Shown: in pieces, positions 1 through 64,000 of the stretch | Position numbering within the stretch: the first letter of the stretch is position 1 | Layout of the letters: each line of letters begins with the position of its first letter | NCBI GenBank assembly: GCA_001001285.1 | Contig: LCKG01000003.1 | Location: 27,746-91,745, forward strand | Origin: Parcubacteria group bacterium GW2011_GWC1_45_13 | GTDB lineage: Bacteria; Patescibacteriota; Minisyncoccia; UBA11713; 2-01-FULL-45-33 | Length of the DNA: 64,000 nt | Reading direction: 5' to 3' | Notes under the pieces: model-generated | Database searches by the model: none | What the model saw: only the letters and a program-made list of their open reading frames with translations | Told to the model about the DNA's origin: nothing | Made by a program: the position numbers and the translations under genes

Positions 1-416
1 TCAAATCTTCTTCGCAGGCTAAAAATAATTTAATAGCTGCGAACCTGGCCCAAGAAGGAATGGAGCTTATGCGAAATTTCCGGGCCAATAATGTTTTTGT
101 TTTTGGTAATTCGGGTTGGACGGCAGAAATGGATAGCTGTTTTTTCGCAGCCGGCTGTCAGATTGACGCGGCGACTCCCGCGACAGTTGCTTGTGGCGCG
201 TCTTGTTCCAATCTAAATTTTGACCAAAATTCAGGGCTTTACAGCTACGACGCCGGCGCGCCCACGATTTTTATAAGAACCATCAATATTGAAACCGTCC
301 CGCTCGGCCTTCCTCCTAGTACGGCTAATGAAATCAAAATCATAGTTTCGGTTTCCTGGCAGGAACGGTTCGGACTGCAGGAGTTCGCGTTAGAGGAGCA
401 TTTGCTTAACTGGTGA
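1..416 (+). CDS. Type IV pilin-like / PilV-like minor pseudopilin, 5'-truncated by window edge
   Basis: Frame 3 is open from the window start (…SSQAKNNLIAANLAQEGMELMR…). AANLAQEG is typical of PilV/minor pilin N-proximal regions. Two prepilin-type genes follow. Confidence 0.5.
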   Translation, partial: KSSSQAKNNLIAANLAQEGMELMRNFRANNVFVFGNSGWTAEMDSCFFAAGCQIDAATPATVACGASCSNLNFDQNSGLYSYDAGAPTIFIRTINIETVPLGLPPSTANEIKIIVSVSWQERFGLQEFALEEHLLNW

Positions 417-961
417 TTATGGAAAACCAAAAAAAAGGGTTTACGCTTCTGGAAATGATTGTTTCTTTAGGGATTTTTGCCGTGGCCGCTTTGCTTTCCA
501 CAAGCTCGCTCCTTTCTTTAACTGACGCCCAAAAGAAAGCTTTTTCTCTGCAAAGCGCTTACGACAACATCCGTTTTGCTTTGGAGACGATCGCCAAAGA
601 CGCCCGCACAGGAAGTGATTTTTATTGCGGAACGAGTTTTGACGATCTGCCGGCGGTGCCCACTTCGCAGGACTGCGCGTCCGGCGGCCCGTCCTTGACT
701 TACAAAAATGCCGCCGGCGATAATATTGCTTACCGGGTTTTAAACGGAAAAATCGAAAATTTTGTTGACGGCGTTTCAGCTGGTTATATGACTTCCGAAG
801 ACACCGCCATTGATACTTTGACTTTTTATGTTTTGGGTCCGGCGAGCGGCAATCCCCAGCCTCGGATTACCATTATTATAAAAGGCACTGCCGGTAGCGG
901 CCGGAGCGCTTCCAAATTTAACTTACAGACCACTATTAGCCAAAGAAAAATAGGAATATGA
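413..961 (+). CDS. Prepilin-type N-terminal cleavage/methylation domain protein (pseudopilin)
   Basis: N-terminus KKGFTLLEMIVSLGIFAVAALL is a class III signal peptide with the G-F-T-L-L-E motif. Overlaps the upstream gene by 4 nt (ATGA). Confidence 0.75.
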   Translation: MIMENQKKGFTLLEMIVSLGIFAVAALLSTSSLLSLTDAQKKAFSLQSAYDNIRFALETIAKDARTGSDFYCGTSFDDLPAVPTSQDCASGGPSLTYKNAAGDNIAYRVLNGKIENFVDGVSAGYMTSEDTAIDTLTFYVLGPASGNPQPRITIIIKGTAGSGRSASKFNLQTTISQRKIGI

Positions 962-1377
962 AAAAACGAGGCGTAACTTTGCTTCTAGCTATATTTATTT
1001 CGTCTCTAGCTCTTGCTCTGAGCTTGGGAATTTTTACGATTATTTTCGGCGAACTAGGCATCTCCGGAACCTCTAAGGAATCTTTAGAAGCGTTTTACGC
1101 GGCCGATTCGGGCATAGAATGCGCGCTTTTTTGGGACATCAAACAGCAAGCGTTTTCTACTTCAACTTCCAATAATATAAGCTGCGCCGGCAATTCATTT
1201 TCCGTAGGCGGGTCTTTGCTTTCCATTTTTGACCTTAATTTATCCAGTAACTCCTGCGCGCATGTCCGACTCCAAAAAACCGGCTCGGAGACGATTATCA
1301 CGTCGCTTGGCGAGAACATCGCCTGCGGGCTCATAGGAAGCCGTACCGTGCAAAGAGGATTGGAAGTGAAATATTAA
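958..1377 (+). CDS. Pilin-like / pseudopilin-like protein (degenerate prepilin N-terminus)
   Basis: KKRGVTLLLAIFISSLALALSLGIF is a hydrophobic prepilin-like N-terminus. It overlaps the upstream stop by 4 nt, operon-like with the two preceding pilin genes. Confidence 0.5.
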   Translation: MKKRGVTLLLAIFISSLALALSLGIFTIIFGELGISGTSKESLEAFYAADSGIECALFWDIKQQAFSTSTSNNISCAGNSFSVGGSLLSIFDLNLSSNSCAHVRLQKTGSETIITSLGENIACGLIGSRTVQRGLEVKY

Positions 1378-1419
1378 GTTGAAACTCGGCGGATTTTGTG
1401 CTAGAATTAAGTCAATAAA

Positions 1420-3882
1420 ATGGCTCAAAAAGAACCTGAAAAATTACAGGCGATAGGGACGGTTTCGCCAAGAGAGATCGTAACCGAAATGCAGGAGTCT
1501 TATTTGGACTACGCCATGTCGGTTATTGTTTCGCGTGCCTTGCCGGACGTCAGAGACGGCTTAAAACCAGTGCACCGCCGGATTCTTTTTGCCATGCACG
1601 AAATGGGCCTTACGCATTCCGCCAAAACCAAAAAATCCGCTAATGTTGTAGGCGAGGTTTTGGGAAAATATCATCCGCACGGCGACGTTGCCGTTTATGA
1701 TTCATTGGTGAGAATGGCGCAGGATTTTTCCTTGAGATATCCATTGATAGAAGGGCAGGGGAATTTCGGGTCAATTGATGGCGATTCGGCTGCCGCCATG
1801 CGCTACACCGAGGCCAGAATGTCCGCCATTACCACAGAGATGCTCCGGGACATTGAAAAAGAAACAATTGATTTTATTCCGAATTATGACGGGTCAAAAT
1901 TTGAGCCAGTCGTTTTGCCAGCCGCGATTCCGCAACTTTTACTCAACGGTTCCATGGGAATTGCCGTCGGCATGGCCACCAATATTCCACCGCATAATTT
2001 AACGGAAGTCGCGGAGGCGGCGCTCCATTTGATGACGCATCCTAAAGCAACGGTGGAGGACCTTACGGAATTCGTGAAAGGGCCGGATTTCCCGACGGGC
2101 GGAATAATTTTCAATAAAAAAGAAATTTTGCAGGCTTACGCAACCGGCCGCGGCGGAGTTATAAATAGGGGGGAGGCAGAAATTTTGGAGAAAAAAAATG
2201 GCGAATGGCAGATTGTCATCACATCCATTCCTTATTTGGTGAATAAATCGGAGCTGATTGTGAAAATGGCAGATTTGGTGCATGACAAAAAGCTGGAAGG
2301 CATCCGCGATATAAGGGACGAGTCCGACAAAGAGGGCCTCCGCGTGGCGATTGACCTCAAGCGCGACTCTTATCCCCAAAAAGTTTTGAATAATCTTTAT
2401 AAGCATACCGATTTGGAACGCGCCTTCCATTTTAATATGATCGCTTTGGTTGACGGGGGGCGCCAGCCGCAGACACTTTCTTTAAAAAGTATTCTTGAAG
2501 AATTCATCAAACATCGCCGGATAATAATTGAACGAAGGTCAAAATTTGATTTAGCGCGGGCCCAGGACAGGGAGCATATTCTTTTGGGGCTTAAAAAAGC
2601 GTTGGACCATATTGACGCGATAATTAAAACGATAAAAGGTTCCGCCAGCAAAGAAGAGGCGCATAAAAATTTAATTAAAAAATTTGATTTGTCCGACAAG
2701 CAGGCCTCGGCGATTTTAGAAATGCGCCTCTCGGCTTTGGCAGGCTTGGAAAGGCAGAAAATTGAAGACGAGCTGAAAGAAAAACAAAAATTAATCAAAG
2801 AATTAAAAGCGCTTTTGGCGGACGCCAAAAAAATAGACGAAGTCGTGAAAGACGAACTTTCGGAAGCCAAGAAAAAATACGGAGATGAGAGAAAAACAAA
2901 AGTTATTTCGGGAGCCGCGAAAATAATTTCGGCGGAAGATTTGGTGCCGGAAGAAGAAACCATTTTAATTTTAACGCAGGGCGGATACGTAAAAAGAATT
3001 AAGCCGGACGAATACCGCGTCCAGCGAAGGGGCGGCAAAGGAGTCATCGGCGTTACCACAAAAGAGGAAGACGTTGCCTACGAATTTATTTCCGGCAACA
3101 CACACGATGACCTTTTATTTTTTACGAATCTAGGAAAAGTTTATCAAACCAAAATGTACGAAATTCCGGAAGGCACGCGCCAGTCAAAAGGAAAAGCGAT
3201 TGCCAATTTCCTTTCTTTGTCTGCGGACGAAAAAGTTACTTCCGTCCTGCCGGTTCCAAAAACAAAAAAGGGCCAGGCGAGCTACGTAATTTTGTCCACC
3301 CAAAAAGGAGTGACAAAAAAAGTTGATTCCAAAGATTTTGAAGACGTGCGCCATTCCGGAATCCGAGCGATTAACCTCCAAAAGGGGGACACTTTGCGCT
3401 TCGCGCGGGTCGTAATGCCTGGCGAAGAGGTCGCGCTCTCTTCCAAGCTGGGGCAGGCAGTCCGTTTCAAAGAAAAAGACATCCGCCCGATGGGCAGAAC
3501 CGCCCAGGGAATCCGCGGGATGCGCCTTAAAAAGAACGATGAGATAGTTGGGATGGATATTTTGCCGCAAAACGCGAAAAAATTGGAAATTTTATCGGTT
3601 TCCCAGCAGGGCTACGGCAAAAAAACAAATATAACCCAATATCGCCTCCAAAAACGCGGTGGGTCGGGAGTTAAAACATGCAAAGTCACTTCCAAAACCG
3701 GACCTCTGGTTTCTGTTCAGGTTGTGAAAGAAGACCAGCAGGAAATTATCGCGATTTCCAAAAAGGGGCAGGTCATCCGCGCGCCGCTTTCGCAGATTCC
3801 TTCGCTTTCGCGCGCCACGCAGGGCGTGAGAATTATGAAAGTGAACGCAGGAGACGCTGTGGCTTCGGTAACTCTTTTGTAA
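1420..3882 (+). CDS. gyrA: DNA gyrase subunit A
   Basis: Contains AMHEMGL…HPHGD…[42 protein letters not shown], with the catalytic Tyr (…AMRYTEAR…). Length 820 aa, with a C-terminal beta-pinwheel region. Confidence 0.95.
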
Positions 3883-3883
3883 A

Positions 3884-4507
3884 ATGGATTTGCGGGAGAC
3901 ATACAATAAAATAGCGGAGGACTGGCATAAAGATCATAAACAGGATAATTGGTGGGTTGAGGGAACAAATGAATTTATCTCATTTTTAAAACCAAATAGT
4001 TTGGTGCTTGACGCTGGCTGCGGCGCCGGCACTAAATCTAAATATTTAATAGACAGAGGATTAAAAGTTGTCGGAATAGATTTTTCAGACAAGCTGATTG
4101 AAATAGCAAAAAGAGAAGCGCCTTCCGGAAACTTTTTTGTGATGGATATTAATGAAGCGGACAAACTGAAAGAAAATTTTGACGGGATTTTTGCGCAAGC
4201 GGTTTTACTGCATATTCAAAAAAAAGACGCGGAAAAAACATTAAATAAATTATTGGGCGTATTAAAACCCGGCGGATATTTATACATAGCAGTCAAAGAA
4301 AAAAAATTCGGCGGCGCGGATGAAGAAATAAAAACAGAAAACGACTACGGATATCCTTACGAAAGATTTTTCAGCTATTTTACTTTGGACGAAATAAAAA
4401 ATTTGATGATAGAGTTGGGATTGGCTATTAATTATGAAAATATATCTCAATACGGGTATACAAGATGGATACAGGTCATTGGGCAACAAAATAAAAATGG
4501 AAAATAA
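3884..4507 (+). CDS. Class I SAM-dependent methyltransferase
   Basis: Motif I VLDAGCGAGTKSKYL is followed by a VVGIDFS acidic loop. The gene is AT-rich. Confidence 0.8.
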   Translation: MDLRETYNKIAEDWHKDHKQDNWWVEGTNEFISFLKPNSLVLDAGCGAGTKSKYLIDRGLKVVGIDFSDKLIEIAKREAPSGNFFVMDINEADKLKENFDGIFAQAVLLHIQKKDAEKTLNKLLGVLKPGGYLYIAVKEKKFGGADEEIKTENDYGYPYERFFSYFTLDEIKNLMIELGLAINYENISQYGYTRWIQVIGQQNKNGK

Positions 4508-4844
4508 AAAATTTATTTTACGGATTAGATTGAGAGATAAATATATTTTTCAAGCAATTAAGAATGGTAACAAGAAAGTTGATACCAGAGCGGCGTCAAC
4601 TAGGAATCGTTCAATAAAAACTGGCGATAAACTCATTTTAATTTGCGGAAAAGAAAAAATTGAAAGAAAAGTAAAGGGAGTTAGAGTTTTTAAAACCATT
4701 TCGGCGCTTCTGAAGAAATATAAACCGCAACAAATCAATCCAAAAACATTTTCGGAGAAAGAAATAACAAAAATGTATTACAGTTTTCCCGGATACAAAG
4801 AAAAAATAAAAAAATACGGGTTGATTGTTATAGAATTGAAATAA
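4497..4844 (+). CDS. ASCH/PUA-like domain protein (hypothetical)
   Basis: About 115 aa from MENKKFIL… with basic, beta-rich ASCH-like features (GDKLILICGKEKI). Overlaps the MTase end by 11 nt. Very AT-rich. Start chosen at the internal ATG that matches the family length. Confidence 0.45.
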   Translation: MENKKFILRIRLRDKYIFQAIKNGNKKVDTRAASTRNRSIKTGDKLILICGKEKIERKVKGVRVFKTISALLKKYKPQQINPKTFSEKEITKMYYSFPGYKEKIKKYGLIVIELK

Positions 4845-4848
4845 AAAC

Positions 4849-4857
4849 TTATCCACA
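4849..4857 (+). promoter_or_regulatory. Perfect DnaA box TTATCCACA, 36 nt upstream of nrdJ
   Basis: Exact 9-mer consensus. One of four same-strand perfect copies in the window. Confidence 0.5.
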
Positions 4858-4892
4858 CTTGCGGGGGTTTGCGAGGAGTATAAAATAAGAGA

Positions 4893-7676
4893 ATGAGCGA
4901 GGCGGGAAGCGTAGTTTTTAAAGAGGAATCAAAGAAAGGCGCGCTGTTTGGAGCGCGCGGGCTTAATTTTAAGCGCTATTTTACTAAGGAAGGCGTCCAT
5001 CCCTATGATGAAATAGCGTGGGAAAAACGCGTTGCCCGCATCACCTCATCCAAAGGCGAGGTTATTTTTGAGCAAAAGGGCGTTGAGGCGCCGAAATTTT
5101 GGTCGCAGACGGCAACGGACATTGTCGCCGAGAAATATTTTATGGGGCATGTCGGCAAGCCCGGCAGGGAGTGGTCCGTAAAACAGCTTATAGACCGCGT
5201 TGCAAATACGATGGCGGACTGGGGCAGGCAAGGCGGTTGTTTCGCGGACGAAAAAGACGCGCAAATTTTCAACGAGGAGCTTAAATGGCTATTGGTCAAC
5301 CAGTACGCCTCATTTAATTCGCCGGTTTGGTTTAATGTCGGGGTTGAAAAGAAACCGCAGTGCTCGGCCTGTTTCATTTTGTCCATTACGGACGATAAAG
5401 AGTCCATTGCCGAATGGTATAGGACAGAGATGATGATTTTTTCAGGCGGCTCCGGCGCGGGAATAAATATTTCGCCTCTGCGCTCGTCCAAAGAAAATAT
5501 CGCCGGCCGCGGGAAATCGTCAGGCCCGGTGTCTTTTATGAAAGGAGCCGACGCGATTGCCGGCACAATCCGTTCCGGCGGCAAGACGCGAAGGGCGGCT
5601 AAGATGGTGATTTTAAACGCAAGCCACCCCGATATAAAAACTTTCATAGTTTCCAAATGGAAGGAGGAAGAAAAAGCAAAAGCGCTTATCTCTATGGGTT
5701 ATAACGACGACATTGACGGCGACGTCTATTCAAACATTTTTTTCCAAAACGCCAACAATTCCGTCCGCGCCACGGATGATTTTATGAACGCGGTTTTGGA
5801 AGACAAAAATTGGGAACTCCGAATGATAAAGACAGGCGAGGTTGCCGAGACATTAAAAGCAAGGGACCTTATGAAGCTCATCGCCGAGGCGGCTTGGCAC
5901 TGCGCCGACCCGGGCATGCAATTTGATACGACGATTAATAAATGGCACACCGCTCCCGCCGCAGGCCGCATCAACGGCTCCAACCCGTGCTCGGAATACA
6001 TGCACTTGGACGATTCCGCCTGCAATCTTGCTTCACTAAATCTTCTTAAATTTTTAAATCCGCCGGCTGGCGGAGGCAATTTTGACCACGAGGCGTTTAA
6101 AAAAGCCGTCGGCATTTTTATCACGGCGCAGGATATTACCGTGGACAATTCTTCCTACCCCACGGCTAAAATTGAACAAAACGCCCGCGCTTTCCGCGAA
6201 CTTGGCCTGGGGTACACGAATCTCGGCGCGCTTTTAATGCAGATGGGCTTTCCTTATGATTCAGACGCCGCGCGGGCTTGGGCGGCCGCGATAACTTCAA
6301 TGATGACCGGCGAGGCCTACAATATTTCCACGCGTGTTGCCGAAGCAGTCGGCCCATTTTCCGGATATGAAAAAAATAAGGAGCCGATGCTCGGCGTAAT
6401 CCGCATGCACGGCGAAGAAGCAAAAAAAATAAGCAAAAAGTATCTGCCGGCGGACGTTTGGGAATCCGCCCAAACGCCTTGGGCCGAGGCTCAAAAGCGC
6501 GGCCAGCTCTCTGGCGTCCGGAATTCCCAAGTGAGCGTTTTGGCGCCAACCGGCACGATTTCTTTCATGATGGACGCCACAACCACTGGCATTGAGCCGG
6601 CGTTTTCGCTCGTCGCCTACAAAAAAATGGTGGGCAGAGGATTTTTGAAAATCGCGAACACCTCCGTTGAGCCTGCGCTCAAAAATTTGGGATATAAAGA
6701 ACAAGAAGTCAAAGAAATAATGGATTATATTTTAGCGCATGACGGCATTGAAGGCGCCCCGCATCTTAAAGAAAAAGACATCGCCGTTTTTGATTGTGCC
6801 GTGAACGCCCCCGGCGGCAAGCGAGCCATCCATTATTCCGGCCACATCCGCATGATAGCCGCCGCGCAACCTTTCATTTCCGGAGCGATTTCCAAAACAG
6901 TGAATCTCCCCGAGTCGGCGACGGTTGAGGATATTATGAACACCTACATCGACGCTTGGAAAATGGGGCTTAAGGCGATCGCAATTTACCGCGACAAATC
7001 CAAAGGCGCCCAGCCCCTAAACACTTCCAAGGCAAAGCCATCAAGCGAAAGCGCTGTTGGTGCCAAAGAGGCCGCGCCGTCGGAAGTTGAAAGAAAAAAA
7101 TTGCCGTCAAACGTAAAATCTCTACGCCATAAATTTTCCATCGCAGGGCACGAGGGCTATATCCATTGCGGAATGTATGAAGACGGCAAATTGGGCGAAA
7201 TTTTTATCCGCGTGGCCAAAGAGGGCTCTACCATATCCGGTCTTCTGGATGCCATAGGCGTGCTCATGTCCGTCGCGCTCCAATCGGGAGTTCCGGTTGA
7301 AACTATCGTCAGAAAATTCGTCCATTCCCGTTTTGAGCCGGCCGGATACACAGAAAATCAGGATATTCCGGTTGCCAAATCAATTTTGGATTACATTGGA
7401 AAATTTTTAGCGCTCAATTTTCTTTCTCCAGATGACCAAGCTTCTTTCGGCATCTATTCGCATTCAAAAGAAGCGGAAACTGTCGTGGCGGAGCCTTTTA
7501 AGCTCAAAGAACAACCTAAGCTTTCCTCTCCGGCTTCCGTGCCAGCGGCGTACGACCGCGCTAAAATTTTCGCCTACCAGGATGCTCCCGCCTGCCGTTG
7601 CGGCGCGATTATGATCCGCACCGGCTCCTGCTACACCTGCCCCTCTTGCGGCGAAAACCTCGGGAGCTGCTCGTAG
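4893..7676 (+). CDS. nrdJ: Adenosylcobalamin-dependent (class II) ribonucleoside reductase
   Basis: Active-site region CSACFIL…; GGSGAGINISPLR…GPVSFMKG; C-terminal Cys-rich tail CRCGAIMIRTGSCYTCPSCG typical of NrdJ. 927 aa. Confidence 0.9.
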   Translation: MSEAGSVVFKEESKKGALFGARGLNFKRYFTKEGVHPYDEIAWEKRVARITSSKGEVIFEQKGVEAPKFWSQTATDIVAEKYFMGHVGKPGREWSVKQLIDRVANTMADWGRQGGCFADEKDAQIFNEELKWLLVNQYASFNSPVWFNVGVEKKPQCSACFILSITDDKESIAEWYRTEMMIFSGGSGAGINISPLRSSKENIAGRGKSSGPVSFMKGADAIAGTIRSGGKTRRAAKMVILNASHPDIKTFIVSKWKEEEKAKALISMGYNDDIDGDVYSNIFFQNANNSVRATDDFMNAVLEDKNWELRMIKTGEVAETLKARDLMKLIAEAAWHCADPGMQFDTTINKWHTAPAAGRINGSNPCSEYMHLDDSACNLASLNLLKFLNPPAGGGNFDHEAFKKAVGIFITAQDITVDNSSYPTAKIEQNARAFRELGLGYTNLGALLMQMGFPYDSDAARAWAAAITSMMTGEAYNISTRVAEAVGPFSGYEKNKEPMLGVIRMHGEEAKKISKKYLPADVWESAQTPWAEAQKRGQLSGVRNSQVSVLAPTGTISFMMDATTTGIEPAFSLVAYKKMVGRGFLKIANTSVEPALKNLGYKEQEVKEIMDYILAHDGIEGAPHLKEKDIAVFDCAVNAPGGKRAIHYSGHIRMIAAAQPFISGAISKTVNLPESATVEDIMNTYIDAWKMGLKAIAIYRDKSKGAQPLNTSKAKPSSESAVGAKEAAPSEVERKKLPSNVKSLRHKFSIAGHEGYIHCGMYEDGKLGEIFIRVAKEGSTISGLLDAIGVLMSVALQSGVPVETIVRKFVHSRFEPAGYTENQDIPVAKSILDYIGKFLALNFLSPDDQASFGIYSHSKEAETVVAEPFKLKEQPKLSSPASVPAAYDRAKIFAYQDAPACRCGAIMIRTGSCYTCPSCGENLGSCS

Positions 7677-7808
7677 CGGTATGGGCAAATAACATGGGCT
7701 TGCTCAATAAACACTTCTGGAAATTTTTCGCGGGGCTGATCGCGCTGATCTCTATTGGATTTTTAACGATTTACGCCACCGATTTTTACGCGAAAAAACA
7801 ATCTGCCG

Positions 7809-8087
7809 GTGAAGCCAAGATTTTGGAATCAAAAAGTTCGCGACCTGCCAGGTGAACTATATATTTTGGCGAAAATATTTGTAAAAGCCAAGGCTGGCGC
7901 AAAGAAGGAAAGCGTTTTAAAAACCGGCGTTTCGGAATTTAAAATTGCCGTAAAAGAGCCGGCGAAGGAGGGGAAAGCGAACGAGGCAGTCGCCAGGGTG
8001 TTGGCGGAATATTTCGGCATCGCACTTTCCAGAGTTCGGCTTCTTTCCGGATTTACCTCCCGCCAAAAAATTTTTGAGATTCTCTAG
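7809..8087 (+). CDS. DUF167/YggU (UPF0235) family protein
   Basis: …ILAKIFVKAKAGAKKESV…KIAVKEPAKEGKANEAVARVLAEYFGIALSRVRLLSGFTSRQKIFEI matches the DUF167 pattern (…APP.EGKAN..L…G.TSR.K…). Start uncertain. Overlaps a 54-aa membrane mini-ORF (7694..7855) in another frame. Confidence 0.55.
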   Translation: MKPRFWNQKVRDLPGELYILAKIFVKAKAGAKKESVLKTGVSEFKIAVKEPAKEGKANEAVARVLAEYFGIALSRVRLLSGFTSRQKIFEIL

Positions 8088-8098
8088 TTTATATATCA

Positions 8099-8124
8099 GC
8101 TAATTCGTGAGAATTAGAGAATAG
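8099..8124 (+). promoter_or_regulatory. 26-bp repeat GCTAATTCGTGAGAATTAGAGAATAG containing palindrome CTAATTC-N4-GAATTAG (copy 1, overlapping the arsR-family gene promoter)
   Basis: Exact duplicate at 8473..8498. A TAGAAT -10 lies at 8138..8143, only 6 nt before the ATG, so the mRNA is near-leaderless. Confidence 0.6.
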
Positions 8125-8149
8125 TTGCGGGGTGTGCTAGAATTTTATT

Positions 8150-8413
8150 ATGAATGAAAAAGAGCTGGAAAAGGCGTTAAAAGCGCTGGCCAATAAAAGA
8201 AGGCTTCAAATTCTGCGGTATTTAAAAAAAGTTAAAGAAGCGCCGGTGGGGGATATCGCTGAAGAAATTCGTTTGTCGTTTAAATCAACCTCCCGGCACT
8301 TGGCGGTGCTTGCCGCGGCCGATATTTTAGAGCGGGACCAAAGAAGCCTCCAAGTTTTCTATCGCCTCGGCGCGCTTCGGCACGCGGCGAAATATATTTT
8401 ATCTATTCTTTGA
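8150..8413 (+). CDS. ArsR/SmtB-family winged-helix transcriptional regulator
   Basis: LKALANKRRLQILRYL…VGDIAEEIRLSFKSTSRHLAVLAAADIL…FYRL is a typical ArsR HTH. 87 aa. Confidence 0.75.
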   Translation: MNEKELEKALKALANKRRLQILRYLKKVKEAPVGDIAEEIRLSFKSTSRHLAVLAAADILERDQRSLQVFYRLGALRHAAKYILSIL

Positions 8414-8472
8414 TGCAATTTTTATGCTTTTATATTTTTGCTTATACCTTTTGTTGTGCTTCTTGTGTCTCG

Positions 8473-8498
8473 GCTAATTCGTGAGAATTAGAGAATAG
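8473..8498 (+). promoter_or_regulatory. 26-bp palindromic repeat, copy 2 (between arsR-like gene and putative endonuclease gene)
   Basis: Identical 26-mer to 8099..8124. Confidence 0.6.
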
Positions 8499-8620
8499 AT
8501 GGGGTTGGGGGAGGCGGGTTTTGGTTTGATAAATAAATGATTTTGTGCGAGAATTTGAGGGAGTGTTGATTTTCGTCTTTAAAATATATTAAATTTGGTA
8601 TATTCTAGAAAAATCAACTC

Positions 8621-9325
8621 TTGAATATGTTGTTAGAAAAAGAAAAAAGAAAATCAGGTAACGAAGCAATACGCGTTTTAATTTCCTTAAAAACAAAGAT
8701 TTTGCGTGATTTAAAGGAAGTTGTTAATGCTGGCGATTTTGATTACCGCACTTTTGGTACAGCCATTGAAAAGCATCTTACTGATATTATTGTCAGTATT
8801 TTTGAGAAAGCCGGTTTTATTAAAAATAATAAAGATTATATCGTTGCACCCCATAAAAATTATTTTCCAGATTTCGAACTAAAAACAGCGCCACCCATCG
8901 CTATTGAGTTTAAATCCGGGAATAGAAATCAAAATAGACAGGGTAAATGGGCGACGGTTAAAAATAGCGAGAATGATATGGGCACTCTTAATGAATGGCC
9001 CAAAAGAATTAAAAAATTCGGTGGTAAAAATATTTATTATATTTTTGTTATCTATAATTTTAGTGAGAAAACAAAACAAGTTCAAAATGTTGAAATCGCT
9101 CCGTTTTATGAATTTTTAGGTTTGAACAAGTCCAAGTTTATTAAATATCGAGAAAAAGATGGAAATTTGCGGCCCAAAAATTTTGATGCTAAGCCGCCCA
9201 TTAAAACTTTTGAGCAATTTGAACAATTAATCAACAAAACCGCCGTTTATAGATCCAGGCGAATTATTAAGAAGCACAGACAAATTATAAAGGATGTGCA
9301 GAATATTAAAAAAGGGATGGATTAA
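8621..9325 (+). CDS. Putative Type II restriction endonuclease (PD-(D/E)xK fold) – hypothetical
   Basis: …YFPDFELKTAPPIAIEFKSG… gives PD-x12-EFK, a PD-(D/E)xK-like catalytic signature. Convergent with the MTase gene, overlapping it by 20 nt. AT-rich. No recognisable family beyond the motif. Confidence 0.45.
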   Translation: MNMLLEKEKRKSGNEAIRVLISLKTKILRDLKEVVNAGDFDYRTFGTAIEKHLTDIIVSIFEKAGFIKNNKDYIVAPHKNYFPDFELKTAPPIAIEFKSGNRNQNRQGKWATVKNSENDMGTLNEWPKRIKKFGGKNIYYIFVIYNFSEKTKQVQNVEIAPFYEFLGLNKSKFIKYREKDGNLRPKNFDAKPPIKTFEQFEQLINKTAVYRSRRIIKKHRQIIKDVQNIKKGMD

Positions 9326-10868
9326 TTGGTTTACTATTCTGCTTTGTGCCGTAAGTTAATTTAGGATTATCTATAGGATAGATCCCTTCGTTCTCGGATA
9401 TAGTCAAATTTCTTAAATATTTTGATGCCGTTTCAGGCGCGTCGTTGTTATACTTATAACCATTACTTGAACGATAATTAACCTTTTTAAGTTTATCCGC
9501 AACGATTTTTTTATATTTTGGGTCTATATCAATACCAATATAATTTCGGCCTAGTCTTTTTGCTGCCAAAGCTGTTGTACCAGCACCGATAAATGGATCT
9601 AAAATAACATCGTTTTCATCTGTAGTCATAAGAACCAGACGTTCAAGTAATGGTTCGGGGAGTTGGCACGGATGAGCGTCCCTGCGCGTATTATGTCTTA
9701 TGCGATGTATATCCGCCCAAACATCGCTCAAAAGAGTCCCGTGCGGGTGTATTTGGCTTTTCTTGCCCCCATAGTCTTTAATCATTTCACCACAAGTTCG
9801 GCATTTTTTATGCGGCGATCTAAGTTCATGGAATTTAAATCCCTTGGGGGTTTTTGTATAAAATAGTATTCCATAGTGTGCTGGCAACAAAGTTTTTCCC
9901 AGAGGCGTACTCATTGAATCCCATGCTATCCAGTGTTTAAAGATAGCAATTTTGTTAAGATGGTTGGCATAATAAATTAACCACTTTGGTATATTGTGAA
10001 CCAAAATCGAACCCGTTGGTTTAGTTATTCTGACCATTTCGGTTAACCATTGCTCGCACCATTTTATATAATCCTCCGCAACCCTTTTATCTTTATAGTT
10101 TCCGTATTTTTTGTTTAGGTTAAATGGCGGGTCGGCAAAAGTCATATCAATTGAGTTATCGGGTATTTTTCTCATCTCCTCAATTGAATCTCCACACAAA
10201 ATTTCGTTTAATGGAAGTTTTTTGTATTGTTTTGTTTCAGTTTTGATTTCCGGAAAAATAATAGATATGGGCGTTTCCTCTCGAATAACATCTAGCACAA
10301 TCCCTTGAATAGCTACATCCCGCCCATTTCTGAAAATAAGAGGTTCCATATTTTTATTAGCCGGCTGTAAACGGATATATCCGTGCTCTTTATAGAATTT
10401 TTTTAAGGTTGCTTCGTGGTTATCTATAAGAGCTACTACTTTTTGCCCATTTTCGGCAGTTTCTTGTTGGCGCACCAAAACAACGTCGCCATCGTTGATA
10501 TTTTCATCAATCATACTATTCCCGACAACGCGGAGAGCATAAACCTCCGATGAGGAGGGAATTTTACTTTTCGGGACGGCTATGGTTTCTCTTTGTTCCT
10601 CAAATACATGGATTGGCTCACCGGCGGCTATTGTTCCCCATAAAGGAATTTTTACTAGCTTCTCCGACGAGGATATTTCAATGCCTCTTTTCTGATTTTT
10701 TTGCCGCTGTAAATAACCCTTATTTTGCAGTGCCATTAAATGTTGATGAATTGTGGATATAGCCAAGCCCATCCTTTGCCCCATTTCTTTAATGGAGGGC
10801 GCAAAGCCGCGCTTTTTGGTGTAGGAGGTTACAAAATCTAACACCTGTTTTTGCCTGGGGGTAAGCAT
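9306..10868 (-). CDS. LexA repressor (wHTH + S24 autopeptidase) fused to beta-class N6-adenine/N4-cytosine DNA methyltransferase
   Basis: LexA half (N-terminal ~200 aa): LTPRQKQVLDF…; Ala-Gly cleavage site in GTIAAGEP; LRVVGNSMIDENINDGDVVLV (nucleophile Ser); ATLKKF (general-base Lys); IQGIVLDVIR. MTase half (C-terminal ~320 aa): motif IV DMTFADPPF precedes motif I DPFIGAGTTALAAKRLGRNYIGIDID (beta-group order); CxxC…HPH insert. Single uninterrupted 520-aa ORF. Confidence 0.8.
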   Translation of the reverse strand: MLTPRQKQVLDFVTSYTKKRGFAPSIKEMGQRMGLAISTIHQHLMALQNKGYLQRQKNQKRGIEISSSEKLVKIPLWGTIAAGEPIHVFEEQRETIAVPKSKIPSSSEVYALRVVGNSMIDENINDGDVVLVRQQETAENGQKVVALIDNHEATLKKFYKEHGYIRLQPANKNMEPLIFRNGRDVAIQGIVLDVIREETPISIIFPEIKTETKQYKKLPLNEILCGDSIEEMRKIPDNSIDMTFADPPFNLNKKYGNYKDKRVAEDYIKWCEQWLTEMVRITKPTGSILVHNIPKWLIYYANHLNKIAIFKHWIAWDSMSTPLGKTLLPAHYGILFYTKTPKGFKFHELRSPHKKCRTCGEMIKDYGGKKSQIHPHGTLLSDVWADIHRIRHNTRRDAHPCQLPEPLLERLVLMTTDENDVILDPFIGAGTTALAAKRLGRNYIGIDIDPKYKKIVADKLKKVNYRSSNGYKYNNDAPETASKYLRNLTISENEGIYPIDNPKLTYGTKQNSKPINPSLF

Positions 10869-10909
10869 ATTTTAATTTTAGCAGGTATATACCGAAAGAA
10901 AACCGAAAG

Positions 10910-10918
10910 TTATCCACA
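10910..10918 (+). promoter_or_regulatory. Perfect DnaA box TTATCCACA in the divergent promoter region of the LexA-MTase gene
   Basis: Exact 9-mer, 42 nt upstream of the minus-strand start codon. Flanked by the direct repeat ACCGAAAG-aaa-ACCGAAAG (10893..10908). Confidence 0.45.
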
Positions 10919-11012
10919 ACCATTAAAAAGGCGCTTGAATAAAAACCTAAAATCCACTAAGATTTAGGGGATTTGTAACCGGGTCGACAAAAAATTAGGA
11001 GAGTAAATTTTT

Positions 11013-11678
11013 ATGTCAGAATCAATAAATATTAACGATGTTTTTAAAGAAATAGAAAAGTCTGATAAGTCAGAATATCATCGCGGTAAATCTTGGGAAC
11101 ATTGTTATATTTTTTTCAGAAACTATAAAAAATTCGGAAGTGATAAGTTGATGGCAGATTACGCAGCGCTACATTTGGGTTTTTTTCTAGCTAGTTGGGG
11201 GATGTTGCGTGGTTCGAGCTTTTTGTTGCAGAAAGATTACAGATACTTCCTTCCGGTTGTTCGCGTATTGATAAAAGACCAATATAAAGTTTTGTGGAAT
11301 GTTGGCTATTTAAATTTGAACAAAAATCAAGAAAGCGAAATTATTGATATCTTGTTTTGGTTAAAAGACGACATTTGTAAAGTTATGACTCACAATAATC
11401 CTGACGGTAGAAAACCAACCGATTTGTTGATAACAAAAATTATAATGGCCACGATGGGCTGCGTGCCCGCTTATGATCAATATTTTAAGGCCGGTCTTAA
11501 GAGGCGTGGAATTAAAAATAACTTCAGCAAAAAAGCCTTCATAGATTTATTGAATTTCTCGAGAAAAAAACTAGAAAAACTTTATATCAAAAAACAGCCT
11601 ATTAAAGGGACAAATTATAATTATCCTACAGTGAAACTTATAGATTTATACTTTTGGCTTTTAGGTTCGCAAAAATAA
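11013..11678 (+). CDS. Hypothetical protein (divergent from LexA-MTase gene)
   Basis: 221-aa ORF with no recognisable motifs. AT-rich. Shares the 144-bp intergenic region with the LexA-MTase promoter. Confidence 0.6.
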   Translation: MSESININDVFKEIEKSDKSEYHRGKSWEHCYIFFRNYKKFGSDKLMADYAALHLGFFLASWGMLRGSSFLLQKDYRYFLPVVRVLIKDQYKVLWNVGYLNLNKNQESEIIDILFWLKDDICKVMTHNNPDGRKPTDLLITKIIMATMGCVPAYDQYFKAGLKRRGIKNNFSKKAFIDLLNFSRKKLEKLYIKKQPIKGTNYNYPTVKLIDLYFWLLGSQK

Positions 11679-11693
11679 CCGGCCAACAAAAAA

Positions 11694-12074
11694 TTAACGG
11701 GAGAAAGTTTTTTGGATTAAAAAGCCCAGAAGCCAGCCGATGAGGCCGAGGGCGATTGGAAAATAAATGTGGGAGAGGTCAAAATAAACTTCAAAAATCA
11801 CCGCGGGGATGAGCAAAACGCCAATCCACCAGTATTTTTTTGAACCGCCGAAGGCGGTGAAGAGGAGAGTGAGGAAGAAAATGTATGAAAGTGGTATACC
11901 TAAAAGAAAGTTTTCAGCAGATTTCGGCGTGCTAAATAGACTTCCCTCACTAGCACCCTGGGGGAAAAAATAAACATACAGGTTGCCAACCTGATTTGCA
12001 AAAAAATAAGCCAAAACTAAAACAACAATCAGAATGCAAATATTTTTTATTAAATTTTTTAGATCTTCGCTCAT
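11694..12074 (-). CDS. Hypothetical integral membrane protein
   Basis: 126 aa with about four predicted TM helices. 4-nt overlap with the downstream lipase gene. Confidence 0.55.
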   Translation of the reverse strand: MSEDLKNLIKNICILIVVLVLAYFFANQVGNLYVYFFPQGASEGSLFSTPKSAENFLLGIPLSYIFFLTLLFTAFGGSKKYWWIGVLLIPAVIFEVYFDLSHIYFPIALGLIGWLLGFLIQKTFSR

Positions 12075-14461
12075 AAATTATTTAATAGCCAATTAATATC
12101 TTCTTTTAATAAGTTGTAAGCTTGGTCGTTGATGTTTTTGGGATGTTCTCGTTCCAATTCGGCAAGGAACGTTTTTAACGTCTTTTGAGTGATGGGTTTG
12201 TTGTGGATATCTATCCTCTCTAATTTCCCAATCAGAGTGTTTTTAACGCTCTTTTTGGTTATCCACCCCAAAGAATACACGCGCTCAATATCGGAGATTG
12301 TACTCTGGATAGTCGCAATGACACGGAACACCGTCTCTTGATTCGCGAAGTTTCCTACAAAATCAACGGAGTTTACTGCAACCTTATGCTCTCCCAACTT
12401 CTCAAAGAATAAATCAATTATATCGCCGTTCTTTACCATTCTATCATCAAATTTAATCTCTGCGGAGGCAATGCCGGATTCCACATCGCCCACATCCACG
12501 TTTATGAAAATGGTTTCGGAGCGGAGATAATCGCGGGAGACAGGGGAAAGGATATTAATGCTTGGCGGGGTTACATCTTTTGGTTTTATTTCTAAATCGG
12601 TAGGGCTTTCGTTGTTTACTTTTAAGTCCAACTCCGTAATTAATCCGGGCTGGGTTTGGGAGGTATAGTCTTTATCCACAGAGATATTATCTGAAATATA
12701 GCCCGTGGCGATGGTATATTCGCCGCTTCCGGTTCCTTGAGCTTCAATTTTATATTCGCCGTCCAATGGATTAGGGATAGTTATATATTCGTCGTCCGTA
12801 AGAAATCCGGAATAAAACGCGCCATCAATTTGATTAATTTCGTTCCCGCTCGCGAAGTCTTTGCCAATTCTTTTCCCGTCCGGCGCAGTTACTAAAACAT
12901 CAACAGGGGAGAGGATTTTGATGAGGAGGAGTTTCGGATTTATCGATAAGCCATGATCAATCAAGATTGCGGCATTTGCGCCAGTAAGTTTTTTGAAGAT
13001 TAAGCCCTCGGCATTTGTTGGTAACGCATTATGCCCTGAAATCAATTGATTCAAATCACTTACTATAAATTCTCCGCTGCCAGCGGGTACAGTTCCGTCG
13101 CCGAATCCAAATTCAAAGCCTCTATCTGCTGTTGAGCCATCAAATCCATCTGGATAACCATTTTCCCATAAAGGAGTACTGGGAGAATTCACAACTCTAA
13201 TAGCATTTAGAGTGCTGTTATCTCCCAAATCGCCGACTACATTAGTAATTTTTATATTTTTATCAAAAAGACTTAAAACGCTGGTTTTAAGATTTTCAAG
13301 AAAAGTATTTTGAGGATAATTATTTGGATAAGTACGCAACGTTCCGCTATCTTTATCGCGTAGGTAATTGTAAGTTGGGAGAAGTTCTTGGACAGAAGAA
13401 ATTGGTTTGTTTCTTACATAATCAAATAGACTAGAGTACCTCGCCTTTTTAGCTTCTCTACCTAAAACAAATTTCATAAACCAGTCTCTTAGTCTTTCGC
13501 CGGTGTTGCCTGTTTTTGTACCAATCTCACCCGCTTCCCACATAAGATAAGCAAAAGGAGCCCCTAAATGCGGCGTTCCTAAAAAGATCAGTTGGTCAAC
13601 GTCGTTTTCGTAGTTGCCCGACTGGATGTATTGGCGCGCGACGAGGCCGCCCATGGAATGGGCAACAAGGTCAACTTTCGCGCAGTGGCAAACATTTTGG
13701 ACTTCGTTTATTTTGTCGCGAAGCTGGACGGCGGTAATCACATTAGATTGCCGCCAATCGTACGGAAAAGTGAAAAGATCTTTGCCGTCAACATATCCGT
13801 TGGCTTTTAAGGTCGCAATCAGGTCGTCATAGGTATGAAAAATCGGGTCAATCACCCAGACGCCGTTTTTGTCCGACGAGCCCAAAATCCCGGGAATGAT
13901 TATGACGGGGTCTGGCTTTGCTGGCGCTTGTATGGCGCTTTTTATATCAAAATGGATTAAGGCATGCTGGAAATCACCAATCCCTTTTTCAAATAAATCC
14001 ACTGTTTGCGCGGAGCTGGACGCGTCCGAAACGGCTACGAAAAAAGACTGGTTTGTCCCCAGCGGCATTTTAATTATGCCGTCAACGTTTCTATTGGCAC
14101 CGTCGCAGGAAAAGAGAGGAAAGTTAGAGCCAGCTTGGTAAAGCTTGGAATGGCCGATTTCATTACCTCTTGTTCCGTCATAAGTAAAAACATCAAAGCG
14201 AGGATTCAGAATATTGCCATTCGCACATTTGCTGTATACTTGTATGGCGGCAGGAGTTGTAGAGCCGATTAAGGTAAGTGGAAAACAATCCGTGCTGGAG
14301 TTAATTAGGCGCAGAAGCTCCCAGTTGTTCAGCGGCCCGGTAAACTCCGTGATAAACGTGCAGTCGCTCGATTGCAAAGAAGCATAATCCGCGAAGGCAA
14401 TTTGTGCCGTAAGCAGGGCGTAAACAGCGAAAAAAATGGTTAAAGCGTGTTTTCGCATTGC
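12071..14461 (-). CDS. Secreted lipase/esterase-like alpha/beta hydrolase (GxSxG)
   Basis: Signal peptide MRKHALTIFFAVYALLTAQIAFA (start taken at the second Met). Lipase nucleophile elbow VAHSMGGLV. About 800 aa with a long C-terminal beta-rich region. Confidence 0.7.
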   Translation of the reverse strand, partial: AMRKHALTIFFAVYALLTAQIAFADYASLQSSDCTFITEFTGPLNNWELLRLINSSTDCFPLTLIGSTTPAAIQVYSKCANGNILNPRFDVFTYDGTRGNEIGHSKLYQAGSNFPLFSCDGANRNVDGIIKMPLGTNQSFFVAVSDASSSAQTVDLFEKGIGDFQHALIHFDIKSAIQAPAKPDPVIIIPGILGSSDKNGVWVIDPIFHTYDDLIATLKANGYVDGKDLFTFPYDWRQSNVITAVQLRDKINEVQNVCHCAKVDLVAHSMGGLVARQYIQSGNYENDVDQLIFLGTPHLGAPFAYLMWEAGEIGTKTGNTGERLRDWFMKFVLGREAKKARYSSLFDYVRNKPISSVQELLPTYNYLRDKDSGTLRTYPNNYPQNTFLENLKTSVLSLFDKNIKITNVVGDLGDNSTLNAIRVVNSPSTPLWENGYPDGFDGSTADRGFEFGFGDGTVPAGSGEFIVSDLNQLISGHNALPTNAEGLIFKKLTGANAAILIDHGLSINPKLLLIKILSPVDVLVTAPDGKRIGKDFASGNEINQIDGAFYSGFLTDDEYITIPNPLDGEYKIEAQGTGSGEYTIATGYISDNISVDKDYTSQTQPGLITELDLKVNNESPTDLEIKPKDVTPPSINILSPVSRDYLRSETIFINVDVGDVESGIASAEIKFDDRMVKNGDIIDLFFEKLGEHKVAVNSVDFVGNFANQETVFRVIATIQSTISDIERVYSLGWITKKSVKNTLIGKLERIDIHNKPITQKTLKTFLAELEREHPKNINDQAYNLLKEDINWLLNNL

Positions 14462-14500
14462 TTTTATTTTTAACATAGCGCGCGAATAAAATCCAAGCGC

Positions 14501-14528
14501 TTGCAATTTTTTGGGGGCGCGCTATAAT
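14501..14528 (+). promoter_or_regulatory. Sigma70-like promoter for rnpB (TTGCAA-16-TATAAT)
   Basis: TTGCAA at 14501..14506 and TATAAT at 14523..14528, just upstream of the RNase P RNA 5' end. Confidence 0.5.
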
Positions 14529-14531
14529 GTA

Positions 14532-15008
14532 GGAAGATTCTTCGCCGGATAGCCGGTCCGATGCAAGATCGGACAGGAAAGTCCGAGCACCGCTAAGGTA
14601 TTCCCGACGCAAAGTCGGGATGCTCAAAGTTGCAGCCTCGCTGCGCTTCGGGCAACTTTGGCAGAGGCAGTGGCTAACGGCCACCCCCCGCCAACGGCGG
14701 GGCGAGAAACTCCGACGTAAAGTCGGAGCCCCGACTTCATTATTAAATTTTTTAATAGTGCGTCGGGGGTGTCACAGAGACAATACCGCGGACGTCATCA
14801 TTTTCGGTCTAAAGCCGGAAGCGTTGATAGCGCAAGGGTGAAAAGAGGTGAGGTAAAAGCTCACAGCATGCGTTGGCGACAGCGCGTGGTGAAAAACACT
14901 TGCCCGGTGCAACCTGCCTTATCGGCGGGGCTAGAGCCCGAGAGAAATCGAGGGCCCAGACAGATGGCTATTTAAACAGAACTCGGCTTATGAGCGGAGA
15001 ATCAGAAT
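14532..15008 (+). ncRNA. rnpB: RNase P RNA (bacterial type A)
   Basis: Universally conserved P4 elements AGGAAAGTCCGAGCACCGC (about 14575..14593) and ACAGAACTCGGCTTATGAGCGG (about 14976..14997). AAGGGTGAAAAGAGGTGAGGTAAAAGCTCACAGC matches the P10-P12 region. 5' GAAGATTCTTCGCC pairs with 3' GGCGGAGAATC (P1). Ends are +/- 5 nt. Confidence 0.85.
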
Positions 15009-15009
15009 C

Positions 15010-15045
15010 CCCAGCCCCCCGATGGACATCGGGGGGCTGGGTTTA
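15010..15045 (+). terminator. Rho-independent terminator after rnpB
   Basis: CCCCAGCCCCCCGATGGACATCGGGGGGCTGGG hairpin followed by TTTAT. Confidence 0.6.
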
Positions 15046-15058
15046 TATAATTCTTTAT

Positions 15059-17371
15059 ATGACTATATCAAACGAGGTCTTATATAAATCGGCGCAATGG
15101 TGTCTCATAGCCTTAGTTTTTCTTTTGCCGGTGTGGTTTTTGCCAACAACGGTTAACCCAGTGGAATTCAACAAGGTACTCTTGGTGTCCATTTTGGTAT
15201 TTTTATCTTTTATTTTATTTCTAGCCTACTCCATAAAATCCGGAAATGTGGCTTTACCGGGGCATGTTGTTTTTATAGCGGCTGGCGTGATGCTTCTTTC
15301 TTGGTTGGCTTCGGCGTTGGTTTCCCATTCGGGCGCGGCGCTTTGGGGGTTGGGAGCGGAACCAACCAGTTTTTTGGCCATAGCCACTTTCTTTTTGATG
15401 AGCGCTATGATTATGCTGCTTTTTTCCGACGGCCGTTCGCTTACCAGATTAATCGCCGCTTTGGGATGGGGATTGCTTTTGTTTTTGCTGACGACTTGGA
15501 TTTTTAATGTTTTTGGATTTGGCCAGAGCCTGGGCGGGCTTTTTCAAAATAGGGTCTTCAACGCCATCGGTTCTTGGAACAGCGCAGGTTTCGCGGCGGC
15601 GTTTTTTCTGATGATGCTTTATCCGTTTTTGAGGATTTCTTCCGGAGCCATAAGGTGGACTGTGGCGATTTCATTTTTGCTTGCGCTGTTTTTGATTTTG
15701 GTGGTTAATTTTCCGCTGATTTGGGGAGTCGTCGGGTTTTTCGCGATTTTACTTTTAAGCTACGCTATTTGGAAGAAAAATGTTTCGCTCGCGGTTATGG
15801 GAATCCCCTCGGGTATTCTTTTAATTTCACTTTTCGGTTTTTTCTTTAGCAATTTTATCGCCTCTACTTTAAATTTTCCGGCTCCGGTGGAAGTCGGTGT
15901 GGCCCACCAAACTACTTTTAACGTGACGAACCAGGCGCTTCGCGCAAATTTGGTTTTTGGCGCAGGGCCGACATCTTTCGGTTATTTGTGGGATAAATAC
16001 CGGCCACTGGAAGTCAACAATACTCCCTTTTGGAGCCTTCGTTTTGTGAGCGGGTCTTCCTTAATGTTAAGCGCGCTGGCCGAGGCGGGCCTTTTGGGCT
16101 GGCTGGCTTTCGTGATTTTTTTGGGCTGGATTTGGTACTTAGGGCTCAAAGCTTTGACAAACAATTCTGGAGAAAGCTCCGAGGTTCTGGTTTTTCCGGT
16201 TTTTTTGCTTTTCAGTTTTACAATTTTAATGTGGTCGCTTTACGCGGTGGGCTACGTATTGACGGCTTTAGGGTTTGTAGCTTTGGGTCTGATGCTTGCC
16301 GCTCTGCGGCACGCCGGCGTGTTCAAAACCTACGAATTTTCCTTGGTGCGAGAAGGGCCGCGCGGATTTATTTCAGCTTTGGCGGTGGTATTTTTTATAA
16401 TCTTAGGAGTTTTAGGTTTTTATTCGGTAATCCGTCGCTATGTTGGCCAGTTGGCTTACGCCGGAGGCTTAGAAGCTACGAACCGCGGCAATCTTGACGA
16501 CGCGGAAAAGCAAGTTTTGCTGGCAGCCCAAGCGGATCCCGGCAACGATTTGTATCTTAGATCGCTCGCCCAGATTTATATGTCTAAGGCTCAAGTTTTA
16601 TTGCAAGACAAAACCACCCCCCCTGATATTTTGGGATCTCGATTTAAAGACTTTTTGGACCGCGCGGTTTCCACTACCCAGGAGGCTATTCGTCGGGAAC
16701 CGTTGGATTTTTTAAATTACAGAACGCTCGGCCAAATTTACGGGTTTCTGGTCCAGTTAAACGCCGCTGGCTCTCTGGAAGCGTCCCAGATTCAATATGA
16801 CGAAGCTTTAAAGCGGGCTCCGGCTAATCCGCTTTTGTGGCGCGATAAGGCCATGACTTATCTTACGGATTTCGCGCTGAAAAAAAATAGCGACTCATTA
16901 AAAAAAGCGGAGGAAGCGCTTTTGAAAGCAGTGGTTTTAAAACCGGATTACGCGGAGGGGCATTTTCTTCTGGCGCAAGTTTATGACGCCGAGGGCCAAG
17001 CAGCGGAAGCCATCCGCCGCGGCGAGGCGGCTGCGCTTTTGGCGCCCAACGATATCGGCACGCTTTTCCAGCTGGGGCTTCTATATTATCGTGCGAGCCG
17101 TTTAAGCGACGCCGAAATTGTGTTCAGGCGCTCGACGGAGATAAGCCCCAATTATTCCAACGCCAGATATTTCCTGGGCCTTATTTACGACAGACTTGGC
17201 AAAAAAACCGATGCTATAGCAGAATTCCAGAAAATTTCGGCGCTCAACCCAGATAACGACGAGGTTAAGAAAATTATTTCCAATCTTAACGCGGGAAAAG
17301 CGGCGCTCGCGGGAATTGTTCCGCCGGGCCAAGCGCCGGAGAAAAGAACCGCGCCTCCGGTAAGTGATTAA
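15059..17371 (+). CDS. O-antigen ligase (Wzy)-like polytopic membrane protein with C-terminal TPR repeats
   Basis: More than 10 TM helices. C-terminal TPR units (…AEGHFLLAQVYDAEGQ…; SNARYFLGLIYDRLGKKTDAIAEFQKISALNPDN). Start moved from the ORF-track 14873 to the ATG at 15059 because 14873..15058 is RNase P RNA plus terminator. Confidence 0.55.
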   Translation: MTISNEVLYKSAQWCLIALVFLLPVWFLPTTVNPVEFNKVLLVSILVFLSFILFLAYSIKSGNVALPGHVVFIAAGVMLLSWLASALVSHSGAALWGLGAEPTSFLAIATFFLMSAMIMLLFSDGRSLTRLIAALGWGLLLFLLTTWIFNVFGFGQSLGGLFQNRVFNAIGSWNSAGFAAAFFLMMLYPFLRISSGAIRWTVAISFLLALFLILVVNFPLIWGVVGFFAILLLSYAIWKKNVSLAVMGIPSGILLISLFGFFFSNFIASTLNFPAPVEVGVAHQTTFNVTNQALRANLVFGAGPTSFGYLWDKYRPLEVNNTPFWSLRFVSGSSLMLSALAEAGLLGWLAFVIFLGWIWYLGLKALTNNSGESSEVLVFPVFLLFSFTILMWSLYAVGYVLTALGFVALGLMLAALRHAGVFKTYEFSLVREGPRGFISALAVVFFIILGVLGFYSVIRRYVGQLAYAGGLEATNRGNLDDAEKQVLLAAQADPGNDLYLRSLAQIYMSKAQVLLQDKTTPPDILGSRFKDFLDRAVSTTQEAIRREPLDFLNYRTLGQIYGFLVQLNAAGSLEASQIQYDEALKRAPANPLLWRDKAMTYLTDFALKKNSDSLKKAEEALLKAVVLKPDYAEGHFLLAQVYDAEGQAAEAIRRGEAAALLAPNDIGTLFQLGLLYYRASRLSDAEIVFRRSTEISPNYSNARYFLGLIYDRLGKKTDAIAEFQKISALNPDNDEVKKIISNLNAGKAALAGIVPPGQAPEKRTAPPVSD

Positions 17372-19064
17372 ATTTACTAAAATTTTCCACGCCGATCTCG
17401 AAAATATTCATCACGCTGCGCTTTGGCTGGGCTTTTTCGGGATCCTGGCCGACGTTTTAGGCCTTTTCAGGGACCGTTTTTTGGCCGGAATGTTCGGGGC
17501 CTCGCGCTCATTGGATATTTACTACGCGGCTTTCCGGGTGCCCGACTTCATTTATACTTTCATGCTGCTTTTTACGGCTTCCACGGCGATTATCCCGATA
17601 TTTTTAAAAAAGTTTGGAGAAAAAAAAGAATGGTCAGAGGAACTTTTGGGGTCGGCCGTTTTAAGTTTTTCTTTTGTTGTTTTAATTTTAAGCATTGCCG
17701 CGTTTTTTTTGATGCCTCTGATCGCCGGGCTTTCTTTGCCGGGATTTTCAAACGAGGATTTGGGCCAGACTACGTTTTTGGCCAGGATTATGCTGCTTTC
17801 GCCGATTTTTTTGGGGCTTTCAAATATTTTCTCAAGCGTCACCCAAGCTTTCCGGCGTTTTTTTGTCTACGGCCTCTCGCCGGTTTTTTATAACGTCGGC
17901 GTTATTTTAGGCATAACGGTATTTTACAGATTTTTGGGTCTCGCGGGCCTCGCTTGGGGCGTGGCTTTGGGGGCGTTTCTACATATGGCCATCCAGATTC
18001 CATCTCTCAAAAATCTTAGCATCGCGCCTAGACTCAAAAGATTCTGGAGCGCGGATTTAAAGCAGGTCGCTTGGCTTTCTTTGCCGAGAACTCTGGGCCT
18101 CTCCATCACGCAGATAACGATTTTCATTTTGACCGGCATGGCCTCGGTTTTTTCGCAGGGGAGCATTTCTATTTTCAATTTGGCTTTGAACTTGGAATAT
18201 ATTCCGGTCACTGTCATTGGGCTTTCCTACAGCGTGGCCGCTTTTCCGGATCTGGTTTCTTTTTCGCTGAAGAAAGCCCATGATCAGTTTGACAAATATT
18301 TTTCCGTGGCCATGCGGCATATTGTTTTTTGGACTCTGCCTATGTCGGTTTTGCTTTTGGTTTTGCGCGCTCAGATCGTGCGCGTGGTTTTGGGGAGCGG
18401 GGCATTCAGCTGGCCCGACACCAGGCTCACCGCGGCCGCTTTATTTATTTTGAGCTTGGCCGTGGTTTTCCAAAGCTTATTCATGCTTTTGGTACGCACT
18501 TTTTACGCCGAAGGCAAATCCTGGCGCCCGTTGATTATAAACATTGTGTCATCAATACTTTCTGTGGGTGCGGCGTTTTGGTTTGCGGCTTTGCTTGGAA
18601 GGGAGCCAGAAAGCGCGCTTGCGCGATTTTTATCGGGCGCGCTTCGTTTAAGCGACATCCCTGATATCAGAGTAATATCTTTGCCTTTGGGAATTTTGGC
18701 AGGAAGTTTGTTTAATTTTATTTTTTTATTCTTTTCTTTCAAAGCCGTCTTTGGCTGGTTCCCGACGCGAGGTATTTGGCGGACGCTGTTTCAGGTTTCC
18801 GCCGCAAGCGCCGTGGGAGGGCTCGCGGCTTATTGGGGGCTCAATATTTTTTCCAGCCTTTTTGATCTGCAGACTTTTCTGGGAATATTTTTGCAGGGAT
18901 TTTTCGCTGGCGTCTTGGGGATTTTGGCGACAATCACTCTACTTTGGATTTTGCGAAACTCGGAACTTTTTGAAATTTACCATAGCTTCAGAGCTTTCTT
19001 TTTGGAGAAAGAAAAAAGCAAAGCCGACATGGTCGCTCTCCCCGAACCGGAGAGATTACCTTAA
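17364..19064 (+). CDS. murJ: Lipid II flippase MurJ (MviN)
   Basis: 14-TM MOP-family protein. RVPDFIYTFMLLFTASTAIIPIF…ARIMLLSPIFLGLSNIFSSVTQAF are typical MurJ motifs. 566 aa. Confidence 0.8.
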   Translation: MIKFTKIFHADLENIHHAALWLGFFGILADVLGLFRDRFLAGMFGASRSLDIYYAAFRVPDFIYTFMLLFTASTAIIPIFLKKFGEKKEWSEELLGSAVLSFSFVVLILSIAAFFLMPLIAGLSLPGFSNEDLGQTTFLARIMLLSPIFLGLSNIFSSVTQAFRRFFVYGLSPVFYNVGVILGITVFYRFLGLAGLAWGVALGAFLHMAIQIPSLKNLSIAPRLKRFWSADLKQVAWLSLPRTLGLSITQITIFILTGMASVFSQGSISIFNLALNLEYIPVTVIGLSYSVAAFPDLVSFSLKKAHDQFDKYFSVAMRHIVFWTLPMSVLLLVLRAQIVRVVLGSGAFSWPDTRLTAAALFILSLAVVFQSLFMLLVRTFYAEGKSWRPLIINIVSSILSVGAAFWFAALLGREPESALARFLSGALRLSDIPDIRVISLPLGILAGSLFNFIFLFFSFKAVFGWFPTRGIWRTLFQVSAASAVGGLAAYWGLNIFSSLFDLQTFLGIFLQGFFAGVLGILATITLLWILRNSELFEIYHSFRAFFLEKEKSKADMVALPEPERLP

Positions 19065-19085
19065 TTCCGGTCCCGCCAATTACTA

Positions 19086-19114
19086 TTGACAAAACATTAT
19101 TTTGGGTGTATAAT
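19086..19114 (+). promoter_or_regulatory. Consensus sigma70 promoter TTGACA-17-TATAAT
   Basis: TTGACA at 19086..19091 and TATAAT at 19109..19114. About 100-nt leader to the ATG at 19221, which is preceded by GGAGG. Confidence 0.55.
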
Positions 19115-19220
19115 GGGATTTAGAATGATTAGTCTTTTATGCCCGGCTGTATTCCAAGAAATTGGAAGAATAGCGGCGGCCGTTTGCCTGCTTAGGTCAA
19201 AAAACGGTAATGGAGGATAT

Positions 19221-19631
19221 ATGCATCGAGCTGGAGTGCAATGGACACGTGGCCCGGAGCCACGAGTGGTAGCCGACAAAATTTCCCCATACATCTCTGA
19301 CCAATTCGGCCAATCCGTTCTTTATCGGACGGTGCGGAATTTAAACGAGGTGTATATTGATTGTGAAGAGTTCGATACTGCCGTCATACTTAGCGAACAA
19401 CTCCAAAAAGTCGTTTTCGAGAGTTTTGGATTTTTTTGCGATAGGCAGGTCGACGATAATTACATCGGGATGTTGCTTATCGAATACAAAGAGACTGTCG
19501 AGAAAGCGATCGCAGATCTGAAAGCCACAAGGTCGTGGTTTAAGGACTCTCGGATCGCGGAGATAAGATGGAGGCTCGAGAAAGTTTACATGCGTCCGGG
19601 GCCGGCAATATCCAGCAAGTCGCCGCTTTAA
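19221..19631 (+). CDS. Hypothetical protein
   Basis: Start chosen at the ATG with SD GGAGG 5 nt upstream. The ORF-track 19086 start would overlap the promoter. 136 aa. Followed by a terminator. Confidence 0.45.
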   Translation: MHRAGVQWTRGPEPRVVADKISPYISDQFGQSVLYRTVRNLNEVYIDCEEFDTAVILSEQLQKVVFESFGFFCDRQVDDNYIGMLLIEYKETVEKAIADLKATRSWFKDSRIAEIRWRLEKVYMRPGPAISSKSPL

Positions 19632-19649
19632 TAAAGAATGGTTAGAAAC

Positions 19650-19690
19650 GAGAGGGGGAGAAAAAAATCTTCTCCTCTTTTTTATTTTTT
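19650..19690 (+). terminator. Rho-independent terminator
   Basis: GGGGGAGAA-aaaaatc-TTCTCCTC followed by TTTTTTATTTTTT. Confidence 0.5.
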
Positions 19691-19712
19691 AAATCTTCTA
19701 TAAACTCTATTT

Positions 19713-21506
19713 ATGCCAAATATCAGGAATTTCTGCATAATCGCCCACATTGACCATGGAAAATCCACGCTTGCCGACAGGATGCTGGAAATTACCAATA
19801 CTATTGAAAAACGCAAAATGCGGGAACAGTTTTTAGATATGCATCCGCTTGAGAGAGAAAGGGGAATCACTATCAAAATGCAACCTGTGAGGATGAATTA
19901 TAAAAATTATATTCTTAACTTGATTGATACCCCCGGGCATATCGATTTTAACTACGAAGTATCGCGAGCGCTGGCCGCGGTGGAAGGAGCAATTTTATTG
20001 GTGGACGCGACTCAAGGCGTGGAGGCGCAGACGCTTTCAAATGTTGAACTGGCGAAATCACTTAATTTAAAAATAATTCCGGTAATCAACAAAATTGACC
20101 TTCCGCAGGCAAGAATCGCAGAGACGAAGGAAGAAATAAAAAATCTTTTTGGGGAAGTCGCCGAGAATATTTTATTGGTTTCAGCGAAAACCGGTGAGGG
20201 GGTGGAAAATCTTTTGGAAGAGATTGTTAAGAAAATTCCTTCCCCCGACTTGGACGTCGGACGTCCAAGTGGACGTCCGACGTCCTTTAACGAACCGCGG
20301 GCGTTGATTTTTGATTTTGAATATTCCGCGCACCGGGGAGTAATAGCGCATGCCAGAATCTTTGACGGAGAAATAAAAAAAGGCCTGAAGCTGAAATTAG
20401 CGGAAGCCAAAGAAATTTTTACAGTGGGCGAGGTGGGGATTTTTAAACCGGAGCTTGAAGCTAAAAACGCGCTAGCGGCGGGCGAAATCGGATATATTGT
20501 CACAGGCATCAAAGAGGCGAAAGTAGTGCGTGTTGGAGACACTATTTTGAGAGAATCCTCTGACCTGCCGGCGCTCGCTGGCTATAAAGAAATTATGCCG
20601 GTGGTTTTCTCCAGCATTTATCCGGAGGACCAAGACAGGTTTGGGGATCTAAGGCGCGCTTTGGAAAGATTAAAGCTTGTGGACAGCGCGATTTTTTTTG
20701 AGGAAGAATCCAGCGGAGTTTTGGGCCGTGGTTTTCGATGCGGATTTTTGGGGGCGCTCCATTTGGAAATTGTGGTGGAACGCCTTACCAGGGATTTTGG
20801 CGTCAAAGTTATTGCTGCTATGCCCACGGTGAAATATAAAATAAAGACCAAAAAAGGCGAATTTGAAATTTATTCGCCGCATAAATTTCCAGATGAGCAC
20901 GAGATTTTGGAAGTTTTGGAGCCTTACATAACAATAGAAATTCTTGCTCCGCCAGAAAAACTTTCCGGAATTTTGAAACTCTTGGGCGAGCATGAGGCGA
21001 AAATTTCCTCTACAACTAAATTTTCAGAATCCCGCATAAAGATAGACGGAGAGATGCCGCTTCGGGAGCTGATGCGCGATTTTTTTGACGCATTAAAAAG
21101 CGTTTCGCAAGGCTACGCTTCTTTGGGTTACGAGTTTTTGGACTCCCGGCCGGCGGATTTGGTAAAGCTGGATGTTTGGGTGGCTGAAGAAATCGTACCG
21201 GCTTTTTCAAGAATTGTTTCCCATGCTCGGCTGGAGTATGAAGCTGAGGCGGCTGTGGAGAAGCTTTATAATATTTTGCCTCGTGCGCTTTTTTCTTTAA
21301 AAATTCAGGCGAAAGCCCAGGGGAGAATTTTGGCATCTAGGTCTCTAAAAGCCATGAGCAAAGACGTAACGGGGTATCTTTACGGCGGCGACAGGAGCCG
21401 TAAAATGAAACTTTGGAAAAAACAAAAAGAAGGCAAAAAAAGACTTGGCGCCCGTGCGGATTACAATATCCCGCCGGAAGTCTATTTGAAGATGATTAGG
21501 AAATAA
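19713..21506 (+). CDS. lepA: Elongation factor 4 (LepA)
   Basis: IAHIDHGKSTLADR…DTPGHIDF…NKID plus the LepA-specific C-terminal domain (…GGDRSRKMKLWKKQKEGKKR…). Carries a roughly 13-aa palindromic insert (see findings). Confidence 0.95.
   Translation: MPNIRNFCIIAHIDHGKSTLADRMLEITNTIEKRKMREQFLDMHPLERERGITIKMQPVRMNYKNYILNLIDTPGHIDFNYEVSRALAAVEGAILLVDATQGVEAQTLSNVELAKSLNLKIIPVINKIDLPQARIAETKEEIKNLFGEVAENILLVSAKTGEGVENLLEEIVKKIPSPDLDVGRPSGRPTSFNEPRALIFDFEYSAHRGVIAHARIFDGEIKKGLKLKLAEAKEIFTVGEVGIFKPELEAKNALAAGEIGYIVTGIKEAKVVRVGDTILRESSDLPALAGYKEIMPVVFSSIYPEDQDRFGDLRRALERLKLVDSAIFFEEESSGVLGRGFRCGFLGALHLEIVVERLTRDFGVKVIAAMPTVKYKIKTKKGEFEIYSPHKFPDEHEILEVLEPYITIEILAPPEKLSGILKLLGEHEAKISSTTKFSESRIKIDGEMPLRELMRDFFDALKSVSQGYASLGYEFLDSRPADLVKLDVWVAEEIVPAFSRIVSHARLEYEAEAAVEKLYNILPRALFSLKIQAKAQGRILASRSLKAMSKDVTGYLYGGDRSRKMKLWKKQKEGKKRLGARADYNIPPEVYLKMIRK
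20252..20285 (+). repeat. Perfect 15-bp inverted repeat (GGACGTCGGACGTCC aagt GGACGTCCGACGTCC) inside lepA coding sequence
   Basis: Seen directly. Four GACGTC hexamers. Encodes LDVGRPSGRPTSF, absent from canonical LepA at this position. Confidence 0.8.
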
Positions 21507-21632
21507 GCCGAAATTTCTAAAGGTAGGGAACAATGAGGAAGGACAGCATGGCGATGACGGCGATTACCGTGATGGCGTTCCAGACAATTTTGGCTTTTTT
21601 TGAGGCGAATTTCATGTTAAAAATATAGTAGC

Positions 21633-22025
21633 ATGGCGTTTAATGATTTTAAAGAAAGCAAAGAGGTTGAGCGGGCGGTTTTTTCCTGGCCGGTAATATT
21701 TATCGCGGGGCTTCTGGTAATCGCGGCATTGTGGGGAATTTTCCGGGCTTTGGAAAAAGAGTTGGCTTTGAGGGGAGAAATTAAAACTTTGGAGAAAAAA
21801 ATTGTGGAAGCGGATTCCGTCAGGGCGGGTTTTCAGGCCAAGGTGGAAGATTTGCGCACCGAGGCTGGTTTGGACCGGGAGGCCAGGGGAAAGTTTAATT
21901 TAAAAAAACCAGGCGAAGAAGTAGTGATTTTTCTGGACGATGCATCCCAAACCGAGTCATCGGGGCTAACTGGGGGTTGGCTGGCGTCTTTATGGTCGGC
22001 AGTGAAGGGCGGACTCGGTTTTTAA
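21633..22025 (+). CDS. Septum formation initiator (FtsB/DivIC-like) protein
   Basis: N-terminal TM, a coiled coil, and the conserved C-terminal LDREARGKFNLKKPGEEVVIF motif of the FtsB/DivIC family. Confidence 0.6.
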   Translation: MAFNDFKESKEVERAVFSWPVIFIAGLLVIAALWGIFRALEKELALRGEIKTLEKKIVEADSVRAGFQAKVEDLRTEAGLDREARGKFNLKKPGEEVVIFLDDASQTESSGLTGGWLASLWSAVKGGLGF

Positions 22026-22028
22026 AAA

Positions 22029-22622
22029 ATGCCGGAAATTTTCACAAAAAAGAATATAACGATTTTACTCACTGTTTTATTTCTGGGAGCTGTTATATAC
22101 ATAAGCTTCGGATTTTTGCCGGTTCTTAAAGTTGAGGGGACATCGGTGAGCTATTCAGAATTTCAAAAAGTTTACGGCGCGATCGGCTCTTTTGACAAGA
22201 TTTCCAGAAAACCTGACCCTGCAGGTGGCGGTGGGAACAGCGCGGCGCCGGAAGAGATGAAAAAAATGGCTCTGGAAAGCATTATAGAAAGTAGGCTATT
22301 GGACGAACTGATAAAAGAAGCAAATCCGGAGCTCGCGAAAAAAGCCGAAGAGATTCTGCAAAAAACATTGCTGGAAAATAAAAATTTGTCTTTAGACGAG
22401 GCTTCCAAGATCCTTTACGGGATTTCAGCGGCTGATTTTCAAAAATTGGTTTTATTGCCGCAGGCAAAAAAAGATGCGCTGACGGATTATTACGAATCCA
22501 ATCCGGAGCGCCTGGCCGACCTCTGGACGGCACTCCTAAAAAGCGCTAAAGTGCAAATCTACTACCCGGGATTTTACTGGGAGAACGGAGAAGTTCACCC
22601 CGTTAGAGATTCATCACGCTGA
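22029..22622 (+). CDS. Hypothetical membrane-anchored protein (SurA-N-like?)
   Basis: N-terminal TM then a helical domain. Stop overlaps the start of the next gene (TGATGA). Confidence 0.5.
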   Translation: MPEIFTKKNITILLTVLFLGAVIYISFGFLPVLKVEGTSVSYSEFQKVYGAIGSFDKISRKPDPAGGGGNSAAPEEMKKMALESIIESRLLDELIKEANPELAKKAEEILQKTLLENKNLSLDEASKILYGISAADFQKLVLLPQAKKDALTDYYESNPERLADLWTALLKSAKVQIYYPGFYWENGEVHPVRDSSR

Positions 22623-22882
22623 TGATTTATACTTATGTCATAAAAAGCAGGAAAGATGGCAAATGGTATGCTGGGTCAACCAATGATTTACGGAAGCGTT
22701 TTAACGATCATAATCGTGGACAAGTTTTTTCCACAAAAGGAAGGAGACCGTTTGAGTTGATATACTATGAAGCTTGTTTGGACGACCATGATGCTCGAGT
22801 ACGCGAAAAGTATTTAAAATCAGGCCCAGGCAAAAGATACTTGAAAAATAGATTAAAACGCTCCCTATCTCTAACGGGGTAA
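22622..22882 (+). CDS. GIY-YIG nuclease superfamily protein (YhbQ/UPF0213-like)
   Basis: YTYVIKS…GKWYAGSTNDLRKRFNDHN…ELIYYE carries the GIY…YxG…R…H…E signature. 86 aa. Confidence 0.75.
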   Translation: MIYTYVIKSRKDGKWYAGSTNDLRKRFNDHNRGQVFSTKGRRPFELIYYEACLDDHDARVREKYLKSGPGKRYLKNRLKRSLSLTG

Positions 22883-22893
22883 AAATTGAATAA

Positions 22894-22964
22894 GCGGGTA
22901 TGGTTTAATGGCAGAATGATTGCTTCCCAAGCAATAGATCGGGGTTCGATTCCCCGTACCCGCA
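22894..22964 (+). tRNA. tRNA-Gly (anticodon CCC)
   Basis: Cloverleaf: acceptor GCGGGTA/TACCCGC, anticodon loop TTCCCAA, T-arm CGGGG-TTCGATT-CCCCG. No encoded CCA. Confidence 0.85.
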
Positions 22965-23041
22965 TAAAAAATAAACGGACTTGCGCAAAACTATTTTATG
23001 TGCTAAGGTCTTGATAGAATTTTGAGCAAGGGAGGAACGAT

Positions 23042-24274
23042 ATGTACTCTTTTTTCACAACGGTGCTGAAGCGCCTGATTGTATTTTTGGCTGTTTTGCT
23101 CTGCTGGTTGCGGATTTCCGGAGCCGCGGAGTTTACGCCGGAGCTTTTGGAGAAAAAATCGCTGGTTTGCAGAGAAGTTCTTAAAACTAAACCAGTTCAT
23201 TATTACACGTTCCGAGGCGCTGTGGTGGCAAAAGAAATTGTGCTGTGTGCGTATTCTTTATCGACCGACAGAGTTGAGACGGTAAGCATTAAGAGCGGCA
23301 TTTCCGGCAACCAAGCAACGCTCGCTTTTAATGTTTTAACGCCCGGCTATCGGATTGAGCGCGTGCGTGGGCAGGGGATTACGCATTTTTATTTCAAAAT
23401 CTCCGGCCGCGGCGGGGAAGAGTTAATTTTGCTGGACGGCAGGCATCTTGATCTTGAAACCAAAAAAAGCCTGTTTTATTTCCCTTTTGACAACATTTTT
23501 TTGAGCAAAAAATCGGCTTCCCGCGGATACAGATTTTTGCTTGACGTAATTACTTTCGCGCAAAACGAGATTTGCGCGCTTGGGGTGAAATCCCGCGCGT
23601 ATCCAGGAAGCATGCTTTGCGAGCTTTTCAACGATCGCTTCATCGCCACTCTGATTTTCATTGAGCAGGCGGACGACGGAGAGTTTTTTAACAAATGCCC
23701 GGCTCTGGAAAGTTTGCCGCTGGCGGAAAACCGGGTTTATGCAAATTGCCCGGAATACGCGATTTTTAAGACATTGACTCATATAGACAGGAACCGGGAA
23801 AAAGCATATAGCGCCGTGGCAAGCCGGAAAGGCGCTCGGGGCATCACGCAGTTTATGAACACTAAACAATACCCGACTTATGGCGAAACCGTGCGCGATT
23901 ATCCTGAAGCGAATTTAATTCCGGATTACAGGATCGGCAGCAGTGAAATGCGGAATGCCGTAAAAGCCACAATTTGCTACTTGGATAAAATTTTGCGGCG
24001 GCTTCCTCAATCGGCGCGCGAAGAATTCCGTGATGACTTTATCTTTGGAGGACTTTTCCTTATAACTGGCTATAACGGCGGGCCGGAAAAAGCAAAGTCG
24101 CTTTATCACGCTTTCCACGGGCTTTCAAAAAATAACTGGAAAGCACTTGAAATTAGTGAATTTAAACCGGGAAAAACCGTCCGGAGGGAGACGGCGGGCT
24201 ATATAGAAAAGTATCTCTTTTCCTGGCCGGTCATAGAGAAATTGGATAGGTGGCTTTCGGAAGGGCAATATTGA
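23042..24274 (+). CDS. Secreted lytic transglycosylase (SLT) domain-containing protein
   Basis: Signal peptide. C-terminal …SRKGARGITQFMNTKQYPTYGE… resembles the SLT GLMQ-type motif. Confidence 0.5.
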   Translation: MYSFFTTVLKRLIVFLAVLLCWLRISGAAEFTPELLEKKSLVCREVLKTKPVHYYTFRGAVVAKEIVLCAYSLSTDRVETVSIKSGISGNQATLAFNVLTPGYRIERVRGQGITHFYFKISGRGGEELILLDGRHLDLETKKSLFYFPFDNIFLSKKSASRGYRFLLDVITFAQNEICALGVKSRAYPGSMLCELFNDRFIATLIFIEQADDGEFFNKCPALESLPLAENRVYANCPEYAIFKTLTHIDRNREKAYSAVASRKGARGITQFMNTKQYPTYGETVRDYPEANLIPDYRIGSSEMRNAVKATICYLDKILRRLPQSAREEFRDDFIFGGLFLITGYNGGPEKAKSLYHAFHGLSKNNWKALEISEFKPGKTVRRETAGYIEKYLFSWPVIEKLDRWLSEGQY

Positions 24275-24293
24275 TTGCCCTTTTTCTTTTTTA

Positions 24294-24365
24294 AGCCACC
24301 CGTCGGATTTGAACCGACAACCTATCGCTTACGAAGCGATTGCTCTGCCGTTGAGCTAGGGTGGC
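24294..24365 (-). tRNA. tRNA-Thr (anticodon CGT)
   Basis: Reverse complement folds: GCCACCC…anticodon loop TTCGTAA…T-arm GTCGG-TTCAAAT-CCGAC…GGGTGGC. Confidence 0.85.
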
Positions 24366-24436
24366 CCACTTGGACTTGCCGAGGTCAGCACTCTTCTTTT
24401 CTAGCATTTTTTTTGATTTTGTGCTACTGTAAAATC

Positions 24437-25484
24437 GTGGAAGCTAAAGACAAAAAATACTTAGAGGACTTGACAATCAGGATCCGCCGTGCGGCGGACC
24501 GTCTTTGACTTGCGTAGCCAGAAAGAAAATCTTCTGAAATTGGAAAGCGAGGCCAGCCGCGTCGGTTTTTGGGATGACAACGAAAAGGCGCAAAAAGTAA
24601 CAAAGGAAATAGCGGGGCTTAAAGAAATCGTATCTTCGTGGGAGAAAATTTTGATGGATGCCGGAAATTTGACGGACTTGAGCGAAGCTTATGCTTTGGA
24701 AAGAAAATTTCAGGAACTGGAAAGAAACCAACTTTTTTTCGGAAAATACGACAAGGGCAGCGCCTTACTGCAAATTTTCGCGGGTGCTGGTGGGGACGAC
24801 GCCGAAGACTGGGCAAGAATTTTATTTCAAATGTATGAAAAATTTTCCGCGCGCCGTGGCTGGGATTTTAAAATTGTGCATAATCATCCCAATGAATTTG
24901 GGGGGATAAAAAACGCCGCGGCTCTAATTGAAGGGAAGTTCGTCTACGGCTATTTAAAAAAAGAATACGGCGTGCACCGCTTGGTGCGGATATCGCCTTA
25001 CGACGCCAATAAAAGGCGGCACACCTCTTTCGCGCTGGTAGAAATTTTGCCGGAAATTACCGACCCGGAAGAAATACCCATTAAAGAAGACGACTTGGAA
25101 ATTACTTTTGCTAGAGCCGGCGGACCAGGCGGGCAGAATGTAAATAAACGGGAGACGGCCGTCCGCGTTTTGCACAAGCCCACGGGGCTCACGGCGCACG
25201 CGAGTTCGGAGAGAACCCAGCAGGCCAACAGAAAACACGCCTTGAATATTTTACGCGCCAAGCTTTATGAATTGGAAATTAAAAAAACGGAGTCGGAGAG
25301 GAAAGAGGTGAGGGGCGGGAAAATTCCGCAGATAGAATGGGGCCACCAGATCCGCTCCTACGTTTTTCATCCTTATCAAATGGTAAAGGACCACCGCACC
25401 GGGTTTGAAACGGCCGATGTGGAGGGGGTACTTGCGGGCGGGCTGGAAAATATTGTAGAATCAGAATTAAATGATTTATTTTGA
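24437..25484 (+). CDS. prfB: Peptide chain release factor 2 with programmed +1 frameshift
   Basis: Frame 0 (GTG 24437) encodes …[14 protein letters not shown] and ends at CTT TGA C (24503..24509), the classical RF2 shift site. The +1 frame continues [13 protein letters not shown]…, with the SPF-type motif [16 protein letters not shown] and GGQ ([10 protein letters not shown]). Confidence 0.85.
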
Positions 25485-26151
25485 TAAAGTTTCCAAAGTC
25501 TATTCTCCAACCTCAATCGCTCTTGAGGATGTTTCTTTTACCATTGCCCCAAATGAATTTATTTCAATAGTGGGCCAGTCAGGAGCTGGAAAATCCACGC
25601 TTTTAAAATTGCTTTTGGTAGAAGACTGGCCCACTTCTGGCAAGGTTTTTTTTGAATCAAATGATGTGCATGCCATACCCAAAGAAGATCTTCCGTTAAT
25701 CCGCAGGCGGATGGGCGTAGTCTTTCAAGACTATCGGCTGCTTCCGCAAAAAACCGCTTATGAAAATGTGGCTTTCGCACTGGAGGCGGGCGGAAAAGAA
25801 GACGACGATATCAAACACGATGTGCCGCAGGTTTTGGAGCTGGTGGGTTTGATGGACAAGGCCTGGCATTTCCCGCACGAGCTTTCTGGCGGAGAAAAAC
25901 AGCGCGTAGCCATTGCCAGGGCGATTGTCTCTCGGCCGGACGTGGTGATAGCAGACGAACCCACCGGAAATTTGGACCCCTTGAATACCTTGGAAATAAT
26001 CCGCCTTTTGGAAAAAGTAAATGATTTAGGAACCATGGTTATCTTGGCTACGCACGACAAAGAAATAATAAATTCTCTGAAACGCCGGGTGGTTACGCTA
26101 GAGAAAGGCAGGTTGGTAAGAGACGAGCAGAGAGGGAGGTATGTGCTTTAA
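25471..26151 (+). CDS. ftsE: Cell division ATP-binding protein FtsE
   Basis: Walker [26 protein letters not shown], Walker [13 protein letters not shown]. Adjacent to ftsX. Confidence 0.9.
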
Positions 26152-26178
26152 TGCGTATCTTCATGTTATAATTAATCC

Positions 26179-27117
26179 ATGGCGATGGATAAGATAACTT
26201 TTCGGAGGATTTTAAAGTGGGGTTTTTTGAGTTTTTTTAGGAACGGCGTAGTAAGCGCGGCGACTGTTCTGGTAATATCTCTGTCTATTTTTATGATAGG
26301 TGCGGTGGTTGTGGGTAGCACGTTTCTTTCCGGCATCATTTCTTCTTTGGAAGAAAAAGTGGATGTCAGCGCTTATTTTAAAACCAGCGCACCGGAGGCG
26401 CGGATTTTATCGTTAAAAAAAGATTTGGAGGCATTGCCCGAAGTGCGCGCCGTGAAATACATTTCGGCCGATGAAGCCTTGCTGGCTTTTCGCGAGAGAC
26501 ACGCCGGGGACGATGCCATTTTACAGTCTTTGGAAGTGGTTGGCGCCAATCCTTTTTCTTCGAGCCTGGAAATTAAAGCCAGGGACCCATCAAAATACGA
26601 CGCCATCAGTAAGTTTCTGGAAAAAGGGTCTTATGGTGATATTTTGGACGCCGACTCTTCTGGGCAGAAAAAAATAACTTACCGCCAAAACCAATTTGTG
26701 ATTGACCGATTATCTTCATTGCTTTCCACATCGCGCCGAATCGGTTTTGCTGTAAGTTTGATTTTGGCCGTTATCGCTTTGATGGTGGCTTACAGCACTG
26801 TGAGATTGGCCATTTATAATTCCAGAGACGAAATTTCGGTAATGCAGTTGGTGGGCGCGTCCCGCGCTTTTATTCGGGGGCCGTTTTTGGTGGAAGGCGT
26901 AATTCACGGCATCATCGCTTCTTTTTTTACTTTAGTTTTGCTTTATCCGGCTTTTTGGCTGATTGGCAAAAAAACATCCGTGCTTTTCGGTGGGATTAAC
27001 ATTTTTCAATATTTTGTTTCCAATATATTTCAGATATTTTTTATATTGCTGGTTGCCGGCGTGCTTTTAGGCGTTTTGTCGGCTTACATCGCCATACGCC
27101 GGTATCTCAAAGTTTGA
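26179..27117 (+). CDS. ftsX: Cell division protein FtsX (permease-like)
   Basis: Four TM helices with a large periplasmic loop. Lies downstream of ftsE. Confidence 0.85.
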   Translation: MAMDKITFRRILKWGFLSFFRNGVVSAATVLVISLSIFMIGAVVVGSTFLSGIISSLEEKVDVSAYFKTSAPEARILSLKKDLEALPEVRAVKYISADEALLAFRERHAGDDAILQSLEVVGANPFSSSLEIKARDPSKYDAISKFLEKGSYGDILDADSSGQKKITYRQNQFVIDRLSSLLSTSRRIGFAVSLILAVIALMVAYSTVRLAIYNSRDEISVMQLVGASRAFIRGPFLVEGVIHGIIASFFTLVLLYPAFWLIGKKTSVLFGGINIFQYFVSNIFQIFFILLVAGVLLGVLSAYIAIRRYLKV

Positions 27118-27124
27118 TTTAGTT

Positions 27125-28906
27125 TTATTTTACCAGATTTTGTTTCCTCAATCTCACACTTTGAGGCGTTATTTCCAGATATTCGTCTTCGGACATAATT
27201 TCCAGCCCCCTTTCAATCGTCAAAAGATATGGAGGCGAAAGCGTGAGGGCTTCGTCCGAACTTTTGGAGCGCATGTTGGTGAGCTCTTTGCCTTTGGTCG
27301 GGTTCACAACCATTTCATCTCCTTTGGCCGTGTTGCCGATTACCATTCCTTTATAAATTTCAGTGCCCGGGCCAATGTAAAGCATTCCGCGGTCTTGCAA
27401 ACCCCAAAGAGAAAATCCTAACGCTTTGCCGTCGGCCATTGAGACCATGGAGCCGGCGGAGCGTTTTTTAATTTCTCCTTTCATCGGTCTAAAACCTACA
27501 ACATGCGACGCGAAAATTCCTTCGCCCTTGGTATCTATGATGAATTGATTTCGGTAACCCAGAATTCCGCGGGTCGGCCCTTCCAAAGAAAGCCGGACTA
27601 TATTTTCTTTGTTAAAAAGATTTGTCAAAATAAATCCGCGCCCTCCCAAGCGCTCAATAATCGCTCCCTGATGTTTCGCGGGCGCGTCAATTATCACCTC
27701 TTCGTACGGCTCGTAGACCTCGTCATCATTTTCCTTATGTAAAATGACCTGCGGTTGCGAAACCTGAAGCTCGTAGCCGGCTCTCCGCATATTTTCCAAA
27801 AGTATCGCAATGAGGAGCTCGCCTCTGCCCGAAACTTTGAAAATATCCAGCCCAAAATCAATTTTGAGTCCTACGTTCACCTCAAGCTCGCGCTCCAAAT
27901 ATTCCCTAATCTGGCGCGAGGTGACAAATTTTCCCTCTCTCCCTCCAAAGGGCGAATTATTTACTAAAAAATTAAGCGTGATGGTCGGCTCGTCTATTTT
28001 AATCGCCGGTAGCGCTTCCAAACTTTCATCTTTCATCACGGTTTCACCGATATAAATATCGGGAAGCCCGGCGACAAGCGCGATGTCTCCGGCGACTGCT
28101 TCTGACGCCTCAACGCGTTCCAAGCCGTTGAAAGTGAAAATTTTTGCGATCTTCCCAGGGCGCGTTCCGCCGTTTTTTATAAATATATTTTCTCCGGATT
28201 TTAAAATTCCTTCATAAACCCGGCCTACCGCGAGGCGCCCCAAAAAATTATCGTAGCCTAAATTAAACGGCTGAAAGCGCAGTGGTTTTTCAACCAAAAT
28301 TACGGACGAAGCCGATGGCACATGTTTTAAAATCGTTTCTAAAAGGGGAGTGAGGTCAGAAGATTCGTCTTCCAGTTTTAATTTCGCGATGCCCGCTTTG
28401 CCATTTGCGTAAATTACCGGAAAATTTGCCTGCTCGTCGGACGCTCCCAATTCCAAAAAAAGTTCCAAAACCTGCTCTTCGCATTTGGCGGGGTCAGCCG
28501 CCGGTTTGTCTATTTTATTTATTATCACAATCGGCTTTAAACCGAGCTCCAGAGATTTTTTTAAAACAAATCTTGTCTGCGGCATCGGCCCCTCCTGCGC
28601 GTCCACCACCAAAAGCACGGAATCAATTGCCCTAAGCACGCGCTCCACCTCCGAGCCGAAATCCGCGTGCCCGGGAGTGTCCACAATATTTATTTTTGTC
28701 GAAGATTGCGAAAATCCCGAGCTTGTCGAGGTATACATAATCGCAGCATTTTTTGAATAAATTGTAATCCCGCGCTCAAGCTCCAGAGCGTTTGAATCCA
28801 TAGACACGCCCTCTTTCGCCACTCCGGTTTGCCGCAAAAGCGCGTCGGTAAGAGTTGTCTTCCCGTGGTCAACATGGGCGATTATCGCTATGTTTCTGAT
28901 TTCCAT
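27125..28906 (-). CDS. typA: Translational GTPase TypA/BipA
   Basis: NIAIIAHVDHGKTTLTDALL…DTPGHADF…NKID with the BipA-type C-terminal domain. 593 aa. Confidence 0.9.
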   Translation of the reverse strand: MEIRNIAIIAHVDHGKTTLTDALLRQTGVAKEGVSMDSNALELERGITIYSKNAAIMYTSTSSGFSQSSTKINIVDTPGHADFGSEVERVLRAIDSVLLVVDAQEGPMPQTRFVLKKSLELGLKPIVIINKIDKPAADPAKCEEQVLELFLELGASDEQANFPVIYANGKAGIAKLKLEDESSDLTPLLETILKHVPSASSVILVEKPLRFQPFNLGYDNFLGRLAVGRVYEGILKSGENIFIKNGGTRPGKIAKIFTFNGLERVEASEAVAGDIALVAGLPDIYIGETVMKDESLEALPAIKIDEPTITLNFLVNNSPFGGREGKFVTSRQIREYLERELEVNVGLKIDFGLDIFKVSGRGELLIAILLENMRRAGYELQVSQPQVILHKENDDEVYEPYEEVIIDAPAKHQGAIIERLGGRGFILTNLFNKENIVRLSLEGPTRGILGYRNQFIIDTKGEGIFASHVVGFRPMKGEIKKRSAGSMVSMADGKALGFSLWGLQDRGMLYIGPGTEIYKGMVIGNTAKGDEMVVNPTKGKELTNMRSKSSDEALTLSPPYLLTIERGLEIMSEDEYLEITPQSVRLRKQNLVK

Positions 28907-29006
28907 AAAAAAATTGCCTCGTCCGCCAACTGGCGGAAGGCTTTTTTATACTACACTAAAAATTAAAATAGGTCAAATCTAAAAAAAGCCCGAGCTAGGC
29001 GCTGGG

Positions 29007-29390
29007 CTATGAGTGCTTACCGTATTTTTCGAGGTAAGGCATAAAAAATTTCTGAGGAATAAAAACTGGGTCGCCGCTTGGCATAGTAGCTATGGCCATA
29101 CAAATGTATTTTTCGCCCTGCGCGCTACTCGGGCCGCCTTCACGCTTGAGTTTTTCAATTTGACGCTTGAGTTCTTCAACGGCGGCGCGTATCACACTTC
29201 CCAGCCTGCCGCAGGCTTTGTAATGAACCTTCGGGTCTTGTTCTTTCCACCCGGTCCCTACAAACACATAGAAAATAAGATTTCCGGCGCGGTTTAGGTA
29301 GTCAAGGTCTTTTTTTATATCCAAGGCCTCTTTCCGATGCTTCCTCAATTTTCTCTCAAGCTCTTTTCTTATCATCCTTCTTACTGACAT
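29007..29390 (-). CDS. Hypothetical protein
   Basis: 127-aa ORF with a basic N-terminus. No recognisable domain. Confidence 0.45.
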   Translation of the reverse strand: MSVRRMIRKELERKLRKHRKEALDIKKDLDYLNRAGNLIFYVFVGTGWKEQDPKVHYKACGRLGSVIRAAVEELKRQIEKLKREGGPSSAQGEKYICMAIATMPSGDPVFIPQKFFMPYLEKYGKHS

Positions 29391-29542
29391 AGCCGCACCT
29401 CCATTTCTGCCTAAAACTTAGCGTTTATTTGATTTTTAGTCAAGCCGGAGCTTTCCTTCTCTCCGCCAAAAATTTCTTATCTGCCGCCAGCCCAATTCCC
29501 CGCTTCGCCCCAGTAATAACAACGAATTCGTAATAAAAATAG

Positions 29543-29773
29543 TTATCCAAGTTTAACTAGAAATAGAGTTACCAATACCAACGCTATGGTTGCTAAAGCG
29601 AGCACTCTTGACCAAATTAATTGTTTTCTATTGTACTCTTTCTGAGAATCTAAAAGTTCCTTTTGTAATTTGTAATTAATAAAGACCGCTCCTATACGAA
29701 TCATTTCGGGAACGCTATTATTTATTTTCTCTAACATTTCCTCCAACGACTGCTTTGTGTTGAAAATTCCCAT
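29543..29773 (-). CDS. Hypothetical small membrane protein
   Basis: 76 aa with a C-terminal TM helix. Confidence 0.4.
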   Translation of the reverse strand: MGIFNTKQSLEEMLEKINNSVPEMIRIGAVFINYKLQKELLDSQKEYNRKQLIWSRVLALATIALVLVTLFLVKLG

Positions 29774-29832
29774 ACCTTTATTTTAATCTAGTAATTGTCG
29801 CATTTGCATTCGAACCGACGCTACCCCCACCC

Positions 29833-29858
29833 TAGCTCAAAATCGCCGGGGTTTCAAG
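29833..29858 (+). repeat. Cassette-boundary repeat copy A (TAGCTCAAAATCGCCGGGGTTTCAAG)
   Basis: 26/26 identical to 31086..31111. Located just 3' of the toxin gene on the minus strand. Confidence 0.7.
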
Positions 29859-29866
29859 GCGATGTA

Positions 29867-30130
29867 TTAAGAAGAATACAGTTTGCTGTGTGTATCTACG
29901 GCTATAAAATATGCGATTTCTTTTTCTGCCATTTCATAAATTGCGCGCAAACCGCCCCCAACATTTATACTGCGCAACCCTTCGCATTTACCTTGCAGTG
30001 GATGATTATTTAATACAGGATTAAATGGATTTTCAATAAATACCGCCAATTGTTCCTTAAATTTATTTTGCTGACTTTTGCGCAGTTTTTTAAATTGCCT
30101 TTTAAAATTTTTATGAAATACTACCTTCAT
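29867..30130 (-). CDS. Type II toxin YafQ/RelE-family mRNA interferase
   Basis: 87 aa: …LNNHPLQGKCEGLRSINVGGGLRAIYEM…IAVDTHSKLY is the RelE/YafQ fold signature. 4-nt overlap with the upstream antitoxin. Confidence 0.7.
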   Translation of the reverse strand: MKVVFHKNFKRQFKKLRKSQQNKFKEQLAVFIENPFNPVLNNHPLQGKCEGLRSINVGGGLRAIYEMAEKEIAYFIAVDTHSKLYSS

Positions 30131-30402
30131 TTTCCGTGAAGATACCGCGCGGCACTTTCCGCGATGCCAAAAGCGGGGGAGACGTTTTTCTTCCTCGCGT
30201 AATCACTGCGCGCTTCTTTGGCAATATTTTCTAAATAAGATGTCATATTTGGCGCGACAGAAAATCTTATTTCCTGTTCTCTAACAAGTTGCCTTAACTG
30301 GGCATTTATGACCGCGCTAAGCGAGAGCCCCATCTCTTTGGCGATTTTTTTGGCTTCGTCTTTGACCTTTTGATCGGTTTTAATGTTAATTACTGTGTTC
30401 AT
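30127..30402 (-). CDS. Type II antitoxin DinJ/RelB family
   Basis: 91 aa with a ribbon-helix-helix N-terminus INIKTDQKVKDEAKKIAKEMGLSLSAVINAQL. Confidence 0.7.
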   Translation of the reverse strand: MNTVINIKTDQKVKDEAKKIAKEMGLSLSAVINAQLRQLVREQEIRFSVAPNMTSYLENIAKEARSDYARKKNVSPAFGIAESAARYLHGK

Positions 30403-30457
30403 GCATTAAGTATATATCCTATATACACAATGTCAATACCTCGTATTTGTGGATATC

Positions 30458-30530
30458 ATCGCCAGGATTTCAAGCTTGCCTGCCCCGCCTACCGGCAGGC
30501 AGGCGGCAAGCGGGGCGAGGGGGGTTATTT
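30458..30530 (+). repeat. Cassette-boundary repeat copy B with GC-rich hairpin
   Basis: ATCGCCAGGATTTCAAGCTTGCCT…ACCGG matches copy C. The extra CCTGCCCCGCC…GGCGGCAAGCGGGG imperfect palindrome overlaps the GNAT 3' end. Confidence 0.6.
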
Positions 30531-31082
30531 CCCCTTTTTATATTCGCGGTCTAAAATGCCAAAATTTAAAACGTCGTGCCATTGGTTTTCCCGCCACCAT
30601 TTTTCGCGCGTCCGACCTTCCAGTTTGAATCCGAATTTTTTCAAAACTTTCTGCGAGGCAATATTTTTGTGGAAAGTGTTCGCATAAACTCTGTGAAATT
30701 TCCATTTTTTAAACACCAAATCCAAAACAAGCCCGACTGCCTCTGTTGCTATTTCGCGCCCCCAATATTTTTTACCGAGCCAATATCCCAGCTCGACATT
30801 GTTGTTTCCCTTGTCTATTTTGTGCATGCCAATGCCGCCAATAACTTTATTAGTGGTTTTCAACGCGATACCAAAAGCCGCATCTTTTTTGGTTTTGCGA
30901 TATCTAGATATTTTTTTGAAGAAATTTAAGGCATCCCGTTTTGAGTAAGGGTGAGGAATGTTTGTCATAAAACGCACAATATTTTTGTCGTTTATATTAT
31001 TTTGCAAATCTTCCGCGTCAGATTTCCGAAGTTCTCGTACAATAATTTGTTTTCCGATTAGTTTGGTTGGCATATTATACAA
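30525..31082 (-). CDS. GNAT family N-acetyltransferase (RimJ/RimL-like)
   Basis: …NVELGYWLGKKYWGREIATEAVGLVLDLVFKKWKFHRVYANTFHKNIASQKVLKKFGFKLEG matches the acetyl-CoA binding motifs A/B. Confidence 0.8.
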   Translation of the reverse strand: MYNMPTKLIGKQIIVRELRKSDAEDLQNNINDKNIVRFMTNIPHPYSKRDALNFFKKISRYRKTKKDAAFGIALKTTNKVIGGIGMHKIDKGNNNVELGYWLGKKYWGREIATEAVGLVLDLVFKKWKFHRVYANTFHKNIASQKVLKKFGFKLEGRTREKWWRENQWHDVLNFGILDREYKKGK

Positions 31083-31085
31083 TTT

Positions 31086-31140
31086 TAGCTCAAAATCGCC
31101 GGGGTTTCAAGCTTGCCTACCGGTAGATCTCGGCGAGGAG
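31086..31140 (+). repeat. Cassette-boundary repeat copy C (head of A + tail of B)
   Basis: TAGCTCAAAATCGCCGGGGTTTCAAG followed by CTTGCCTACCGGTAG, immediately 5' of the GNAT start codon. Confidence 0.65.
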
Positions 31141-31277
31141 AGCGGGATTTGAGGAAGAAGCCGAAGCGGTTAATTACCAATATTATCGTCCGCCAAAAGG
31201 CGACTCATTTGGGTAGCAGACAGCCAGTAAGACCGCTTCACGGGCATCAAGTTGCGAGACCGCGCTTGGTGCCTTTT

Positions 31278-32525
31278 TTATTTCCTGAAAAATCCGCTGC
31301 GGCCGCCGTAGGACGGGCGCGCAAGGCCGCGGCCGAAGCGTTTGTGCGAAAAATGCCGCGGGATGATTTTGTATTCTATGAATTTTTCTTCCGAAAATTC
31401 CGGGTGTTTGGATATCGCAATCACTGTGCGAAGAAGCTTTTCAATATCGCGAACGGCGCTTTTTTGGTCGGGCGTCGCGAAAGATATCGCCCGCCCAGGC
31501 GCGCCGGCCCGTCCGGTGCGCCCTATCCGGTGGACATAATCTCCTGGATTATCCGGCAAGTCGTAATTAAGAACAAGTTCAATCCCCACAACGTCGATTC
31601 CGCGGGAGGCAATGTCGGTTGCCACAAGCACGCGGTATCTTCCGGACTTAAATCCATCCAGCGCCTCCCGGCGTTGGATGAGCGAGCGGTTGGAATGGAT
31701 CTCGGCGACCCTATGCCCCATATCTCTCACGGCGTTGCATATTTTTCTTGCGCCGTGCTTGGTGCGGGAAAAAATCAAAACCGACCCGCGGTATTCGACA
31801 AGAAGCTTTGTGAGTAATTTATTTTTATCTTCTTTTTTTACGATAAATAATTCTTGTGCTACCTTCTCCGCGGCCGTCCCCGGGCGGGCAATCTCAATCC
31901 GGAAGGGGAGCTTCATGTGCTCTGTTGCCAAGCGCACGATGTTGTCTGGCATTGTCGCCGAAAAAAGCATGGTTTGCCGGTTTTTCGGGACTTTATTTAA
32001 AATTTGTTTTAATTGCGGTAGAAATCCCATATCCAGCATTCTGTCGGCTTCATCCAAAACCAGTATTGAAATGCCGTCCAAAGAAAGCACTCTTTGTTCC
32101 ATGTGATCAATAATCCGCCCTGGTGTTCCTATTATAATGTGGGGCTGGCGGCGAAGCGCGTCTATTTGTGGGCGCATGGACGCGCCTCCTATAATAAGCG
32201 CTGTTTTGAGGCCAAGGTTCCGGCCGATTTTTTGCAGCATTTCTTCCACTTGTTGCGCCAGCTCCCTTGTCGGCAAAAGAATCAGCCCCTTGGCTTTTGT
32301 CTGGGCAATGCGCTGGATCATTGGGACGCCGAATGCCAAAGTTTTGCCAGTGCCGGTTTGCGCCACGCCGATTAAGTCCTTTCCTTCAATCGCGGCAGGG
32401 ATCGCGCGCGATTGTATCGGCGTAGGCGTTTTGAAACGGAGTTTTCCAAGAATTTCCAAAAGCGCCGGGGCGATGCCCAAACCGTAAAAACTCTTGGTTA
32501 TGTTTTCGCTAGCGCGTTGATTCAT
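31278..32525 (-). CDS. DEAD-box ATP-dependent RNA helicase
   Basis: Q-motif, AQTGTGKT, PTRELA, DEAD (VLDEADRM), SAT, HRIGRTGR. Gly/Arg-rich C-terminal tail. Confidence 0.9.
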   Translation of the reverse strand: MNQRASENITKSFYGLGIAPALLEILGKLRFKTPTPIQSRAIPAAIEGKDLIGVAQTGTGKTLAFGVPMIQRIAQTKAKGLILLPTRELAQQVEEMLQKIGRNLGLKTALIIGGASMRPQIDALRRQPHIIIGTPGRIIDHMEQRVLSLDGISILVLDEADRMLDMGFLPQLKQILNKVPKNRQTMLFSATMPDNIVRLATEHMKLPFRIEIARPGTAAEKVAQELFIVKKEDKNKLLTKLLVEYRGSVLIFSRTKHGARKICNAVRDMGHRVAEIHSNRSLIQRREALDGFKSGRYRVLVATDIASRGIDVVGIELVLNYDLPDNPGDYVHRIGRTGRAGAPGRAISFATPDQKSAVRDIEKLLRTVIAISKHPEFSEEKFIEYKIIPRHFSHKRFGRGLARPSYGGRSGFFRK

Positions 32526-32654
32526 AAGCGGTAATTAATCATCAAACCTTAGCACGAAATCGGTTTGTTTCCAAATGCCCCCGAGGGGTGTTATAAGTAT
32601 AATCAAAGGTCGGGAATTTATATTTAACTGAAAATTAACAAAAAATAAATCAAT

Positions 32655-33149
32655 ATGATAAAGAAAATTTATTCGGCTCTGGCGGTTTCAGCTTTGTTTT
32701 TGGCCGCAAGTGTCGCTTTAGCGGCAGGCGGTTTTGACCAATTCGGATATAATCGCACAGCCAGGATTTTCAACGGCACAGGTAGCTCTTGGTGTCTAGC
32801 GCGCGGAGCTTCGGCAAATTGCCTGGGCATCTACTCGCCAGACAAGCTTGTGATGAAATGGAACGCAGAATGGGACAGAGGAAACGCGGAAGGGTGGACT
32901 GACCCGAATGGTTACGGAGCGTGGGAAGACAATGAATGGAATGGGAAAAACGGCGGCTCGGGCGCTGTCTGGCACTATAAAATAAAATGGGTTGGAGCAT
33001 GCGGCGCCGACTACACGCCTTTGCCGGACGGCGGTTATTGCATCTGGGGGCAGTTTGAAGTTTTGATGGACCAAGGGCAGGACCCGAATTACGGCCCAGG
33101 CCATCTCTGGTTTGCCAATGCGCTTCCAAACGGCTACGGAGTGAAATAA
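32655..33149 (+). CDS. Hypothetical secreted Trp/Gly-rich protein
   Basis: Signal peptide MIKKIYSALAVSALFLAASVALA. 164 aa. Confidence 0.55.
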   Translation: MIKKIYSALAVSALFLAASVALAAGGFDQFGYNRTARIFNGTGSSWCLARGASANCLGIYSPDKLVMKWNAEWDRGNAEGWTDPNGYGAWEDNEWNGKNGGSGAVWHYKIKWVGACGADYTPLPDGGYCIWGQFEVLMDQGQDPNYGPGHLWFANALPNGYGVK

Positions 33150-33166
33150 TTTCTGACTAACAAATC

Positions 33167-33193
33167 AAAAATCCGCCGAGAAGGCGGATTTTT
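33167..33193. terminator. Bidirectional rho-independent terminator
   Basis: AAAAATCCGCC-gagaa-GGCGGATTTTT between convergent genes. Confidence 0.65.
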
Positions 33194-33215
33194 GTTTGGG
33201 CTCAAGCTTTCCGGC

Positions 33216-33347
33216 TTATTTAATCTGTTTCCAGAGCCAGACTATGAGCATAATCCCGACGACAAGCCAGACCAGCTCGCTTATCCAGCCGAACGCACTC
33301 CCGTATCCGCCTCCCCAGCCCATCATGTTTCCGTAGTAATTCATCAT
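33216..33347 (-). CDS. Small Gly/Trp-rich membrane peptide (43 aa), hypothetical
   Basis: MMNYYGNMMGWGGGYGSAFGWISELVWLVVGIMLIVWLWKQIK. The terminator lies directly downstream. Not in the ORF track, which lists an overlapping plus-strand ORF instead. Confidence 0.35.
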   Translation of the reverse strand: MMNYYGNMMGWGGGYGSAFGWISELVWLVVGIMLIVWLWKQIK

Positions 33348-33447
33348 TGGTTTATAGTAACACTAAACTACTATGAAGTCGAAGTGCCGACCTCTTTGAT
33401 ACTTTTTATTTTATCTATTTTGATGCTCTTCGGATGGATAGCGGATA

Positions 33448-33729
33448 TTAAAAGAAAATAAAACTAATCAGCCAAGCAATTCCTCCACTACCAATAGAAA
33501 GAATGCCAAACATGACGATGGCGGATGTATTCACAAAATTTGCTTCTCCTCGTATGAGGTTTCCACTCATACTCGCCATTTTCCCGATAAAAGCTAATAG
33601 CAATCCAATTAGTATCCCCACGACGGCACCAAATATAGAGCCGGCATTGATAGTAAACCCAAAAGCTAAACCCCATAATAAACCACTGACAGCCCCGATA
33701 AGGGCACTGAAAATAATGTTTGCAAACAT
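33448..33729 (-). CDS. Hypothetical glycine-zipper membrane protein
   Basis: 93 aa with GxxxG repeats across about 3 TM helices. Confidence 0.5.
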   Translation of the reverse strand: MFANIIFSALIGAVSGLLWGLAFGFTINAGSIFGAVVGILIGLLLAFIGKMASMSGNLIRGEANFVNTSAIVMFGILSIGSGGIAWLISFIFF

Positions 33730-33778
33730 AGTTTTATTTTATCACAGCGACGCTTCTCGGAACATGTAAACAATATAT

Positions 33779-34573
33779 TTATCTAAGAATTAGCTTTTCA
33801 ATACTATCGATTATTTGAATCGGGTCGCCTGTTAAGATCTTGTTGTCATATAAATCTTTGGTAAAAGCTAAACATATTTTTACTGCTTCTGTCGCAACAA
33901 AATCACCATCATCTCCGTCATGAAAAAATATCTTTCCATATTCATCTTTCCCAATAAATTCTTGAAATCCTTCAATATTCAAATGAGCTACTGGCGATAA
34001 CTGTCTATAGATCAAACTATACATACGTTCAAAATGTCCTTTTTCGGAGTTTTTTACTTCTTCTTTTTCGCACAATTTAGCTTTTTCTTGAAGAGACTTA
34101 GTACCTTTAAGGTCTGGATTGCCTTTTAAAATTGCTTCTTTGTGAATTTTTTGGTCACCAATAGCTCGTTCTAAGTATTTTTTATTGAACAATTGTTCTT
34201 GATTTGTAGATTCGAGGTTTGGATATCTTTTTATCAGATTCAGTATTTCCTCCAATATTGTTATTCGTTCACAAAACATTCTTTTTGCTGAAAAAGCGAG
34301 TCTTTGCTCAGAATTTCCAAACTGATGATAGATAATGTCTATGTGGGCTTCAAATAGCGCTCTAAGTAAAACTTTGGCTACATGAGATTTTCTATTTTCA
34401 CATAAAATTATTATTGATTCAGTAAAACTGAATACTGGGTGGTGAGCAAAATATATATAATTTTGCAAATGAGTATGCCTGCTAGTATCGATATTGTTAA
34501 GCAGATCCTTGATTTCTATTTTCAGCTTCAAAAATTTTTTCTTTAGTTTTCTTATGTATTCTGCTTTTTCCAT
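33779..34573 (-). CDS. Hypothetical protein (possible HEPN-like Rx5H motif)
   Basis: 264 aa. Contains LLRALFEAHIDIIYH (R-x5-H). AT-rich. No firm family assignment. Confidence 0.5.
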   Translation of the reverse strand: MEKAEYIRKLKKKFLKLKIEIKDLLNNIDTSRHTHLQNYIYFAHHPVFSFTESIIILCENRKSHVAKVLLRALFEAHIDIIYHQFGNSEQRLAFSAKRMFCERITILEEILNLIKRYPNLESTNQEQLFNKKYLERAIGDQKIHKEAILKGNPDLKGTKSLQEKAKLCEKEEVKNSEKGHFERMYSLIYRQLSPVAHLNIEGFQEFIGKDEYGKIFFHDGDDGDFVATEAVKICLAFTKDLYDNKILTGDPIQIIDSIEKLILR

Positions 34574-34602
34574 ACGTATTTAAAGCTCCTTGAAGTCCGA
34601 AC

Positions 34603-34860
34603 CTATCTCAAGCTGTTTTTATTTATTAAATTTAATTTCTTCTCTCTGCGCCAGCCTTTTATTTCGGTTTCACGGCGGCGAGCTTCTTTTAAAGTGGTAA
34701 ATTTTTCAAAATAACGCAATACCACCGGACGCCTTAGTTTTGTAAAATGCGCGCCCCATTTGGAATTATTGTGTTGTTCTAGTCTTCTTTCTAAATTATT
34801 TGTGCAACCAACGTAAAAAGATTTATCGGCGCACTCTAAAATATAAGTGAAATAAAACAT
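34603..34860 (-). CDS. GIY-YIG nuclease superfamily protein (YhbQ-like) paralog 2
   Basis: FYFTYILECADKSFYVGCTNNLERRLEQHN… 85 aa. Confidence 0.75.
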   Translation of the reverse strand: MFYFTYILECADKSFYVGCTNNLERRLEQHNNSKWGAHFTKLRRPVVLRYFEKFTTLKEARRRETEIKGWRREKKLNLINKNSLR

Positions 34861-34939
34861 ATTTTTTTGGTATCTCTTCGTCGTTAAAACTCCTCAGAGC
34901 CTTCTTCGCTCTGTTTTAAATGTCGAAGATCCTGATGAG

Positions 34940-34998
34940 CGAAGCGAAGAAGGGCTGCGGGACTAGGATTCGGACCTAGATTACACGGTTCAGAGCCG
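34940..34998 (-). pseudogene. Degenerate tRNA-Gln-like 3' fragment (anticodon arm CUG + T-arm + acceptor 3' strand)
   Basis: Minus strand reads CACGG-CTCTGAA-CCGTG TAATC CTAGG-TCCGAAT-CCTAG TCCCGCA G. The T-loop has C at position 55 and no D-stem partner, so it is a fragment. Confidence 0.4.
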
Positions 34999-34999
34999 T

Positions 35000-35040
35000 G
35001 CGCCCCAGCCTTTTCGGCGGGTCGCCGAGGAGGCGACTAC
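35000..35040 (-). repeat. 41-nt direct repeat X, copy 2 (two small hairpins: TCGCC-N5-GGCGA and CCCGCC-GAAAA-GGC(T)GGG)
   Basis: About 36/41 identical to 35422..35462. Both copies are preceded on the minus strand by GGTAG. Confidence 0.6.
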
Positions 35041-35055
35041 CACTTCCGCACAAAA

Positions 35056-35126
35056 CTGGGAGGCCTGGATTCGAACCAGGGTTATGCGGTTCAGAGCCGC
35101 ATGTCCTACCGCTAGACGACCTCCCA
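35056..35126 (-). tRNA. tRNA-Gln (anticodon CTG)
   Basis: Reverse complement: TGGGAGG TC GTC TAGCGGTAG GAC A TGCGG-CTCTGAA-CCGCA TAACC CTGG-TTCGAAT-CCAGG CCTCCCA G. Flanked by a perfect 14-bp inverted repeat (35042..35055 and 35128..35141). Confidence 0.85.
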
Positions 35127-35145
35127 GTTTTGTGCGGAAGTCTTT

Positions 35146-35421
35146 TTACTCCATTAAATAATTTTTCAACTTACCTTTTAATACTTCTCTACCATATCCT
35201 GTTTTATAAAATTTTTCTCCGGTAGTTGCATCTTTCTTGTCTAAATACGCTTCATAATATATTAGTTTGAAAGGCCTGTTTTTACTGGAATATCCGCCGC
35301 CCTTGCCGGAGTTATGTTCTGATACTCTCTGTTTTAAATCTTCGGTAAAGCCAACATAATTTCGGCCGTTTTTCAAACTTTTTAATACATATACGTAAAA
35401 CATGATTTTTATTGAAGCCAT
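35146..35421 (-). CDS. GIY-YIG nuclease superfamily protein (YhbQ-like) paralog 3
   Basis: …MFYVYVLKSLKNGRNYVGFTEDLKQRVSEHN…FKLIYYE. The true start may be the second ATG (35403). Confidence 0.75.
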   Translation of the reverse strand: MASIKIMFYVYVLKSLKNGRNYVGFTEDLKQRVSEHNSGKGGGYSSKNRPFKLIYYEAYLDKKDATTGEKFYKTGYGREVLKGKLKNYLME

Positions 35422-35462
35422 GCGTCCCCGCCTTTTCGGCGGGTCGCCGATGAGGCGACTAC
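35422..35462 (-). repeat. 41-nt direct repeat X, copy 1, immediately 5' of GIY-YIG paralog 3
   Basis: See copy 2. Preceded (35459..35479 on minus) by a tRNA 5'-half-like sequence TGCGGGATCGTCTAACGGTAG. Confidence 0.6.
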
Positions 35463-35579
35463 CGTTAGACGATCCCGCAATAATGCGTATAATATGTAGA
35501 GGTTAGCAAAAAAATTTTGGTTTGACAAAGTTTAGACATTTGTTAATGTTTAAGTGGTTTTGATTTTTGGGAGGTGCGC

Positions 35580-35748
35580 AATGTCACATGACAAGTTAAG
35601 AGATAGGATTCAAGTATGGTTTGTCGCGTTTGTTTTGTTTATTGTTGTTTTGGCTGGCATTATAATCGGCCGTCTCGTGCACCAAGGAGCTCTCCGCTCA
35701 GGAATAAATCAGATAACAGATTCAAACAGCAAGGGGCCGGCTAAATGA
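35580..35748 (+). CDS. Hypothetical small membrane protein
   Basis: 55 aa with one TM. Promoter-like TTGACA-16-TAATGT at about 35522..35550. Confidence 0.35.
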
Positions 35749-35793
35749 AAGCCGGCTATTTTTTGTTTTAATTACGCAACAATTTCTTATTTT

Positions 35794-36519
35794 GTGAAGT
35801 TGACCCCGTTAGAAGTAAACTTTATAAATAAGGTTGCCGATGTGTTGTCCACATATCGGACTTCTAACGGGGTTGACTCTAAAATTAATCGGATTAGACT
35901 TCCACTTATCAATATGTTTGACGAGCTGAAACAAAGGGCGCTCAAAATTACTGAAGCGTTATACCGGACGACCGACCTTTTTTCAGACGCAGAGCCCTTG
36001 AAATGGGCTTTAAGAAAGGAAGCTCTGGAAGTGTTAAACGTCAAACCCCAAGATGTTGTATTGCTTGAGGCTACGGTAAAAAACATATTGCTCAAGCTGG
36101 AGCTGGCTGCCTGCGGGACGTTCATTTCTAAGAAGAATTTCGATGTTTTGGGTAGGGAGTATAAAAGTTTGCTGGAAGAAGTTATGTCAGGCAAATCCGA
36201 TTACCGGCATCTATTGGACACAATTCTAATGGACATAAAATCTAACGGACGAGCAGATACATCTATCGGACACATTGAAGTTAAATCTAAATCTGCGGTT
36301 GTTTTGAAACCCAGTAACAGACCCACCTTTCGGTCGGGCAGGCAAGAAACGCTAATTTCAACATTAAAAGAAAAGGGTCGCTTGAGTGTTGGAGATTTAG
36401 CCAAGGCGCTAGGGGAGCCGGTCAGCGACAAAACAGTCCAAAGAGAGCTTACAACATTAGTAGCTTCGGGGGCGGTAAAGCAGGACGGAGACAAGCGCTG
36501 GAGGAGATACTTTATTTAG
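35794..36519 (+). CDS. Hypothetical protein with C-terminal DeoR-like winged HTH
   Basis: C-terminal …RQETLISTLKEKGRLSVGDLAKALGEPVSDKTVQRELTTLVASGAV. N-terminal domain unassigned. Confidence 0.5.
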   Translation: MKLTPLEVNFINKVADVLSTYRTSNGVDSKINRIRLPLINMFDELKQRALKITEALYRTTDLFSDAEPLKWALRKEALEVLNVKPQDVVLLEATVKNILLKLELAACGTFISKKNFDVLGREYKSLLEEVMSGKSDYRHLLDTILMDIKSNGRADTSIGHIEVKSKSAVVLKPSNRPTFRSGRQETLISTLKEKGRLSVGDLAKALGEPVSDKTVQRELTTLVASGAVKQDGDKRWRRYFI

Positions 36520-36538
36520 CTTTATTATTGGCTTTTAG

Positions 36539-36547
36539 TTATCCACA
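36539..36547 (+). promoter_or_regulatory. Perfect DnaA box TTATCCACA
   Basis: Exact 9-mer in the 400-bp intergenic region. Confidence 0.4.
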
Positions 36548-36924
36548 ATCGGCGCTTGTATTGGCTTTTGTGGGTTATGTTATACTGAAAATAAGTGGAA
36601 ATGAGGCCAAATGTCCGCTAGCTGGCGGAGGTTTTCTTGGCTTATGACATCCGGTTGAGTCCTGCTAAAGTTGGCGGAACGGCTGGATGTCAGAAGCCGA
36701 GCCTCGCCTAGCGAGTCTAGGCGGGCTATAAATAAGCCTGCTTCTGAAAAGAAGAGAACCTTGAAAAATAAATAAGAGCATAAAAACAGTAAATTAAATT
36801 TTGATTTTATCAGTTGCGAACAAACGGTCGAATGTAAAATTATTAGTTTAGTCAAAAGACCAATCACGATGCTTTGTCGAAGGCGTCTATAAATTGGCCA
36901 AATTAATTAATAGGTTAATAAATC

Positions 36925-39906
36925 ATGAATAGAAAAATATCTTTAGCTTTAGTGAGCATGAGTACAGCTGTTTTGCTTTCGGGCGCAACCATTGCGATTC
37001 CGCTTGTAGCCAGCGCCGCGCTCACAGAAGCTCAAATTCAGTCCATCCTCTCGCTTTTGCAGTCGTTTAACACCGACCAAACAACTATCAACAATGTTAA
37101 TAGTTCTTTGCGCGGTCAGGCGACTTCCGGAAGCGCGGGAACATCCGCGGCTTGCACTTTCACTCGCGATCTTACGATGAGAGCACGAGGAGACGACGTA
37201 ACCTGCTTGCAAAACTACTTGATCTCAACCGGTCACTTCACTTTTGCCGACGGCGCTACAGGATACTTTGGGTCTGTAACCCAATCAGCCGTTTCTGCTT
37301 GGCAGGCGGCCAATGGAGTTTCTCCGACCGCAGGGTACTTCGGCTCAATTTCAAGAGCCAAGTATAACAGCATGGCTCCTTCCACTCCGGCGCCAGCGTC
37401 AACTCCAACTACTACGGGAGGCACGCCCGCCGCTGTACCGGCAGCCGCTGGAACATTAAGGGTTGAGGCCGGCGTTCAACCGAACGCAAGTCTTCTCCCG
37501 ATCAATTCCACCCGCGTTCCTTTCACCGTTGTTAAGTTCACGGCGCCGTCCGGAAACGATGTCACTGTAAACTCTTTGGTGGTGCAAAGAACCGGTCTGG
37601 CAAATGATGCCGCTCTATCCGGAATTGTCCTTTTGGATGAAACCGGCGCGCAGCTCGGCATCGCCAAGACTCTTAACTCTTCCCACCAAGCCACGCTTTC
37701 TGAACCTTTCGTCGTAAAAGCGGGCACGACCCGGACTATGACATTGGCAGGAAACGCCGAGACTGCCAACGGCAGTTTGGCCGGACAGGTAGTGTACATT
37801 TCCCTGGTCACGGTTAATTCCTCCGCGGCTACTGTTGACGGTGTTTTGCCGATTTCGGGAGCCGGACACACGGTTAACGAATCTTTGACCATTGGTTCGG
37901 TTACCTTGCAGAGAGGTTCTCTTGACCCGGGATCTTCGGTTACCAAAAAAGTCGGCGAAACGGATTACACTTTTTCTTCGGTTAAAGTAACCTCCGGTTC
38001 AGCCGAAAAAATTTACTTGAGATTCATTAGATGGAACCAAACTGGTTCTATCGGCACGGCAGACTTAGCCAACGTAAAAACTTACGTTGACGGCGTAGCT
38101 TACGACACGGTTGTAAGCTCCGATGGCAAGTACTTCACGGCCACCTTTTCCGACAACGGAGGAAAAGGTATTCTGATAGACAAAGGATTCTCCAAAGAAA
38201 TGTCTATCAAGGGCGACATTGTCGGAGGTTCAGGCAGAACCATAGACTTTGACCTTGCCAAACGGACCGACATCGGTTTGCTGGGAGAAAACTACGGCTA
38301 CGGAATAACTCCTCCGCAGACCGGAGCAACTGACCCGACTGACGACACAGCTGCGTTCAGTTCTACAGAAGACCCGTGGTATGATGCCGCGCAGGTCACT
38401 GTTTCCAACGGTTCAATCACGGTATCTGGAGCTACTTCAATCCCTGCTCAAAACATCGCCATCAACCTGGCAAATCAGCCCATGGGAGGATTTACGATTG
38501 AAGTGAAGGGCGAACAGATTTCGGTTGGCAAAATGATCTTCTACTTTATGGCTACTTCTACTTCCGGCACCGGCAGTACCGGCGTTGCGGGGACTGCTAT
38601 CACGAATATTTCCTTGTATGACGCTAATGGCGCGGTTGTGGCAGGTCCGGCGGATGGAGTCGTTGTTAAAAACGGCCATGGAAAAGTGACATTCACCGAT
38701 ACGGTTACTTTCCCAATCGGCACGGCCGTCTACCAATTGAAAGGCAAGCTCTCCACCACTTTCGTGAACAACAACACGGTGCAGGCTTCCACCACGCCCA
38801 GCGTTGACTGGACGACGGTTAAGGGGCTTACCACCGGAAACAGTATTACCGGTTCTACCGCTGTTGTAACGGCCAACCAGATGACCGTGAAAGCCGGCGC
38901 GCTTACTGTTAGCGTTTCCTCTGTCCCGATTGCCCAGACGGTAATCGCGGGAGTCCAGCAATTCCTCTTTGCCAATTACATTTTGGACGGCACGGGCTCG
39001 GGTGAGGACTTGCGGCTTACCAATATTCCGATTGCCTACGATTTCTCCACCGGCGGAGCCGCCGCGGATGTGACCAACTGTAAGCTTTATGACGGAACGA
39101 CCGTTGTAAACACTACAGGTGTCAATCCAACGTTAGCCGCGTCTTCCACCAGCTTCACCTTTACCGGCAACGGATTAATCATTGCCAAGGGCACATCAAA
39201 AACCTTAGCTCTCAAATGCGATTTGATCGCGGGAGCCGCTTCTGCCAGCAGATACGCTTGGGGCTTAGGTGGCGCTGACGCCGACAACGCCGCTCATTCC
39301 AACGACTGGACCGGCGTTACCGGATTAACTTCGGGACAAACCATTGCTCAAACCGCTAACGACTCAACCGGTCAGTATATGACAGCCGCTACCGGAGGTT
39401 CGATCGCCGCGGTTCTTGACACCAACAGTCCTTCCTACAAGATTGTGGGAGCCGGGCAGACGGGAGTTGAACTTGCCAAAATCAAGTTCAGCGCTACCAA
39501 TGAAGACATTGACCTTAAACAATTAGCTCTGCTTGTTAGCAGCAATGCTTCCAACACGCCGGTTAACTTGGTAGGCAGGCAGGTGACTTTGTGGGACGGC
39601 GCGAGCCAAATCGGAACGGCTATCTTCCCAGACGGAGACAACGCCACTTCCAGCCAAATCGCCGTGGGCTCGTTCAGAATTCCAAGAGACGGAGCTAGAG
39701 TGCTGACCATTAAAGGAGACATTGCGGCAATCACCACCTCCGGCCCTATGGTCCAATCTGGCGATTTGCTCATTGTTGACTACGATGGAGCCAACACAGG
39801 TCTCAACGGCAACTACGGCACTGGAGTCGCTTCTGGCAGTACGGTTCCCGAGCGTGACTTACCAGAGCATTCCGACTACCATTTTGCCGGCTGGAACAAC
39901 CGCTAA
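36925..39906 (+). CDS. Large secreted cell-surface protein with peptidoglycan-binding (PG_binding_1-like) domain and multiple Ig-like/beta-sandwich repeats – N-terminal reading frame
   Basis: Signal peptide. TFTRDLTMRARGDDVTCLQNYLIST…GYFGSVTQSAVSAWQAANGV is a PG-binding motif. Long Thr/Ser/Gly-rich repeats. Confidence 0.7.
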   Translation: MNRKISLALVSMSTAVLLSGATIAIPLVASAALTEAQIQSILSLLQSFNTDQTTINNVNSSLRGQATSGSAGTSAACTFTRDLTMRARGDDVTCLQNYLISTGHFTFADGATGYFGSVTQSAVSAWQAANGVSPTAGYFGSISRAKYNSMAPSTPAPASTPTTTGGTPAAVPAAAGTLRVEAGVQPNASLLPINSTRVPFTVVKFTAPSGNDVTVNSLVVQRTGLANDAALSGIVLLDETGAQLGIAKTLNSSHQATLSEPFVVKAGTTRTMTLAGNAETANGSLAGQVVYISLVTVNSSAATVDGVLPISGAGHTVNESLTIGSVTLQRGSLDPGSSVTKKVGETDYTFSSVKVTSGSAEKIYLRFIRWNQTGSIGTADLANVKTYVDGVAYDTVVSSDGKYFTATFSDNGGKGILIDKGFSKEMSIKGDIVGGSGRTIDFDLAKRTDIGLLGENYGYGITPPQTGATDPTDDTAAFSSTEDPWYDAAQVTVSNGSITVSGATSIPAQNIAINLANQPMGGFTIEVKGEQISVGKMIFYFMATSTSGTGSTGVAGTAITNISLYDANGAVVAGPADGVVVKNGHGKVTFTDTVTFPIGTAVYQLKGKLSTTFVNNNTVQASTTPSVDWTTVKGLTTGNSITGSTAVVTANQMTVKAGALTVSVSSVPIAQTVIAGVQQFLFANYILDGTGSGEDLRLTNIPIAYDFSTGGAAADVTNCKLYDGTTVVNTTGVNPTLAASSTSFTFTGNGLIIAKGTSKTLALKCDLIAGAASASRYAWGLGGADADNAAHSNDWTGVTGLTSGQTIAQTANDSTGQYMTAATGGSIAAVLDTNSPSYKIVGAGQTGVELAKIKFSATNEDIDLKQLALLVSSNASNTPVNLVGRQVTLWDGASQIGTAIFPDGDNATSSQIAVGSFRIPRDGARVLTIKGDIAAITTSGPMVQSGDLLIVDYDGANTGLNGNYGTGVASGSTVPERDLPEHSDYHFAGWNNR

Positions 39907-40531
39907 CGTTAAGCTGTATAGATACAGCGTGACTGCCAATAACGGCGACGTGGCTCTATTTAAGCAAAGCTTCGTTATCGGATCTTCCACCTTATTGGCT
40001 ACAACTTCGCTCTTCGGCTTGTATGCTTACACAGACGCGGGTTACAGCAGCGTTGACACAGCCTTTTCTTCAACTGGATTGATTAACGCAGGCACTTGTA
40101 TCAATGGAGCAGGCCCAGTTGACGGCAATTCCGGCGCGACCAGCACCATAAACGTTGATATCTACCCGGCCAAGACTACCTGTAGCAGTGCTACTACGAC
40201 CTATATAATTTCCAGCGGCGTGACCAGATACTTTGAATTGCGGGCAACCGTGTCCAATGTATCCGCGGTTTCCACCAGCAAGGATTCCATCTCAGCCTAC
40301 CTGGATGGAGACGCCGCTTTCCCAACGGTCGTTCCTGGTTCAGGCGGACTTTTGGGCAGCTCTATGGCTAACGCGACTCAAGTGAACACCGATGCCAACA
40401 GAGATTTCATCTGGTCGCCAGTATCATCCACAACGCAAAACACCATCTTTGACCAGGACTTCACCAATGGTTACCAGATTGTAGGATTGCCTTCCATCGG
40501 TACGCAGACAGTGACTCTGCAGTCCGACTAA
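39848..40531 (+). CDS. C-terminal continuation of the surface protein in +1 frame (frameshift near 39845..39860)
   Basis: The same repeat style continues (…PSVTYQSIPTTILPAGTTANVKLYRYSVTANNGDVALFK…) in the other frame. Suggests a single roughly 1200-aa gene interrupted by a frameshift, either authentic or an assembly error. Confidence 0.5.
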   Translation, partial: PSVTYQSIPTTILPAGTTANVKLYRYSVTANNGDVALFKQSFVIGSSTLLATTSLFGLYAYTDAGYSSVDTAFSSTGLINAGTCINGAGPVDGNSGATSTINVDIYPAKTTCSSATTTYIISSGVTRYFELRATVSNVSAVSTSKDSISAYLDGDAAFPTVVPGSGGLLGSSMANATQVNTDANRDFIWSPVSSTTQNTIFDQDFTNGYQIVGLPSIGTQTVTLQSD

Positions 40532-40566
40532 AGTTTGCTTGGCTTGTGAACTAGCGAACTTTTTCC

Positions 40567-40598
40567 AAAAAGCCCCCTTTACGGGGGCTTTTGGTTTT
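40567..40598 (+). terminator. Rho-independent terminator
   Basis: AGCCCCC-tttac-GGGGGCT followed by TTTTGGTTTT. Confidence 0.7.
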
Positions 40599-40613
40599 GA
40601 TATTATATAATTT

Positions 40614-41288
40614 ATGTCTAGAAATAATACGATAGCGGTTATAATTTTTGCGGTTTTAGCGGCTGGTGCGGCGGGTTTTTTAACATTTCGCTCCTCAACA
40701 TCCGATGTTAAATCCCAAAAAACATCGGATGTTTTCCCGCGAAATATGGAGGAGGGCAATTCAATCTCTGATGGGATTAAACCCCCGGCTCCGGCTCCGC
40801 AAAATGACGAACTCAATGCTCTTAAAACCGCTGCGCTAGAAAGAAAAATCCCCACGGGGAACGAGGCGGCAACAAAAGAATTAAAAGATTTATCTTCGCA
40901 ATTAAAAAGCGAACCGAATTATATTCAAGGCTGGCTCCAGCTCGGAATCTTAAGAAAATATTTGGGCGATTACGAAGGGGCCAGTTTGGCTTGGCAATAT
41001 GCAACATTTTTGCGCCCGCAAGACTATATCGCTTTTTCCAATCTAGGAGACCTCTATCATTATTATCTGCGTGATTTTCCCAAAGCGGAAAGATACTTGC
41101 GAAAAGCCGTGGATGTGAAGCCCGATTATGTCGCGGGATATAAAAATCTCTTTGACCTTTACATGCTTTCTTACAAAGAAAAGGAAAATTTAGCCGAGCC
41201 CGTTTTACTCGAAGGCATCAAAAAAAATCCTGATGACCATTACCTAGAAACTATTTTAGTTTCTTATAAAAATGATAATCAACGCTAG
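40614..41288 (+). CDS. TPR-repeat protein with N-terminal TM anchor
   Basis: TPR units (YIQGWLQLGILRKYLGDYEGASLAWQYATFLRPQDYIAFSNLGDLY…). Confidence 0.65.
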   Translation: MSRNNTIAVIIFAVLAAGAAGFLTFRSSTSDVKSQKTSDVFPRNMEEGNSISDGIKPPAPAPQNDELNALKTAALERKIPTGNEAATKELKDLSSQLKSEPNYIQGWLQLGILRKYLGDYEGASLAWQYATFLRPQDYIAFSNLGDLYHYYLRDFPKAERYLRKAVDVKPDYVAGYKNLFDLYMLSYKEKENLAEPVLLEGIKKNPDDHYLETILVSYKNDNQR

Positions 41289-42132
41289 AAAAATCAGCTA
41301 TATTTTTTCCGGAGTGTTGGTGGCCTCAAGTTTTTTGGTTTTGGGTGTTTGGGGGTTGAAACTGGGCATTGATTTTACCGGTGGGACTTTGATGGAAGTT
41401 GAATTTAAAGATTCGCGCCCAGATATAAATTTGCCTGATGTAACTATCCAGACAGCCGGGGAAGGGGGACTGATTTTGCGAATGCCAGCTATTGATGAGG
41501 CAAAACACCAAACAATACTCGCCGAGCTGCGCAAATATGGCGAACTGGAAGAAAAACAATTTACTTCAATTGGGCCGACAATCGGCGCGGAGCTTAAAAA
41601 GAATTCCATTTATGCCATCGTTTTGGTAATGATAATGATCGCGCTTTATATCGCCTGGGCTTTTCGGGAGGTTTCCAGGCCGGTGCAATCTTGGAAATAC
41701 GGCGTGGCGGCGTTGATTGCTTTGATCCACGATGTTTCCATCCCCGCTGGATTTTTCGCACTCTTGGGGTATTTTTACGGCGTGGCGGTAGACACGCTTT
41801 TTGTGACGGCGCTTCTTACGATTTTGGGATTTTCCGTGCACGATACAATTGTGGTTTTTGATCGCATCCGGGAGAATTTAAAAAAATTAGGAGCCAAAGA
41901 AAATTTTGAGAATGTTGTTGAGCAAAGCTTGCGCCAGACCATCGGCCGGTCAATCAATACCTCTCTTACTGTGATGATAGTGATGCTGGCGCTTTACTTT
42001 TTGGGCGGGCTCTCCACTAAATTTTTCGCCCTTACCATTTTGATAGGCGTCTTCTTCGGCACATATTCCTCCATCTTCATCGCCAGTTTTCTCTTGGTCA
42101 CATGGCACAAGTGGGGCTTAAAGAGGGCTTGA
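41272..42132 (+). CDS. secF: Protein translocase subunit SecF
   Basis: GIDFTGGT…; six TM helices; conserved HDVSIPAGFFALLG…LGFSVHDTIVVFDRIREN. 286 aa. Confidence 0.85.
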   Translation: MIINARKISYIFSGVLVASSFLVLGVWGLKLGIDFTGGTLMEVEFKDSRPDINLPDVTIQTAGEGGLILRMPAIDEAKHQTILAELRKYGELEEKQFTSIGPTIGAELKKNSIYAIVLVMIMIALYIAWAFREVSRPVQSWKYGVAALIALIHDVSIPAGFFALLGYFYGVAVDTLFVTALLTILGFSVHDTIVVFDRIRENLKKLGAKENFENVVEQSLRQTIGRSINTSLTVMIVMLALYFLGGLSTKFFALTILIGVFFGTYSSIFIASFLLVTWHKWGLKRA

Positions 42133-42220
42133 CTTATTTTGGGGGTCTGATAGAATAGGATTTATTGTCGATGGAGGCTCCGACGCTGCGGTCGGAGAGC
42201 CGACCCCAAGGGCGTCGGCT

Positions 42221-42229
42221 TTATCCACA
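42221..42229 (+). promoter_or_regulatory. Perfect DnaA box TTATCCACA upstream of rpoB, preceded by two CCGAC/GTCGG hairpins (42178..42220)
   Basis: Exact 9-mer. Hairpins CTCCGAC-gctgcg-GTCGGAG and AGCCGAC-N9-GTCGGCT. Confidence 0.45.
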
Positions 42230-42381
42230 AGGGGTCTTATTGACATTTTTTAATGGCGAGATAAAATAGTCACTATCGTTTTGAATACTAAAGCTGGCAC
42301 CTAAAGATAGTGTTTTTCAGTCCTCGTAAGCAATCATAAAGAGGGCTATTTTGGTTTATTCTTAAAGTAATTTAAGCTAAA

Positions 42382-45300
42382 ATGCCGATACAAAAAAAAT
42401 ATTTCTCCCGTTACCGGGAACCCTTGGCGAGCTTGCCCAATCTGGCTGAAATGCAGTTAAAATCCTTTGAATGGTTGGCAAAGGAAGGAATCGGCGAAAT
42501 CCTGAAAGAATTTTCTCCCGTGCTGGATTACACCGGCGAGGAGCTCGCTTTGGAATTTTTGGATTATTCTTTGGACGAACCGAAATTTGATGAAAATTAT
42601 TCTAGGGTAAACAATCTTTCCTACGAAGCTTCTTTAAGGCTTCGCATTCGTTTGGTCAACAAACGCACCGGTGAAAAAAAAGAGCAGGAAATCTTTTTGG
42701 CGGATATGCCCATTATGACCCCCCGCGGAACTTTTCTTATAAACGGCGTGGAGCGAGTGATTGTCTCGCAGCTCGCGCGTTCCTTCGGCGCGTATTTTAC
42801 GGCCAATATTTCGCGTGGGAAAAAACTTTTCGGCGCCAAGATAATTCCTTCCCGCGGGGCCTGGCTGGAATTTGAAACGGAGTCGGACGGAACAATGTAC
42901 GTAAAAGTAGACCGCAAAAGAAAAATCGCGGCGACTGCGTTGCTTCGTATTTTCGGTATGGAAAAGAACGAAGAGATTAAAGATGCTTTTTCCAAAGTAG
43001 ACAACGGCGAAGTTTCTTTCATAAACCAAACACTGGAAAAAGATTCCACCAAAACAGCCGACGATGCTTACGTGGAAGTTTTCAAAAGAATAAGGCAAGG
43101 GGAGCTGGCCACTCCGGAAAACGCCAGAGAACTGGTGGAGCTGATGTTCGGCCCAGAAAGATACGATATTTCCGCTGTGGGCAGATATAAGCTCGGCCAG
43201 AGGCTTCCGGCTCTGGCTTCCATGAAAGTAAAAAATCCGCGTATTTTAAATAAGGAAGATATGATCGTCGTAATTTCGGAAATAATTTCTTTAAATAATA
43301 ATCCGCTGGCTGTCCAGGACGATATTGATAATTTGGGCAACCGCAGGGTACGCTCGGTGGGAGAGATGCTTCAGCAAAGATTGCGCATCGGGCTCGCGCG
43401 CATGGAGCGTACCATTAAGGACCGCATGTCCACTTCCGATTTGGCCACGGTAACCCCGGCTCAACTTTTAAACGCGCGCCCATTTGCCGCGGTAATTTCC
43501 GAATTTTTCATGACCAACCAGCTTTCCCAATTTATGGATCAGACCAATGTTTTATCCGAATTGGAACATAAGCGCAGGGTTTCAGCTTTGGGCCCGGGGG
43601 GACTTACTCGCGAAAGATCCGGTTTTGAGGTGCGCGATGTTCATCCCTCTTACTACGGCCGGCTTTGCCCGATTATGACTCCTGAAGGCCCAAATATCGG
43701 TTTGATAAATTATTTGGCGGGATACGCAAAAATTAATGAATATGGAATTTTGGAAACTCCTTACAGAAAAGTTGTTGATGGGCGCGTGTCTAAAGAGCTT
43801 CATTATCTTACGGCTTTTGAAGAGGTTAGGCATAAAATCGCTCAAGCCGGAGTTTCCATTGATAAAGAAGGCAATATTTTGGATGAGGAATGCGAAGGAC
43901 GCGCGAGCGGCCAGCCGGCGCTAATTCCGCGTGGCGAGATTAATTACATGGATGTTTCTCCACAGCAGGCTTTTTCCGTCGCGACTTCTTTGGTGCCGTT
44001 TTTAGAGCATGACGATTCAACCCGCGCCATGATGGGTTCCAACATGCAGCGCCAAGCTGTGCCTTGCGTCCGGCCGCAGGCGCCGTTGGTTGCCACCGGC
44101 ATGGAGGAAAAAGCAGCCAAGGATTCTGGCAGGCTTGTTTTAGCCGATGTGGATGGAATCGTAAGCAAGGTTGACGCTAATTCCGTAACGATACGTTATG
44201 AGAAACCCCGACGTAAAGTCGGGGCTCCGACCAAAGCGTCGGAGGAAAAAACTTACGAATTAATGACATTCGTCCGTTCCAACCAGTCTACTGTAATCCA
44301 TCAGCGTCCTTCAGTGAAAGTCGGTGACAAAGTAGAGAAGGGAGATGTTTTAGCTGATACCTCGCTGACCGACCGGGGACATTTGGCTTTGGGGCAAAAT
44401 TTGCTGGTAGCTTTTCTTTCATGGGGCGGAGCTAATTTTGAAGACGCCATCATACTTTCAGACCGCATGGTGAAAGACGATGTTTTTACTTCAGTTTTGA
44501 TAGAGGATTACACGGTGTCTGTGCGGGACACCAAGCTGGGCCCGGAAATTACCACGCATGATATTCCCAATGTGGGAGAAGAAAGGCTCAAAGATTTGGA
44601 TGAAGATGGAATTGTAAGAATTGGCGCCGAAGTCAGGCCCGGCGATATTTTGGTCGGGAAAATTTCTCCGAAAGGTGAGTCGGATCTCACTCCAGAGGAA
44701 AGACTGCTCCGCGCCATTTTCGGAGAGAAAGCTAGAGATGTCAAAGATACTTCTTTCAGAATGCCGCACGGCAGAAAAGGCCGCGTGGTCGGCATCAAAA
44801 TTTTTTCTCGCGAAAAAGGAGATAAATTGGAAACAGGAGTGATTAAGGAAATCCGAATTGAAGTGGCCGAGATGAGGAAAGTTTCTCCGGGCGACAAATT
44901 GGCCGGCAGGCATGGAAATAAAGGCGTTATCTCGCGCATTCTGCCGCAGGAAGATATGCCGTATTTGGATGACGGCACGCCGGTGGATATAATTTTAAAT
45001 CCTTTGGGCGTGGCATCACGCATGAATATCGGGCAAATTTTGGAAACACACTTGGGCTGGGCCGCCCAGAAGTTGGGCTATATGGCCATAACCCCGACCT
45101 TGGCGGGAGCTACCGAAACCGAAATAAAAGAAGAATTGAAAAAAGCCGGATTACCGGAAGATGGTAAAATAAAACTTTTTGACGGGCGAACCGGCAGGGA
45201 ATTTGACCAAAAAGTGACTGTCGGCATGATTTATGTGATGAAGCTTTCCCATATGGTGGAGGACAAAATCCATATGCGTTCCATCGGTCCTTATTCGCTT

Positions 45301-45657
45301 ATAACCCAGCAGCCCTTGGGTGGAAAAGCGCAGGGCGGAGGGCAGCGTTTTGGAGAAATGGAAGTTTGGGCGCTGGAAGGTTACGGCGCAGCGCACACTT
45401 TGCAGGAAGTGTTGACCATTAAATCGGACGATGTTTTAGGCCGTGCCGCGGCTTACGACGCCATTGTCCGCGGGGAACCTTTTAGGGCTCCCAATATGCC
45501 GGCGTCTTTTCATGTTTTAGTAAATGAATTAAAAGGTCTTTCTCTGGATGTTGAGCTTAAAGGCGTGGAAAGTGTGCCTGAAGAAATAGAAGAAAAAGAA
45601 ATTAAAACCAAAAGCCGCCAAAAAGAGCGCTTTGAAGAATATATTGAAGCGGAATAA
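42382..45657 (+). CDS. rpoB: DNA-directed RNA polymerase subunit beta
   Basis: 1091 aa with rifampicin-cluster and catalytic regions (…NMQRQAVP…; GRHGNKGVISRILP…). Confidence 0.97.
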   Translation: MPIQKKYFSRYREPLASLPNLAEMQLKSFEWLAKEGIGEILKEFSPVLDYTGEELALEFLDYSLDEPKFDENYSRVNNLSYEASLRLRIRLVNKRTGEKKEQEIFLADMPIMTPRGTFLINGVERVIVSQLARSFGAYFTANISRGKKLFGAKIIPSRGAWLEFETESDGTMYVKVDRKRKIAATALLRIFGMEKNEEIKDAFSKVDNGEVSFINQTLEKDSTKTADDAYVEVFKRIRQGELATPENARELVELMFGPERYDISAVGRYKLGQRLPALASMKVKNPRILNKEDMIVVISEIISLNNNPLAVQDDIDNLGNRRVRSVGEMLQQRLRIGLARMERTIKDRMSTSDLATVTPAQLLNARPFAAVISEFFMTNQLSQFMDQTNVLSELEHKRRVSALGPGGLTRERSGFEVRDVHPSYYGRLCPIMTPEGPNIGLINYLAGYAKINEYGILETPYRKVVDGRVSKELHYLTAFEEVRHKIAQAGVSIDKEGNILDEECEGRASGQPALIPRGEINYMDVSPQQAFSVATSLVPFLEHDDSTRAMMGSNMQRQAVPCVRPQAPLVATGMEEKAAKDSGRLVLADVDGIVSKVDANSVTIRYEKPRRKVGAPTKASEEKTYELMTFVRSNQSTVIHQRPSVKVGDKVEKGDVLADTSLTDRGHLALGQNLLVAFLSWGGANFEDAIILSDRMVKDDVFTSVLIEDYTVSVRDTKLGPEITTHDIPNVGEERLKDLDEDGIVRIGAEVRPGDILVGKISPKGESDLTPEERLLRAIFGEKARDVKDTSFRMPHGRKGRVVGIKIFSREKGDKLETGVIKEIRIEVAEMRKVSPGDKLAGRHGNKGVISRILPQEDMPYLDDGTPVDIILNPLGVASRMNIGQILETHLGWAAQKLGYMAITPTLAGATETEIKEELKKAGLPEDGKIKLFDGRTGREFDQKVTVGMIYVMKLSHMVEDKIHMRSIGPYSLITQQPLGGKAQGGGQRFGEMEVWALEGYGAAHTLQEVLTIKSDDVLGRAAAYDAIVRGEPFRAPNMPASFHVLVNELKGLSLDVELKGVESVPEEIEEKEIKTKSRQKERFEEYIEAE

Positions 45658-45663
45658 ATAGAT

Positions 45664-48600
45664 ATGGAAACCCAAAAAATAACTGATTTTAAATCTTTAT
45701 CGATTCGCTTGGCATCCCGCGAGAGAATTTTAAATTGGTCCCGAGGCGAGGTGACCAAGCCCGAGACAATCAATTACCGCACGCAGAGGCCGGAAAAAGA
45801 TGGGCTTTTTGACGAACGCATTTTCGGTCCGGAAAAAGATTACGAATGTTATTGCGGAAAATATAAGCGCGTGAGATACAAGGGAATTATTTGCGACAAA
45901 TGCGGAGTGGAGGTGACCCGTTCCATCGTGCGCCGGGAAAGAATGGGGCATATTGAGCTGGCTTCGCCGGTTTCGCACATTTGGTTTTTGCGCGGCGTGC
46001 CTTCCCGCATCGGGCTTATTTTGGATATGTCGGTTCCGGATTTGGAAAAAGTAATTTACTTCGGCGGATATGTTGTTACCAAGGTTGATGAAAAAGCCAG
46101 AAAAGAAGTCGTGGACGCGGTGGAAAAAGAATACAAATCAAAATCCAAAACCAATTCTGCGGCCGAGAAAGAAGCTCTTAAAAACATTTACGACAGCACG
46201 CTTGCCGAGATAAAAAATTTAAAAGAAAGAGCGGTAATTTCAGAAGTGGAATACCACCGTTTCAGCCTGAAATACGCGCAAGTTTTTGAAGCCGGTATCG
46301 GGGCGGAAGCGCTGAAAAAACTTTGTTCCCAGCTTAATCTCAACCAGATTTCCGGAGGGCTCGCCAAGGATATGGAAGAGGCTTCGCCTTTGCAAAAAAA
46401 GAAAATTTTAAGAAGGTTGCGCTTGATTCAATCTCTAATTCGCTCCGGCGTGCGCCCGGATTGGATGTTCCTTACAGCGATTCCCATAATCCCGCCGGCT
46501 TTGCGCCCGATGGTGCAATTGGAAGGCGGACGGCACGCGACTTCCGACATCAACGATCTTTACCGCCGGGTGATCAACCGCAACAACCGCCTGAAAAAAC
46601 TTTTGGAAATCAAAGCGCCGGAAGTTATCGTAAGAAACGAAAAAAGAATGCTTCAAGAATCCGTGGACGCTTTGATTGATAATTCCATAAAACGCACCCA
46701 AGGCCCCGCGGCCACTTCCCAAGCTCAAAAAAGGCCTTTGAGATCTTTAGCCGATATGTTGAAAGGCAAGCAAGGCAGGTTCAGGCAGAATCTTTTGGGC
46801 AAGCGCGTGGATTATTCCGGCAGGTCAGTGATAGTGGTAGGTCCGGAATTAAAACTTCATCAATGCGGTCTCCCGAAGCATATGGCTCTGGAACTTTTCA
46901 GGCCGTTTGTCATCCATGATTTAATCGCCCGCGACTTGGCACATACCATCAAAGGCGCTGGACGCTTGATAGATGATTTAAAACAAGAAGTTTGGGAAAG
47001 CCTGGAAAATGTCATTAAAGATAAATACGTGCTTTTGAATCGCGCACCGACTCTGCACCGCTTAGGCATCCAGGCTTTTCAGCCGATACTTATTGAAGGC
47101 AACGCTATTCAACTTCATCCTTTGGTTTGCTCGGCTTTCAATGCCGACTTTGACGGCGACCAGATGGCTGTACATGTGCCTTTAACCGATGAAGCTCAAA
47201 AAGAAGCCAGGAGTATCATGGCCTCCGTCAAAAATCTTTTAAAACCGGGAAATGGCGAGCCAGTGATAACTCCAACTCAAGACATCGTTATGGGCATCGC
47301 CTATCTTACGAGGATTCGCCCTGTGGCGAAAGGGGAAGGAAAATATTTTGCCAGTCCCAACGAAGCCATTTTGGCTTACGACTACGGCTGGGTTGATATT
47401 CATTCAAAACTTTTCGTAAAAATAACCAAAACTCCAAAGTACCAGCAGGTCGGCCGTGAAATTTTAGAGACCTCCGTGGGGCGGCTACTTTTTAACAGTG
47501 TTTTGCCCCGCGATTACGCGTTCTTAAATAAAGAGATGACTAAAAAAGATTTGGAGCGTCTGGTTTCAAATTTAATCCAGAGATACGGCATTGACGCTAC
47601 CCCAATGATTTTAGACCGCATCAAAAGTTTAGGTTTCAGGCATGCCACCGATTCCGGAATCAGCTGGGGGATGGACGATATTCAGGTACCTGAAGAAAAA
47701 AAATCTTTAATAGAAAAAGCCAAAGAAGAAGCGCGCGTCATAGAAAATCAATACAATCAAGGGCTTTTAACCGATCGGGAGCGCTCCGAAAAAATCATTG
47801 AGGCATGGACTAATGTAAAAACCAAGGTTGATGCGCTGGCGCCGTCTGCGCTGGACCCTTTCGGTCCGATTCATTATATGGTTTCTTCGGGCGCTCGCGG
47901 CAACTGGGCGCAGATTAACCAATTGGCTTCTATGAAAGGACTCGTGGTAAATCCTTCCGGCCGCACAATTGAGCTTCCCATTTTGGCAAGTTACAAAGAA
48001 GGTCTGGCCGTGCTGGAATATTTTATCTCTACCCATGCTTCCCGAAAAGGAACAGCGGACACTGCGCTTAAAACTGCAGCCGCCGGATATTTGACGCGTC
48101 GCTTGGTGGACGTGGTGCAGGACGTCATAGTCAGCGAGCCGGATTGCAAAGACGAAGCCGGTTTTGAAGTGTATAAAAAAGATTTCGATAAGCTCGGAAA
48201 AAATTTCGCTTCGCGCGTTTTCGGTCGCGTTTTGGCGATGGATATTTTAGACCCATCATTGGGAAAACCGCTTTTCAAAAAAGGGCATCTTTTATCTATG
48301 GATGACGCTGAGCGCGTCGCTTCGCTGAATATTTCCACGGTAACACTGCGCTCGCCGATTTCTTGCAGGTCCCGCCGGGGAATTTGCCAACTTTGCTATG
48401 GATACGACCTCGGCTCCAACACTCCGGTAAAATTGGGCGAAGCGGTGGGTATTGTTGCGGCGCAAGCAGTTGGCGAGCCGGGCACGCAGCTGACCATGCG
48501 AACTTTCCATGTGGGAGGCATCGCCGGAGCTGCCGACATTACAATGGGTCTTCCGCGAGTTGAGGAAATTTTTGAACTGCGCACACCAAAAACTCCGGCT

Positions 48601-49272
48601 ATACTTTCCAATATTTCTGGAATTGTTTCGGCTATTGTTGATTCACCTGAAGGCAATCGCGATAAAATTATACGAATCGGAGAAGCGGAATTTACCGCGC
48701 CTTTCGGGCGTACGATTTTAGTTTCTCCCGGCGAAGAAATTAATCCCGGGGACAGGCTTACCGAAGGCGCGGCCGACATCAAAGAGCTTTTAACGGTGGC
48801 CGGAATAAAAGCCGCCCAAAATTATATTATTTATGAAGTCCAACAGCTTTACACTTTTCAGGGCGCTTCCATAAACGACAAACATATTGAAACCATAGTC
48901 CGTCAGATGTTCTCCAGAGTGAAAATCAAAGATCCCGGCGGAACCAAACTGGGCATCGGAGAAATTGTTGAAAAACCTATGTTGCGCGAGGAAAATTTAA
49001 AAATTAGAAAAGCTAGCGGGCTCCCGGCGAAAGCCGTCCAGTTGATGATGGGCATTACTAATGTGGCGCTGACCACGGAAAGTTTCCTTTCGGCGGCCTC
49101 TTTTATGCAAACTATGCGCGTTTTGACCAACGCCGCCATTGAAGGGAAGGAAGATAAATTGCGCGGCCTTAAAGAAAACGTCATCATCGGCCGGCTCATT
49201 CCCGCCGGCACCGGCTACCGCAAAGAATACCTCAAAAAACTGGAATCGGCGGCGAAAGAAGAGGAAGAGTAG
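45664..49272 (+). CDS. rpoC: DNA-directed RNA polymerase subunit beta'
   Basis: Zn-finger CYCGKYKRVRYKGIICDKCGVEV; catalytic NADFDGDQMAVHVP. 1202 aa. Confidence 0.97.
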   Translation: METQKITDFKSLSIRLASRERILNWSRGEVTKPETINYRTQRPEKDGLFDERIFGPEKDYECYCGKYKRVRYKGIICDKCGVEVTRSIVRRERMGHIELASPVSHIWFLRGVPSRIGLILDMSVPDLEKVIYFGGYVVTKVDEKARKEVVDAVEKEYKSKSKTNSAAEKEALKNIYDSTLAEIKNLKERAVISEVEYHRFSLKYAQVFEAGIGAEALKKLCSQLNLNQISGGLAKDMEEASPLQKKKILRRLRLIQSLIRSGVRPDWMFLTAIPIIPPALRPMVQLEGGRHATSDINDLYRRVINRNNRLKKLLEIKAPEVIVRNEKRMLQESVDALIDNSIKRTQGPAATSQAQKRPLRSLADMLKGKQGRFRQNLLGKRVDYSGRSVIVVGPELKLHQCGLPKHMALELFRPFVIHDLIARDLAHTIKGAGRLIDDLKQEVWESLENVIKDKYVLLNRAPTLHRLGIQAFQPILIEGNAIQLHPLVCSAFNADFDGDQMAVHVPLTDEAQKEARSIMASVKNLLKPGNGEPVITPTQDIVMGIAYLTRIRPVAKGEGKYFASPNEAILAYDYGWVDIHSKLFVKITKTPKYQQVGREILETSVGRLLFNSVLPRDYAFLNKEMTKKDLERLVSNLIQRYGIDATPMILDRIKSLGFRHATDSGISWGMDDIQVPEEKKSLIEKAKEEARVIENQYNQGLLTDRERSEKIIEAWTNVKTKVDALAPSALDPFGPIHYMVSSGARGNWAQINQLASMKGLVVNPSGRTIELPILASYKEGLAVLEYFISTHASRKGTADTALKTAAAGYLTRRLVDVVQDVIVSEPDCKDEAGFEVYKKDFDKLGKNFASRVFGRVLAMDILDPSLGKPLFKKGHLLSMDDAERVASLNISTVTLRSPISCRSRRGICQLCYGYDLGSNTPVKLGEAVGIVAAQAVGEPGTQLTMRTFHVGGIAGAADITMGLPRVEEIFELRTPKTPAILSNISGIVSAIVDSPEGNRDKIIRIGEAEFTAPFGRTILVSPGEEINPGDRLTEGAADIKELLTVAGIKAAQNYIIYEVQQLYTFQGASINDKHIETIVRQMFSRVKIKDPGGTKLGIGEIVEKPMLREENLKIRKASGLPAKAVQLMMGITNVALTTESFLSAASFMQTMRVLTNAAIEGKEDKLRGLKENVIIGRLIPAGTGYRKEYLKKLESAAKEEEE

Positions 49273-49333
49273 GTTTTTGGCTTGCAAATTTTTATATAAC
49301 TGCTAAGATTTTTTCAGAAAGGTGGAAAGTCCT

Positions 49334-50203
49334 ATGAAAATTACTTACCTCGGACCTGCCGGAGCAACATTTTCTGCGATGGCTTATGACAAGCTGGCCT
49401 TTATGTTCGACGCGCCTAAAACTGGCGATTCTGGCACAGAGCTTTTGCTTGCGCAATCGAATGAGGAGATTTTGCCGCTTATGCTGAAGCACGGTGGCTA
49501 CGGAGTCATGGCTATGGAAACAAAGGCACAAGGGCGCATTGATCCGCCGGTTAATTCTTTCATCGAGCTTTTGGAAGCATACGACGAACGCTGTCCCGTT
49601 AGTATTGTCGCGGCTATCCGCATGAGACTCAATTTCGCGCTCATGGCCCGCCCTGGTCTGTCTGTGGACAAAGTGAAAATGATTTTGGCGCACAAGCAAG
49701 CCCTGGGCGCGTGCCGTAAACGCTTGGAAACTCTGGGGGCGGAATTGATTGAAGCTTTGAGCAATGGTCAAGCCGCTGAAGATGTGGCAACTAAAGACGA
49801 CTTGGCCTATGCTGCTGCTCTTGGGCCGAGTGTCGCGGCAGAAAAATATGGCCTTGTGATACTAAATGGCGCGTTTGAAGACAAGGAAGCCGTAACTACT
49901 TTTTTTCTTTTGAGCGCCGAAGGCAGCGCTTCGTGGACATGCGAAGAAAACCGCGGGCTTATGGTCTTTAGAACAAAACATAAGCCCGGCGCTCTTGTGA
50001 GCGTTCTTACACCATTCGCTAGACTGGGCATCAATCTGATACACATCCATTCTTTGTATTCCGGCAACGGTGAATACGATTTCGCCGTAGAAACCGAATG
50101 CGGTTTTACTGAATTAGGGAGCCATCTGCTTGCCGGGAGAAACGCCAGAGAGTTTATGACCAAACATATAGTCTTTGGCCCATTCGCAATCTTAGACGTT
50201 TAA
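49334..50203 (+). CDS. pheA: Prephenate dehydratase (PDT + ACT domains)
   Basis: ITYLGPAGATFS N-terminal motif and a C-terminal ACT regulatory domain. Start taken at the second Met. Confidence 0.75.
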   Translation: MKITYLGPAGATFSAMAYDKLAFMFDAPKTGDSGTELLLAQSNEEILPLMLKHGGYGVMAMETKAQGRIDPPVNSFIELLEAYDERCPVSIVAAIRMRLNFALMARPGLSVDKVKMILAHKQALGACRKRLETLGAELIEALSNGQAAEDVATKDDLAYAAALGPSVAAEKYGLVILNGAFEDKEAVTTFFLLSAEGSASWTCEENRGLMVFRTKHKPGALVSVLTPFARLGINLIHIHSLYSGNGEYDFAVETECGFTELGSHLLAGRNAREFMTKHIVFGPFAILDV

Positions 50204-50212
50204 TATGGAATC

Positions 50213-50241
50213 ATGCGCCTGCGCCGTCGGGCGCATTTTTA
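50213..50241 (+). terminator. Rho-independent terminator after pheA
   Basis: ATGCGCC-N10-GGCGCAT followed by TTTTTAT. Confidence 0.55.
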
Positions 50242-50244
50242 TAT

Positions 50245-50322
50245 ATGATTTGCTATAATAAATAAATGGCGAAAAAGAAACGGAATAACGGAAAAAATGG
50301 AGCGGGGATTGGGGCGTGGCAT
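50245..50322 (+). repeat. Duplicate of ftsK promoter + first 19 codons (about 94% identical to 51328..51405)
   Basis: TTTGCTATAAT(A/T)AAATAAATGGCGAAAAAGAAA…GGAGCGGGGATTGGGGCGTGGCAT is shared. Here the open frame MAKKKRNNGKNGAGIGAWHWA stops, and the PaaX-like ORF starts (GTG) inside the duplicated segment. Confidence 0.8.
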
Positions 50323-50816
50323 TGGGCTTAGCGGCTCATTCTCCTCGAAGGCGAAGAAGGGTGTTTAAAAATATACCTTTAGAATTTAACAAAATTGACC
50401 GGCGCGTTCTTCAACGCATTATACGCGAATTCCATCGCGATAGACTGGTAGATTTTAAGGAAGATGGGGATAACGGCGTTCGGATTATTCTTACAGAGCA
50501 GGGCGTCAAAAAGGCGTTGCGGTATAATATTGATGCCATCTTTATTGAAGAGCCTAAAAAATGGGATGGAAAATGGAGGATCGTGGTTTTTGATATTCCG
50601 GAAAAAATGAAAAAGGCTCGCGAGGCGCTGCGTGACAAACTGCGCAAACTCGGTTTTTATCAACTTCAAAAAAGCGTTTTTGTTTTCCCCTTCGCGTGCC
50701 ATGATGAAATAAATTTTATTGTTGAATTTTTTGAATTACGCTCCAATGTCCGCATTATGACCGTGTTGGACATTACTAATGAAGCCGAACTAAAATTGCA
50801 TTTTGGGCTTTCTTAA
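50316..50816 (+). CDS. PaaX-like transcriptional regulator family protein (paralog 1, N-terminally remodelled)
   Basis: wHTH (RVLQRIIREFHRDRLVDF) plus KWDGKWRIVVFDIPEKMKKAREALRDKLRKLGFYQLQKSVFVFP (the PaaX C-domain WDGKW motif). GTG start. Confidence 0.6.
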   Translation: MALGLAAHSPRRRRRVFKNIPLEFNKIDRRVLQRIIREFHRDRLVDFKEDGDNGVRIILTEQGVKKALRYNIDAIFIEEPKKWDGKWRIVVFDIPEKMKKAREALRDKLRKLGFYQLQKSVFVFPFACHDEINFIVEFFELRSNVRIMTVLDITNEAELKLHFGLS

Positions 50817-51001
50817 ATTTGGTTTAGAATACTTTAGAATACTGATGCACCATACTTTTGCGATCGCCGGAGAACGGACTTTTCTTTGTTTGACTTATTA
50901 AGTCCGCTGTGCTAGGGTTAGGGCGTTATCAAGCAACGCGCTTGGCAATCTCCATGGCGGAGCGTAGCCGTAAATTGTTCATTGAGAAAAAGGAGAAACG
51001 C

Positions 51002-51250
51002 ATGGAAAATCTTGGAAAAGAGCTGAAGGTAAATCTGGAAAAAAAGTTAAGAAAGAGGTATGCCGAAAGAATCGTGCAGGAAATAATGAGGCGATTTCGC
51101 CCAACGTCGCCGTCGCAAGACGAAAAGACCGCGCTGTCTACTTGTATGCAAATAGCTGGAGATGTCTTGCGAGAATCAGCGCGAGACGCAGTCAGAGAAA
51201 CAAAGGCGGATGCAGACGCAAGACTTTCAACAGGATATTGGGGTGATTAA
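51002..51250 (+). CDS. Hypothetical small basic protein
   Basis: Start at the ATG preceded by AAGGAG. 82 aa, Lys/Arg-rich. Confidence 0.4.
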   Translation: MENLGKELKVNLEKKLRKRYAERIVQEIMRRFRPTSPSQDEKTALSTCMQIAGDVLRESARDAVRETKADADARLSTGYWGD

Positions 51251-51346
51251 TTGAATTTGGGTTTTTCGTGTGGGCTTTCTCGTCATTGCTATCGAGAAGG
51301 CCTTTTTATTTACCTCAAAGAGCTTTATTTTGCTATAATTAAATAA

Positions 51347-53566
51347 ATGGCGAAAAAGAAAAGGAATAACGGGAAAAGCGGAGCGGGGATTGGGGCGTGG
51401 CATCAGAATTTAAGGCCGGAGACCAAGCATTCGCTTTGGGCGGTTTTATCTTTTCTGGCGGCGGTGCTTTTGGCGCTGGCTTATTTCGGCAAAGCCGGGC
51501 TGGTAGGGGACGCAATCCAAAAAACTTTGCTTTTGGTTTTCGGAAAAGGTTTTTTTCTCGTCTCTCTGGCTTTTCTTCTGGCCGGGTTATCGTTTCTTTT
51601 TGCTTTGGGAAACCATCTGCTTATTACCACTATTCTCGGCGGAGTTTTATTTTTAATAAGTTCTTTGGGGCTTTCCGATATTTTATTCGGCGCTTACACC
51701 GGCGGGTATGTCGGCTTTTTATTTTCTTTCCCATTTTTGAAATTATTTGATTTTTGGGCGTCTCTGATAATTTTTTCCGCCCTGCTTCTGGCGTCCTTCC
51801 TGATTATGCTTAATGTTTCTTTAAAGCCGAAAAGAAAAGAGAAAGCAGAAAGAGAAAAAGCGGAAGAAAAAATCTTCGCGCCAATGCCAGCTGTTCCCTC
51901 GCTTTCTTTGCCTCCGGCAAAAATTGAAGAAAAAAAGATTGAAGAAAATGACGAAGAAACGTCCATTTTGTCTTTAATCCCCAAAAATATTTTCAGAAAA
52001 TCATACAAGCCGCAGAAACTTGAACTTGCCAAAGAATACGCCACTCCGCCGTTGGACCTTTTGGAGGACGACAAAGGCACGCCTTCATCGGGCGACATCA
52101 AAGCCAACGCCAATATTATAAAAAGGACATTGCAAAATTTTGGTATTGACGTGGAGATGTCCGAGGTGAACGTTGGCCCTTCGGTTACGCAGTACACTTT
52201 AAAACCCGCAGAGGGAGTAAAGCTTGCCCGCATCACGGCTTTGCATAACGACTTGGCGTTGGCTTTGGCGGCGCATCCTTTGAGAATTGAAGCGCCCATT
52301 CCCAGCAAATCTTTGGTTGGAATAGAAGTGCCAAACCGCTCTATTGCTTTGGTGGGGCTTCGAAGCCTCTTAGGCATGGATGAATTTAAAAACGGCATGC
52401 CGCTTACTTTTGCGCTGGGCAGGGATGTTTCTGGCAGGGCGGTTTTCGCCGATATCGCCAAAATGCCGCATCTTTTGGTGGCTGGAGCCACCGGTTCGGG
52501 AAAATCAATTACTATGCACACTTTAATTGTGAGTTTGCTTTATAAAAATTCTCCGGAATTCGTGCGCTTTTTAATGATAGACCCTAAAAGGGTGGAGCTT
52601 TCCGTGTATAAAAATCTTCCGCACCTTCTGGCGCCGGTAATCACTGACGCCAAAAAGGCCATTATGTCTTTAAGATGGGCCGTCCGCGAAATGGAAAGGC
52701 GATACGAAAAACTTTCCGAGGTCGGCGCCAGGGATATTGTTTCCTACAACACAGAAATGATAAAGGAAAAAGCGCACGATGAAATTTTGCCAAATCTCAT
52801 AATAATTATTGACGAGCTGGCCGACCTTATGGCTTCCTATCCGCGTGAAATGGAGGCCTCAATCGTGCGCTTGGCGCAGATGTCGCGGGCGGTGGGAATT
52901 CATTTGGTAGTTTCCACCCAGCGCCCATCGGTTGAGGTGATTACCGGTTTAATCAAAGCGAATATTACTTCAAGAATCGCTTTGCAGGTGGCTTCCGGCG
53001 TGGATTCGCGCACAATTTTGGATATGTCTGGAGCCGAAAAACTTTTGGGCAACGGCGACATGCTTTTTTTGGCGGGGGACACTTCTAAACCGAGAAGAAT
53101 CCAAGCGGCATTTATATCAGAAAAGGAAGTGAAAAAAGTCGCGGCGTATGTCGCGGAGTCCGCCGGAGAATTTTTGGCCGAAGGCGCCCGCCTGCCGGAC
53201 GGGCATGGAGAAATTGATTTTGAATTGAAATTGCCGTTAGCCAACGGAGCCGGCGGAGATTTGGGAGAAAATGAGGATATGGACGACGAACTTTATGAAG
53301 AGGCCAAAAGGCTTATTGTGGACGCGCAAAAAGCTTCGGCGTCATACCTTCAAAGAAGGCTGCGGGTTGGCTACGCCAGAGCCGCGCGGCTCTTGGATAT
53401 GTTGGAAGCGCAGGGCGTAATCGGCCCCGGCGAAGGGGCGAAGCCGAGGGAGGTTTTGATTAAAAAATCAGCGGAATCAATCGCGATTGGCAAAACTTTG
53501 GAGCCGGAAGATTTTGGAGATGACGAAGAAAAATCCGATACTCCTTACACTAACTTTGATTTTTGA
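51347..53566 (+). CDS. ftsK: DNA translocase FtsK/SpoIIIE
   Basis: N-terminal TM region. Motor domain with Walker A GATGSGKS, Walker B IIIIDELADL and the C-terminal gamma winged helix. The TGcTATAAT promoter gives a near-leaderless start. Confidence 0.9.
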   Translation: MAKKKRNNGKSGAGIGAWHQNLRPETKHSLWAVLSFLAAVLLALAYFGKAGLVGDAIQKTLLLVFGKGFFLVSLAFLLAGLSFLFALGNHLLITTILGGVLFLISSLGLSDILFGAYTGGYVGFLFSFPFLKLFDFWASLIIFSALLLASFLIMLNVSLKPKRKEKAEREKAEEKIFAPMPAVPSLSLPPAKIEEKKIEENDEETSILSLIPKNIFRKSYKPQKLELAKEYATPPLDLLEDDKGTPSSGDIKANANIIKRTLQNFGIDVEMSEVNVGPSVTQYTLKPAEGVKLARITALHNDLALALAAHPLRIEAPIPSKSLVGIEVPNRSIALVGLRSLLGMDEFKNGMPLTFALGRDVSGRAVFADIAKMPHLLVAGATGSGKSITMHTLIVSLLYKNSPEFVRFLMIDPKRVELSVYKNLPHLLAPVITDAKKAIMSLRWAVREMERRYEKLSEVGARDIVSYNTEMIKEKAHDEILPNLIIIIDELADLMASYPREMEASIVRLAQMSRAVGIHLVVSTQRPSVEVITGLIKANITSRIALQVASGVDSRTILDMSGAEKLLGNGDMLFLAGDTSKPRRIQAAFISEKEVKKVAAYVAESAGEFLAEGARLPDGHGEIDFELKLPLANGAGGDLGENEDMDDELYEEAKRLIVDAQKASASYLQRRLRVGYARAARLLDMLEAQGVIGPGEGAKPREVLIKKSAESIAIGKTLEPEDFGDDEEKSDTPYTNFDF

Positions 53567-53898
53567 TTATGCATATTCGCCGCTGGATATTTTTGGGGAT
53601 AATAATTTTGGCGGGGGGGTATTTTTTTTATGAGGCGAGGGGAGTGCTTTTTAATCCAAAACTGGAAATTTTTGAACCGAAAGATGGCGCGGTTTTAATG
53701 TCCGCGAGAATTCATATTGCAGGGCGCGCCGACCCCAATTCGGCAGTTTGGGTTGCCGGTAAAATTTTTCAGAGCGGAGAGAGCGGCATTTTTGAAGGAG
53801 ATATCGCTTTGGCGCCCGGTTACAATCAAATCGGCGTTTTGGTGAAAGGCCGCTTTGGCGGCGAGACTAGGAAAGTTTTACGGGTTTTGGTAAAATAA
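53563..53898 (+). CDS. Hypothetical membrane-anchored protein
   Basis: N-terminal TM. 111 aa. 4-nt overlap with ftsK. Confidence 0.5.
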
Positions 53899-53905
53899 CT
53901 TTATT

Positions 53906-54922
53906 ATGGCAAAAAAAGAAGAGAAACAATCAAAGGACAGCAGGTGGCAGCAGGTGGACGCGGCGGTGAGGGATTTGGAGTCCAAATTCGGCGAAGGCGT
54001 GCTTATGAAATTGGGAGACGTCGCGAAAGTTGACGTGGACGTGATTCCGACAGGCTCTTTGAGTTTGGATATGGCTTTGGGGGTCGGCGGAATCCCGCGG
54101 GGAAGAATTATTGAAATTTTTGGGCCGGAGTCTTCCGGAAAAACCACTCTGGCTCTTCATGTTATAGCGGAAGCCCAGAAAAAAGGAGGCATCACCGCTT
54201 TTATTGACGCCGAGCACGCGCTTGACCCGGAATACTCAAAACGGCTGGGCGTAAAGACGGAAGACCTTTTGATTTCCCAGCCGGACACCGGCGAGCAGGC
54301 GCTGGAAATTATTGAATCATTGGTGCGCTCGGGAAAAGTTGACGTGATAGTCGTGGATTCAGTCGCCGCGCTAACTCCTAAAGCGGAAATAGAAGGGGAT
54401 ATGGGCCAGCAGCATATGGGGCTTCAGGCGCGCCTTATGTCGCACGCGCTCCGGAAGCTTACGGCGATAGTCGCCAAGTCCAACACCATAGTAATATTTC
54501 TCAATCAAATCAGGATGAAAATCGGAATAATGTTCGGAAATCCGGAGACCACTCCCGGAGGCAACGCGCTTAAATTTTATTGTTCGGTGCGGATTGATTT
54601 AAGGCGCCTCGCCCAGATTAAAAAAGGCGAGGACATAATCGGCAACCGCGTGAAGGCAAAAATCGTGAAAAATAAAGTGGCGCCGCCTTTTAAAATCGCC
54701 GAGTTTGATATTTTATACAACGAAGGCATTTCTTTTGAAAGCGACCTTTTGGGGCTCGGCGAAAAATACGGCGTTGTAAAAAAATCGGGGGCTTCCTACA
54801 GCTTCGGGGATATTTCTTTGGGGAGGGGCTACGACGCCGCCAGATTAAAGCTCAAAGAAGACAAAAAACTAACCCAAGAATTGGTAAAAGCGATAAAAGA
54901 GATCGCAAAGAAGGCGGAATAA
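53906..54922 (+). CDS. recA: Recombinase RecA
   Basis: [20 protein letters not shown] (Walker A) and L1/L2 loops. 338 aa. Confidence 0.95.
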
Positions 54923-54943
54923 TTTAACATTTTTTAGACACTT

Positions 54944-55753
54944 ATGGACTTAGGGCTGAAGAATAAAGTAGTTTTAATAACCGGGGCTTCTGGCGGAATA
55001 GGTCAAGCAACAGCTCAAATGTTTTCAGAAGAAGGCACCAAAGTCGCTCTATGTTTTCATGCAAATAAAAAAGGGGCGGAAAAATTAGCCGGTAAACTTC
55101 CGGGCGAATATATTCTTATTGAATGCGATGTTTCCAATGAGGCGGACATGGAGAAAGCGTTTGGCAATGTTGTAAAAAAATTCGGTAAAGTGGATATAGT
55201 CATTGCCAACGCTGGCATTGCTATTCCGAAGGAAGCGCCAATATATGAGATGGAAAGCGCGCGTTTTGATGAAGTAATTTCCAAAAATTTAAAAGGAGCG
55301 TGGCTTACGGCGAAAGAATTTTTTAAAGTTTTGAAACAAACTAGGCCGGAATCAGCATCGCTGATTTTTGTAAGTTCAACCTCAGGTATTTTTGGAGAGG
55401 AGGGCCATTCGGAGTATTCAGCGTCCAAAGCGGCGCTTATTGGTTTAACTAAGACTTTAAAAAATGAACTTGTGCGTATTGTGCCCATGGGGCGGGTAAA
55501 TGCTGTCGCTCCCGGGTGGGTATGGACTCCTATGACTGAACAATTTATTTCTGATAAGGAAGCCGTATTAGAAGCGCTTCAAACTAAAGCGTTAAGAAGA
55601 ATCGGCCGACCAAACGAAATTGCTTCCGTTATCGTTGCTTTGGCATCCGATAAAATATTCAGCCATGTTACGGGTCAAATAATCGCCATAGATGGCGGTA
55701 TGGATGGGCGGATTATTTGGACCCCTGATGATATAGATTTAGATAAAGCTTAA
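54944..55753 (+). CDS. SDR-family oxidoreductase (3-oxoacyl-ACP reductase-like)
   Basis: TGASGGIGQA Rossmann motif and catalytic YSASK. Confidence 0.8.
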   Translation: MDLGLKNKVVLITGASGGIGQATAQMFSEEGTKVALCFHANKKGAEKLAGKLPGEYILIECDVSNEADMEKAFGNVVKKFGKVDIVIANAGIAIPKEAPIYEMESARFDEVISKNLKGAWLTAKEFFKVLKQTRPESASLIFVSSTSGIFGEEGHSEYSASKAALIGLTKTLKNELVRIVPMGRVNAVAPGWVWTPMTEQFISDKEAVLEALQTKALRRIGRPNEIASVIVALASDKIFSHVTGQIIAIDGGMDGRIIWTPDDIDLDKA

Positions 55754-55754
55754 A

Positions 55755-55970
55755 TTATCTTGTTGTGTAAGGAACGAGCCCTAAATAGCGGGCGCGTTTG
55801 ATGGCTTCGGAAAGTTTTCGCTGGTGCAAAGAGCAGACGCCCGTCCTCCGGCGGCGCGTTATCGGACCCTGCGGAGTCATAAATTTTCTTAGTATTTGTG
55901 AGTCCTTATAATCAACAACTTTTATATTGGCTGCGCAAAAGTAGCATTGTTTTGATTTTGTATTCGGCAT
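55755..55970 (-). CDS. rpsR: 30S ribosomal protein S18
   Basis: CYFCAANIKVVDYKD…ITRRRRTGVCSLHQRKLSEAIKRARYLGL. Confidence 0.9.
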   Translation of the reverse strand: MPNTKSKQCYFCAANIKVVDYKDSQILRKFMTPQGPITRRRRTGVCSLHQRKLSEAIKRARYLGLVPYTTR

Positions 55971-55973
55971 AAT

Positions 55974-56420
55974 TTAAAAAGGGATATCCTCCGGCTTAAT
56001 TTCGTCTTCGGGGTATTCCACAGTGGCCAAGATTTCCGGAGCCTCTTCCTCCTGCTTTGCCGGACTTTCAGCGGAAGGCGCGCGGTTTCCTCCTCCGCGC
56101 GGACCCATCTGCATGGCTTCGGCGACTATTTCGGTTCTTTGTTTTTTCTGGCCGTCTTGGCCTTGCCAGGACCTTGTTTGAATTCGGCCCTCAACCATAA
56201 TCATGCTTCCTTTTGTCAGATATTGTTTGGTAATTTCCGCCAGGCGCCCAAACATCACGATATTGTGAAATTCCACCTGCTTTTGTTGTGAGCCGTCTTT
56301 CCCTTTCCACATTCTGTTGGTGGCCAATCCGAAATTTACAACCGCCTGCCCAGAGGGCAGTGAGCGCAGTTCTGGATCGCGGGTCAAATTTCCTATTAAA
56401 AATACTTTATTTAGATTCAT
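55974..56420 (-). CDS. ssb: Single-stranded DNA-binding protein
   Basis: OB-fold with a Gly/Gln-rich linker and the acidic tail …EDIPF. Confidence 0.9.
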   Translation of the reverse strand: MNLNKVFLIGNLTRDPELRSLPSGQAVVNFGLATNRMWKGKDGSQQKQVEFHNIVMFGRLAEITKQYLTKGSMIMVEGRIQTRSWQGQDGQKKQRTEIVAEAMQMGPRGGGNRAPSAESPAKQEEEAPEILATVEYPEDEIKPEDIPF

Positions 56421-56433
56421 ATTCTATTTCTAA

Positions 56434-56904
56434 TTATTTTCCTAAAATCTCTTCTAATTTTTTATCAATCTCCTCAATGTTGGCGGCTGATTCTAAAACT
56501 GGTTGTTTAATTTCCGGAGCTTGCGGCGCGTTTTTTGCATTATACTTCAAAGCCGGCCTTTCCGGAATGATTTTGCCTATTCGTGGAGCGCGGGCTACAT
56601 GCGGAGACTGGCGCTTGGTATGCACGGCCAAATATCTTAAAACTTGCGGAACAATAAGTTTTGTTTCAAATTCGCGTATCTTTTCGGAGGCCAATAAAAA
56701 TCTGAAACTGGCGAGGTACGCCTCCAGCATTTTTTTAATCGGATAGGAAAGCCTGCGCTTTAAAACACCGCCTTCATTATCAATGAGTCCGCCCAAGCTC
56801 TTTATCTCGTTTTTTAGTGATTGCTGAAAAGCCTGGGCCTCTTCTTCCGAATAGGCTGGGCTTATCAGATAAGTTATTTCGTATAATTTTTGGTCTTTGC
56901 CCAT
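56434..56904 (-). CDS. rpsF: 30S ribosomal protein S6 (with C-terminal extension)
   Basis: YEITYLISP…GGLIDNEGGVLKRRLSYPIKK. Forms the rpsF-ssb-rpsR operon. Confidence 0.85.
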   Translation of the reverse strand: MGKDQKLYEITYLISPAYSEEEAQAFQQSLKNEIKSLGGLIDNEGGVLKRRLSYPIKKMLEAYLASFRFLLASEKIREFETKLIVPQVLRYLAVHTKRQSPHVARAPRIGKIIPERPALKYNAKNAPQAPEIKQPVLESAANIEEIDKKLEEILGK

Positions 56905-56924
56905 CGGATTTTATATTAACATAT

Positions 56925-57971
56925 CTATATTTTAAACTCAATGACATCGCCATCTTTCACTATATAATCTTTGCCTTGGGAGCCTAGCCAGCCTAATTCC
57001 CGAGCTTTTGTCCATGAGCTCGCTTCCATAAGCTTTTCCCAAAATACAACATCGGCACGGATAAAGTTTTCCTCAAAATCGCTGTGAATGGCGCGCCCGG
57101 CACGTTTGGCGGTTGAACCTTGAGGAATGGTCCATGCGCGCGTTTCTTCCTCGCCGGCCCCGACGTTCTGTCGGGGCGCCGACTTCGTTATTTCTTTTAT
57201 ATAGTGCGTCGGCGTGGTAAAAAATGTAATCAATCCTAAAAGTTCGTACGCGGCTTTTATGAGTTTCGGAAGTTGTGGTTCAATACTCAGCTCTTTTCTC
57301 TCTTCTTCGGACATCGCTGAAACATCGTTTTCTTGGGCAATATCTAGTACCACAGAATTTGGAAATCGGAAGTCAGAGGTTAGATTGCTTGTTGCTGAAA
57401 CATTGAAAACGTAAATGGTGGGTTTAAAAGATAAAAGCTGGTATTGTTTGGCCACGCCGGAAGGTATTTTTTCAAAATTCTCTAACGCGCTGACAAGTTC
57501 GGCGGCCTCTTTTTTCCCGCTTTTTGCGTCTGTTTGCGCCTTTTCTTTAATTTTTGCCACCGTCTCCAAATCTTTCAAAGCCAGCTCCGTTTTTATGGTT
57601 TCAATGTCGGAAAGGGGATTGGGTTTTCCGGAGACATGGATAATATTTTCATTTTCAAAAGCGCGGACAATATGGCAGATAGCATCCACTTCGCGTATAT
57701 GCGATAAAAATTTGTTTCCAAGCCCCTCGCCTTCCGCGGCGCCCTTAACTAGTCCCGCAATATCCACAAATTCAATTACGGCAGGCACGATTTTTTTGGA
57801 CTTAGAAAGTTTGGCCAATTTATCCAATCTTTCGTCAGGCACCTGAACCACGCCCACATTGGGGTCAATGGTGGCAAAAGGGTAGTTGGAAGTATCTACC
57901 TGTTTTTTAGTAAGCGCCTGAAAAAGCGTTGATTTTCCGACATTTGGTAGGCCGACTATGCCCATCTTCAT
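56925..57971 (-). CDS. ychF: Ribosome-binding ATPase YchF (Obg-family)
   Basis: GIVGLPNVGKSTLF plus a C-terminal TGS domain. Contains an in-frame hairpin insert (57158..57176). Confidence 0.9.
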   Translation of the reverse strand: MKMGIVGLPNVGKSTLFQALTKKQVDTSNYPFATIDPNVGVVQVPDERLDKLAKLSKSKKIVPAVIEFVDIAGLVKGAAEGEGLGNKFLSHIREVDAICHIVRAFENENIIHVSGKPNPLSDIETIKTELALKDLETVAKIKEKAQTDAKSGKKEAAELVSALENFEKIPSGVAKQYQLLSFKPTIYVFNVSATSNLTSDFRFPNSVVLDIAQENDVSAMSEEERKELSIEPQLPKLIKAAYELLGLITFFTTPTHYIKEITKSAPRQNVGAGEEETRAWTIPQGSTAKRAGRAIHSDFEENFIRADVVFWEKLMEASSWTKARELGWLGSQGKDYIVKDGDVIEFKI

Positions 57972-58007
57972 GCTCGTTATATTATCACAACTGCGTTAAA
58001 AACTGAA

Positions 58008-58043
58008 GTGCAGATTTGACAGCTATAGCGTTCAAACTTGCAC
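58008..58043 (+). promoter_or_regulatory. 36-bp imperfect palindrome GTGCAGATTTGACAGCTATAGCGTTCAAACTTGCAC (copy L)
   Basis: A direct, slightly diverged copy lies at 58669..58704. The pair brackets the PaaX-like paralog 2 gene, and copy L is also 37 nt upstream of ychF. Confidence 0.55.
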
Positions 58044-58066
58044 ACGGATTTTATAAGCCATATTCA

Positions 58067-58633
58067 TTATAAATTAAACAGTTTTTTCATATGCAGTTCG
58101 TTATCAATTTCGTTAGCCGTAACGAATCTGACATAAGGCCTTACATTAAAAAACTCTATTATAAAATCAACTTCGTCTTTACATTCGAATGGATGAACAA
58201 ATACGCTTTTTTGGAATTTTATAAATCCGGCGTTTTTTAGCACTCTGGCAAAAGCGTCTCTAGCCCTTTTCATATTTTCCGGTATATCAAAAAGAACTAT
58301 GCGCCATTTTTTGTCCCACTTTTTCATTGGCTGTATTTTTAATTCATCAATTTGGTAAGTTAGAACTTTCTTTTTGCCGCGCTCGGTTAAAATAAGTGTT
58401 GTTGCGCCGTTTACGTTATCCACAACGTCTATGAGGCGAGAGCGGTACAAGCTTTTTATGGCATTGTAAAGCGCACGTCGTTCGATATTCTTCCATTCTT
58501 TTCCGATCATTCTTATAATTTTAAAGTATCGCTGCGGTGAATGCGTAAGCCCGAGCGCCAAACCGCCCCAGAGCAAAAGCATCACTTTTTGAGCAGTTGG
58601 GCCTATTCGCGGTTCTGAATAACGTTTTCGCAT
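58067..58633 (-). CDS. PaaX-like transcriptional regulator family protein (paralog 2)
   Basis: wHTH (RALYNAIKSLYRSRLIDV) plus KKWDKKWRIVLFDIPENMKRARDAFARVLKNAGFIKFQKSVFVHP. Confidence 0.65.
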   Translation of the reverse strand: MRKRYSEPRIGPTAQKVMLLLWGGLALGLTHSPQRYFKIIRMIGKEWKNIERRALYNAIKSLYRSRLIDVVDNVNGATTLILTERGKKKVLTYQIDELKIQPMKKWDKKWRIVLFDIPENMKRARDAFARVLKNAGFIKFQKSVFVHPFECKDEVDFIIEFFNVRPYVRFVTANEIDNELHMKKLFNL

Positions 58634-58668
58634 TGATGTGATGTTATGATAGCGCGTGTTATTTGTTA

Positions 58669-58704
58669 GTGCAAGTTTGACAGCTATCGCTGTGAAATCT
58701 GCAC
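58669..58704 (+). promoter_or_regulatory. 36-bp imperfect palindrome GTGCAAGTTTGACAGCTATCGCTGTGAAATCTGCAC (copy R)
   Basis: 36 nt upstream of the PaaX-like paralog 2 start codon. Geometry (two half-sites about 26 bp apart) resembles known PaaX operators. Confidence 0.55.
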
Positions 58705-58771
58705 TAGGATTTTGGTTTGTAAATAAAAAAACCGCCGAGATGCGCTGTCCTAGGCAGAGTCTGGCGGTGTT

Positions 58772-59017
58772 TTACGATGGGCGCGATTCCTTATGCGCCG
58801 CTTGAATTGCTTTAATCAATTGCTTTATTTCCGGATTATCGCGGTAAGCTGTCTTATTAGGATCTTGGACTTCTCTTCGCCGCCAAGGATGGCCTAGATG
58901 TATGGTGGCCGCGATGTTGTTTTCTACAACAGTAATTGAGACACGGTTATGTTCTGTGTCAGAACATACTATAATCTTCCCGCCGGAACTGCTTTGAATA
59001 ATGGTATTGGTACTCAT
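58772..59017 (-). CDS. Hypothetical protein
   Basis: 81-aa ORF with no motif. Confidence 0.4.
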   Translation of the reverse strand: MSTNTIIQSSSGGKIIVCSDTEHNRVSITVVENNIAATIHLGHPWRRREVQDPNKTAYRDNPEIKQLIKAIQAAHKESRPS

Positions 59018-59102
59018 AACAACTTACCTCCTATGGTTAGGATATCATGCCATAGTTGTTTGTCAAGTATCTGAAAATAGAGCTAAATTATAGAATAAGG
59101 TA

Positions 59103-60338
59103 ATGCATAAAATTGCGCAAAAATCGTGGAGCGAGGAGATTTTTAGAGCATATGATATTCGGGGGCTTTATCCCACAGAAATAAATGAAGACGCGGTGTA
59201 TAAGATCGCGCGGGCGTTTGCGAGATATTTAAGAATTGGCAATGCGGAGGGCGGTATTTTGAAAGTAGTGATTAGCACTGATGCCCGGGCGTCCTCGCCC
59301 GCGCTTAAGGAAGCGTTTTTAGACGGCCTTTTGGATGAAGGCGCGGAAATTATTGATGCTGGTCTGACTACCACCCCGATGCATTATTTTATTGTAAATA
59401 CAACAGAAGCAGACGGGGGCGCGATGATTACGGCTTCCCATAATCCGCCCGGATTTAACGGAGTTAAGCTTTCTAAAAAGGGGGCGGTATCAATCGGGTC
59501 GGGCGCGGGGATGGAGGAGGTAAAAAATGATGCCATGAGAGGTATTTTTCAGACTTTGGCCTTGGAAAACCGCGGGAATATAACCAAAAAAGATTTTTCG
59601 GATGACTATATTAAATTCCTGGTCGGCCATTTCCCGAATTTAAAATCTTATATCGCAAAATTCGTGGCTGGCGAAAAAATTCCCGGAATATCTTTTGATT
59701 TTGACGGCGATCGAGTTAAATTCCGCGACGAAAACGGAAAAGCGGTGCCGGGAGACATAATTACGGCACTCTTAACGCGAAAATACGCCAAACCCGGAGA
59801 GAAAATTATCTATGATGTTCCTTCAAGCAATGTGGTAAAAGAAGAAGTTGAAAATAACGGTGGGCAGGCGATTGAAAGCCGGGTAGGACATTCGTTTATT
59901 AAGGCGTTGATGAAAAAAGAGAACGCGGTTTTCGGCGGGGAGCTCTCCGGGCATTATTATTTTCGCGGTTTTTTCTATTCGGATTCCGGCATTTTTGCCG
60001 CGCTGGCTATTCTGGATTTGCTGAAGACGGCAAAAAAAACTTTAAGCGAGCTGATCAAACCACTTTTGCGATATGCCAAATCTGAAGAGATAAGTTTTGT
60101 TATTAAAGATAAGGAAAAAATAATGGACAAAATAGCGTCATATTTTCCGGACCTGTCTGCTGACAAGGCAGGCGCCAGAGTTTCTTACCTGGACGGGATT
60201 AAAGTTGAATATCATGACTGGTGGTTTAATTTGCGTTCGTCCAACACCGAGAACTTGCTGCGCTTAAATATTGAGGCCTCAAATCCCGAACTCTTGGAAG
60301 AAAAAAAGAAAATCCTTTCCGATTTAATGAGCCAATAA
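59103..60338 (+). CDS. Phosphomannomutase/phosphoglucomutase (alpha-D-phosphohexomutase)
   Basis: Active-site loop TASHNPPGFNGVK, metal-binding DFDGDR and sugar-binding GGELSGH. Confidence 0.85.
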   Translation: MHKIAQKSWSEEIFRAYDIRGLYPTEINEDAVYKIARAFARYLRIGNAEGGILKVVISTDARASSPALKEAFLDGLLDEGAEIIDAGLTTTPMHYFIVNTTEADGGAMITASHNPPGFNGVKLSKKGAVSIGSGAGMEEVKNDAMRGIFQTLALENRGNITKKDFSDDYIKFLVGHFPNLKSYIAKFVAGEKIPGISFDFDGDRVKFRDENGKAVPGDIITALLTRKYAKPGEKIIYDVPSSNVVKEEVENNGGQAIESRVGHSFIKALMKKENAVFGGELSGHYYFRGFFYSDSGIFAALAILDLLKTAKKTLSELIKPLLRYAKSEEISFVIKDKEKIMDKIASYFPDLSADKAGARVSYLDGIKVEYHDWWFNLRSSNTENLLRLNIEASNPELLEEKKKILSDLMSQ

Positions 60339-61481
60339 TCCCACTTTTTGGCGCACTGCGTGCATGGTCAGCGCGGCGGCGTCTCGGGCTCTGTCGGCGC
60401 CGTTTCTAAGGATTTTTAAAACACTTTCGCTGTCTTTGGTCAGCGCTTTGTATTTTATCTGGATTGGGGAGAGGGCTACAACCAGCGCGTCCGCTAAATC
60501 CGATTTAAATTCCGCGTAGGTCTTGCCAGCATATTTTTTTTCAAGCCCCGGAACAGGTATATCCGCCATCTGGCTGAAAATAATCAGTAAATTAGAAATC
60601 GCGGGCTTTGTTTTCGGATAAAATTTTATTTCTTTGCCGGAATCTGTCACGGCGATTTTAATTTTGCGCCGGATTTCTTCTTCGCTATCCAGAATCCCAA
60701 TGTAATTATTTGCGCTAGTCGCAGACTTGGACATTTTTTTTATTGGATCATCCAACCCCATAATTCGCGCGCCTTCTTTTTGAATAAGTGCTTTCGGCTC
60801 TTTGAAAGTCTCGCCGAAGCGCGTATTGAATTTTCTTGCAACCATCCGCGCGAATTCCAGATGTTGCAGTTGGTCTTCGCCGACGGGCACAGCATCTGGA
60901 TTATAAAGCAAAATATCCGCCGCCATAAGAGTTGGATAGTTAAGAAGCCCGGCAGTAGTACGGCCTCTATTTTTCAGCTCTTCTAATATTTCTGAAAGAG
61001 TAGTGGTAATATCAATTTTAATTTCTTTAATTTCTTTGATTGAACCTTCTGAACGTTCAATGGCTTTATATTTAGCATTTTCTAAGCGTATCAACTGTTC
61101 TAAATCGAATAAAGAATTTTTATCAATTTTCGCTTTATCTTTAAACTGAGTCATTCTTTCAAGTTCGCCCAGCGGGGTTATCGTATTTAAAATCCAGCCG
61201 AGTTCGGTGTGCTGGGGAACGTGCGATTGTATAAAAATCGTGGTTTTTTCTGGGTCAAGCCCGCAGGCGAGGTAAGTGTAAACGGCGTCCAGCGTTTGAG
61301 CTTGAAGTTTTTCGGGGTCCTGCGGGACGGTTATGGCGTGCAGATCGGCTACAAAAACAAACATTTTATATTTGTCCTGCAATTCAACAAATTGTTTTAT
61401 TGCGCCGATATAGTTTCCGATATGTAGATTCCCGGATGCTTGTATCCCGCTTACGGCAATTTGTTTATTTGGCCCTGCCAT
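60324..61481 (-). CDS. trpS: Tryptophan--tRNA ligase
   Basis: HIGNYIG (HIGH-type) and KMSKS. About 385 aa with an inserted helical segment. Confidence 0.88.
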   Translation of the reverse strand: MAGPNKQIAVSGIQASGNLHIGNYIGAIKQFVELQDKYKMFVFVADLHAITVPQDPEKLQAQTLDAVYTYLACGLDPEKTTIFIQSHVPQHTELGWILNTITPLGELERMTQFKDKAKIDKNSLFDLEQLIRLENAKYKAIERSEGSIKEIKEIKIDITTTLSEILEELKNRGRTTAGLLNYPTLMAADILLYNPDAVPVGEDQLQHLEFARMVARKFNTRFGETFKEPKALIQKEGARIMGLDDPIKKMSKSATSANNYIGILDSEEEIRRKIKIAVTDSGKEIKFYPKTKPAISNLLIIFSQMADIPVPGLEKKYAGKTYAEFKSDLADALVVALSPIQIKYKALTKDSESVLKILRNGADRARDAAALTMHAVRQKVGLLAH

Positions 61482-61488
61482 TTTCCAA

Positions 61489-63162
61489 TTATACCTCAAT
61501 AATTACCGGAAGCACCATTGGGCGGCGGTTGGTTTTTTGAAATAGATACGAGCCGAGCCGTTCGCGAACGTTATCGCGGACATGGGTGTAATTTATAGGA
61601 TGCATTTTATTTGTGGATTCTTCCACCACGCGCTTTACTAAATGTCGCGTGTGCGCAAGGAGCTCATGAGATTCTTTGAGATAAATGAACCCGCGCGAGA
61701 TTATGTCGGGCGAACCTTTTACTTGCCCGGTTTTTGAATCAACTGCCGCGATAACAACAAAAATTCCGTCTTGTGAGAGCATCCTGCGATCTCTCAAGAC
61801 CACTTCTTGTACGTCTCCTACGCCGAGGCCGTCCACCATAACGTAAAAAGCGTCAACGGTTTTGTCGGTGATGATCACGCTGTTTTTGCCGAGTTCCGCG
61901 ATCTGGCCGTTGTCCATTAGAATGATTCGCTCTTTACCGATACCTATTTGCTTCATGTTTTGAATATTGGCAGCGCGCTTGAAATAGAAGCCGTGAATTG
62001 GAATAATAAATTTCGGCTTGCAAATTTTTGCAACCATCGCCAAATCATCTCCCGGGGCGTGGCCGGATGAATGGATGTCAAGGTCATTATTCGTAATGAC
62101 AATCGCTCCCTGGCGCGTGAAGTTATCTTTGAGCGTTTGCACGCCGCGCTCGTTGCCGGGAATTACCGAGGAAGAAAACATAATCGTGTCGCCGAGCTTG
62201 ATGTGGATATGCTTGTGTTCGCTGTTCGCTATGCGCATTAGCCCGGAATTTTCCTGCCCCTGGGCGCCGGTTGATAGGATAAGTATTTTATCGTCTTTGT
62301 ATTTATTTATTTCTTCAACCTGAATCAGCGTTCCGGGTTTGTATTTGATATAGCCGAGGTTTCTCGCGATTTCAAGATTGTCTTTCATGCTCCGTCCGTT
62401 GATGACGACTTTGCGCCCGATTTTTTCCGCTATTTTTACAATTTCGGCCATACGGGTAATCATTGAAGAAAATGTTGAAAGGATAATCCGACCCTTGGCT
62501 TCGCGGAAACTTGCTTCAAGATTGGCTTCAACTGTTCTCTCCGAAACCGAATGGCCGCTAAAATCCGCGTTGGTGCTGTCTAAAAACAGTGTGTGGACAC
62601 CGAGCCCGGAGAGTCGCTCAAACTCCCGGAGATTTTGGACGGTGTCCTCCTGGTCATAATCTAACCGGAAGTCGGCGAAATGAACCATGATTCCAGCGGG
62701 CGTATGCAGCGCAACTCCGGTTGTGTCAGGAACGGTGTGGCTTACACCGAAAAACTCTGCGGTAAAATGCTCAGAAAGTTTAACCTTATCGTGGCTTTTT
62801 ATTTCTATAAAGCGCATTTTTGGGACGTTTGGCATCTCGCTCAAGCGTTTTTGAATAATTTCTCTGATGAGCCGCGTGCCGTAGATAGGCGGATTGCCGA
62901 GCCGCTCCAAAACGTAAGGAATGGCGCCGAAATGGTCGTAGTGCCCATGAGTTATCAAAAGCGCTCTGATATTTTTCTTTTTTTTCTCAAGATATTTTGT
63001 GTTTGGGATAATCCAATCCACGCCCGGGGTTTCTTCTTCGGGGAATTGTATACCCATATCAATGATTACAATTTCATCATTGTATTCAAAAAACGAGCAG
63101 TTGCGGCCGACTTCCTCCAATCCTCCCAAAGGAACATAGTAAACCGTGTCGCGTTTCAAGGC
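61489..63162 (-). CDS. rnj: Ribonuclease J (metallo-beta-lactamase/beta-CASP)
   Basis: …VPLGGLEEVGRNCS…LITHGHYDHFGAIPY…HSSGHA. The ORF-track N-terminal extension to 63363 is GC-rich and non-conserved and is treated as leader. Start is uncertain (TTG/CTG candidates). Confidence 0.8.
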   Translation of the reverse strand, partial: ALKRDTVYYVPLGGLEEVGRNCSFFEYNDEIVIIDMGIQFPEEETPGVDWIIPNTKYLEKKKKNIRALLITHGHYDHFGAIPYVLERLGNPPIYGTRLIREIIQKRLSEMPNVPKMRFIEIKSHDKVKLSEHFTAEFFGVSHTVPDTTGVALHTPAGIMVHFADFRLDYDQEDTVQNLREFERLSGLGVHTLFLDSTNADFSGHSVSERTVEANLEASFREAKGRIILSTFSSMITRMAEIVKIAEKIGRKVVINGRSMKDNLEIARNLGYIKYKPGTLIQVEEINKYKDDKILILSTGAQGQENSGLMRIANSEHKHIHIKLGDTIMFSSSVIPGNERGVQTLKDNFTRQGAIVITNNDLDIHSSGHAPGDDLAMVAKICKPKFIIPIHGFYFKRAANIQNMKQIGIGKERIILMDNGQIAELGKNSVIITDKTVDAFYVMVDGLGVGDVQEVVLRDRRMLSQDGIFVVIAAVDSKTGQVKGSPDIISRGFIYLKESHELLAHTRHLVKRVVEESTNKMHPINYTHVRDNVRERLGSYLFQKTNRRPMVLPVIIEV

Positions 63163-63406
63163 CTTGGAGTGGCCATGCGGTTCGTGGCCGGTCAGCGATC
63201 CCTCTTTATAAAATTTGCGGTCGGAGGCCGCGTTGTGGCGCGGAGCCGAGTGCTGGCGGCGGTCCGAATGGCCCCGCCCCGGCGGGCCAGCCTCGCCGAG
63301 TCTAGGCGGGTCATTTAATGTCCTGATTCTCGGTCTTTGATTGTGTTCTTGTCTCGGCGGCATATTTTTTATTTAATTTCTAATAATATTAAGTTGATAA
63401 TAAGTT

Positions 63407-63676
63407 TTATCTTTCACGATAAATAAAGTAAAGCACTACAATTGCCAATAGGCCGATGACCGATACCAAATTACTGACTATTACTGGAAAATCGTTAATC
63501 TGAATTCCGTAAAAAAACCATATTATTTTACCGATTAAAAGAATTGTAAAAGTAGCAATAGCTATATTGTGTGCGCTTTTATTTTTTAGTTGTTTCCATG
63601 CTTGCGGGAAATAACTCACTGACATAATGAGTCCTGATATTAACGCCAACCAATATATAATTTCCGCATATATCAT
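63407..63676 (-). CDS. SemiSWEET (PQ-loop) family sugar transporter
   Basis: 89 aa with 3 TM helices and the PQ motif (SYFPQAWKQLKNK). Confidence 0.6.
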   Translation of the reverse strand: MIYAEIIYWLALISGLIMSVSYFPQAWKQLKNKSAHNIAIATFTILLIGKIIWFFYGIQINDFPVIVSNLVSVIGLLAIVVLYFIYRER

Positions 63677-63690
63677 AAATATTTAGTTAA

Positions 63691-63774
63691 TGGGCGAGAG
63701 AGGATTTGAACCTCCACGGGATTGCTCCCACACGGCCCTGAACCGTGCGCGTCTGCCAATTTCGCCACTCGCCC
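63691..63774 (-). tRNA. tRNA-Leu (anticodon CAG), class II with long variable arm
   Basis: Reverse complement: GGGCGAG TG GCGAAATTGGCAGACGC GCACGG-TTCAGGG-CCGTG TGGGAGCAATCCCGT GGAGG-TTCAAAT-CCTCT CTCGCCC A. Confidence 0.85.
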
Positions 63775-63782
63775 GTATTTAA

Positions 63783-64000
63783 ATTTCTTCGTATAAATTT
63801 TTAATTGTTAATAATTCCTGATATTTTTCTGGATGCGCGAGCCAGTCAAGTTTTTTCGGTCCGCCAGCTGGCGGAGTTTTTAAGTTCCAGATCGGATATT
63901 CCGCGCCGTTTTTAATTCCCAGCTCTGGAATATCGCGCTGTTTTAATTTTTTAAGTTCCGGAACGGATTTATAATTTGGATTTTTTTCAAATTCAATATT
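63783..64000 (-). CDS. Hypothetical protein, C-terminal fragment (5' end beyond window)
   Basis: Minus-strand open frame ending …KNLYEEI* at 63783. Unassigned. Confidence 0.35.

Follow-up and report, generated by a model that had tools for sequence, protein, structure and literature searches.

A short repeat around a DinJ-YafQ toxin-antitoxin pair may mark the boundaries of small mobile modules in Candidatus Giovannonibacteria

Is a toxin-antitoxin (TA) pair that lies between copies of a short repeat a mobile cassette, does the neighbouring acetyltransferase gene belong to the same array, and what kind of system could have moved them? These questions are raised by one locus of the window, by which we mean the whole 64-kb stretch of DNA that was analysed; its source lineage is a groundwater Candidatus Giovannonibacteria genome. 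An earlier note on this DNA had described a cassette-like array with integron-type features, and the cassette interpretation as a whole was partly supported in this study. The features of the locus, from high to low coordinates, are the following.

31114..31277, no strand: 164-bp spacer between the stop of the DEAD helicase gene and S1, unique and absent in contig L117 of the closest relative.
31086..31113, minus strand: S1 (= repeat C), a complete copy of the repeat S, AGCTTGAAACCCCGGCGATTTTGAGCTA on the coding strand.
30525..31082, minus strand: GNAT acetyltransferase gene (Acetyltransf_3, RimJ/RimL-like; Pfam E 5e-32).
30479..30520, minus strand: G+C-rich hairpin in the left flank of repeat B, 6 nt past the GNAT stop (RNA fold -33 kcal/mol, z -2.2).
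30451..30476, minus strand: S2 (= repeat B core), left junction of the TA unit, with left arm and centre AGCTTGAAATCCTGGCGAT and the right arm replaced by GATATCC.
30409..30436, minus strand: the TA unit's own promoter, TTGACA-16-TATACT (promoter scan 11/12).
30127..30402, minus strand: RelB/DinJ-family antitoxin gene (Pfam RelB 29.1 bits, cut-off 22.4).
29867..30130, minus strand: YafQ/RelE-ParE-family toxin gene (Pfam YafQ_toxin 34.6 bits, cut-off 30).
29827..29860, minus strand: S3 (= repeat A), right junction of the TA unit, GCCTTGAAACCCCGGCGATTTTGAGCTAGGGTGG, starting 6 nt past the toxin stop.
29827..30475, minus strand: putative mobile TA unit S-DinJ-YafQ-S, 649 bp, its bounds set by homology with L103 3207-3859.
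29543..29773, minus strand: 76-aa ORF with a hydrophobic C-terminal segment, downstream of S3, no Pfam match.

A repeat had been placed 3' of each minus-strand unit, and this is borne out by the map: B follows GNAT and A follows the toxin, with the genes confirmed by Pfam, and C lies 5' of GNAT, the ATG of which is at 31073. Judged by its sequence, the DinJ-YafQ pair is a standard type II TA member with the antitoxin first; the two genes overlap by 4 nt, and the homologue search returned 72 homologues of the toxin. The TA promoter, whose sequence is kept in L103 and in resident-type loci, overlaps an inverted repeat, GTATATA-GGA-TATATAC, which is likely to be the operator of the module. The 164-bp spacer has no homology to any compared locus; it contains a short palindrome, CTACCGGTAG, and a left flank resembling that of B, and its plus strand folds into a terminator-like stem with a U run behind it. 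The hairpin at 30479..30520 is likewise partly common to the left flank of C in the alignment. The region is AT-rich as claimed, albeit modestly so (40.8% GC in 29400-31277 vs 45.1% for the window). No Rfam family was found in 28700-31500 at E up to 5, and the whole window yielded four tRNAs only. An origin of the A flank from a tRNA fragment, considered for its TTCGAAT motif, was rejected, as no tRNA is called there and the arms are unpaired.

In the repeat-family comparison, repeat A (29833-29858) and the head of repeat C (31086-31111) were confirmed to be identical at 26 of 26 positions; the number of pairs of this kind that chance would give in 64 kb is about 5e-7. With up to three mismatches, the 17-nt core ATCGCCGGGGTTTCAAG occurs three times in the 64-kb window, at 29842, 30458 and 31095, on one strand and all at this one locus, a number reached in 0 of 100 shuffles. 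B (30458-30484) and C (31095-31121) match at 24 of 27 positions and have the core and the left flank in common. Of the longer match formerly drawn between the tail of C and B (30458-30520), roughly the first 27-35 nt stand; past the 24/27 stretch, the alignment needs a 7-nt indel, CCGGTAGGC[GGGGCAG]GCAAGC on the coding strand. C is indeed composite, with a left part like that of B and a right part like that of A.

On the coding (minus) strand the repeat unit, here called S, reads AGCTTGAAA-CCCCGGCGA-TTTTGAGCTA, with the consensus also written as AGCTTGAAA-CCCCGGCGA-TTTTGAGCT(A), ~27 bp. It is an imperfect dyad in which arms of 9-10 bp flank a variable centre of 7-9 nt, and all copies are in direct orientation. 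Both edges of S are homology breakpoints, with GNAT, TypA or three non-homologous small ORFs as right-hand neighbours, in agreement with the earlier view that the repeats mark module boundaries. The small membrane-type ORFs that follow S in L098 and L103 differ from the 76-aa ORF of the window. The left edge is CC in A, in the downstream copy of L103 and in L098, and GC in upstream-type copies; the duplicated lengths vary (17-26 nt), and the right arm of B is decayed. Within one locus the centre is near-constant (A equals C, B differs at two positions, and S4 and S5 differ from each other at two), and between loci it differs, a pattern that an exchange in the centre between partner sites would produce. 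In all, S is known from only about five independent contexts.

An S profile (nhmmer) run over ~300 kb of Giovannonibacteria DNA gave significant matches at TA-associated sites only, with an E of 4e-8 for S1, and when species-representative genomes were scanned with an S pattern, only one other Giovannonibacteria genome had it; the pattern is narrow. Matches in L018, L096 and L099 were set aside as chance, since they lie in unrelated sequence, one of it from a Clostridiales genome. A likeness to the Hin/Gin hix half-site, TTCTTGAAAACC.., was also rejected, because the spacing is one nt off and the 2-bp symmetric centre is absent. The left flank of C, TCCCGCTCT, could pair with the right flank of A, AGGGTGGG, as in L098; these folds are not significant.

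In other contigs of Giovannonibacteria (L103-L108) the TA unit is found again, bracketed by S as here, between HIT and hisS. The window unit and L103 3207-3859 (649 vs 653 bp) are 90.4% identical in DNA, and the toxin proteins of the window and of L103-L108 (P0121) are 92% identical. Homology starts exactly at GCTTGAAA and stops at GCTAGGGT[G/A]G, and the flanks outside the unit are unrelated, at a background identity of 39-46%. The L103 copy is bracketed by a direct repeat of its own, CTTGAAAATCCG[T/C]C[A/G]ATTT (17/19), and S2 is homologous to S4, the upstream junction in L103. An empty allele of this second locus was found in L106, where the hisS stop abuts the HIT start, so the S copies came with inserted DNA. 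S was also observed behind two unrelated TA modules. It sits 2-32 nt past the toxin stop in three TA types, the toxins being YafQ (window and L103), the Fic/Doc protein of an HTH-Doc module (L098) and a RelE-like protein (L016/L017) whose identity to YafQ is only 28%. Those homologues of the toxin that are 77-80% identical all lie in one conserved locus, Lactamase_B / TA / S1-domain protein, and this resident locus is without S. All 11 contigs from the same population (>=99.8% identical to the window) have the full array, and neither a circular junction nor a polymorphism was seen among them. A third context, L102, was discarded: in this 1160-bp contig hisS-rpmE-prfA' runs into the final 60 nt of the toxin gene, followed by A, and the contig is probably chimeric, since the join lies in GAAATGGCAGAAAAAGAAAT, which either gene could plausibly contain. 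A phage or plasmid origin was rejected as well; in viral contigs the S pattern has 0 matches and the antitoxin has no relative, and blastn of the region against a plasmid collection gave no match. A looser 15-nt S pattern had 76 matches in viral contigs, which were presumed to be due to chance.

The TA pair thus behaves as the earlier note had proposed, being absent in L117, present at a second locus and missing from an empty allele there. The proposal fails for GNAT. In L117 the order DEAD-GNAT-TypA is found without the TA pair and without S; GNAT starts 17 nt past DEAD and has ~80% nucleotide identity to the window gene, similar to the 82-84% of its neighbours. As the gene occupies the same position where the repeat is absent, GNAT is a resident gene and is not shown to be a cassette. 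The interval from DEAD to FtsX differs in content in 6/6 versions, namely in the window and five relatives. It holds GNAT, TA, the 76-aa ORF, a 127-aa ORF and TypA in the window; GNAT and TypA in L117, where the contig ends before FtsX; Obg, NADAR, a decayed TA, TypA and FKBP in L016; ORFs of 118 and 181 aa in L012; and nothing in L015 and L118. The interval is a variable-content hot spot between conserved genes, of the minimal-mobile-element kind. In the same hot spot of the sister genome L012, another ORF stands between the copies of an 82-nt direct repeat unrelated to S, which suggests that brackets can come from duplication or short-homology processes of a general kind, with no S-specific enzyme.

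S-DinJ-YafQ-S looks like a small mobile cassette, not an integron one. The reading that we tentatively favour, with a chance just short of even, is that S is the boundary mark of small mobile TA modules in Candidatus Giovannonibacteria and that the TA pair was inserted into an S copy. The DinJ-YafQ module of 649 bp, which has an autoregulated promoter of its own, would have entered and split an S copy lying downstream of GNAT, the resident gene, so that B became the left junction and A the right. At B, the left arm and centre of S would have been kept, with a module-specific sequence on the right side; at A, a module-derived left edge (CC for GC before TTGAAA) would be joined to an intact right arm. 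The outcome would be a doubling of left arm and centre, a 17-nt direct repeat. C would be a separate, complete solo S within a 190-bp lineage-specific insert, and to judge by its layout it is now most likely the GNAT promoter. We infer a conservative recombination between an S copy on a circular module and a chromosomal S. The candidate catalyst is an unlinked site-specific recombinase, for which a tyrosine type is favoured by the 9-10-bp arms around a variable centre of ~7 bp; the main alternative enzyme would be RecA acting on short homology. The predicted circular TA junction is ..TAATACATCGCCTTGAAA.CC.GGCGATGATATCCACAAATACG.. (in fuller form ..TCTTCTTAATACATCGCCTTGAAA[C/T]CC[C/T]GGCGATGATATCCACAAATACGAGG..), the predicted empty site ..GGCAAGCTTGAAA.CC.GGCGATTTTGAGCTAGGGTGGGGG.. 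(in fuller form ..GGGGCAGGCAAGCTTGAAA[C/T]CC[C/T]GGCGATTTTGAGCTAGGGTGGGGGTAGCG..), and a deletion between C and A should leave ..CCGGTAGGCAAGCTTGAAACCCCGGCGATTTTGAGCTAGGGTGGGGG... The evidence comes from few instances.

A serious contender, if a somewhat unlikely one, is that S is no more than a promoter or a regulatory module between genes, made up of a hairpin terminator and then TTGAAA-17-TAnnnT. The brackets would in that case be products of a non-specific process, such as Campbell-type recombination by RecA on short homology, illegitimate recombination or slippage during replication, and the S-TA-S block would have been moved by ordinary horizontal transfer. S does have a sigma-70-like layout, TTGAAA, 17 nt and TAAAAT or TAGGGT. 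C carries TTGAAA-17-TAAAAT, which scores 10/12 in the promoter scan and ends ~9 nt short of the GNAT ATG, a suitable spacing for a promoter of that gene. In A, a -35 TTGAAA and, after 17 nt, a -10 TAGGGT face the 76-aa ORF, and TAGGGT is kept at the -10 position in A, L098 and the downstream copy of L103 (TTGAAA-17/18-TAGGGT). As S fits a promoter, part of its conservation could be regulatory. The gyrA promoter of the window resembles S, and gyrA promoters of relatives have the T-tract+TGCTAnAAT part too. The unrelated 82-nt bracket in L012 also speaks for this account, as does RecA, which is encoded in the window; a recombinase was found neither in the window nor in the compared loci. However, conservation peaks in the -35 and the spacer and not in the -10, which is absent from B and the upstream copy of L103, and the L016/L017 copy has no -10 at all. 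The spacer is kept across loci with unrelated neighbours, which points to shared descent or to selection on the spacer, and the same S stands behind three unrelated TA modules. In addition, 17-20 nt of homology is short for RecA, and promoter-like matches in the region are no commoner than in shuffles.

A system of the Xer/dif type is improbable. In it, S would act as a dif-like site, and the TA unit would be a dif module or an IMEX, a mobile element that the host Xer recombinase integrates. A Xer/dif site is 28 bp long and has XerC and XerD arms, a 6-bp spacer and inner arms of the ATAA/TTAT type. S is a dyad of about 27 bp with a variable centre, and the window encodes an FtsK that has a gamma domain. 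Reacting pdif sites are reported to have near-identical centres, as the S copies of one locus do, and TA modules are the commonest cargo of dif modules (PMC13141974). Against this, S contains no Xer consensus (core of the ATAA-N6-TTAT type), its copies are direct whereas the pdif sites around a module are inverted (PMC13141974), the window has no terminus-type GC-skew switch, and copies of S are found at several loci of the chromosome. No xer gene was found in the window.

Still less probable is a derivative of an HUH/Y1 single-strand transposon, such as an IS200/IS605-like PATE or a REP/RAYT-like element, with similar direct hairpins at both ends. The same imperfect palindrome does stand in direct orientation at both ends of the unit, and G:T-type mismatches would make the hairpin strand-specific. 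These hairpins are, however, very weak as DNA (-0.7 to -3.3 kcal/mol, z about 0). The left end begins at the hairpin foot, whereas in the HUH family it usually lies ~16-19 nt before the hairpin. No target tetranucleotide is common to the two insertion sites, the copy number is very low (3 in 64 kb, at one locus), and TnpA was not seen.

A classical integron array, or a CALIN (attC cluster without an integrase), in which A, B and C would be attC sites used by an IntI encoded elsewhere in the genome, is now highly improbable, and the integron reading is largely refuted. It had been prompted by co-oriented genes with a repeat 3' of each, and, like TA cassettes, the TA pair carries a promoter of its own. 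Among the annotated cassettes of Vibrio arrays, TA pairs and acetyltransferases are typical cargo (PMC3856429). However, a regex search of 29800-31300 on both strands found the core GTTRRRY (R') and the inverse core RYYYAAC (R'') of attC ends 0 times, where about 3 are expected by chance, and A, C and the reconstructed undivided site fold no better than shuffles (z -0.3 to +1.2). The suggestion to fold B as an attC gave a plain G+C-rich stem without the R/L box layout. An attC site forms an imperfect hairpin as a single strand and usually measures 57-141 bp, far above the ~27 bp of S. GNAT is syntenic and repeat-less in L117, and IntI is not encoded in the window; a complete integron, though not a CALIN, would have IntI beside the array. 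The earlier note had stated that the window holds no integrase, and Pfam found no recombinase or integrase (Phage_integrase) domain among its 39 ORFs; a recombinase gene is also missing from the gene tables of the compared loci.

No better is the chance of a staggered-cut integration, casposon- or CRISPR-spacer-like, in which nicks on either side of a short palindromic target would double the left arm and centre of S. The 17-20-nt duplication around the insert does follow the local site and not the module, and two proteins with Cas2-like (PaaX_M) domains are encoded in the window; these are regulators by annotation, however, no Cas1 or casposase was seen, and the consistent CC edge (A, L103 downstream, L098) against GC of the upstream type fits an arm exchange better. 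The reading with the least probability, that the repeats are common intrinsic terminators or resemble one another by chance, could appeal to the strong hairpin in B just past the GNAT stop and to a 6-bp stem (ATCGCC/GGCGAT) followed by TTTTG in A, but it is refuted by the statistics and by the recurrence of S at module boundaries in other genomes: the chance expectation is about 5e-7, the coding strand yields no terminator in the scan at any of the three repeats, C, B, L098 and L017 do not keep the A stem, and the B hairpin has no U run after it.

How genes are gained and lost in the very small genomes of CPR (Candidate Phyla Radiation)/Patescibacteria is little understood, and few mobile elements have been defined there. 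S is a short, searchable marker of gene flux that travels with TA modules and a candidate substrate of a recombinase. If S is also an outward promoter, insertions would be non-polar, which would help to explain how TA pairs settle in compact operons. If the brackets arose by short-homology recombination, the locus is still a clear variable hot spot in an uncultivated lineage. One might go further and speculate, with clearly less than an even chance, about a so far undescribed cassette system of Giovannonibacteria, and perhaps of other CPR, in which an unlinked site-specific recombinase would shift TA modules that lack a recombinase gene, and possibly further small genes, from one chromosomal site to another by acting on a ~27-bp dyad site that doubles as outward promoter.

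Among known systems, the proteins of the pair are standard for type II DinJ-YafQ TA modules (RelB/RelE superfamily), and the unusual part is the bracketing repeat. In Neisseria, minimal mobile elements and dRS3/NIME are exchanged by transformation and homologous recombination in conserved flanks, and the junction repeat is not doubled. The hot spot is alike in that a fixed gene pair, here DEAD helicase and FtsX, encloses strain-variable content, and dRS3/NIME are likewise short repeats with terminal inverted repeats at junctions and serve as integration targets; the sequences are unrelated, however, and exchange in Neisseria leaves no duplication of the junction repeat as at the S locus. IMEX (CTX/TLC, the gonococcal genetic island) use the one dif site of a chromosome, which lies at the terminus of replication. 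They share the absence of an own integrase, a doubled site of ~28 bp with one good and one degenerate copy, and the formation of tandem arrays, whereas the locus studied here has no terminus skew signal and S lies at several loci. Acinetobacter dif modules, which XerC/XerD move, are likewise small, very often carry TA pairs, have dyad sites of ~28 bp with centres alike within a locus, and have no recombinase of their own; their pdif sites have the Xer consensus, are inverted and lie on Rep_3 plasmids, whereas S is direct and on a CPR chromosome. The TA and acetyltransferase cassettes of sedentary chromosomal integrons are similar in their co-oriented ORFs, 3' site-like repeats and TA promoter, in the occurrence of the same module in different places and in that C is composed like a hybrid of two sites; they differ in that this locus has no IntI in the window, no R'/R'' cores, no attC fold, a site of ~27 bp and a GNAT gene that is not mobile. 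The proposed cassette system would thus be analogous in function to integron cassettes and dif modules, with an unrelated site sequence in direct orientation.

The repeat-bearing interval of the window holds the following genes, with C lying 5' of GNAT, B between GNAT and the toxin-antitoxin (TA) pair and A 3' of the toxin:

29867-30130, minus strand, YafQ/ParE-type toxin (Pfam)
30127-30402, minus strand, RelB/DinJ antitoxin, overlapping the toxin by 4 nt (Pfam)
30525-31082, minus strand, GNAT of the Acetyltransf_3 family (Pfam)
31278-32525, minus strand, DEAD-box helicase, upstream of GNAT
Downstream of the TA pair, minus strand, 76-aa ORF, 127-aa ORF and TypA/BipA

The gene calls agree with an earlier note that had placed the TA pair and GNAT on the minus strand with a repeat 3' of each (A and B), in a region that is indeed A+T-rich, though mildly so (40.8% GC vs 45.1% in the window). 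The window has no integrase, as this note had stated: no recombinase was found among the 39 window ORFs, nor in the gene tables of related loci. About 20 nt past B, the promoter scan finds a strong promoter of the TA pair's own (TTGACA-16-TATACT, 11/12), accompanied by an inverted repeat that is its likely operator. By its helicase homologues, the organism belongs to Candidatus Giovannonibacteria, within the CPR/Patescibacteria. Many Rifle groundwater metagenome contigs encode the helicase and GNAT; all 11 fetched loci are 99.8-100% identical to the window, so that no cassette polymorphism within its population was seen among them.

The identity of A (29833-29858) with the head of C (31086-31111) was confirmed at 26/26 positions, where the chance expectation for exact 26-mer pairs in the 64-kb window is ~5e-7. 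The proposed match of the C tail with B holds at 24 of 27 positions (30458-30484 vs 31095-31121) and continues leftward on the coding strand only with a 7-nt indel. With up to 3 mismatches, the 17-nt core ATCGCCGGGGTTTCAAG occurs in the window only at 29842, 30458 and 31095, on one strand, and three matches were reached in 0/100 shuffles. The shared unit S, as it stands in C on the minus (coding) strand, reads AGCTTGAAA-CCCCGGCGA-TTTTGAGCTA; its arms AGCTTGAAA and TTTTGAGCT form an imperfect inverted repeat (7/9, or 9/9 counting G:T pairs). C has a sigma-70 layout, TTGAAA-17 nt-TAAAAT (10/12 in the promoter scan), and its end lies ~9 nt upstream of the GNAT start codon (ATG). A carries TAGGGT in the -10 position; in B the left arm and centre of S persist, with GATATCC in place of the right arm. 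A G+C hairpin (-33 kcal/mol, z -2.2) directly follows the GNAT stop and precedes B. Ordinary terminator hairpins do not account for the repeats, as the terminator scan gave no coding-strand hit at any of the three; an Rfam search of the region gave no match. The gyrA promoter of the window (1376-1408 (+), AAGTTGAAACTCGGCGGATTTTGTGCTAGAAT) is S-like, with 28 matches over 34 columns and 3 gaps; gyrA promoters of relatives share only the T-tract+TGCTAnAAT part.

Homologues of the toxin split into two groups. Those of 77-80% identity all occupy one conserved locus, Lactamase_B / TA pair / S1-domain protein, in several Giovannonibacteria species, with S absent at either side; from this arrangement we read the locus as the resident version of the pair. 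The 92% homologue (P0121) lies at a different site, between HIT and hisS (contigs L103-L108). In a global alignment of the window with L103, homology begins precisely at GCTTGAAA (window 30475) and stops at GCTAGGGT[G/A]G (window 29827), giving a unit of 649 bp in the window and 653 bp in L103 that is 90.4% identical, against 39-46% in the flanks. The L103 unit is bracketed by an upstream S copy, CGCTTGAAAATCCGTCAATTTCGATGCC, and a downstream one, ACCTTGAAAATCCGCCGATTTTAAGCTAGGGTAG, which form a 17/19 direct repeat. At nt 1-523, the chimeric contig L106 retains an empty allele of this locus from a co-occurring strain, where hisS and HIT are uninterrupted and the hisS stop lies directly against the HIT start codon. 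Thus the whole 1391 bp between hisS and HIT in L103 is inserted DNA, made up of the TA pair with its two S copies, a 68-aa ORF and a tRNA (Rfam), and no S was present there before insertion. This tRNA (4455-4526 (+), 41 bits in Rfam) was missed by ARAGORN. In the 1160-bp JGI contig L102 (1-1160), hisS-rpmE-prfA' is joined at GAAATGGCAGAAAAAGAAAT to the 3'-terminal 60 nt of the window toxin gene, followed by A and the 76-aa ORF; the part matching the window does so at 100% identity. An assembly chimera is the probable source of this join, the alternative being a real rearrangement.

Among the window and relatives with an 85-90% identical helicase, the interval from the helicase to the convergent FtsX-FtsE-PrfB is a hot spot of variable content. 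It holds GNAT, the TA pair, the 76-aa ORF, the 127-aa ORF and TypA in the window; Obg, NADAR, a decayed TA, TypA and FKBP in L016; a 127-aa ORF homologue and a 181-aa ORF in L012; and nothing in L014, L015 and L118. In the closest relative, L117 (90%), GNAT follows the helicase after 17 nt and TypA 150 nt further, and the contig ends inside TypA, before FtsX. Judged by sequence comparison, GNAT is a resident gene of the window's sub-lineage and not a demonstrable cassette, because its L117 counterpart (80% DNA identity) is about as similar as its neighbours (82% and 84%), and S, the TA pair, the 76-aa ORF and the 127-aa ORF are all lacking from L117. Two stretches of the window have no counterpart in L117: 190 bp 5' of GNAT, which include C, and ~1.55 kb 3' of it, which begin with the B hairpin and end with the 127-aa ORF. 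The resident GNAT has gained this S copy (C), which is probably its promoter. Of the cassette-like array that the earlier note had described, the TA pair stands as a repeat-bounded mobile unit, with a second site and an empty allele, and GNAT, syntenic in L117, does not.

The same hot spot in L012 (complete genome CP066687) contains an 82-nt direct repeat, 95% identical, around the 181-aa ORF (8802-8883 / 9447-9528); it is unrelated to S and has an imperfect palindrome of its own. L015 carries a single partial copy (~8240-8290) without the ORF. In the DEAD-GNAT spacer of the window (31100-31290), the plus strand folds at -65 kcal/mol (z -2.1; minus strand z -0.9), closing with the stem GGCAUCAAG..CUUGGUGCC and then UUUUUU; Rfam gave no match, and the fold may represent either a small antisense RNA or a terminator working in both directions. 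Immediately 5' of its start codon, the TypA leader (28915-28945 (-)) has a hairpin and then a U run (GCCTTCCGCCAGTTGGCGGACGAGGC-AATTTTTTT); this attenuator-like element is conserved in L016 and L117, and a 17-nt look-alike of it lies at 31186-31202, within the same spacer.

Elsewhere in the window, a 520-aa ORF (9306-10868 (-)) in a low-GC stretch (36-37% GC at 8-12 kb) fuses a complete LexA (LexA_DNA_bind + Peptidase_S24) to an N6/N4 DNA methyltransferase domain, an unusual domain combination. tRNA-Gln (35055-35127 (-)) lies inside a perfect 22-bp inverted repeat (35042-35063 / 35120-35141), near a partial tRNA-like copy (34955-34998, 75% identical) and a 92% identical 48-nt repeat (34994-35041 and 35416-35463). 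These repeats border a very A+T-rich stretch, 33200-34950 (31-37% GC), which encodes DUF5677 and a small GIY-YIG protein and may be an island inserted at tRNA-Gln. Two proteins (50316-50816 (+) and 58067-58633 (-)) contain the Cas2-like central domain of PaaX; further CRISPR components were not observed in the window.

Pattern scans for S gave few matches, and an S profile run on ~300 kb of Giovannonibacteria DNA was significant only at TA-associated sites. Four metagenome contigs, as well as L016/L017, carry AGCTTGAACCCACGGCGACTTTGAGCT 2 nt past the stop codon of a RelE-like toxin (28% identical to the window toxin, with an antitoxin that is also different), directly 5' of the TypA promoter. 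GCCTTGAAACCTCGGCGATTTTGAGCTAGGGTGGGAG occurs in L098 (Hainich groundwater) 32 nt past a Fic/Doc toxin with an HTH antitoxin and is followed by a small hydrophobic ORF that shows no homology to the window 76-aa ORF. Relative to L017 (1227-1470), L016 (~9960-10030) has an internal deletion of ~230 bp that joins the 3' part of the antitoxin gene to the final codons of the gene for the RelE-like toxin and leaves the downstream S intact; the TA module is decayed, with its junction sequence S retained. Both edges of S are homology breakpoints, because its neighbours on each side are unrelated across loci: three unrelated toxins or the G+C hairpin on the left, and GNAT, TypA, the TA promoter or three different small ORFs on the right. 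CC precedes TTGAAA in copies after a toxin and before a small hydrophobic ORF (A, L103 downstream, L098), and GC precedes it in C, B, L103 upstream and the L016/L017 copy. The centre of S is near-constant within a locus (A equals C, B is off by two, the L103 pair is off by two) and differs between loci.

The best explanation, held tentatively and at a little under an even chance, is that S on a circular TA module recombines with S in the chromosome. The left junction (B; L103 upstream copy) would then combine the chromosomal left arm with the module's right side, and the right junction (A; L103 downstream copy) the module's left arm with the chromosomal right arm; the S centre would be common to both. 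C is a complete S, left unsplit. Arms of 9-10 bp around a variable centre of ~7 nt would be compatible with a trans-acting tyrosine recombinase. The main rival, which we consider rather unlikely, makes S in essence a promoter element and attributes the brackets to short-homology or illegitimate recombination. The promoter layout of S, the S-like gyrA promoter, a RecA encoded within the window and the unrelated 82-nt repeat in the same hot spot, with its single partial copy in L015, all favour it; against it, the conserved part of S is the spacer and not the -10, the L017 copy has no -10, and the same S stands behind three unrelated TA modules. The S system is known from about five independent contexts.

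Compared with known systems, an IS200/IS605- or REP-like element fits poorly, with S hairpins that are too weak and a copy number that is too low, and phage and plasmid sequences gave no match. The integron reading, in which the earlier note had taken the repeats as attC-like, is not supported: GTTRRRY / RYYYAAC cores are absent from both strands of 29800-31300, S and the reconstructed undivided site fold no better than shuffles, S falls well short of attC length, IntI is absent among the window ORFs and GNAT is not mobile here. The nearest conceptual analogue is the Xer/dif modules of Acinetobacter, small units that in very many cases are TA pairs, lie between 28-bp sites and are exchanged between sites that share a spacer (PMC13141974). 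However, S is without the Xer consensus, its copies are direct and not inverted, and there is no terminus-type skew change across the window. The S-bounded TA unit is best filed as a site-bounded gene module of a new variety.

Follow-up and report, generated by a model that had tools for sequence, protein, structure and literature searches.

We inspected a tRNA-Gln locus of a very small groundwater bacterium in the window (the whole 64-kb stretch of DNA analysed here) and found on the minus strand all features listed by the first-pass annotation, in the order given there: tRNA halves, repeats, GIY-YIG ORFs and an intact tRNA. Read along that strand, on which all of them lie, the locus begins with the 5' part of a resident tRNA-Gln gene (a1, 35459..35479, TGCGGGATCGTCTAACGGTAG; tRNA positions 1-21), which runs from the acceptor 5' strand through the D loop, ends with the bases ...GGTAG and is 81% identical to the matching part of the inner tRNA described below. 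It is followed by a 32-nt double hairpin (X1, 35427..35458), the left end of an inserted block, and by 11 nt corresponding to tRNA positions 22-33 (b1', 35416..35426, GAC G CATGG CT); the 3' end of b1' falls in the anticodon loop and the piece is a tRNA fossil travelling with the block. Next come ORF1 (35146..35403), an 85-aa single-domain GIY-YIG gene of the UPF0213/SLX1 type, the left arm of a perfect 14-bp inverted repeat (IR-L, 35128..35141, ACTTCCGCACAAAA), the intact inner tRNA-Gln(CUG) as cargo (35056..35126) and the right arm of the inverted repeat (IR-R, 35042..35055, TTTTGTGCGGAAGT). GGTAG and a second double hairpin form the right end of the block (35005..35041; X2 alone 35036..35005, with 2 mismatches to X1). 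Beyond it lies a tRNA-Gln 3' part (b2c2, 34955..35004), comprising the D-stem 3' strand, an anticodon arm with CUG, a T arm with a TCCGAAT loop, the acceptor 3' strand TCCCGCA and the discriminator G. A long hairpin with an 11-bp perfect stem (34900..34953) separates this tRNA 3' end from ORF2 (34603..34860), again a single-domain GIY-YIG gene but from a different subfamily. The inserted block thus spans about 455 bp and contains ORF1 and one tRNA as its only genes; beside the locus lie genes for DUF5677, HTH and small membrane proteins. An assembly artefact was ruled out, since 7 contigs, which come from six samples (JGI, ENA), share an identical 1300-bp region; an NCBI contig also agrees except for a 41-bp gap upstream of the locus, and one contig begins within the locus.

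tRNA parts and nuclease genes

The inner tRNA-Gln was recovered at full length with Rfam RF00005 (63 bits, E 9e-13) and was called tRNA-Gln(CTG) by ARAGORN as well. Its acceptor stem, TGGGAGG/CCTCCCA, is unlike that of the outer halves, where the terminal TCCCGCA of the 3' part is complementary to TGCGGGA of the 5' half. Both tRNAs have a T as first base, paired with an A at the 3' end and followed by G, which we take to be the bacterial tRNA-Gln pattern. The outer 3' part scored 27.5 bits with the Rfam tRNA model (35018..34963, model positions 10-63; gathering score 29), and has a mismatched D stem and a C at T-loop position 55. Joined in silico, the outer halves were called as a tRNA-Gln(ctg) by ARAGORN, with a weak D stem and the T loop TCCGAAT. 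b2c2 is 75% identical to the inner tRNA of the window and 94% identical to the inner tRNA of a related locus, L014. In the window, L014, L015 and L056 the outer halves pair with each other, yet are unlike the inner one.

The perfect 14-bp inverted repeat extends the acceptor stem as described before, giving 22-nt complementary arms, and the 100-nt RNA made up of the inner tRNA and the inverted repeat folds with -59.8 kcal/mol (z = -9.0). It may be a repair scar, left by snap-back synthesis at the joint of ORF and tRNA, or a clamp that would guard the cargo tRNA against wrong pairing with the duplicated halves. An origin from acceptor-strand remnants was rejected: it fits the window and L066 and fails in L016, L018 and L091. 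Rfam searches with E up to 10 found no known ribozyme, intron or sRNA between 34000 and 36200, where they returned the tRNA and chance miRNA/sRNA matches, nor a group I or II intron signal at the locus.

Both ORFs matched the Pfam GIY-YIG family PF01541 far above its cut-off of 22.6 bits (ORF1, E 1.4e-16, 61 bits; ORF2, E 3.7e-19, 69 bits) and are 35% identical to each other. Homologues of ORF1 begin at the ATG of the 85-aa form, and a longer 91-aa ORF (to 35421) starts inside b1'. Standard annotation tools report the inner tRNA only and sometimes extend the short ORF into the tRNA, as in the 91-aa call here. In one homologue, P0107, the ORF reads into the tRNA. The residues Y5, Y16, R26, H30 and E63 of ORF1 are invariant across 26 homologues, and its AF2 model (pLDDT 91) consists of a three-stranded sheet and helices. 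Fold matches comprise Slx1, I-TevI and UvrC N-terminal domains, with Slx1 (7cq3, TM 0.70, rmsd 2.1 A) ranking above I-TevI in Foldseek; the sequence matches in the PDB are 1zg2 (E 9e-9) and 1ywl (E 2e-7). The closest relatives in both sequence and fold are therefore UPF0213 proteins and the nuclease domain of Slx1, an enzyme that acts on branched DNA. With the NCBIfam group I intron endonuclease model ORF1 reached 21.8 bits against a cut-off of 56. We predict that ORF1 is a UPF0213/SLX1-like nuclease and not an I-TevI-like one. No separate DNA-binding or recognition domain was found in ORF1, all 85 aa being catalytic domain. PADLOC gave no defence-system match, and PHROGs gave weak N-terminal matches to GIY-YIG homing enzymes and nothing else. 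The nuclease gene is under purifying selection (dN/dS 0.05-0.08 in four comparisons). Genes resembling ORF2 sit after tRNA 3' ends in L031, L074, L111 and L212, and in L031 a hairpin resembling that at 34900..34953 precedes the gene.

The same site in relatives and the spread of the block

Related genomes were compared at the syntenic site, defined by an HTH gene and a PG_binding gene as neighbours. Filled alleles were found in the window, L013, L014/L010, L093 and L011, and an uninterrupted tRNA-Gln occupies the site in the related Giovannonibacteria L095 (complete genome CP066687.1) and L217. These are the empty alleles that the comparison with relatives had been meant to reveal, and they bear out the earlier proposal that the outer halves are one tRNA-Gln interrupted in its D loop. 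The boundaries can be placed to the base: the empty site of L095 is identical to L014 on the left over 28/28 nt, up to GGTAG|X1, and on the right over 21/21 nt, from X2|GAATCC..., and the inserted block of L014 has X1 and X2 as its exact limits, its last base being the last base of X2. This comparison shows that the outer halves are two parts of a single resident tRNA-Gln gene split by an insertion, and that the boundaries of the block are the outer edges of X1 and X2. The b1' piece of L014 matches the cargo tRNA and not the resident tRNA of the empty site. In L216 most of the element has been deleted and the last ~15 codons of the ORF remain ahead of the tRNA, showing that the nuclease gene has decayed in one relative. 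In L013, L014 and L093 the outer tRNA gene has lost positions 22-56 and hence cannot yield a tRNA. L094, L096 and L218 have lost the tRNA-Gln beside the HTH gene, and synteny is uninformative there. Alongside a promoter scan, inspection by eye revealed TTGTCAAA-type motifs in the window and in L010 and L011, with a similar one in L216 and degenerate ones in L095 and L217.

Relatives of ORF1 are patchily distributed, with 104 found in one contig scan of 185,579 species genomes, and cassette-type blocks occur in about a hundred related species. Among 79 Patescibacteria species loci, 62 have a same-strand tRNA at or overlapping the end of the ORF (tRNA start between -23 and +60 nt relative to the stop codon), namely tRNA-Gln in 50, Gly in 5, Pro in 4, Ile in 2 and Ser in 1. 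X lies within a tRNA 5' fragment no more than ~60 nt upstream of the ORF at 59 of the 79 loci, and X2 is also present at 18. The tRNA 5' fragment around X usually matches the downstream tRNA, and target-derived bases lie between X and the ORF. For 8 of the 12 ORFs beside a non-Gln tRNA the nearest relative stands beside a tRNA-Gln, which shows repeated switches between tRNA types. Tandem units were found in L023, L071 and L188, the last with a [fragment-X-ORF] unit repeating at 338-nt spacing.

ORF1 of the window and that of L013 are identical at 253/258 nt (98.1%; dS 0.064). Elsewhere the two loci differ considerably, with 29/61 identical positions in the promoter, 62/100 in the inner tRNA with its inverted repeat and ~66% identity in the flanking gene. 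The contrast between the X-to-nuclease block and its flanks shows, at the level of sequence comparison, that this part has recently been exchanged horizontally. The first-pass annotation had suggested a homing or integrative element; mobility is thus upheld, together with the polymorphism and horizontal spread expected of homing, whereas a bare 85-aa catalytic domain is not a classical homing endonuclease and, as there is no integrase, the term integrative does not apply in its usual sense. A literature search found no description of the arrangement of GIY-YIG gene, X and tRNA-Gln, and the family is apparently undescribed so far.

The X double-hairpin repeat

X consists of the two hairpins TCGCC-TCATC-GGCGA and CCCGCC-GAAAA-GGCGGG. 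The window contains exactly 2 copies (33-nt query based on X1, up to 3 mismatches), with 0 expected in shuffled sequences. The direct repeat previously given as 41 nt exists and is in fact 48 nt long at 92% identity; it is made up of GGTAG, X and tRNA positions 22-33, and its copies are 422 nt apart. A metagenome scan detected X in at least 119 contigs, and 114 copies had flanks long enough to be judged. Among the matches listed, a GIY-YIG gene follows X in 21 of these 114 copies, and 68 of them lack a tRNA within 450 nt; 68 + 22 of the 114 stand in non-tRNA and in ORF-less contexts. GTAG precedes X in 47 of the 125 copies listed, and NNAG precedes most others. At one base pair that the search pattern did not constrain, the 125 listed copies had C-G in 94, T-A in 26, A-T in 1 and non-Watson-Crick combinations in 4. 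The two-hairpin form rests on this covariation and not on folding energy, since in RNA context the minimum-energy fold of X1 is a different one and z is only -2.2. A reading of X as one long hairpin found no support: it is in the consensus alone that the two loops complement each other, and their middle base shows no covariation. Viral contigs gave no match to X and thus no sign of a phage origin. X is therefore a generic double-hairpin repeat of Patescibacteria, probably of a REP-like kind, and not a target-site duplication, and the claim that the insertion itself had made the direct repeats has to be given up, as most of the 114 judged copies among the matches listed are unrelated to GIY-YIG genes. 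The first-pass annotation had itself named generic repeats as a finding that would speak against its reading. What the repeats mean is altered by this, but invasion of a tRNA gene remains the conclusion.

Origin of the locus and comparison with known systems

Most probably a small selfish DNA cassette, of a kind that inserts itself into tRNA genes of Patescibacteria, occupies the locus, which would thus be one of its filled sites. The resident tRNA-Gln(CUG) would have been opened after D-loop position 21 (...GGTAG|) by insertion of the ~455-bp block, which would bring in the fossil tRNA piece, the SLX1/UPF0213-like GIY-YIG gene and a complete tRNA-Gln between direct copies of X. That the insertion carries a replacement tRNA and a GIY-YIG gene, as had been proposed, agrees with the complete inner tRNA-Gln and ORF1; the cargo tRNA would supply the cell while the resident gene remains broken. 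We infer the mechanism of insertion as follows. The nuclease would break DNA in or next to the tRNA gene, probably in a structure-specific manner on the X hairpins or at the GTAG site of the D loop, and recombinational repair would then copy the cassette in, the tRNA sequence on either side serving as homology. A scan of the minus strand ahead of a1 gave no consensus promoter, so that expression of the ORF by read-through from the tRNA promoter is likewise presumed. A restored tRNA would keep its target, and loci would therefore gather tandem and nested copies and tRNA fragments. The arrangement in the window does not look like one clean event: because the outer 3' part resembles the cargo tRNA of the L014 element, the sequence suggests a nested invasion that was later shortened when repeats recombined and the DNA between them was lost. 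We rejected simple homing, in which the resident tRNA would provide the right-hand homology arm, for double-X loci: their inner tRNA is foreign, and downstream of it the 3' end of the resident gene is still present.

Several observations count against the cassette. Proven GIY-YIG homing enzymes such as I-TevI or the Seg proteins join a DNA-recognition domain to the catalytic one, which the 85-aa protein lacks. The cargo tRNA retains an uninterrupted GGTAG|GAC site, which leaves immunity unexplained. X is far commoner than the nuclease gene, so another enzyme may move it, and it might merely colonise dead tRNA copies. No known mechanism makes the fragment upstream of X usually match the local tRNA after a switch of tRNA type, with target-derived bases left between X and the ORF. 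Moreover, the 64-kb window has only two copies of X, and the scan for a consensus promoter ahead of a1 was negative.

Some of these points would be met if two independent parasites shared the locus, which we regard as rather unlikely. X would then be an autonomous REP/REPIN-like mini-element, mobilised by another enzyme into dispensable DNA after (G)TAG, dead tRNA copies included, and the GIY-YIG gene a separate, free-standing gene, selfish or of the host, just 5' of tRNAs; their adjacency would reflect a shared niche and not a functional unit. The many X copies in non-tRNA and in ORF-less contexts speak for this, as do the target-derived bases between X and ORF, a third GIY-YIG gene in the window that stands 11 nt before a tRNA-Gly without X, and the GTAG or NNAG before most copies, which recalls GTAG-tagged REPs (PMC3733652). 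It is opposed by the position of X just upstream of most genes of the ORF1 subfamily (59/79), the movement of X to ORF as a single 98%-identical tract, the whole tandem unit of L188 and the exact bounding of the L014 block by two X copies; in addition, no transposase gene was recognised among the ORFs scanned beside the locus.

A stable, vertically inherited operon is very unlikely. Here the tRNA-like leader (5' fragment and X) would be a regulatory or processing signal through which the host expresses a GIY-YIG repair nuclease of its own jointly with the tRNA. Such an operon would account for the highly conserved order of leader, ORF and tRNA, with the ORF stop codon often inside the tRNA, for the strong purifying selection on the ORF and for the usual match between leader and local tRNA, which is to be expected of a regulator that acts by pairing. 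It is contradicted by the presence/absence polymorphism and the decayed copy at one syntenic site, by the contrast of 98% and ~66% identity, by the patchy distribution, by the switches of tRNA type and by the tandem or nested copies with tRNA debris. Finally, it is hardly credible that the outer halves act as a functional split or intron-containing tRNA, with X1...X2 removed from the transcript or the halves assembling in trans (cf. archaeal split/permuted tRNAs): the halves are complementary and called as a tRNA when joined, in L018, L027 and L091 the outer 3' part either equals the inner one or is the better pairing partner of the 5' fragment, and the inverted repeat would bring distant transcript parts together, but the junctions, being direct repeats, cannot give a bulge-helix-bulge, Rfam detected no group I or II intron signal, the outer gene lacks positions 22-56 in L013, L014 and L093 and has the D-stem and T-loop defects in the window, and an intact tRNA-Gln(CUG) is present anyway.

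A further step is offered tentatively by analogy: X and the small GIY-YIG protein could constitute a new mobile system, comparable to REP and RAYT with a different enzyme, in which an SLX1-like, structure-specific GIY-YIG nuclease cuts at GTAG-tagged double hairpins. Cutting would set single hairpins in motion, and with two of them also whatever DNA they enclose; the D loops (...GGTAG) and T loops of tRNA genes would offer natural landing sites. With a spare tRNA on board, the element could afford to disrupt single-copy tRNA genes that a minimal genome needs, and the host would come to depend on the element. Patescibacteria have tiny genomes in which few genes are spare; even so, they would put up with a parasite that destroys tRNA genes they need and makes up for it with a copy of its own. 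If nuclease and hairpin cooperate, the widespread UPF0213 GIY-YIG family of unknown function would gain a testable activity, hairpin-repeat mobility a second enzyme class besides RAYT, and the tRNA fragments and 'tRNA-like' debris in Patescibacteria genomes a partial explanation.

Among known interruptions of tRNA genes, archaeal split or BHB-intron tRNAs differ in their junctions, which are direct repeats here. Group I introns interrupt tRNA genes in the same phylum and some carry endonuclease genes; those introns lie in the anticodon loop (35/36) of tRNA-Asn/tRNA-Asp, with a ribozyme core and HNH enzymes, and their description mentions neither tRNA-Gln nor GIY-YIG, whereas the site here is in the D loop after position 21, with a GIY-YIG enzyme and no ribozyme signal. 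With tRNA-integrating genomic islands and prophages the block shares the tRNA-gene target, the preservation of tRNA function by sequence carried on the element, direct repeats at both ends and a displaced tRNA fragment that remains. Unlike them, it has no tyrosine or serine recombinase gene, measures only ~0.45 kb and carries a whole tRNA gene instead of a displaced 3' part, and its repeats are hairpin modules in the D loop and not the tRNA 3' end.

In the Allomyces atp6 case of fungal mitochondria, a mobile endonuclease ORF invades an essential gene and supplies a replacement end. As here, a replacement is supplied and the old part is left as a fragment, and small mobile double hairpins share the same genomes; domain of life, target gene and sequences all differ. 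The phage T4 gene segB is reportedly a free-standing GIY-YIG homing endonuclease gene in a tRNA gene cluster. Like SegB-type genes, ORF1 is a GIY-YIG gene among tRNA genes that is present in some genomes and absent from others at one site, is preferentially inherited horizontally along with tRNA sequence from its flanks and goes through a cycle of invasion and decay. Unlike them, it encodes an 85-aa catalytic domain to which UPF0213/SLX1 is closer than I-TevI is, sits within a tRNA gene that it splits and not between genes, is tied to a double-hairpin repeat and a replacement tRNA, and is chromosomal in Patescibacteria with no match in viral contigs. In REPtrons, REP/REPIN palindromes are mobilised by RAYT transposases (PMC3733652). 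The apparent likeness lies in short GC-rich hairpins, often GTAG-tagged and dispersed in genomes as inverted doublets, in hairpin copies that flank the gene of a small nuclease-type protein and in G-T pairs and compensatory changes in the stems. The difference is that the gene here is GIY-YIG and not an IS200/IS605-type tyrosine (HUH) transposase, that the X copies flank it in direct and not inverted orientation, and that X occurs at low density (2 per 64 kb here) and strongly prefers tRNA D and T loops.

Organization of the split tRNA-Gln locus

Read along the minus strand (all coordinates are window positions), the locus opens with a1, positions 1-21 of a tRNA-Gln (35479-35459; TGCGGGA TC GTC TAACGGTAG), which runs into X1, a 32-nt double hairpin (35458-35427; TCGCC-TCATC-GGCGA, then CCCGCC-GAAAA-GGCGGG), and into b1' (35426-35416; GAC G CATGG CT), running from the 3' strand of the D stem to position 33 within the anticodon loop. 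The 85-aa ORF1 (35403-35146) is followed by the left arm of an inverted repeat (35141-35128; ACTTCCGCACAAAA), an intact tRNA-Gln(CUG) (35126-35056) and the right arm (35055-35042; TTTTGTGCGGAAGT). GGTAG and X2 (35041-35005) then lead to b2c2, a tRNA-Gln 3' part with the terminus TCCCGCA G (35004-34955), to a hairpin with an 11-bp stem (34953-34900) and to ORF2 (34860-34603). As proposed in the first-pass annotation, both ORFs encode GIY-YIG domains (35% identity to each other), and the outer halves belong to one tRNA-Gln: a1 joined to b2c2 is called by ARAGORN as tRNA-Gln(ctg). The inner tRNA indeed lies in a perfect inverted repeat, whose arms together with the acceptor stem form 22-nt perfect arms, and the 100-nt RNA comprising repeat and tRNA has a folding z of -9.0. 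In Rfam the score was 63 bits for the inner tRNA, as against 27.5 bits for the outer 3' part. The direct repeats reported as 41 nt long are present, but measure 48 nt (92% identical, 422-nt spacing).

Identical copies of the 1300-bp locus region occur in 7 contigs from six samples, and an NCBI contig agrees over this region except for a 41-bp gap upstream of the split-tRNA locus. The host is a groundwater CPR bacterium of the Parcubacteria/Giovannonibacteria type. The neighbours of the locus (31278-34573 and adjoining genes of L001) include a DUF5677 gene, a RelB/ParE toxin-antitoxin pair and a DEAD-box helicase. Relatives differ in the genes found from the tRNA site to the helicase, and this region is therefore variable. 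The outer 3' part carries the T loop TCCGAAT (34963-34985, minus), with C in place of the near-universal U55. The same loop is found in other Patescibacteria, in several tRNA-Gln genes that ARAGORN calls and that are apparently the only ones there (inner tRNAs of L014, L029, L033, L075 and L077).

Empty, filled and decayed sites in relatives

With the neighbouring HTH gene as synteny anchor, related loci were found in three states, and the insertion proposed earlier held in the comparison of empty with filled sites. The complete 651-kb Giovannonibacteria genome L095 (CP066687.1) has an uninterrupted tRNA-Gln(CUG) at the equivalent position, with neither X nor a GIY-YIG gene, and the site is likewise empty in L217. 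It is filled in the window, L013, L014/L010, L093 and L011. In the decayed locus L216 (1181-1260, minus), the nuclease gene is reduced to its final ~15 codons (…EIVKGKLKNYLISNS and stop), which are fused to the upstream region before an intact, resident-type tRNA-Gln with a 7-bp flanking inverted repeat (GCAAGCC/GGCTTGC).

L095 and L014 agree at 28/28 nt up to ...GGTAG, precisely the point after which X1 sets in, and at 21/21 nt from GAATCCTAGCCCCGCAGCCAA onward, precisely the point at which X2 stops; thus, in L014 the X1-X2 block substitutes tRNA positions 22-56. The piece following X1 in L014 (GACACACGGCT) is unlike the resident GCCATGCGGCT and resembles the inner, or cargo, tRNA, and is therefore part of the block. 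At the window locus and in L014, L015 and L056, the two outer parts are mutually complementary yet unlike the inner tRNA, which was therefore imported. Genome comparison showed a resident tRNA gene split by an X-bounded block that holds a nuclease gene under selection and a working tRNA, at a site that is polymorphic among relatives and where the nuclease gene can decay. The outer 3' part in the window is 94% identical to the L014 cargo tRNA, but ends in the resident acceptor strand, which is consistent with nested invasion and later deletions between repeats.

Between the window and L013, identity reaches 72/77 aligned nt from a1 to the ATG (L013 alone has an extra nested 22-nt hairpin) and 253/258 nt in ORF1 (dS 0.064), as against 29/61 in the promoter region, 62/100 in the inverted repeat and inner tRNA, 49/67 from X2 to c2 and about 66% in the flanking HTH gene. 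Together with ORF1 dN/dS of 0.05-0.08 against L013, L014, L093 and L011, these regional identities argue that the nuclease gene is functional and that genomes which had already diverged recently exchanged it at this site.

The ORF1 family and the X repeat in Patescibacteria

A profile built from 26 ORF1 homologues retrieved 80 loci in distinct species genomes, spanning Parcubacteria, Microgenomates and other Patescibacteria; counts refer to the 79 with a readable ORF. A same-strand tRNA starts -23 to +60 nt from the ORF stop codon in 62 of them (Gln 50, Gly 5, Pro 4, Ile 2, Ser 1), the stop codon often lying inside the D arm. X is found at most ~60 nt upstream of the ATG in 59/79 loci and a second X past the tRNA in 18/79. 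The sequence before X is a tRNA 5' fragment that in most cases agrees in type with the downstream tRNA (Pro-type ahead of tRNA-Pro, Gly-type ahead of tRNA-Gly); in a few loci X comes after a protein-gene end instead. The local 5' fragment is apparently duplicated whenever a new tRNA type is entered, and target-derived bases lie in the gap from X to the nuclease gene. For 8 of the 12 ORFs adjoining a non-Gln tRNA the closest relative lies beside tRNA-Gln, so the gene has repeatedly changed tRNA type. Sequence relationships show that the nuclease part spreads both horizontally and between tRNA types. Tandem fragment-X-ORF units occur in L023, L071 and L188. Inverted repeats of at least 9 bp surround 14/68 nuclease-adjacent tRNAs vs 0/26 other tRNAs, most of the 14 at double-X loci; between L014 and L093 the repeat shows one compensated and two uncompensated changes, and it may be either selected or a scar of snap-back repair.

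The ORF1 protein is a bare catalytic domain, with the UPF0213 proteins BH0048 and EF2693, then SLX1, as nearest solved sequences. Its AlphaFold model (pLDDT 91) superposed best on UPF0213 and the Slx1 nuclease domain (TM 0.70, rmsd 2.1 Å), with I-TevI and UvrC below. PDB entry titles describe Slx1 as structure-specific and as cutting branched DNA, so that a hairpin or cruciform X would, by analogy, be a plausible substrate.

In the segment 22622-22964 (plus), a third single-domain GIY-YIG ORF (86 aa, roughly 45-60% identity to ORF1-family members) overlaps with its ATG the stop of an upstream 197-aa ORF and ends 11 nt before tRNA-Gly(CCC). It has neither X nor a tRNA fragment; thus X-less relatives, too, can occupy the position immediately 5' of a tRNA. 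ORF2 (34603-34953 with its hairpin, minus) belongs to a different GIY-YIG subfamily, whose genes repeatedly lie directly downstream of a tRNA end, with a long hairpin and then CTCTGAG in between (L031, L074, L111, L212), and which may represent a second, independent tRNA-associated cassette type.

Compensatory variants in both stems speak for two hairpins in X (hairpin 1: TCGCC/GGCGA, CCGCC/GGCGG, TTGCC/GGCAA; hairpin 2: CCCGCC/GGCGGG, CCTGCC/GGCAGG, CCCACC/GGTGGG, CTCGCC/GGCGAG), and at consensus level hairpin 2 is an inverted copy of hairpin 1. As an unbiased test, metagenomes were scanned with one stem pair left free in the pattern, which matched at least 119 contigs; in the 125 copies among the matches listed, the free pair was C-G in 94, T-A in 26, A-T in one and non-Watson-Crick in four (one T-G), GTAG preceded 47 and NNAG most. 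Flanks were long enough to judge in 114 of the listed copies: 21 were followed by a GIY-YIG gene of the ORF1 subfamily, 22 had a tRNA (Thr, Trp, Arg, Pro, Gly, Met, Gln) no more than 80 nt away and no ORF in between, three had a tRNA 81-450 nt downstream and no GIY-YIG gene, and 68 had no tRNA within 450 nt. X was also found in T loops after GGTTC (L051, L065, L068, L070, L088) and at a protein-gene end. X is a generic Patescibacterial repeat, and the direct repeats described in the first-pass annotation represent this element twice over rather than a duplicated target.

In L026, L033, L037, L063 and L092, a protein gene whose product ends in ...EIMGGKVVE has X and the nuclease gene directly behind, or intruding into, its 3' end. 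The site of entry there, GG/GAAA, resembles the tRNA sites GGTAG/GAC and GGTTC/GAATCC. Further small hairpins are nested in the tRNA 5' fragment of L016 and L017 (GCCTGCCTGCGCAGGCAGG) and, as a 22-nt hairpin, in loop 2 of L013 X1, suggesting that hairpin repeats of several families insert into each other. A motif like CTCGCTTCGCTCGCTCATGGC recurs directly past tRNA 3' ends in L036, L013 and L091 and in the window (34925-34950, minus).

Proposed mechanism and known systems

The putative nuclease would break tRNA genes either at X or in the D loop, at the GTAG site or close to it, and repair of the break would copy the cassette with tRNA sequence as homology. ORF1 may be expressed from the tRNA promoter. 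The cargo tRNA would make an otherwise lethal insertion tolerable, and loss of resident positions 22-56, as in L014, would leave the host dependent on it. A rebuilt tRNA would retain the target, permitting repeated invasion and hence tandem and nested copies.

Among 8 million papers searched we found no description of an X/GIY-YIG/split-tRNA system; a recent survey of Patescibacteria tRNA introns mentions neither tRNA-Gln nor GIY-YIG, and the split-tRNA locus gave no ribozyme signal. Of the suggested homing or integrative element, the homing part stands as regards behaviour, which is similar to that of a free-standing homing-endonuclease cassette (nearest analogue, phage T4 SegB among tRNA genes), but ORF1 is without the recognition domain that defines homing endonucleases, and the block contains no integrase. 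As in tRNA-targeting islands, function is restored by element-borne sequence, although those employ an integrase. REPs that carry a GTAG tag, and their REPIN doublets, are cut at this tag by RAYT transposases when the DNA is single-stranded (PMC3733652), and X recalls both by its tag and inverted hairpin pair. REPtrons likewise place a hairpin repeat beside a nuclease-type gene, but here the partner gene is GIY-YIG, and no RAYT was recognised among the ORFs scanned beside the locus. The X/GIY-YIG/cargo-tRNA system departs in a defining feature from each of the known families: homing elements, islands, REPtrons and introns.

Follow-up and report, generated by a model that had tools for sequence, protein, structure and literature searches.

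Short double hairpins inserted in protein genes, structural RNA genes and intergenic DNA of Patescibacteria (CPR) constitute a family with a defined anatomy, a bias towards in-frame lengths within coding sequence and a physical association with GIY-YIG nuclease genes and tRNA fragments. The double hairpin is probably the portable module of a selfish cassette composed of a GIY-YIG nuclease gene and tRNA sequences, and we infer that the nuclease drives its spread. Four copies are present in the window, that is the whole stretch of 64,000 nucleotides analysed here, from a member of Candidatus Giovannonibacteria within the CPR, and these copies are best read as versions of the element without a nuclease gene. 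A literature search found no description of the double-hairpin element or of the GIY-YIG/tRNA cassette, which together apparently represent an undescribed family of selfish DNA. The CPR accounts for a large share of bacterial diversity and its members possess tiny genomes, yet many insertions in their rRNAs and proteins have remained unexplained; one class of these insertions is now identified, with a defined double-hairpin element and a candidate driver gene.

Anatomy of the double hairpin

Seven matches to the motif CCGAC-N3-8-GTCGG were found in the window; 100 shuffles gave an expectation of 0.09 and never as many as seven. The asymmetric double pattern CCGACG-N3-6-GTCGG-N4-CCGAC-N4-30-GCGTCGG occurs at four sites against zero (0.00) expected by shuffling, and the motif, to which a preliminary description of this DNA had drawn attention, is thus far above chance. 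Each of the four sites of the double pattern is a tandem pair of abutting hairpins, A and B, each with a 7-bp stem made up of the CCGAC/GTCGG core and two covarying outer pairs, and the element measures 39-60 bp in total. The two outer pairs are variable in sequence yet remain paired in hairpin A of 114 of 121 copies and in hairpin B of 112 of 121, while an eighth pair is found at chance rate only, and the stem length is therefore exactly 7 bp. The hairpins extend to the very ends of the element and their stems directly adjoin the flanking DNA, which displays a weak purine/pyrimidine preference, a weak tendency towards TYAR before and YTRA after the element, and no fixed tetranucleotide. Hairpins A and B are approximately inverted copies of one unit, and 20 of the 121 copies match the pattern on both strands. 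A three-way junction with a closing stem supplied by the flanks was considered and is unsupported, flank complementarity being mostly 0-2 bp. No family in Rfam covers the element, and a search of 18 loci at gathering thresholds returned only tRNAs and one 23S rRNA.

It could be argued that such palindromes arise by chance from base composition, given that the double pattern is also matched in Actinomycetota and other genomes of high GC content, as well as in three viral contigs that are likewise high in GC. The window, however, has a GC content of 45%, its shuffles rule out this explanation for both patterns, and the exact stem length and covarying outer pairs leave it a negligible probability. 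The viral-contig matches were themselves judged to be high-GC chance matches, and carriage by phages was rejected. The four window copies are unlike one another in their loops and outer pairs and are thus not recent copies of one master, a point that counts against the reading favoured here.

Insertions in rpoB and ychF

The copy in rpoB occupies positions 44206..44244 of the plus strand, 39 nt or 13 codons encoding PRRKVGAPTKASE, with hairpin A at 44206-44224 (CCCCGAC GTAAA GTCGGGG) and hairpin B at 44225-44244 (CTCCGAC CAAAGC GTCGGAG), and it folds into two 7-bp hairpins at -14.3 kcal/mol (z=-5.6). The 13-codon insert is missing from 13 homologues, namely the 86%-identical protein P0121 and 12 others. 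Alignment of the rpoB DNA with that of locus L211 leaves a gap of 36 nt, the empty-site DNA being too diverged for exact boundaries or a duplication to be detected. Only 2 nt separate the rpoB element from the hairpin carried by a tRNA-Arg cassette at another locus (L095).

In ychF, a gene on the minus strand, the copy lies at 57158..57214, where the pattern is read on the plus strand, and its 57 nt or 19 codons encode PTHYIKEITKSAPRQNVGA. Hairpin A (57158-57176) reads CCCCGAC-GTTCT-GTCGGGG on the plus strand and CCCCGAC-AGAAC-GTCGGGG on the gene strand, hairpin B (57177-57214) contains a 24-nt AT-rich loop, and the folding z score of the element is -4.5. Compared with three other loci (L002, L004 and L006), the copy is a precise insertion of 57 nt that begins and ends exactly where the two hairpins do, the empty site being TTTTTCACCA joined directly to CCGGAGAAG; this comparison of filled and empty sites disclosed no clear target duplication apart from a 1-nt ambiguity. 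All 22 aligned orthologues are devoid of the insert (22/22). An AlphaFold2 model of YchF places it in a low-confidence loop between two strands, a placement that may be taken as a weak indication since the model is poor (mean pLDDT 59).

Single CCCCGAC-N5-GTCGGGG hairpins had already been noticed in these two genes by the preliminary description, at 44206-44224 encoding PRRKVG and at 57158-57176 encoding PRQNVG in the same codon phase, and both sequences are present just as it reported, each being one half of a double element. Likewise, the insert of about 15 residues that it proposed for YchF relative to E. coli is real and amounts to 19 residues when close orthologues are the reference. The alignment of RpoB and YchF with relatives that it recommended showed the inserts to be lineage-specific and coincident with palindromic DNA. 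The pairing of the hairpins, their phylum-wide occurrence and the tie to a GIY-YIG nuclease/tRNA cassette had escaped notice.

Copies in RNase P RNA and intergenic DNA

The RNase P RNA gene (bacterial class A, RF00010) at 14537..15006 of the plus strand hosts a double hairpin at 14710..14768 on the same strand, inside a 142-nt expansion that replaces helix P9; in the cmscan alignment, 142 nt are found where the model has 10 positions. Hairpin A spans 14710-14728 and hairpin B 14729-14768, the latter with a 26-nt loop that forms an AT-rich stem extension, and the element folds at -18.7 kcal/mol (z=-7.4). A local search with RF00010 over 14537-15006 scored 112.9 bits, above the gathering score of 100, and the gene falls below the gathering score in larger scans because of the 142-nt insertion. 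Another hairpin of this RNA, at 14602..14620 on the plus strand (TCCCGAC GCAAA GTCGGGA), resembles hairpin A and was rejected as an inserted element, as the RF00010 alignment identifies it as the native P8 helix. Two rnpB hairpins had been listed earlier at 14566..14586 and 14699..14728; both exist, at the corrected positions 14602-14620 and 14710-14728, and only the second is an insert.

Upstream of rpoB, an intergenic copy at 42178..42220 of the plus strand is composed of CTCCGAC GCTGCG GTCGGAG and AGCCGAC CCCAAGGGC GTCGGCT. The tandem hairpins previously pointed out here match the double pattern; they sit between two promoter-like sites and are not called as a terminator.

Distribution in Patescibacteria and reading frame

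The double pattern was recovered from at least 120 loci, about 105 of which are low-GC and overwhelmingly labelled as Patescibacteria (Saccharibacteria, Paceibacteria and others, across many classes). According to a crude ORF test, about 70% of copies are non-coding, indicating depletion from coding DNA, and 33 of 111 lie within long housekeeping ORFs, with genes for IleRS, SecA, LeuRS, SMC, GatB, NusA, HisRS, RpoD and ProRS among the hosts; one copy resides inside a 23S rRNA gene (L100). Even rpoB, ychF, the sigma-70 and SecA genes, several aminoacyl-tRNA synthetase genes and RNase P RNA have thus been invaded. Some copies point the same way as the host gene and others the opposite way, and hairpins are frequently nested within the loops of other hairpins. 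One Taylorbacteria genome carries four near-identical copies with similar flanks at separate loci, and about 115 kb examined from other Giovannonibacteria contain no element at all. Solo copies show neither a target-site duplication nor a clean target consensus, which also weighs against the favoured reading, as does the lack of any known intermediate of transposition.

Intragenic copies are stop-free and have a length divisible by three in 26 of 33 cases (p=1e-7), compared with 34 of 78 for non-coding copies (Fisher p=8e-4). This bias in protein genes points to translation rather than removal. It bears on the proposal that the copies are cut out of the transcript as tiny intervening sequences and never reach protein or mature RNA, for which stop-free lengths divisible by three would be unexpected and for which no intron family was matched in Rfam. 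Excision would nonetheless lessen the harm done to RNase P RNA, 23S rRNA (L100) and a tRNA D-loop, and the portion of the CPR rRNA survey drawn on here reports many insertions in rRNA genes, including short non-intron inserts without ORFs, some of which occupy sites where intervening sequences processed by RNase III are found (PMC11270868). On balance, removal from the transcript is highly improbable.

The lineage-specific inserts of rpoB and ychF, the motif excess, the in-frame lengths (26/33) and the four Taylorbacteria copies all uphold the preliminary view of a small GC-rich, frame-preserving palindromic element of REP or MITE character. The other possibility raised at that stage, an RNA structure under strong selection, is the less favoured one, as copies occur in either orientation, are missing from close orthologues and are translated. 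In a broader form, this idea holds that selection maintains the hairpins as RNA or DNA structures with a function, for example in processing, stability, termination or protein binding, and that they are not mobile DNA. It would be in line with the intact stems and covarying outer pairs, with the strong folding (z from -4.5 to -7.4), with the conservation of the motif throughout the phylum and with the location of cassette hairpins in the 5' leader of the nuclease mRNA, where they could regulate the nuclease. However, a structure required in rpoB should be conserved among relatives, which is not so, and the absence of copies from the closest ychF and rpoB orthologues and from the 115 kb of related genomes, together with their presence in unrelated host genes, in either orientation and nested within one another, makes selection of this kind very unlikely. 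Inserts such as these inflate apparent protein divergence and represent presence/absence markers for strain tracking.

Association with GIY-YIG nuclease genes and tRNA fragments

Small GIY-YIG proteins make up the largest cluster of ORFs in the vicinity of the elements. When 80 loci were picked by a subfamily of GIY-YIG proteins of about 87 aa alone, using a search built from three sequences, the strict double hairpin was found in 48 of 76 loci and some CCGAC hairpin in 68 of 76, at most 200 nt upstream of the gene. These upstream hairpins of nuclease genes sit inside a duplicated tRNA 5' fragment, and an intact tRNA on the same strand starts between -10 and +47 nt from the nuclease stop codon in 62 of 73 loci, the upstream fragment being an exact match to the first 10 nt of the downstream tRNA in 25 of 47. 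The notion that the CCGAC element is an insert in the D-loop of a tRNA was discarded, since its in-silico deletion gave no tRNA in ARAGORN and its flanks are duplicated 5' fragments upstream of intact tRNAs. Matches to PF01541 with E values from 1e-13 to 1e-19 were obtained for three window proteins and two from other loci; the GIY-YIG proteins, of 85-91 aa, consist of the catalytic domain only, with no recognisable DNA-binding domain.

The type of hairpin correlates with the nuclease subfamily: KRKDY-type genes were accompanied by CCGAC hairpins in nine of nine cases, and small GIY-YIG genes of other kinds had either CCGCC-type hairpins or no hairpin. The outer pair of hairpin B varies, in turn, with tRNA site class. 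Both co-variations are better explained by co-inheritance as one unit than by random landing. They speak against a possible, though unlikely, alternative in which the double hairpin is a MITE-, REP- or REPIN-like element that is autonomous in trans, being moved by another enzyme (for example, a Y1/HUH transposase recognising hairpins), and gathers near GIY-YIG genes through hairpin-loop or D-arm-like targets and insertion-tolerant dead tRNA fragments. Under this alternative, hairpins would hardly be expected at the same relative position in 68 of 76 protein-selected loci, and no Y1 transposase was found among the ORF clusters near the elements in genomes sampled in 8-kb pieces. On the other hand, movement by another enzyme would suit the inverted arrangement of the two hairpins and the copies that match on both strands, as in a REP dimer or REPIN, as well as the nested insertions in hairpin loops and the ychF insertion without target duplication, as in single-strand transposition of the IS200/IS605 type. 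A tRNA 5' fragment without a hairpin in one locus (L031) indicates that such fragments can exist without the element. The four window copies are, moreover, all read on the same strand regardless of gene direction and GC skew is monotonic across the window, although this strand bias of 4/4 is non-significant (p=0.125).

Proposed mode of spread

The home context of the module is probably a selfish cassette with the order tRNA 5' fragment with the double hairpin in its D-arm, KRKDY GIY-YIG gene for a catalytic-domain-only protein of about 87 aa, and intact copy of the same tRNA. The module is also found without the nuclease gene, namely in intergenic DNA, at the tips of structural RNA helices (P9 of RNase P, 23S rRNA), in the loops of other hairpins and in protein genes. 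Copies in essential genes would survive only when in frame, free of stops and placed at tolerant surface loops, where translation adds 13-20 residues to the protein, RpoB and YchF being examples. The nuclease might cut hairpin, cruciform or D-arm-like DNA, the module then being copied in during repair, and its minimal Slx1-like domain suggests structure-specific cutting. Were the link causal, it would constitute a new propagation route for a minimal nuclease. Weighing against it, an independent element with a preference for D-arm-like or hairpin-loop targets may just find these in the nuclease cassette, the GIY-YIG protein carries no recognisable domain for binding DNA, and all the evidence is computational. 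Furthermore, no KRKDY-type nuclease gene was found in the 64-kb window, whose three GIY-YIG genes belong to another subfamily with a different hairpin type or none. A homologue search for the KRKDY-type nuclease yielded 52 mostly unnamed proteins, none of them attributable to the organism of the window.

A bolder and rather improbable version holds that the tRNA 5' fragment and the double hairpin, far from being dead remnants, form the recognition module of the minimal nuclease, directing the GIY-YIG domain to its targets either as cruciform DNA or as a guide-like RNA in the leader of the nuclease mRNA, with the hairpin being copied into cut sites. This would amount to a structure- or RNA-guided homing and transposition system specific to Patescibacteria and would account for the abundance of short inserts that distinguish the proteins and RNAs of particular lineages in this group.

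Comparison with known systems

The palindromic elements of Rickettsia (RPEs), with a length of about 100-150 bp, are confined to one genus, and no nuclease gene is known to be associated with them. They were reportedly presented by Ogata et al. in 2000 as palindromic repeats of a reduced-genome bacterium. The likeness to the element described here appears to be functional, in that both are palindromic repeats of reduced-genome bacteria with in-frame, translated insertions into protein genes. Unlike RPEs, the present element measures 39-60 bp, has two 7-bp stems, occurs phylum-wide and is found in physical linkage with tRNA fragments and a GIY-YIG gene. Mention of RPE-4 and RPE-6 is made in PMC3733652.

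REP, BIME and REPIN sequences, with their RAYT proteins, are short GC-rich hairpins, often in inverted dimers, which are mostly extragenic and in some cases located in genes (PMC3733652, PMC3337134). At their head is an unpaired GTAG or CGTC, a CCA tail is frequent, and CGTC REPs have stems of 8-9 bp that start with A-T pairs (PMC3733652, PMC3337134). The present family shares with them the short GC-rich hairpins in inverted-dimer arrangement and the occurrence of some copies inside genes. It differs in having stems of exactly 7 bp that adjoin the flanks, with no unpaired tag, and a neighbouring GIY-YIG nuclease gene in place of a Y1 transposase gene. Membership of the CGTC-tagged REPs was rejected on these anatomical grounds, as CGTC here lies within stem and loop and is not an unpaired tag. 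The terminal inverted repeats and target-site duplication that characterise MITEs were not found either, the ychF copy being without a duplication and each hairpin being internally palindromic. Elements derived from IS200/IS605 (PATE-like) insert without duplication, 3' of a fixed tetra- or pentanucleotide, and have subterminal hairpins that are set back from the ends; in the present element, the ychF site displays no duplication, the flanks offer the weak TYAR and YTRA tendency in place of a fixed tetranucleotide, and the hairpins extend to the ends.

Very small GC-rich double hairpins are also known from mitochondria, in the form of the Allomyces double-hairpin elements. The GC clusters of yeast mitochondria and the repetitive hairpin-forming elements of sponges are, likewise, tiny GC-rich hairpin elements of AT-richer reduced genomes (PMC4478555, PMC2800124). 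As in the present family, such mitochondrial elements are found in intergenic DNA, in variable regions of rRNA and in frame within protein genes, with mobility deduced from presence and absence; in contrast, they are organellar, unrelated in sequence and not described with a linked nuclease/tRNA cassette.

Phage T4 encodes SegB, a free-standing GIY-YIG homing endonuclease in a tRNA gene cluster (PMC2330249, PMC2988022). The selfish behaviour, the position of a GIY-YIG gene beside tRNA genes and a target region within or next to a tRNA gene are points of resemblance. However, Seg proteins are about 200 aa or longer and have DNA-binding domains, whereas the CPR proteins are bare catalytic domains of 85-91 aa; moreover, the CPR nuclease is accompanied by a double hairpin, which also spreads alone, and by a duplicated 5' fragment of a tRNA.

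Within the CPR, Tsurumaki et al. (2024) report, in the portion of their study relied on here, uncharacterised rRNA inserts shorter than 200 bp, situated at the base or the top of stem-loops, as well as non-intron inserts that contain GIY-YIG ORFs (PMC11270868). The phylum is the same, and one element of the present family lies in a 23S gene (L100). The study is concerned with rRNA genes only, and the hairpin family, its insertions in protein genes and the tRNA cassette are not defined in that portion of it (PMC11270868).

GIY-YIG genes and related palindromes of the window

A GIY-YIG cassette with another type of hairpin lies at 35146..35479 on the minus strand, in the order tRNA-Gln 5' fragment (35479-35460), double hairpin (35459-35427) and gene for a 91-aa GIY-YIG-only protein (35421-35146), followed by an intact tRNA-Gln (35127-35055). 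This second double-hairpin type, designated E2, consists of GTCGCC..GGCGAC and CCGCC..GGCGG. A second tRNA-Gln(CUG) gene at 34955..35050, again on the minus strand, has its D-loop interrupted by E2 at 35037-35005 and is called by ARAGORN only after in-silico deletion of E2, which marks it as a genuine interruption. Gene and RNA finders are thus misled by inserts, as illustrated by this uncalled tRNA-Gln and by the RNase P RNA that drops below the Rfam threshold. The third GIY-YIG-only gene of this stretch (85 aa) lies at 34603..34860 on the minus strand, and one for an 86-aa protein at 22622..22882 on the plus strand ends 12 nt upstream of a tRNA-Gly(ccc) at 22894-22964, with no hairpin or tRNA fragment upstream of it.

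In lepA, a compound palindrome of a different type at 20245..20285 on the plus strand (GGACGTCGGACGTCC aagt GGACGTCCGACGTCC) contains CCGAC..GTCGG and encodes PDLDVGRPSGRPTS. The region has about nine extra residues compared with Thermus EF4 (5imq), and the palindrome is possibly a related insert.

Architecture of the CCGAC double hairpin

The CCGAC double hairpins constitute a defined, phylum-wide family of insertional elements. The two hairpins quoted in the preliminary description, CCCCGAC GTAAA GTCGGGG in rpoB (44206-44224) and CCCCGAC GTTCT GTCGGGG on the plus strand at 57158-57176 (CCCCGAC AGAAC GTCGGGG on the ychF strand), were confirmed, as was, by translation, their common codon phase, giving PRRKVG in RpoB and PRQNVG in YchF. 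Chance palindromes are a disfavoured explanation of these sites: the window has a GC content of ~45%, and CCGAC-N3-8-GTCGG gave 7 matches versus 0.09 expected, a number reached in 0 of 100 shuffles. A hairpin scan resolved each real site into two directly abutting hairpins with 7-bp stems, A and B, located on the plus strand in RNase P RNA (14710-14728 and 14729-14768), in an intergenic region upstream of rpoB (42178-42197 and 42198-42220), in rpoB (44206-44224 and 44225-44244) and in ychF (57158-57176 and 57177-57214). All four sites (4/4) fit the asymmetric pattern CCGACG-N3-6-GTCGG-N4-CCGAC-N4-30-GCGTCGG, always on the plus strand, with 0 expected by chance.

Across 121 copies the outer two stem pairs are variable (CC/GG, TC/GA, CT/AG, AG/CT and others) and nevertheless remain paired in 114 hairpins A and 112 hairpins B, while an eighth pair occurs at the chance rate only. 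In hairpin A the first loop nucleotide is G (GTAAA, GCTTCG and others), and in hairpin B the last two are GC (CGAAGC, CAAAGC or a longer stem-loop). Hairpin B approximates an A-type unit in reverse complement, with both-strand matches in 20/121 copies. In the RNase P and ychF copies the hairpin B loops are 24-26 nt long, AT-rich and related in sequence (TTCRTTATT...ATAGTGC). CCGAC hairpins also occur singly. The intergenic double hairpin is flanked on both sides by sigma-70-like promoter matches (two).

Insertions in protein-coding genes

Essential genes bear lineage-specific, in-frame and translated copies; the preliminary description had proposed a frame-preserving element in rpoB and ychF. 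The window YchF, 100% identical to that of Candidatus Giovannonibacteria GW2011_GWC2_44_9, has 348 aa versus 328 aa in its nearest orthologues (~80% identity), and in a 23-sequence alignment PTHYIKEITKSAPRQNVGA, between FFTT and GE, is unique to it. At the DNA level the additional 57 nt are precisely the two hairpins, the empty site being TTTTTCACCA directly followed by CCGGAGAAG, and no clear target duplication was seen in this filled-versus-empty comparison. In a weak AlphaFold2 model (mean pLDDT 59), the insert falls in a loop of low confidence that lies between two strands. In RpoB, 13 residues (PRRKVGAPTKASE) are absent from a homologue with 86% identity (P0121) and from 12 further homologues; at the DNA level the alignment has a gap of 36 nt with GGAG microhomology, so that the exact insert boundaries are ambiguous. 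The alternative raised in the preliminary description, a strongly selected RNA structure, is disfavoured, since the closest ychF and rpoB orthologues lack the copies, even though single-strand folding of the window copies gives two hairpins (-14 to -19 kcal/mol, z -4.5 to -7.4), with an alternative long-hairpin fold preferred by the intergenic copy (42178-42220).

Intragenic copies, defined by a reading frame that continues without a stop for 40 codons or more to either side, have a length divisible by 3 in 26/33 cases versus 34/78 of the remaining copies (binomial p=1e-7, Fisher p=8e-4). They are thus translated rather than spliced, and a mini-intron reading is disfavoured. Host genes confirmed by NCBIfam encode IleRS, SecA, a ClpB-like chaperone, LeuRS, SMC, GatB, NusA, HisRS, RpoD and ProRS. 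Only ~30% of copies are intragenic, which in host genomes assumed to be gene-dense would mean depletion from coding DNA.

In this Giovannonibacteria clade, proteins seem generally to bear short hairpin-derived inserts, because other YchF orthologues carry different short inserts of their own elsewhere in the protein, some of them hairpin-like too. The YchF of one compared locus (L004) has a 17-aa insert, NLPAGSPRWSSGEAGKA, encoded by an imperfect GC hairpin, while LPDGKAG (21 nt, CCTGCCCGACGGCAAGGCGGG) is common to three orthologues and GGSRERA to two. Overlapping GC-rich palindromes clustered at 30474-30516 of the window (GCTTGCC TGCC CCGCC...GGCAGGCAGGCGGCAAGC) resemble the CCTGCC/GGCAGG hairpins that occur both within the ychF insert of L004 and ahead of a GIY-YIG gene in L081. 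The usual gene order is rplKAJL-rpoBC; no rplL lies ahead of rpoB here (42129-42267 and 41272-42132).

Insertions in structural RNAs and other palindromes

Structural RNAs bear copies at helix tips, and one copy is hosted by a 23S rRNA gene (L100). The RNase P RNA at 14537-15006 scores 112.9 bits versus a gathering score of 100 in a local search only, and falls below the Rfam gathering score in a whole-window scan because of an expansion of P9, in which a 142-nt block, holding the element and CCGCC-type hairpins, stands in place of a 10-position hairpin. Two element-like stems had been noted in this RNA; that at 14710-14728 does belong to the element (14710-14768), while that at 14602-14620 aligns to native P8. 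Within the same expansion lie a hairpin with a 9-bp stem (14625-14660) and, ending at 14702, a pair of the CCGCC type (GTGGC TAACG GCCAC and CCCCGCC AAC GGCGGGG), which suggests that hairpins were inserted one after another at a single helix tip (14621-14709). Directly 3' of the RNA, a perfect 14-bp GC-rich stem (15010-15041; CCCAGCCCCCCGAT ggac ATCGGGGGGCTGGG), followed by TTTATATAA, is probably the terminator of its gene.

In LepA, named in the preliminary description beside RpoB and YchF, the linker that follows the G domain is ~9 residues longer than in Thermus EF4; the palindrome encoding this stretch (20245-20285) is unlike the element in sequence, being a 15-bp-stem compound of GGACGTC/CCGAC units, and it may be a member of a different hairpin-insert family.

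Distribution across genomes

A scan for the double pattern in one genome per species yielded at least 120 loci. Among the matches listed, ~105 are low-GC, nearly all with Patescibacteria lineage labels, including Saccharibacteria, Paceibacteria/Parcubacteria groups and Doudna-, Kerfeld-, Wolfe-, Taylor-, Kaiser-, Adler-, Nomura-, Yanofsky- and Giovannonibacteria, and ~14 come from high-GC genomes, in which such matches are to be expected by chance. No CCGAC hairpins occur in ~115 kb of other Giovannonibacteria. Two Chitinophagaceae genomes, a Chitinophaga MAG (L034) and a Terrimonas pollutisoli isolate (L083), carry a variant (TCCCGAC GATACAT GTCGGGA and TGCCGAC CGACAGC GTCGGCA), so that relatives of the element may be present beyond Patescibacteria. 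Carriage by phages was rejected, the three viral matches being high-GC chance matches. One Taylorbacteria genome holds four near-identical symmetric copies (L042, L085, L107, L113) with the same ~14 nt on the left (CCCCATTCGTATCCAT) and TYGT on the right. The shared flanks are due either to a repeat unit somewhat longer than the element or to a preference for certain target sites.

Association with a minimal GIY-YIG nuclease at tRNA genes

Many non-coding copies are embedded in sequences such as TAG|CTCAG or TAGCTCAG|TTGGTAG, at the point marked by the bar. These embedding sequences are duplicated tRNA 5' fragments (~nt 1-24), with the intact tRNA gene just downstream, and the largest cluster among all ORFs at element loci consists of ~90-aa proteins comprising the GIY-YIG catalytic domain alone. 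The resulting cassette recurs in this order: a 5' fragment of a tRNA that carries the double hairpin in its D-stem or D-loop, then the GIY-YIG ORF and lastly the intact tRNA, the latter often overlapping the GIY-YIG stop codon; in several cases the stop TAG is tRNA nucleotides 8-10. The rpoB element of the window and the hairpin of a tRNA-Arg cassette in L095 are identical except for 2 nt.

In order to remove ascertainment bias, 80 metagenome loci (L131-L210) were retrieved solely with the KRKDY subfamily protein. A strict CCGAC double hairpin lies at most 200 nt upstream of the gene in 48/76 loci, those failing this test having mostly nested or compound hairpins, and at least one CCGAC hairpin is present in 68/76. 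The start of a same-strand tRNA (Arg, His, Lys, Val, Thr, Asn, Phe or Ile) lies between -10 and +47 nt relative to the stop codon in 62/73, and the upstream fragment is an exact match to the first 10 nt of the downstream tRNA in 25/47. Hairpin type also tracks nuclease subfamily, with KRKDY-type genes accompanied by CCGAC hairpins in 9/9 cases and other small GIY-YIG genes by CCGCC/GGCGG-type hairpins or none, and the class of insertion site is likewise reflected in the outer pair of hairpin B. The association is thus very strong, both physically and co-evolutionarily.

At these loci CCGAC hairpins are frequently inserted in the loops of other hairpins, producing branched or extended stems; for example in L131, L136, L147, L161 and L197, the guest is a complete 7-bp-stem hairpin within the loop of another CCGAC hairpin, usually just after the conserved loop G, which suggests that a single hairpin unit can enter single-stranded loops. 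At another locus (L031), a 24-nt tRNA 5' fragment (GGACAGTTAGCTCAGTTGGTAGAG) lies ~78 nt upstream of tRNA-Val (3718-3793) with neither hairpin nor nuclease gene, and could be a remnant after cassette loss or an independent duplication.

Proposed mechanism and relation to known systems

We infer that the nuclease promotes the spread of the hairpin module. Slx1 cleaves branched DNA. Since prokaryotic GIY-YIG domains that stand alone are minimal nucleases of the Slx1 kind (PMC1564403), it is plausible that the enzyme cuts at extruded hairpins or D-arm-like DNA, and that the module would then be copied into the cut site during repair. The chief competing explanation is that an independent element of the REP/MITE kind, with which the preliminary description had compared the hairpins, targets hairpin loops and piles up in tolerant tRNA fragments; nesting in loops is consistent with it, while the matching of hairpin type to nuclease subfamily fits joint inheritance as a single unit better. 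The element resembles REP/REPIN dimers in function, as it does mitochondrial double-hairpin elements, GC clusters and the in-frame, translated Rickettsia palindromic elements, but it lacks the unpaired GTAG or CGTC head that defines REPs and the target duplication that defines MITEs. Free-standing GIY-YIG homing endonucleases, for example T4 SegB at tRNA genes (PMC2330249), offer a parallel to the cassette, although known homing enzymes have a DNA-binding domain and none is recognisable in the CPR cassette nuclease. Short uncharacterised inserts in CPR rRNA genes and GIY-YIG ORFs in non-intron inserts are described in one report (PMC11270868), and group I introns in CPR tRNA genes in another (PMC13011429); within the partial coverage of the CPR literature searched, the element, its protein-gene copies and the tRNA-fragment cassette are not described, with an appreciable chance of the cassette mechanism being new.

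GIY-YIG cassettes of the window

The 64-kb window encodes three GIY-YIG-only proteins and no KRKDY-type gene. The first gene (22622-22882, 86 aa), whose start overlaps the stop of the ORF ahead, ends 12 nt upstream of tRNA-Gly(ccc); because neither hairpin nor tRNA fragment precedes it, the region 22622-22964 resembles a bare form of the cassette. On the minus strand, a tRNA-Gln 5' fragment (35479-35460) and a double hairpin of a second type, E2 (35459-35427), precede the second gene (35421-35146), which is followed by an intact tRNA-Gln(CUG). Directly after this lies a second tRNA-Gln(CUG) gene (35050-34955, minus strand), the D-loop of which is interrupted by the same E2 (35037-35005), and then the third nuclease gene (34860-34603, minus strand). 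The interrupted tRNA as it stands is called by neither ARAGORN nor Rfam, and by ARAGORN only once E2 is removed in silico; the upstream fragment joined to the 3' part beyond the second E2 likewise gives an ARAGORN tRNA-Gln. It looks as though, in 34955-35479, an older tRNA-Gln gene was split by a unit consisting of the nuclease and a replacement tRNA.
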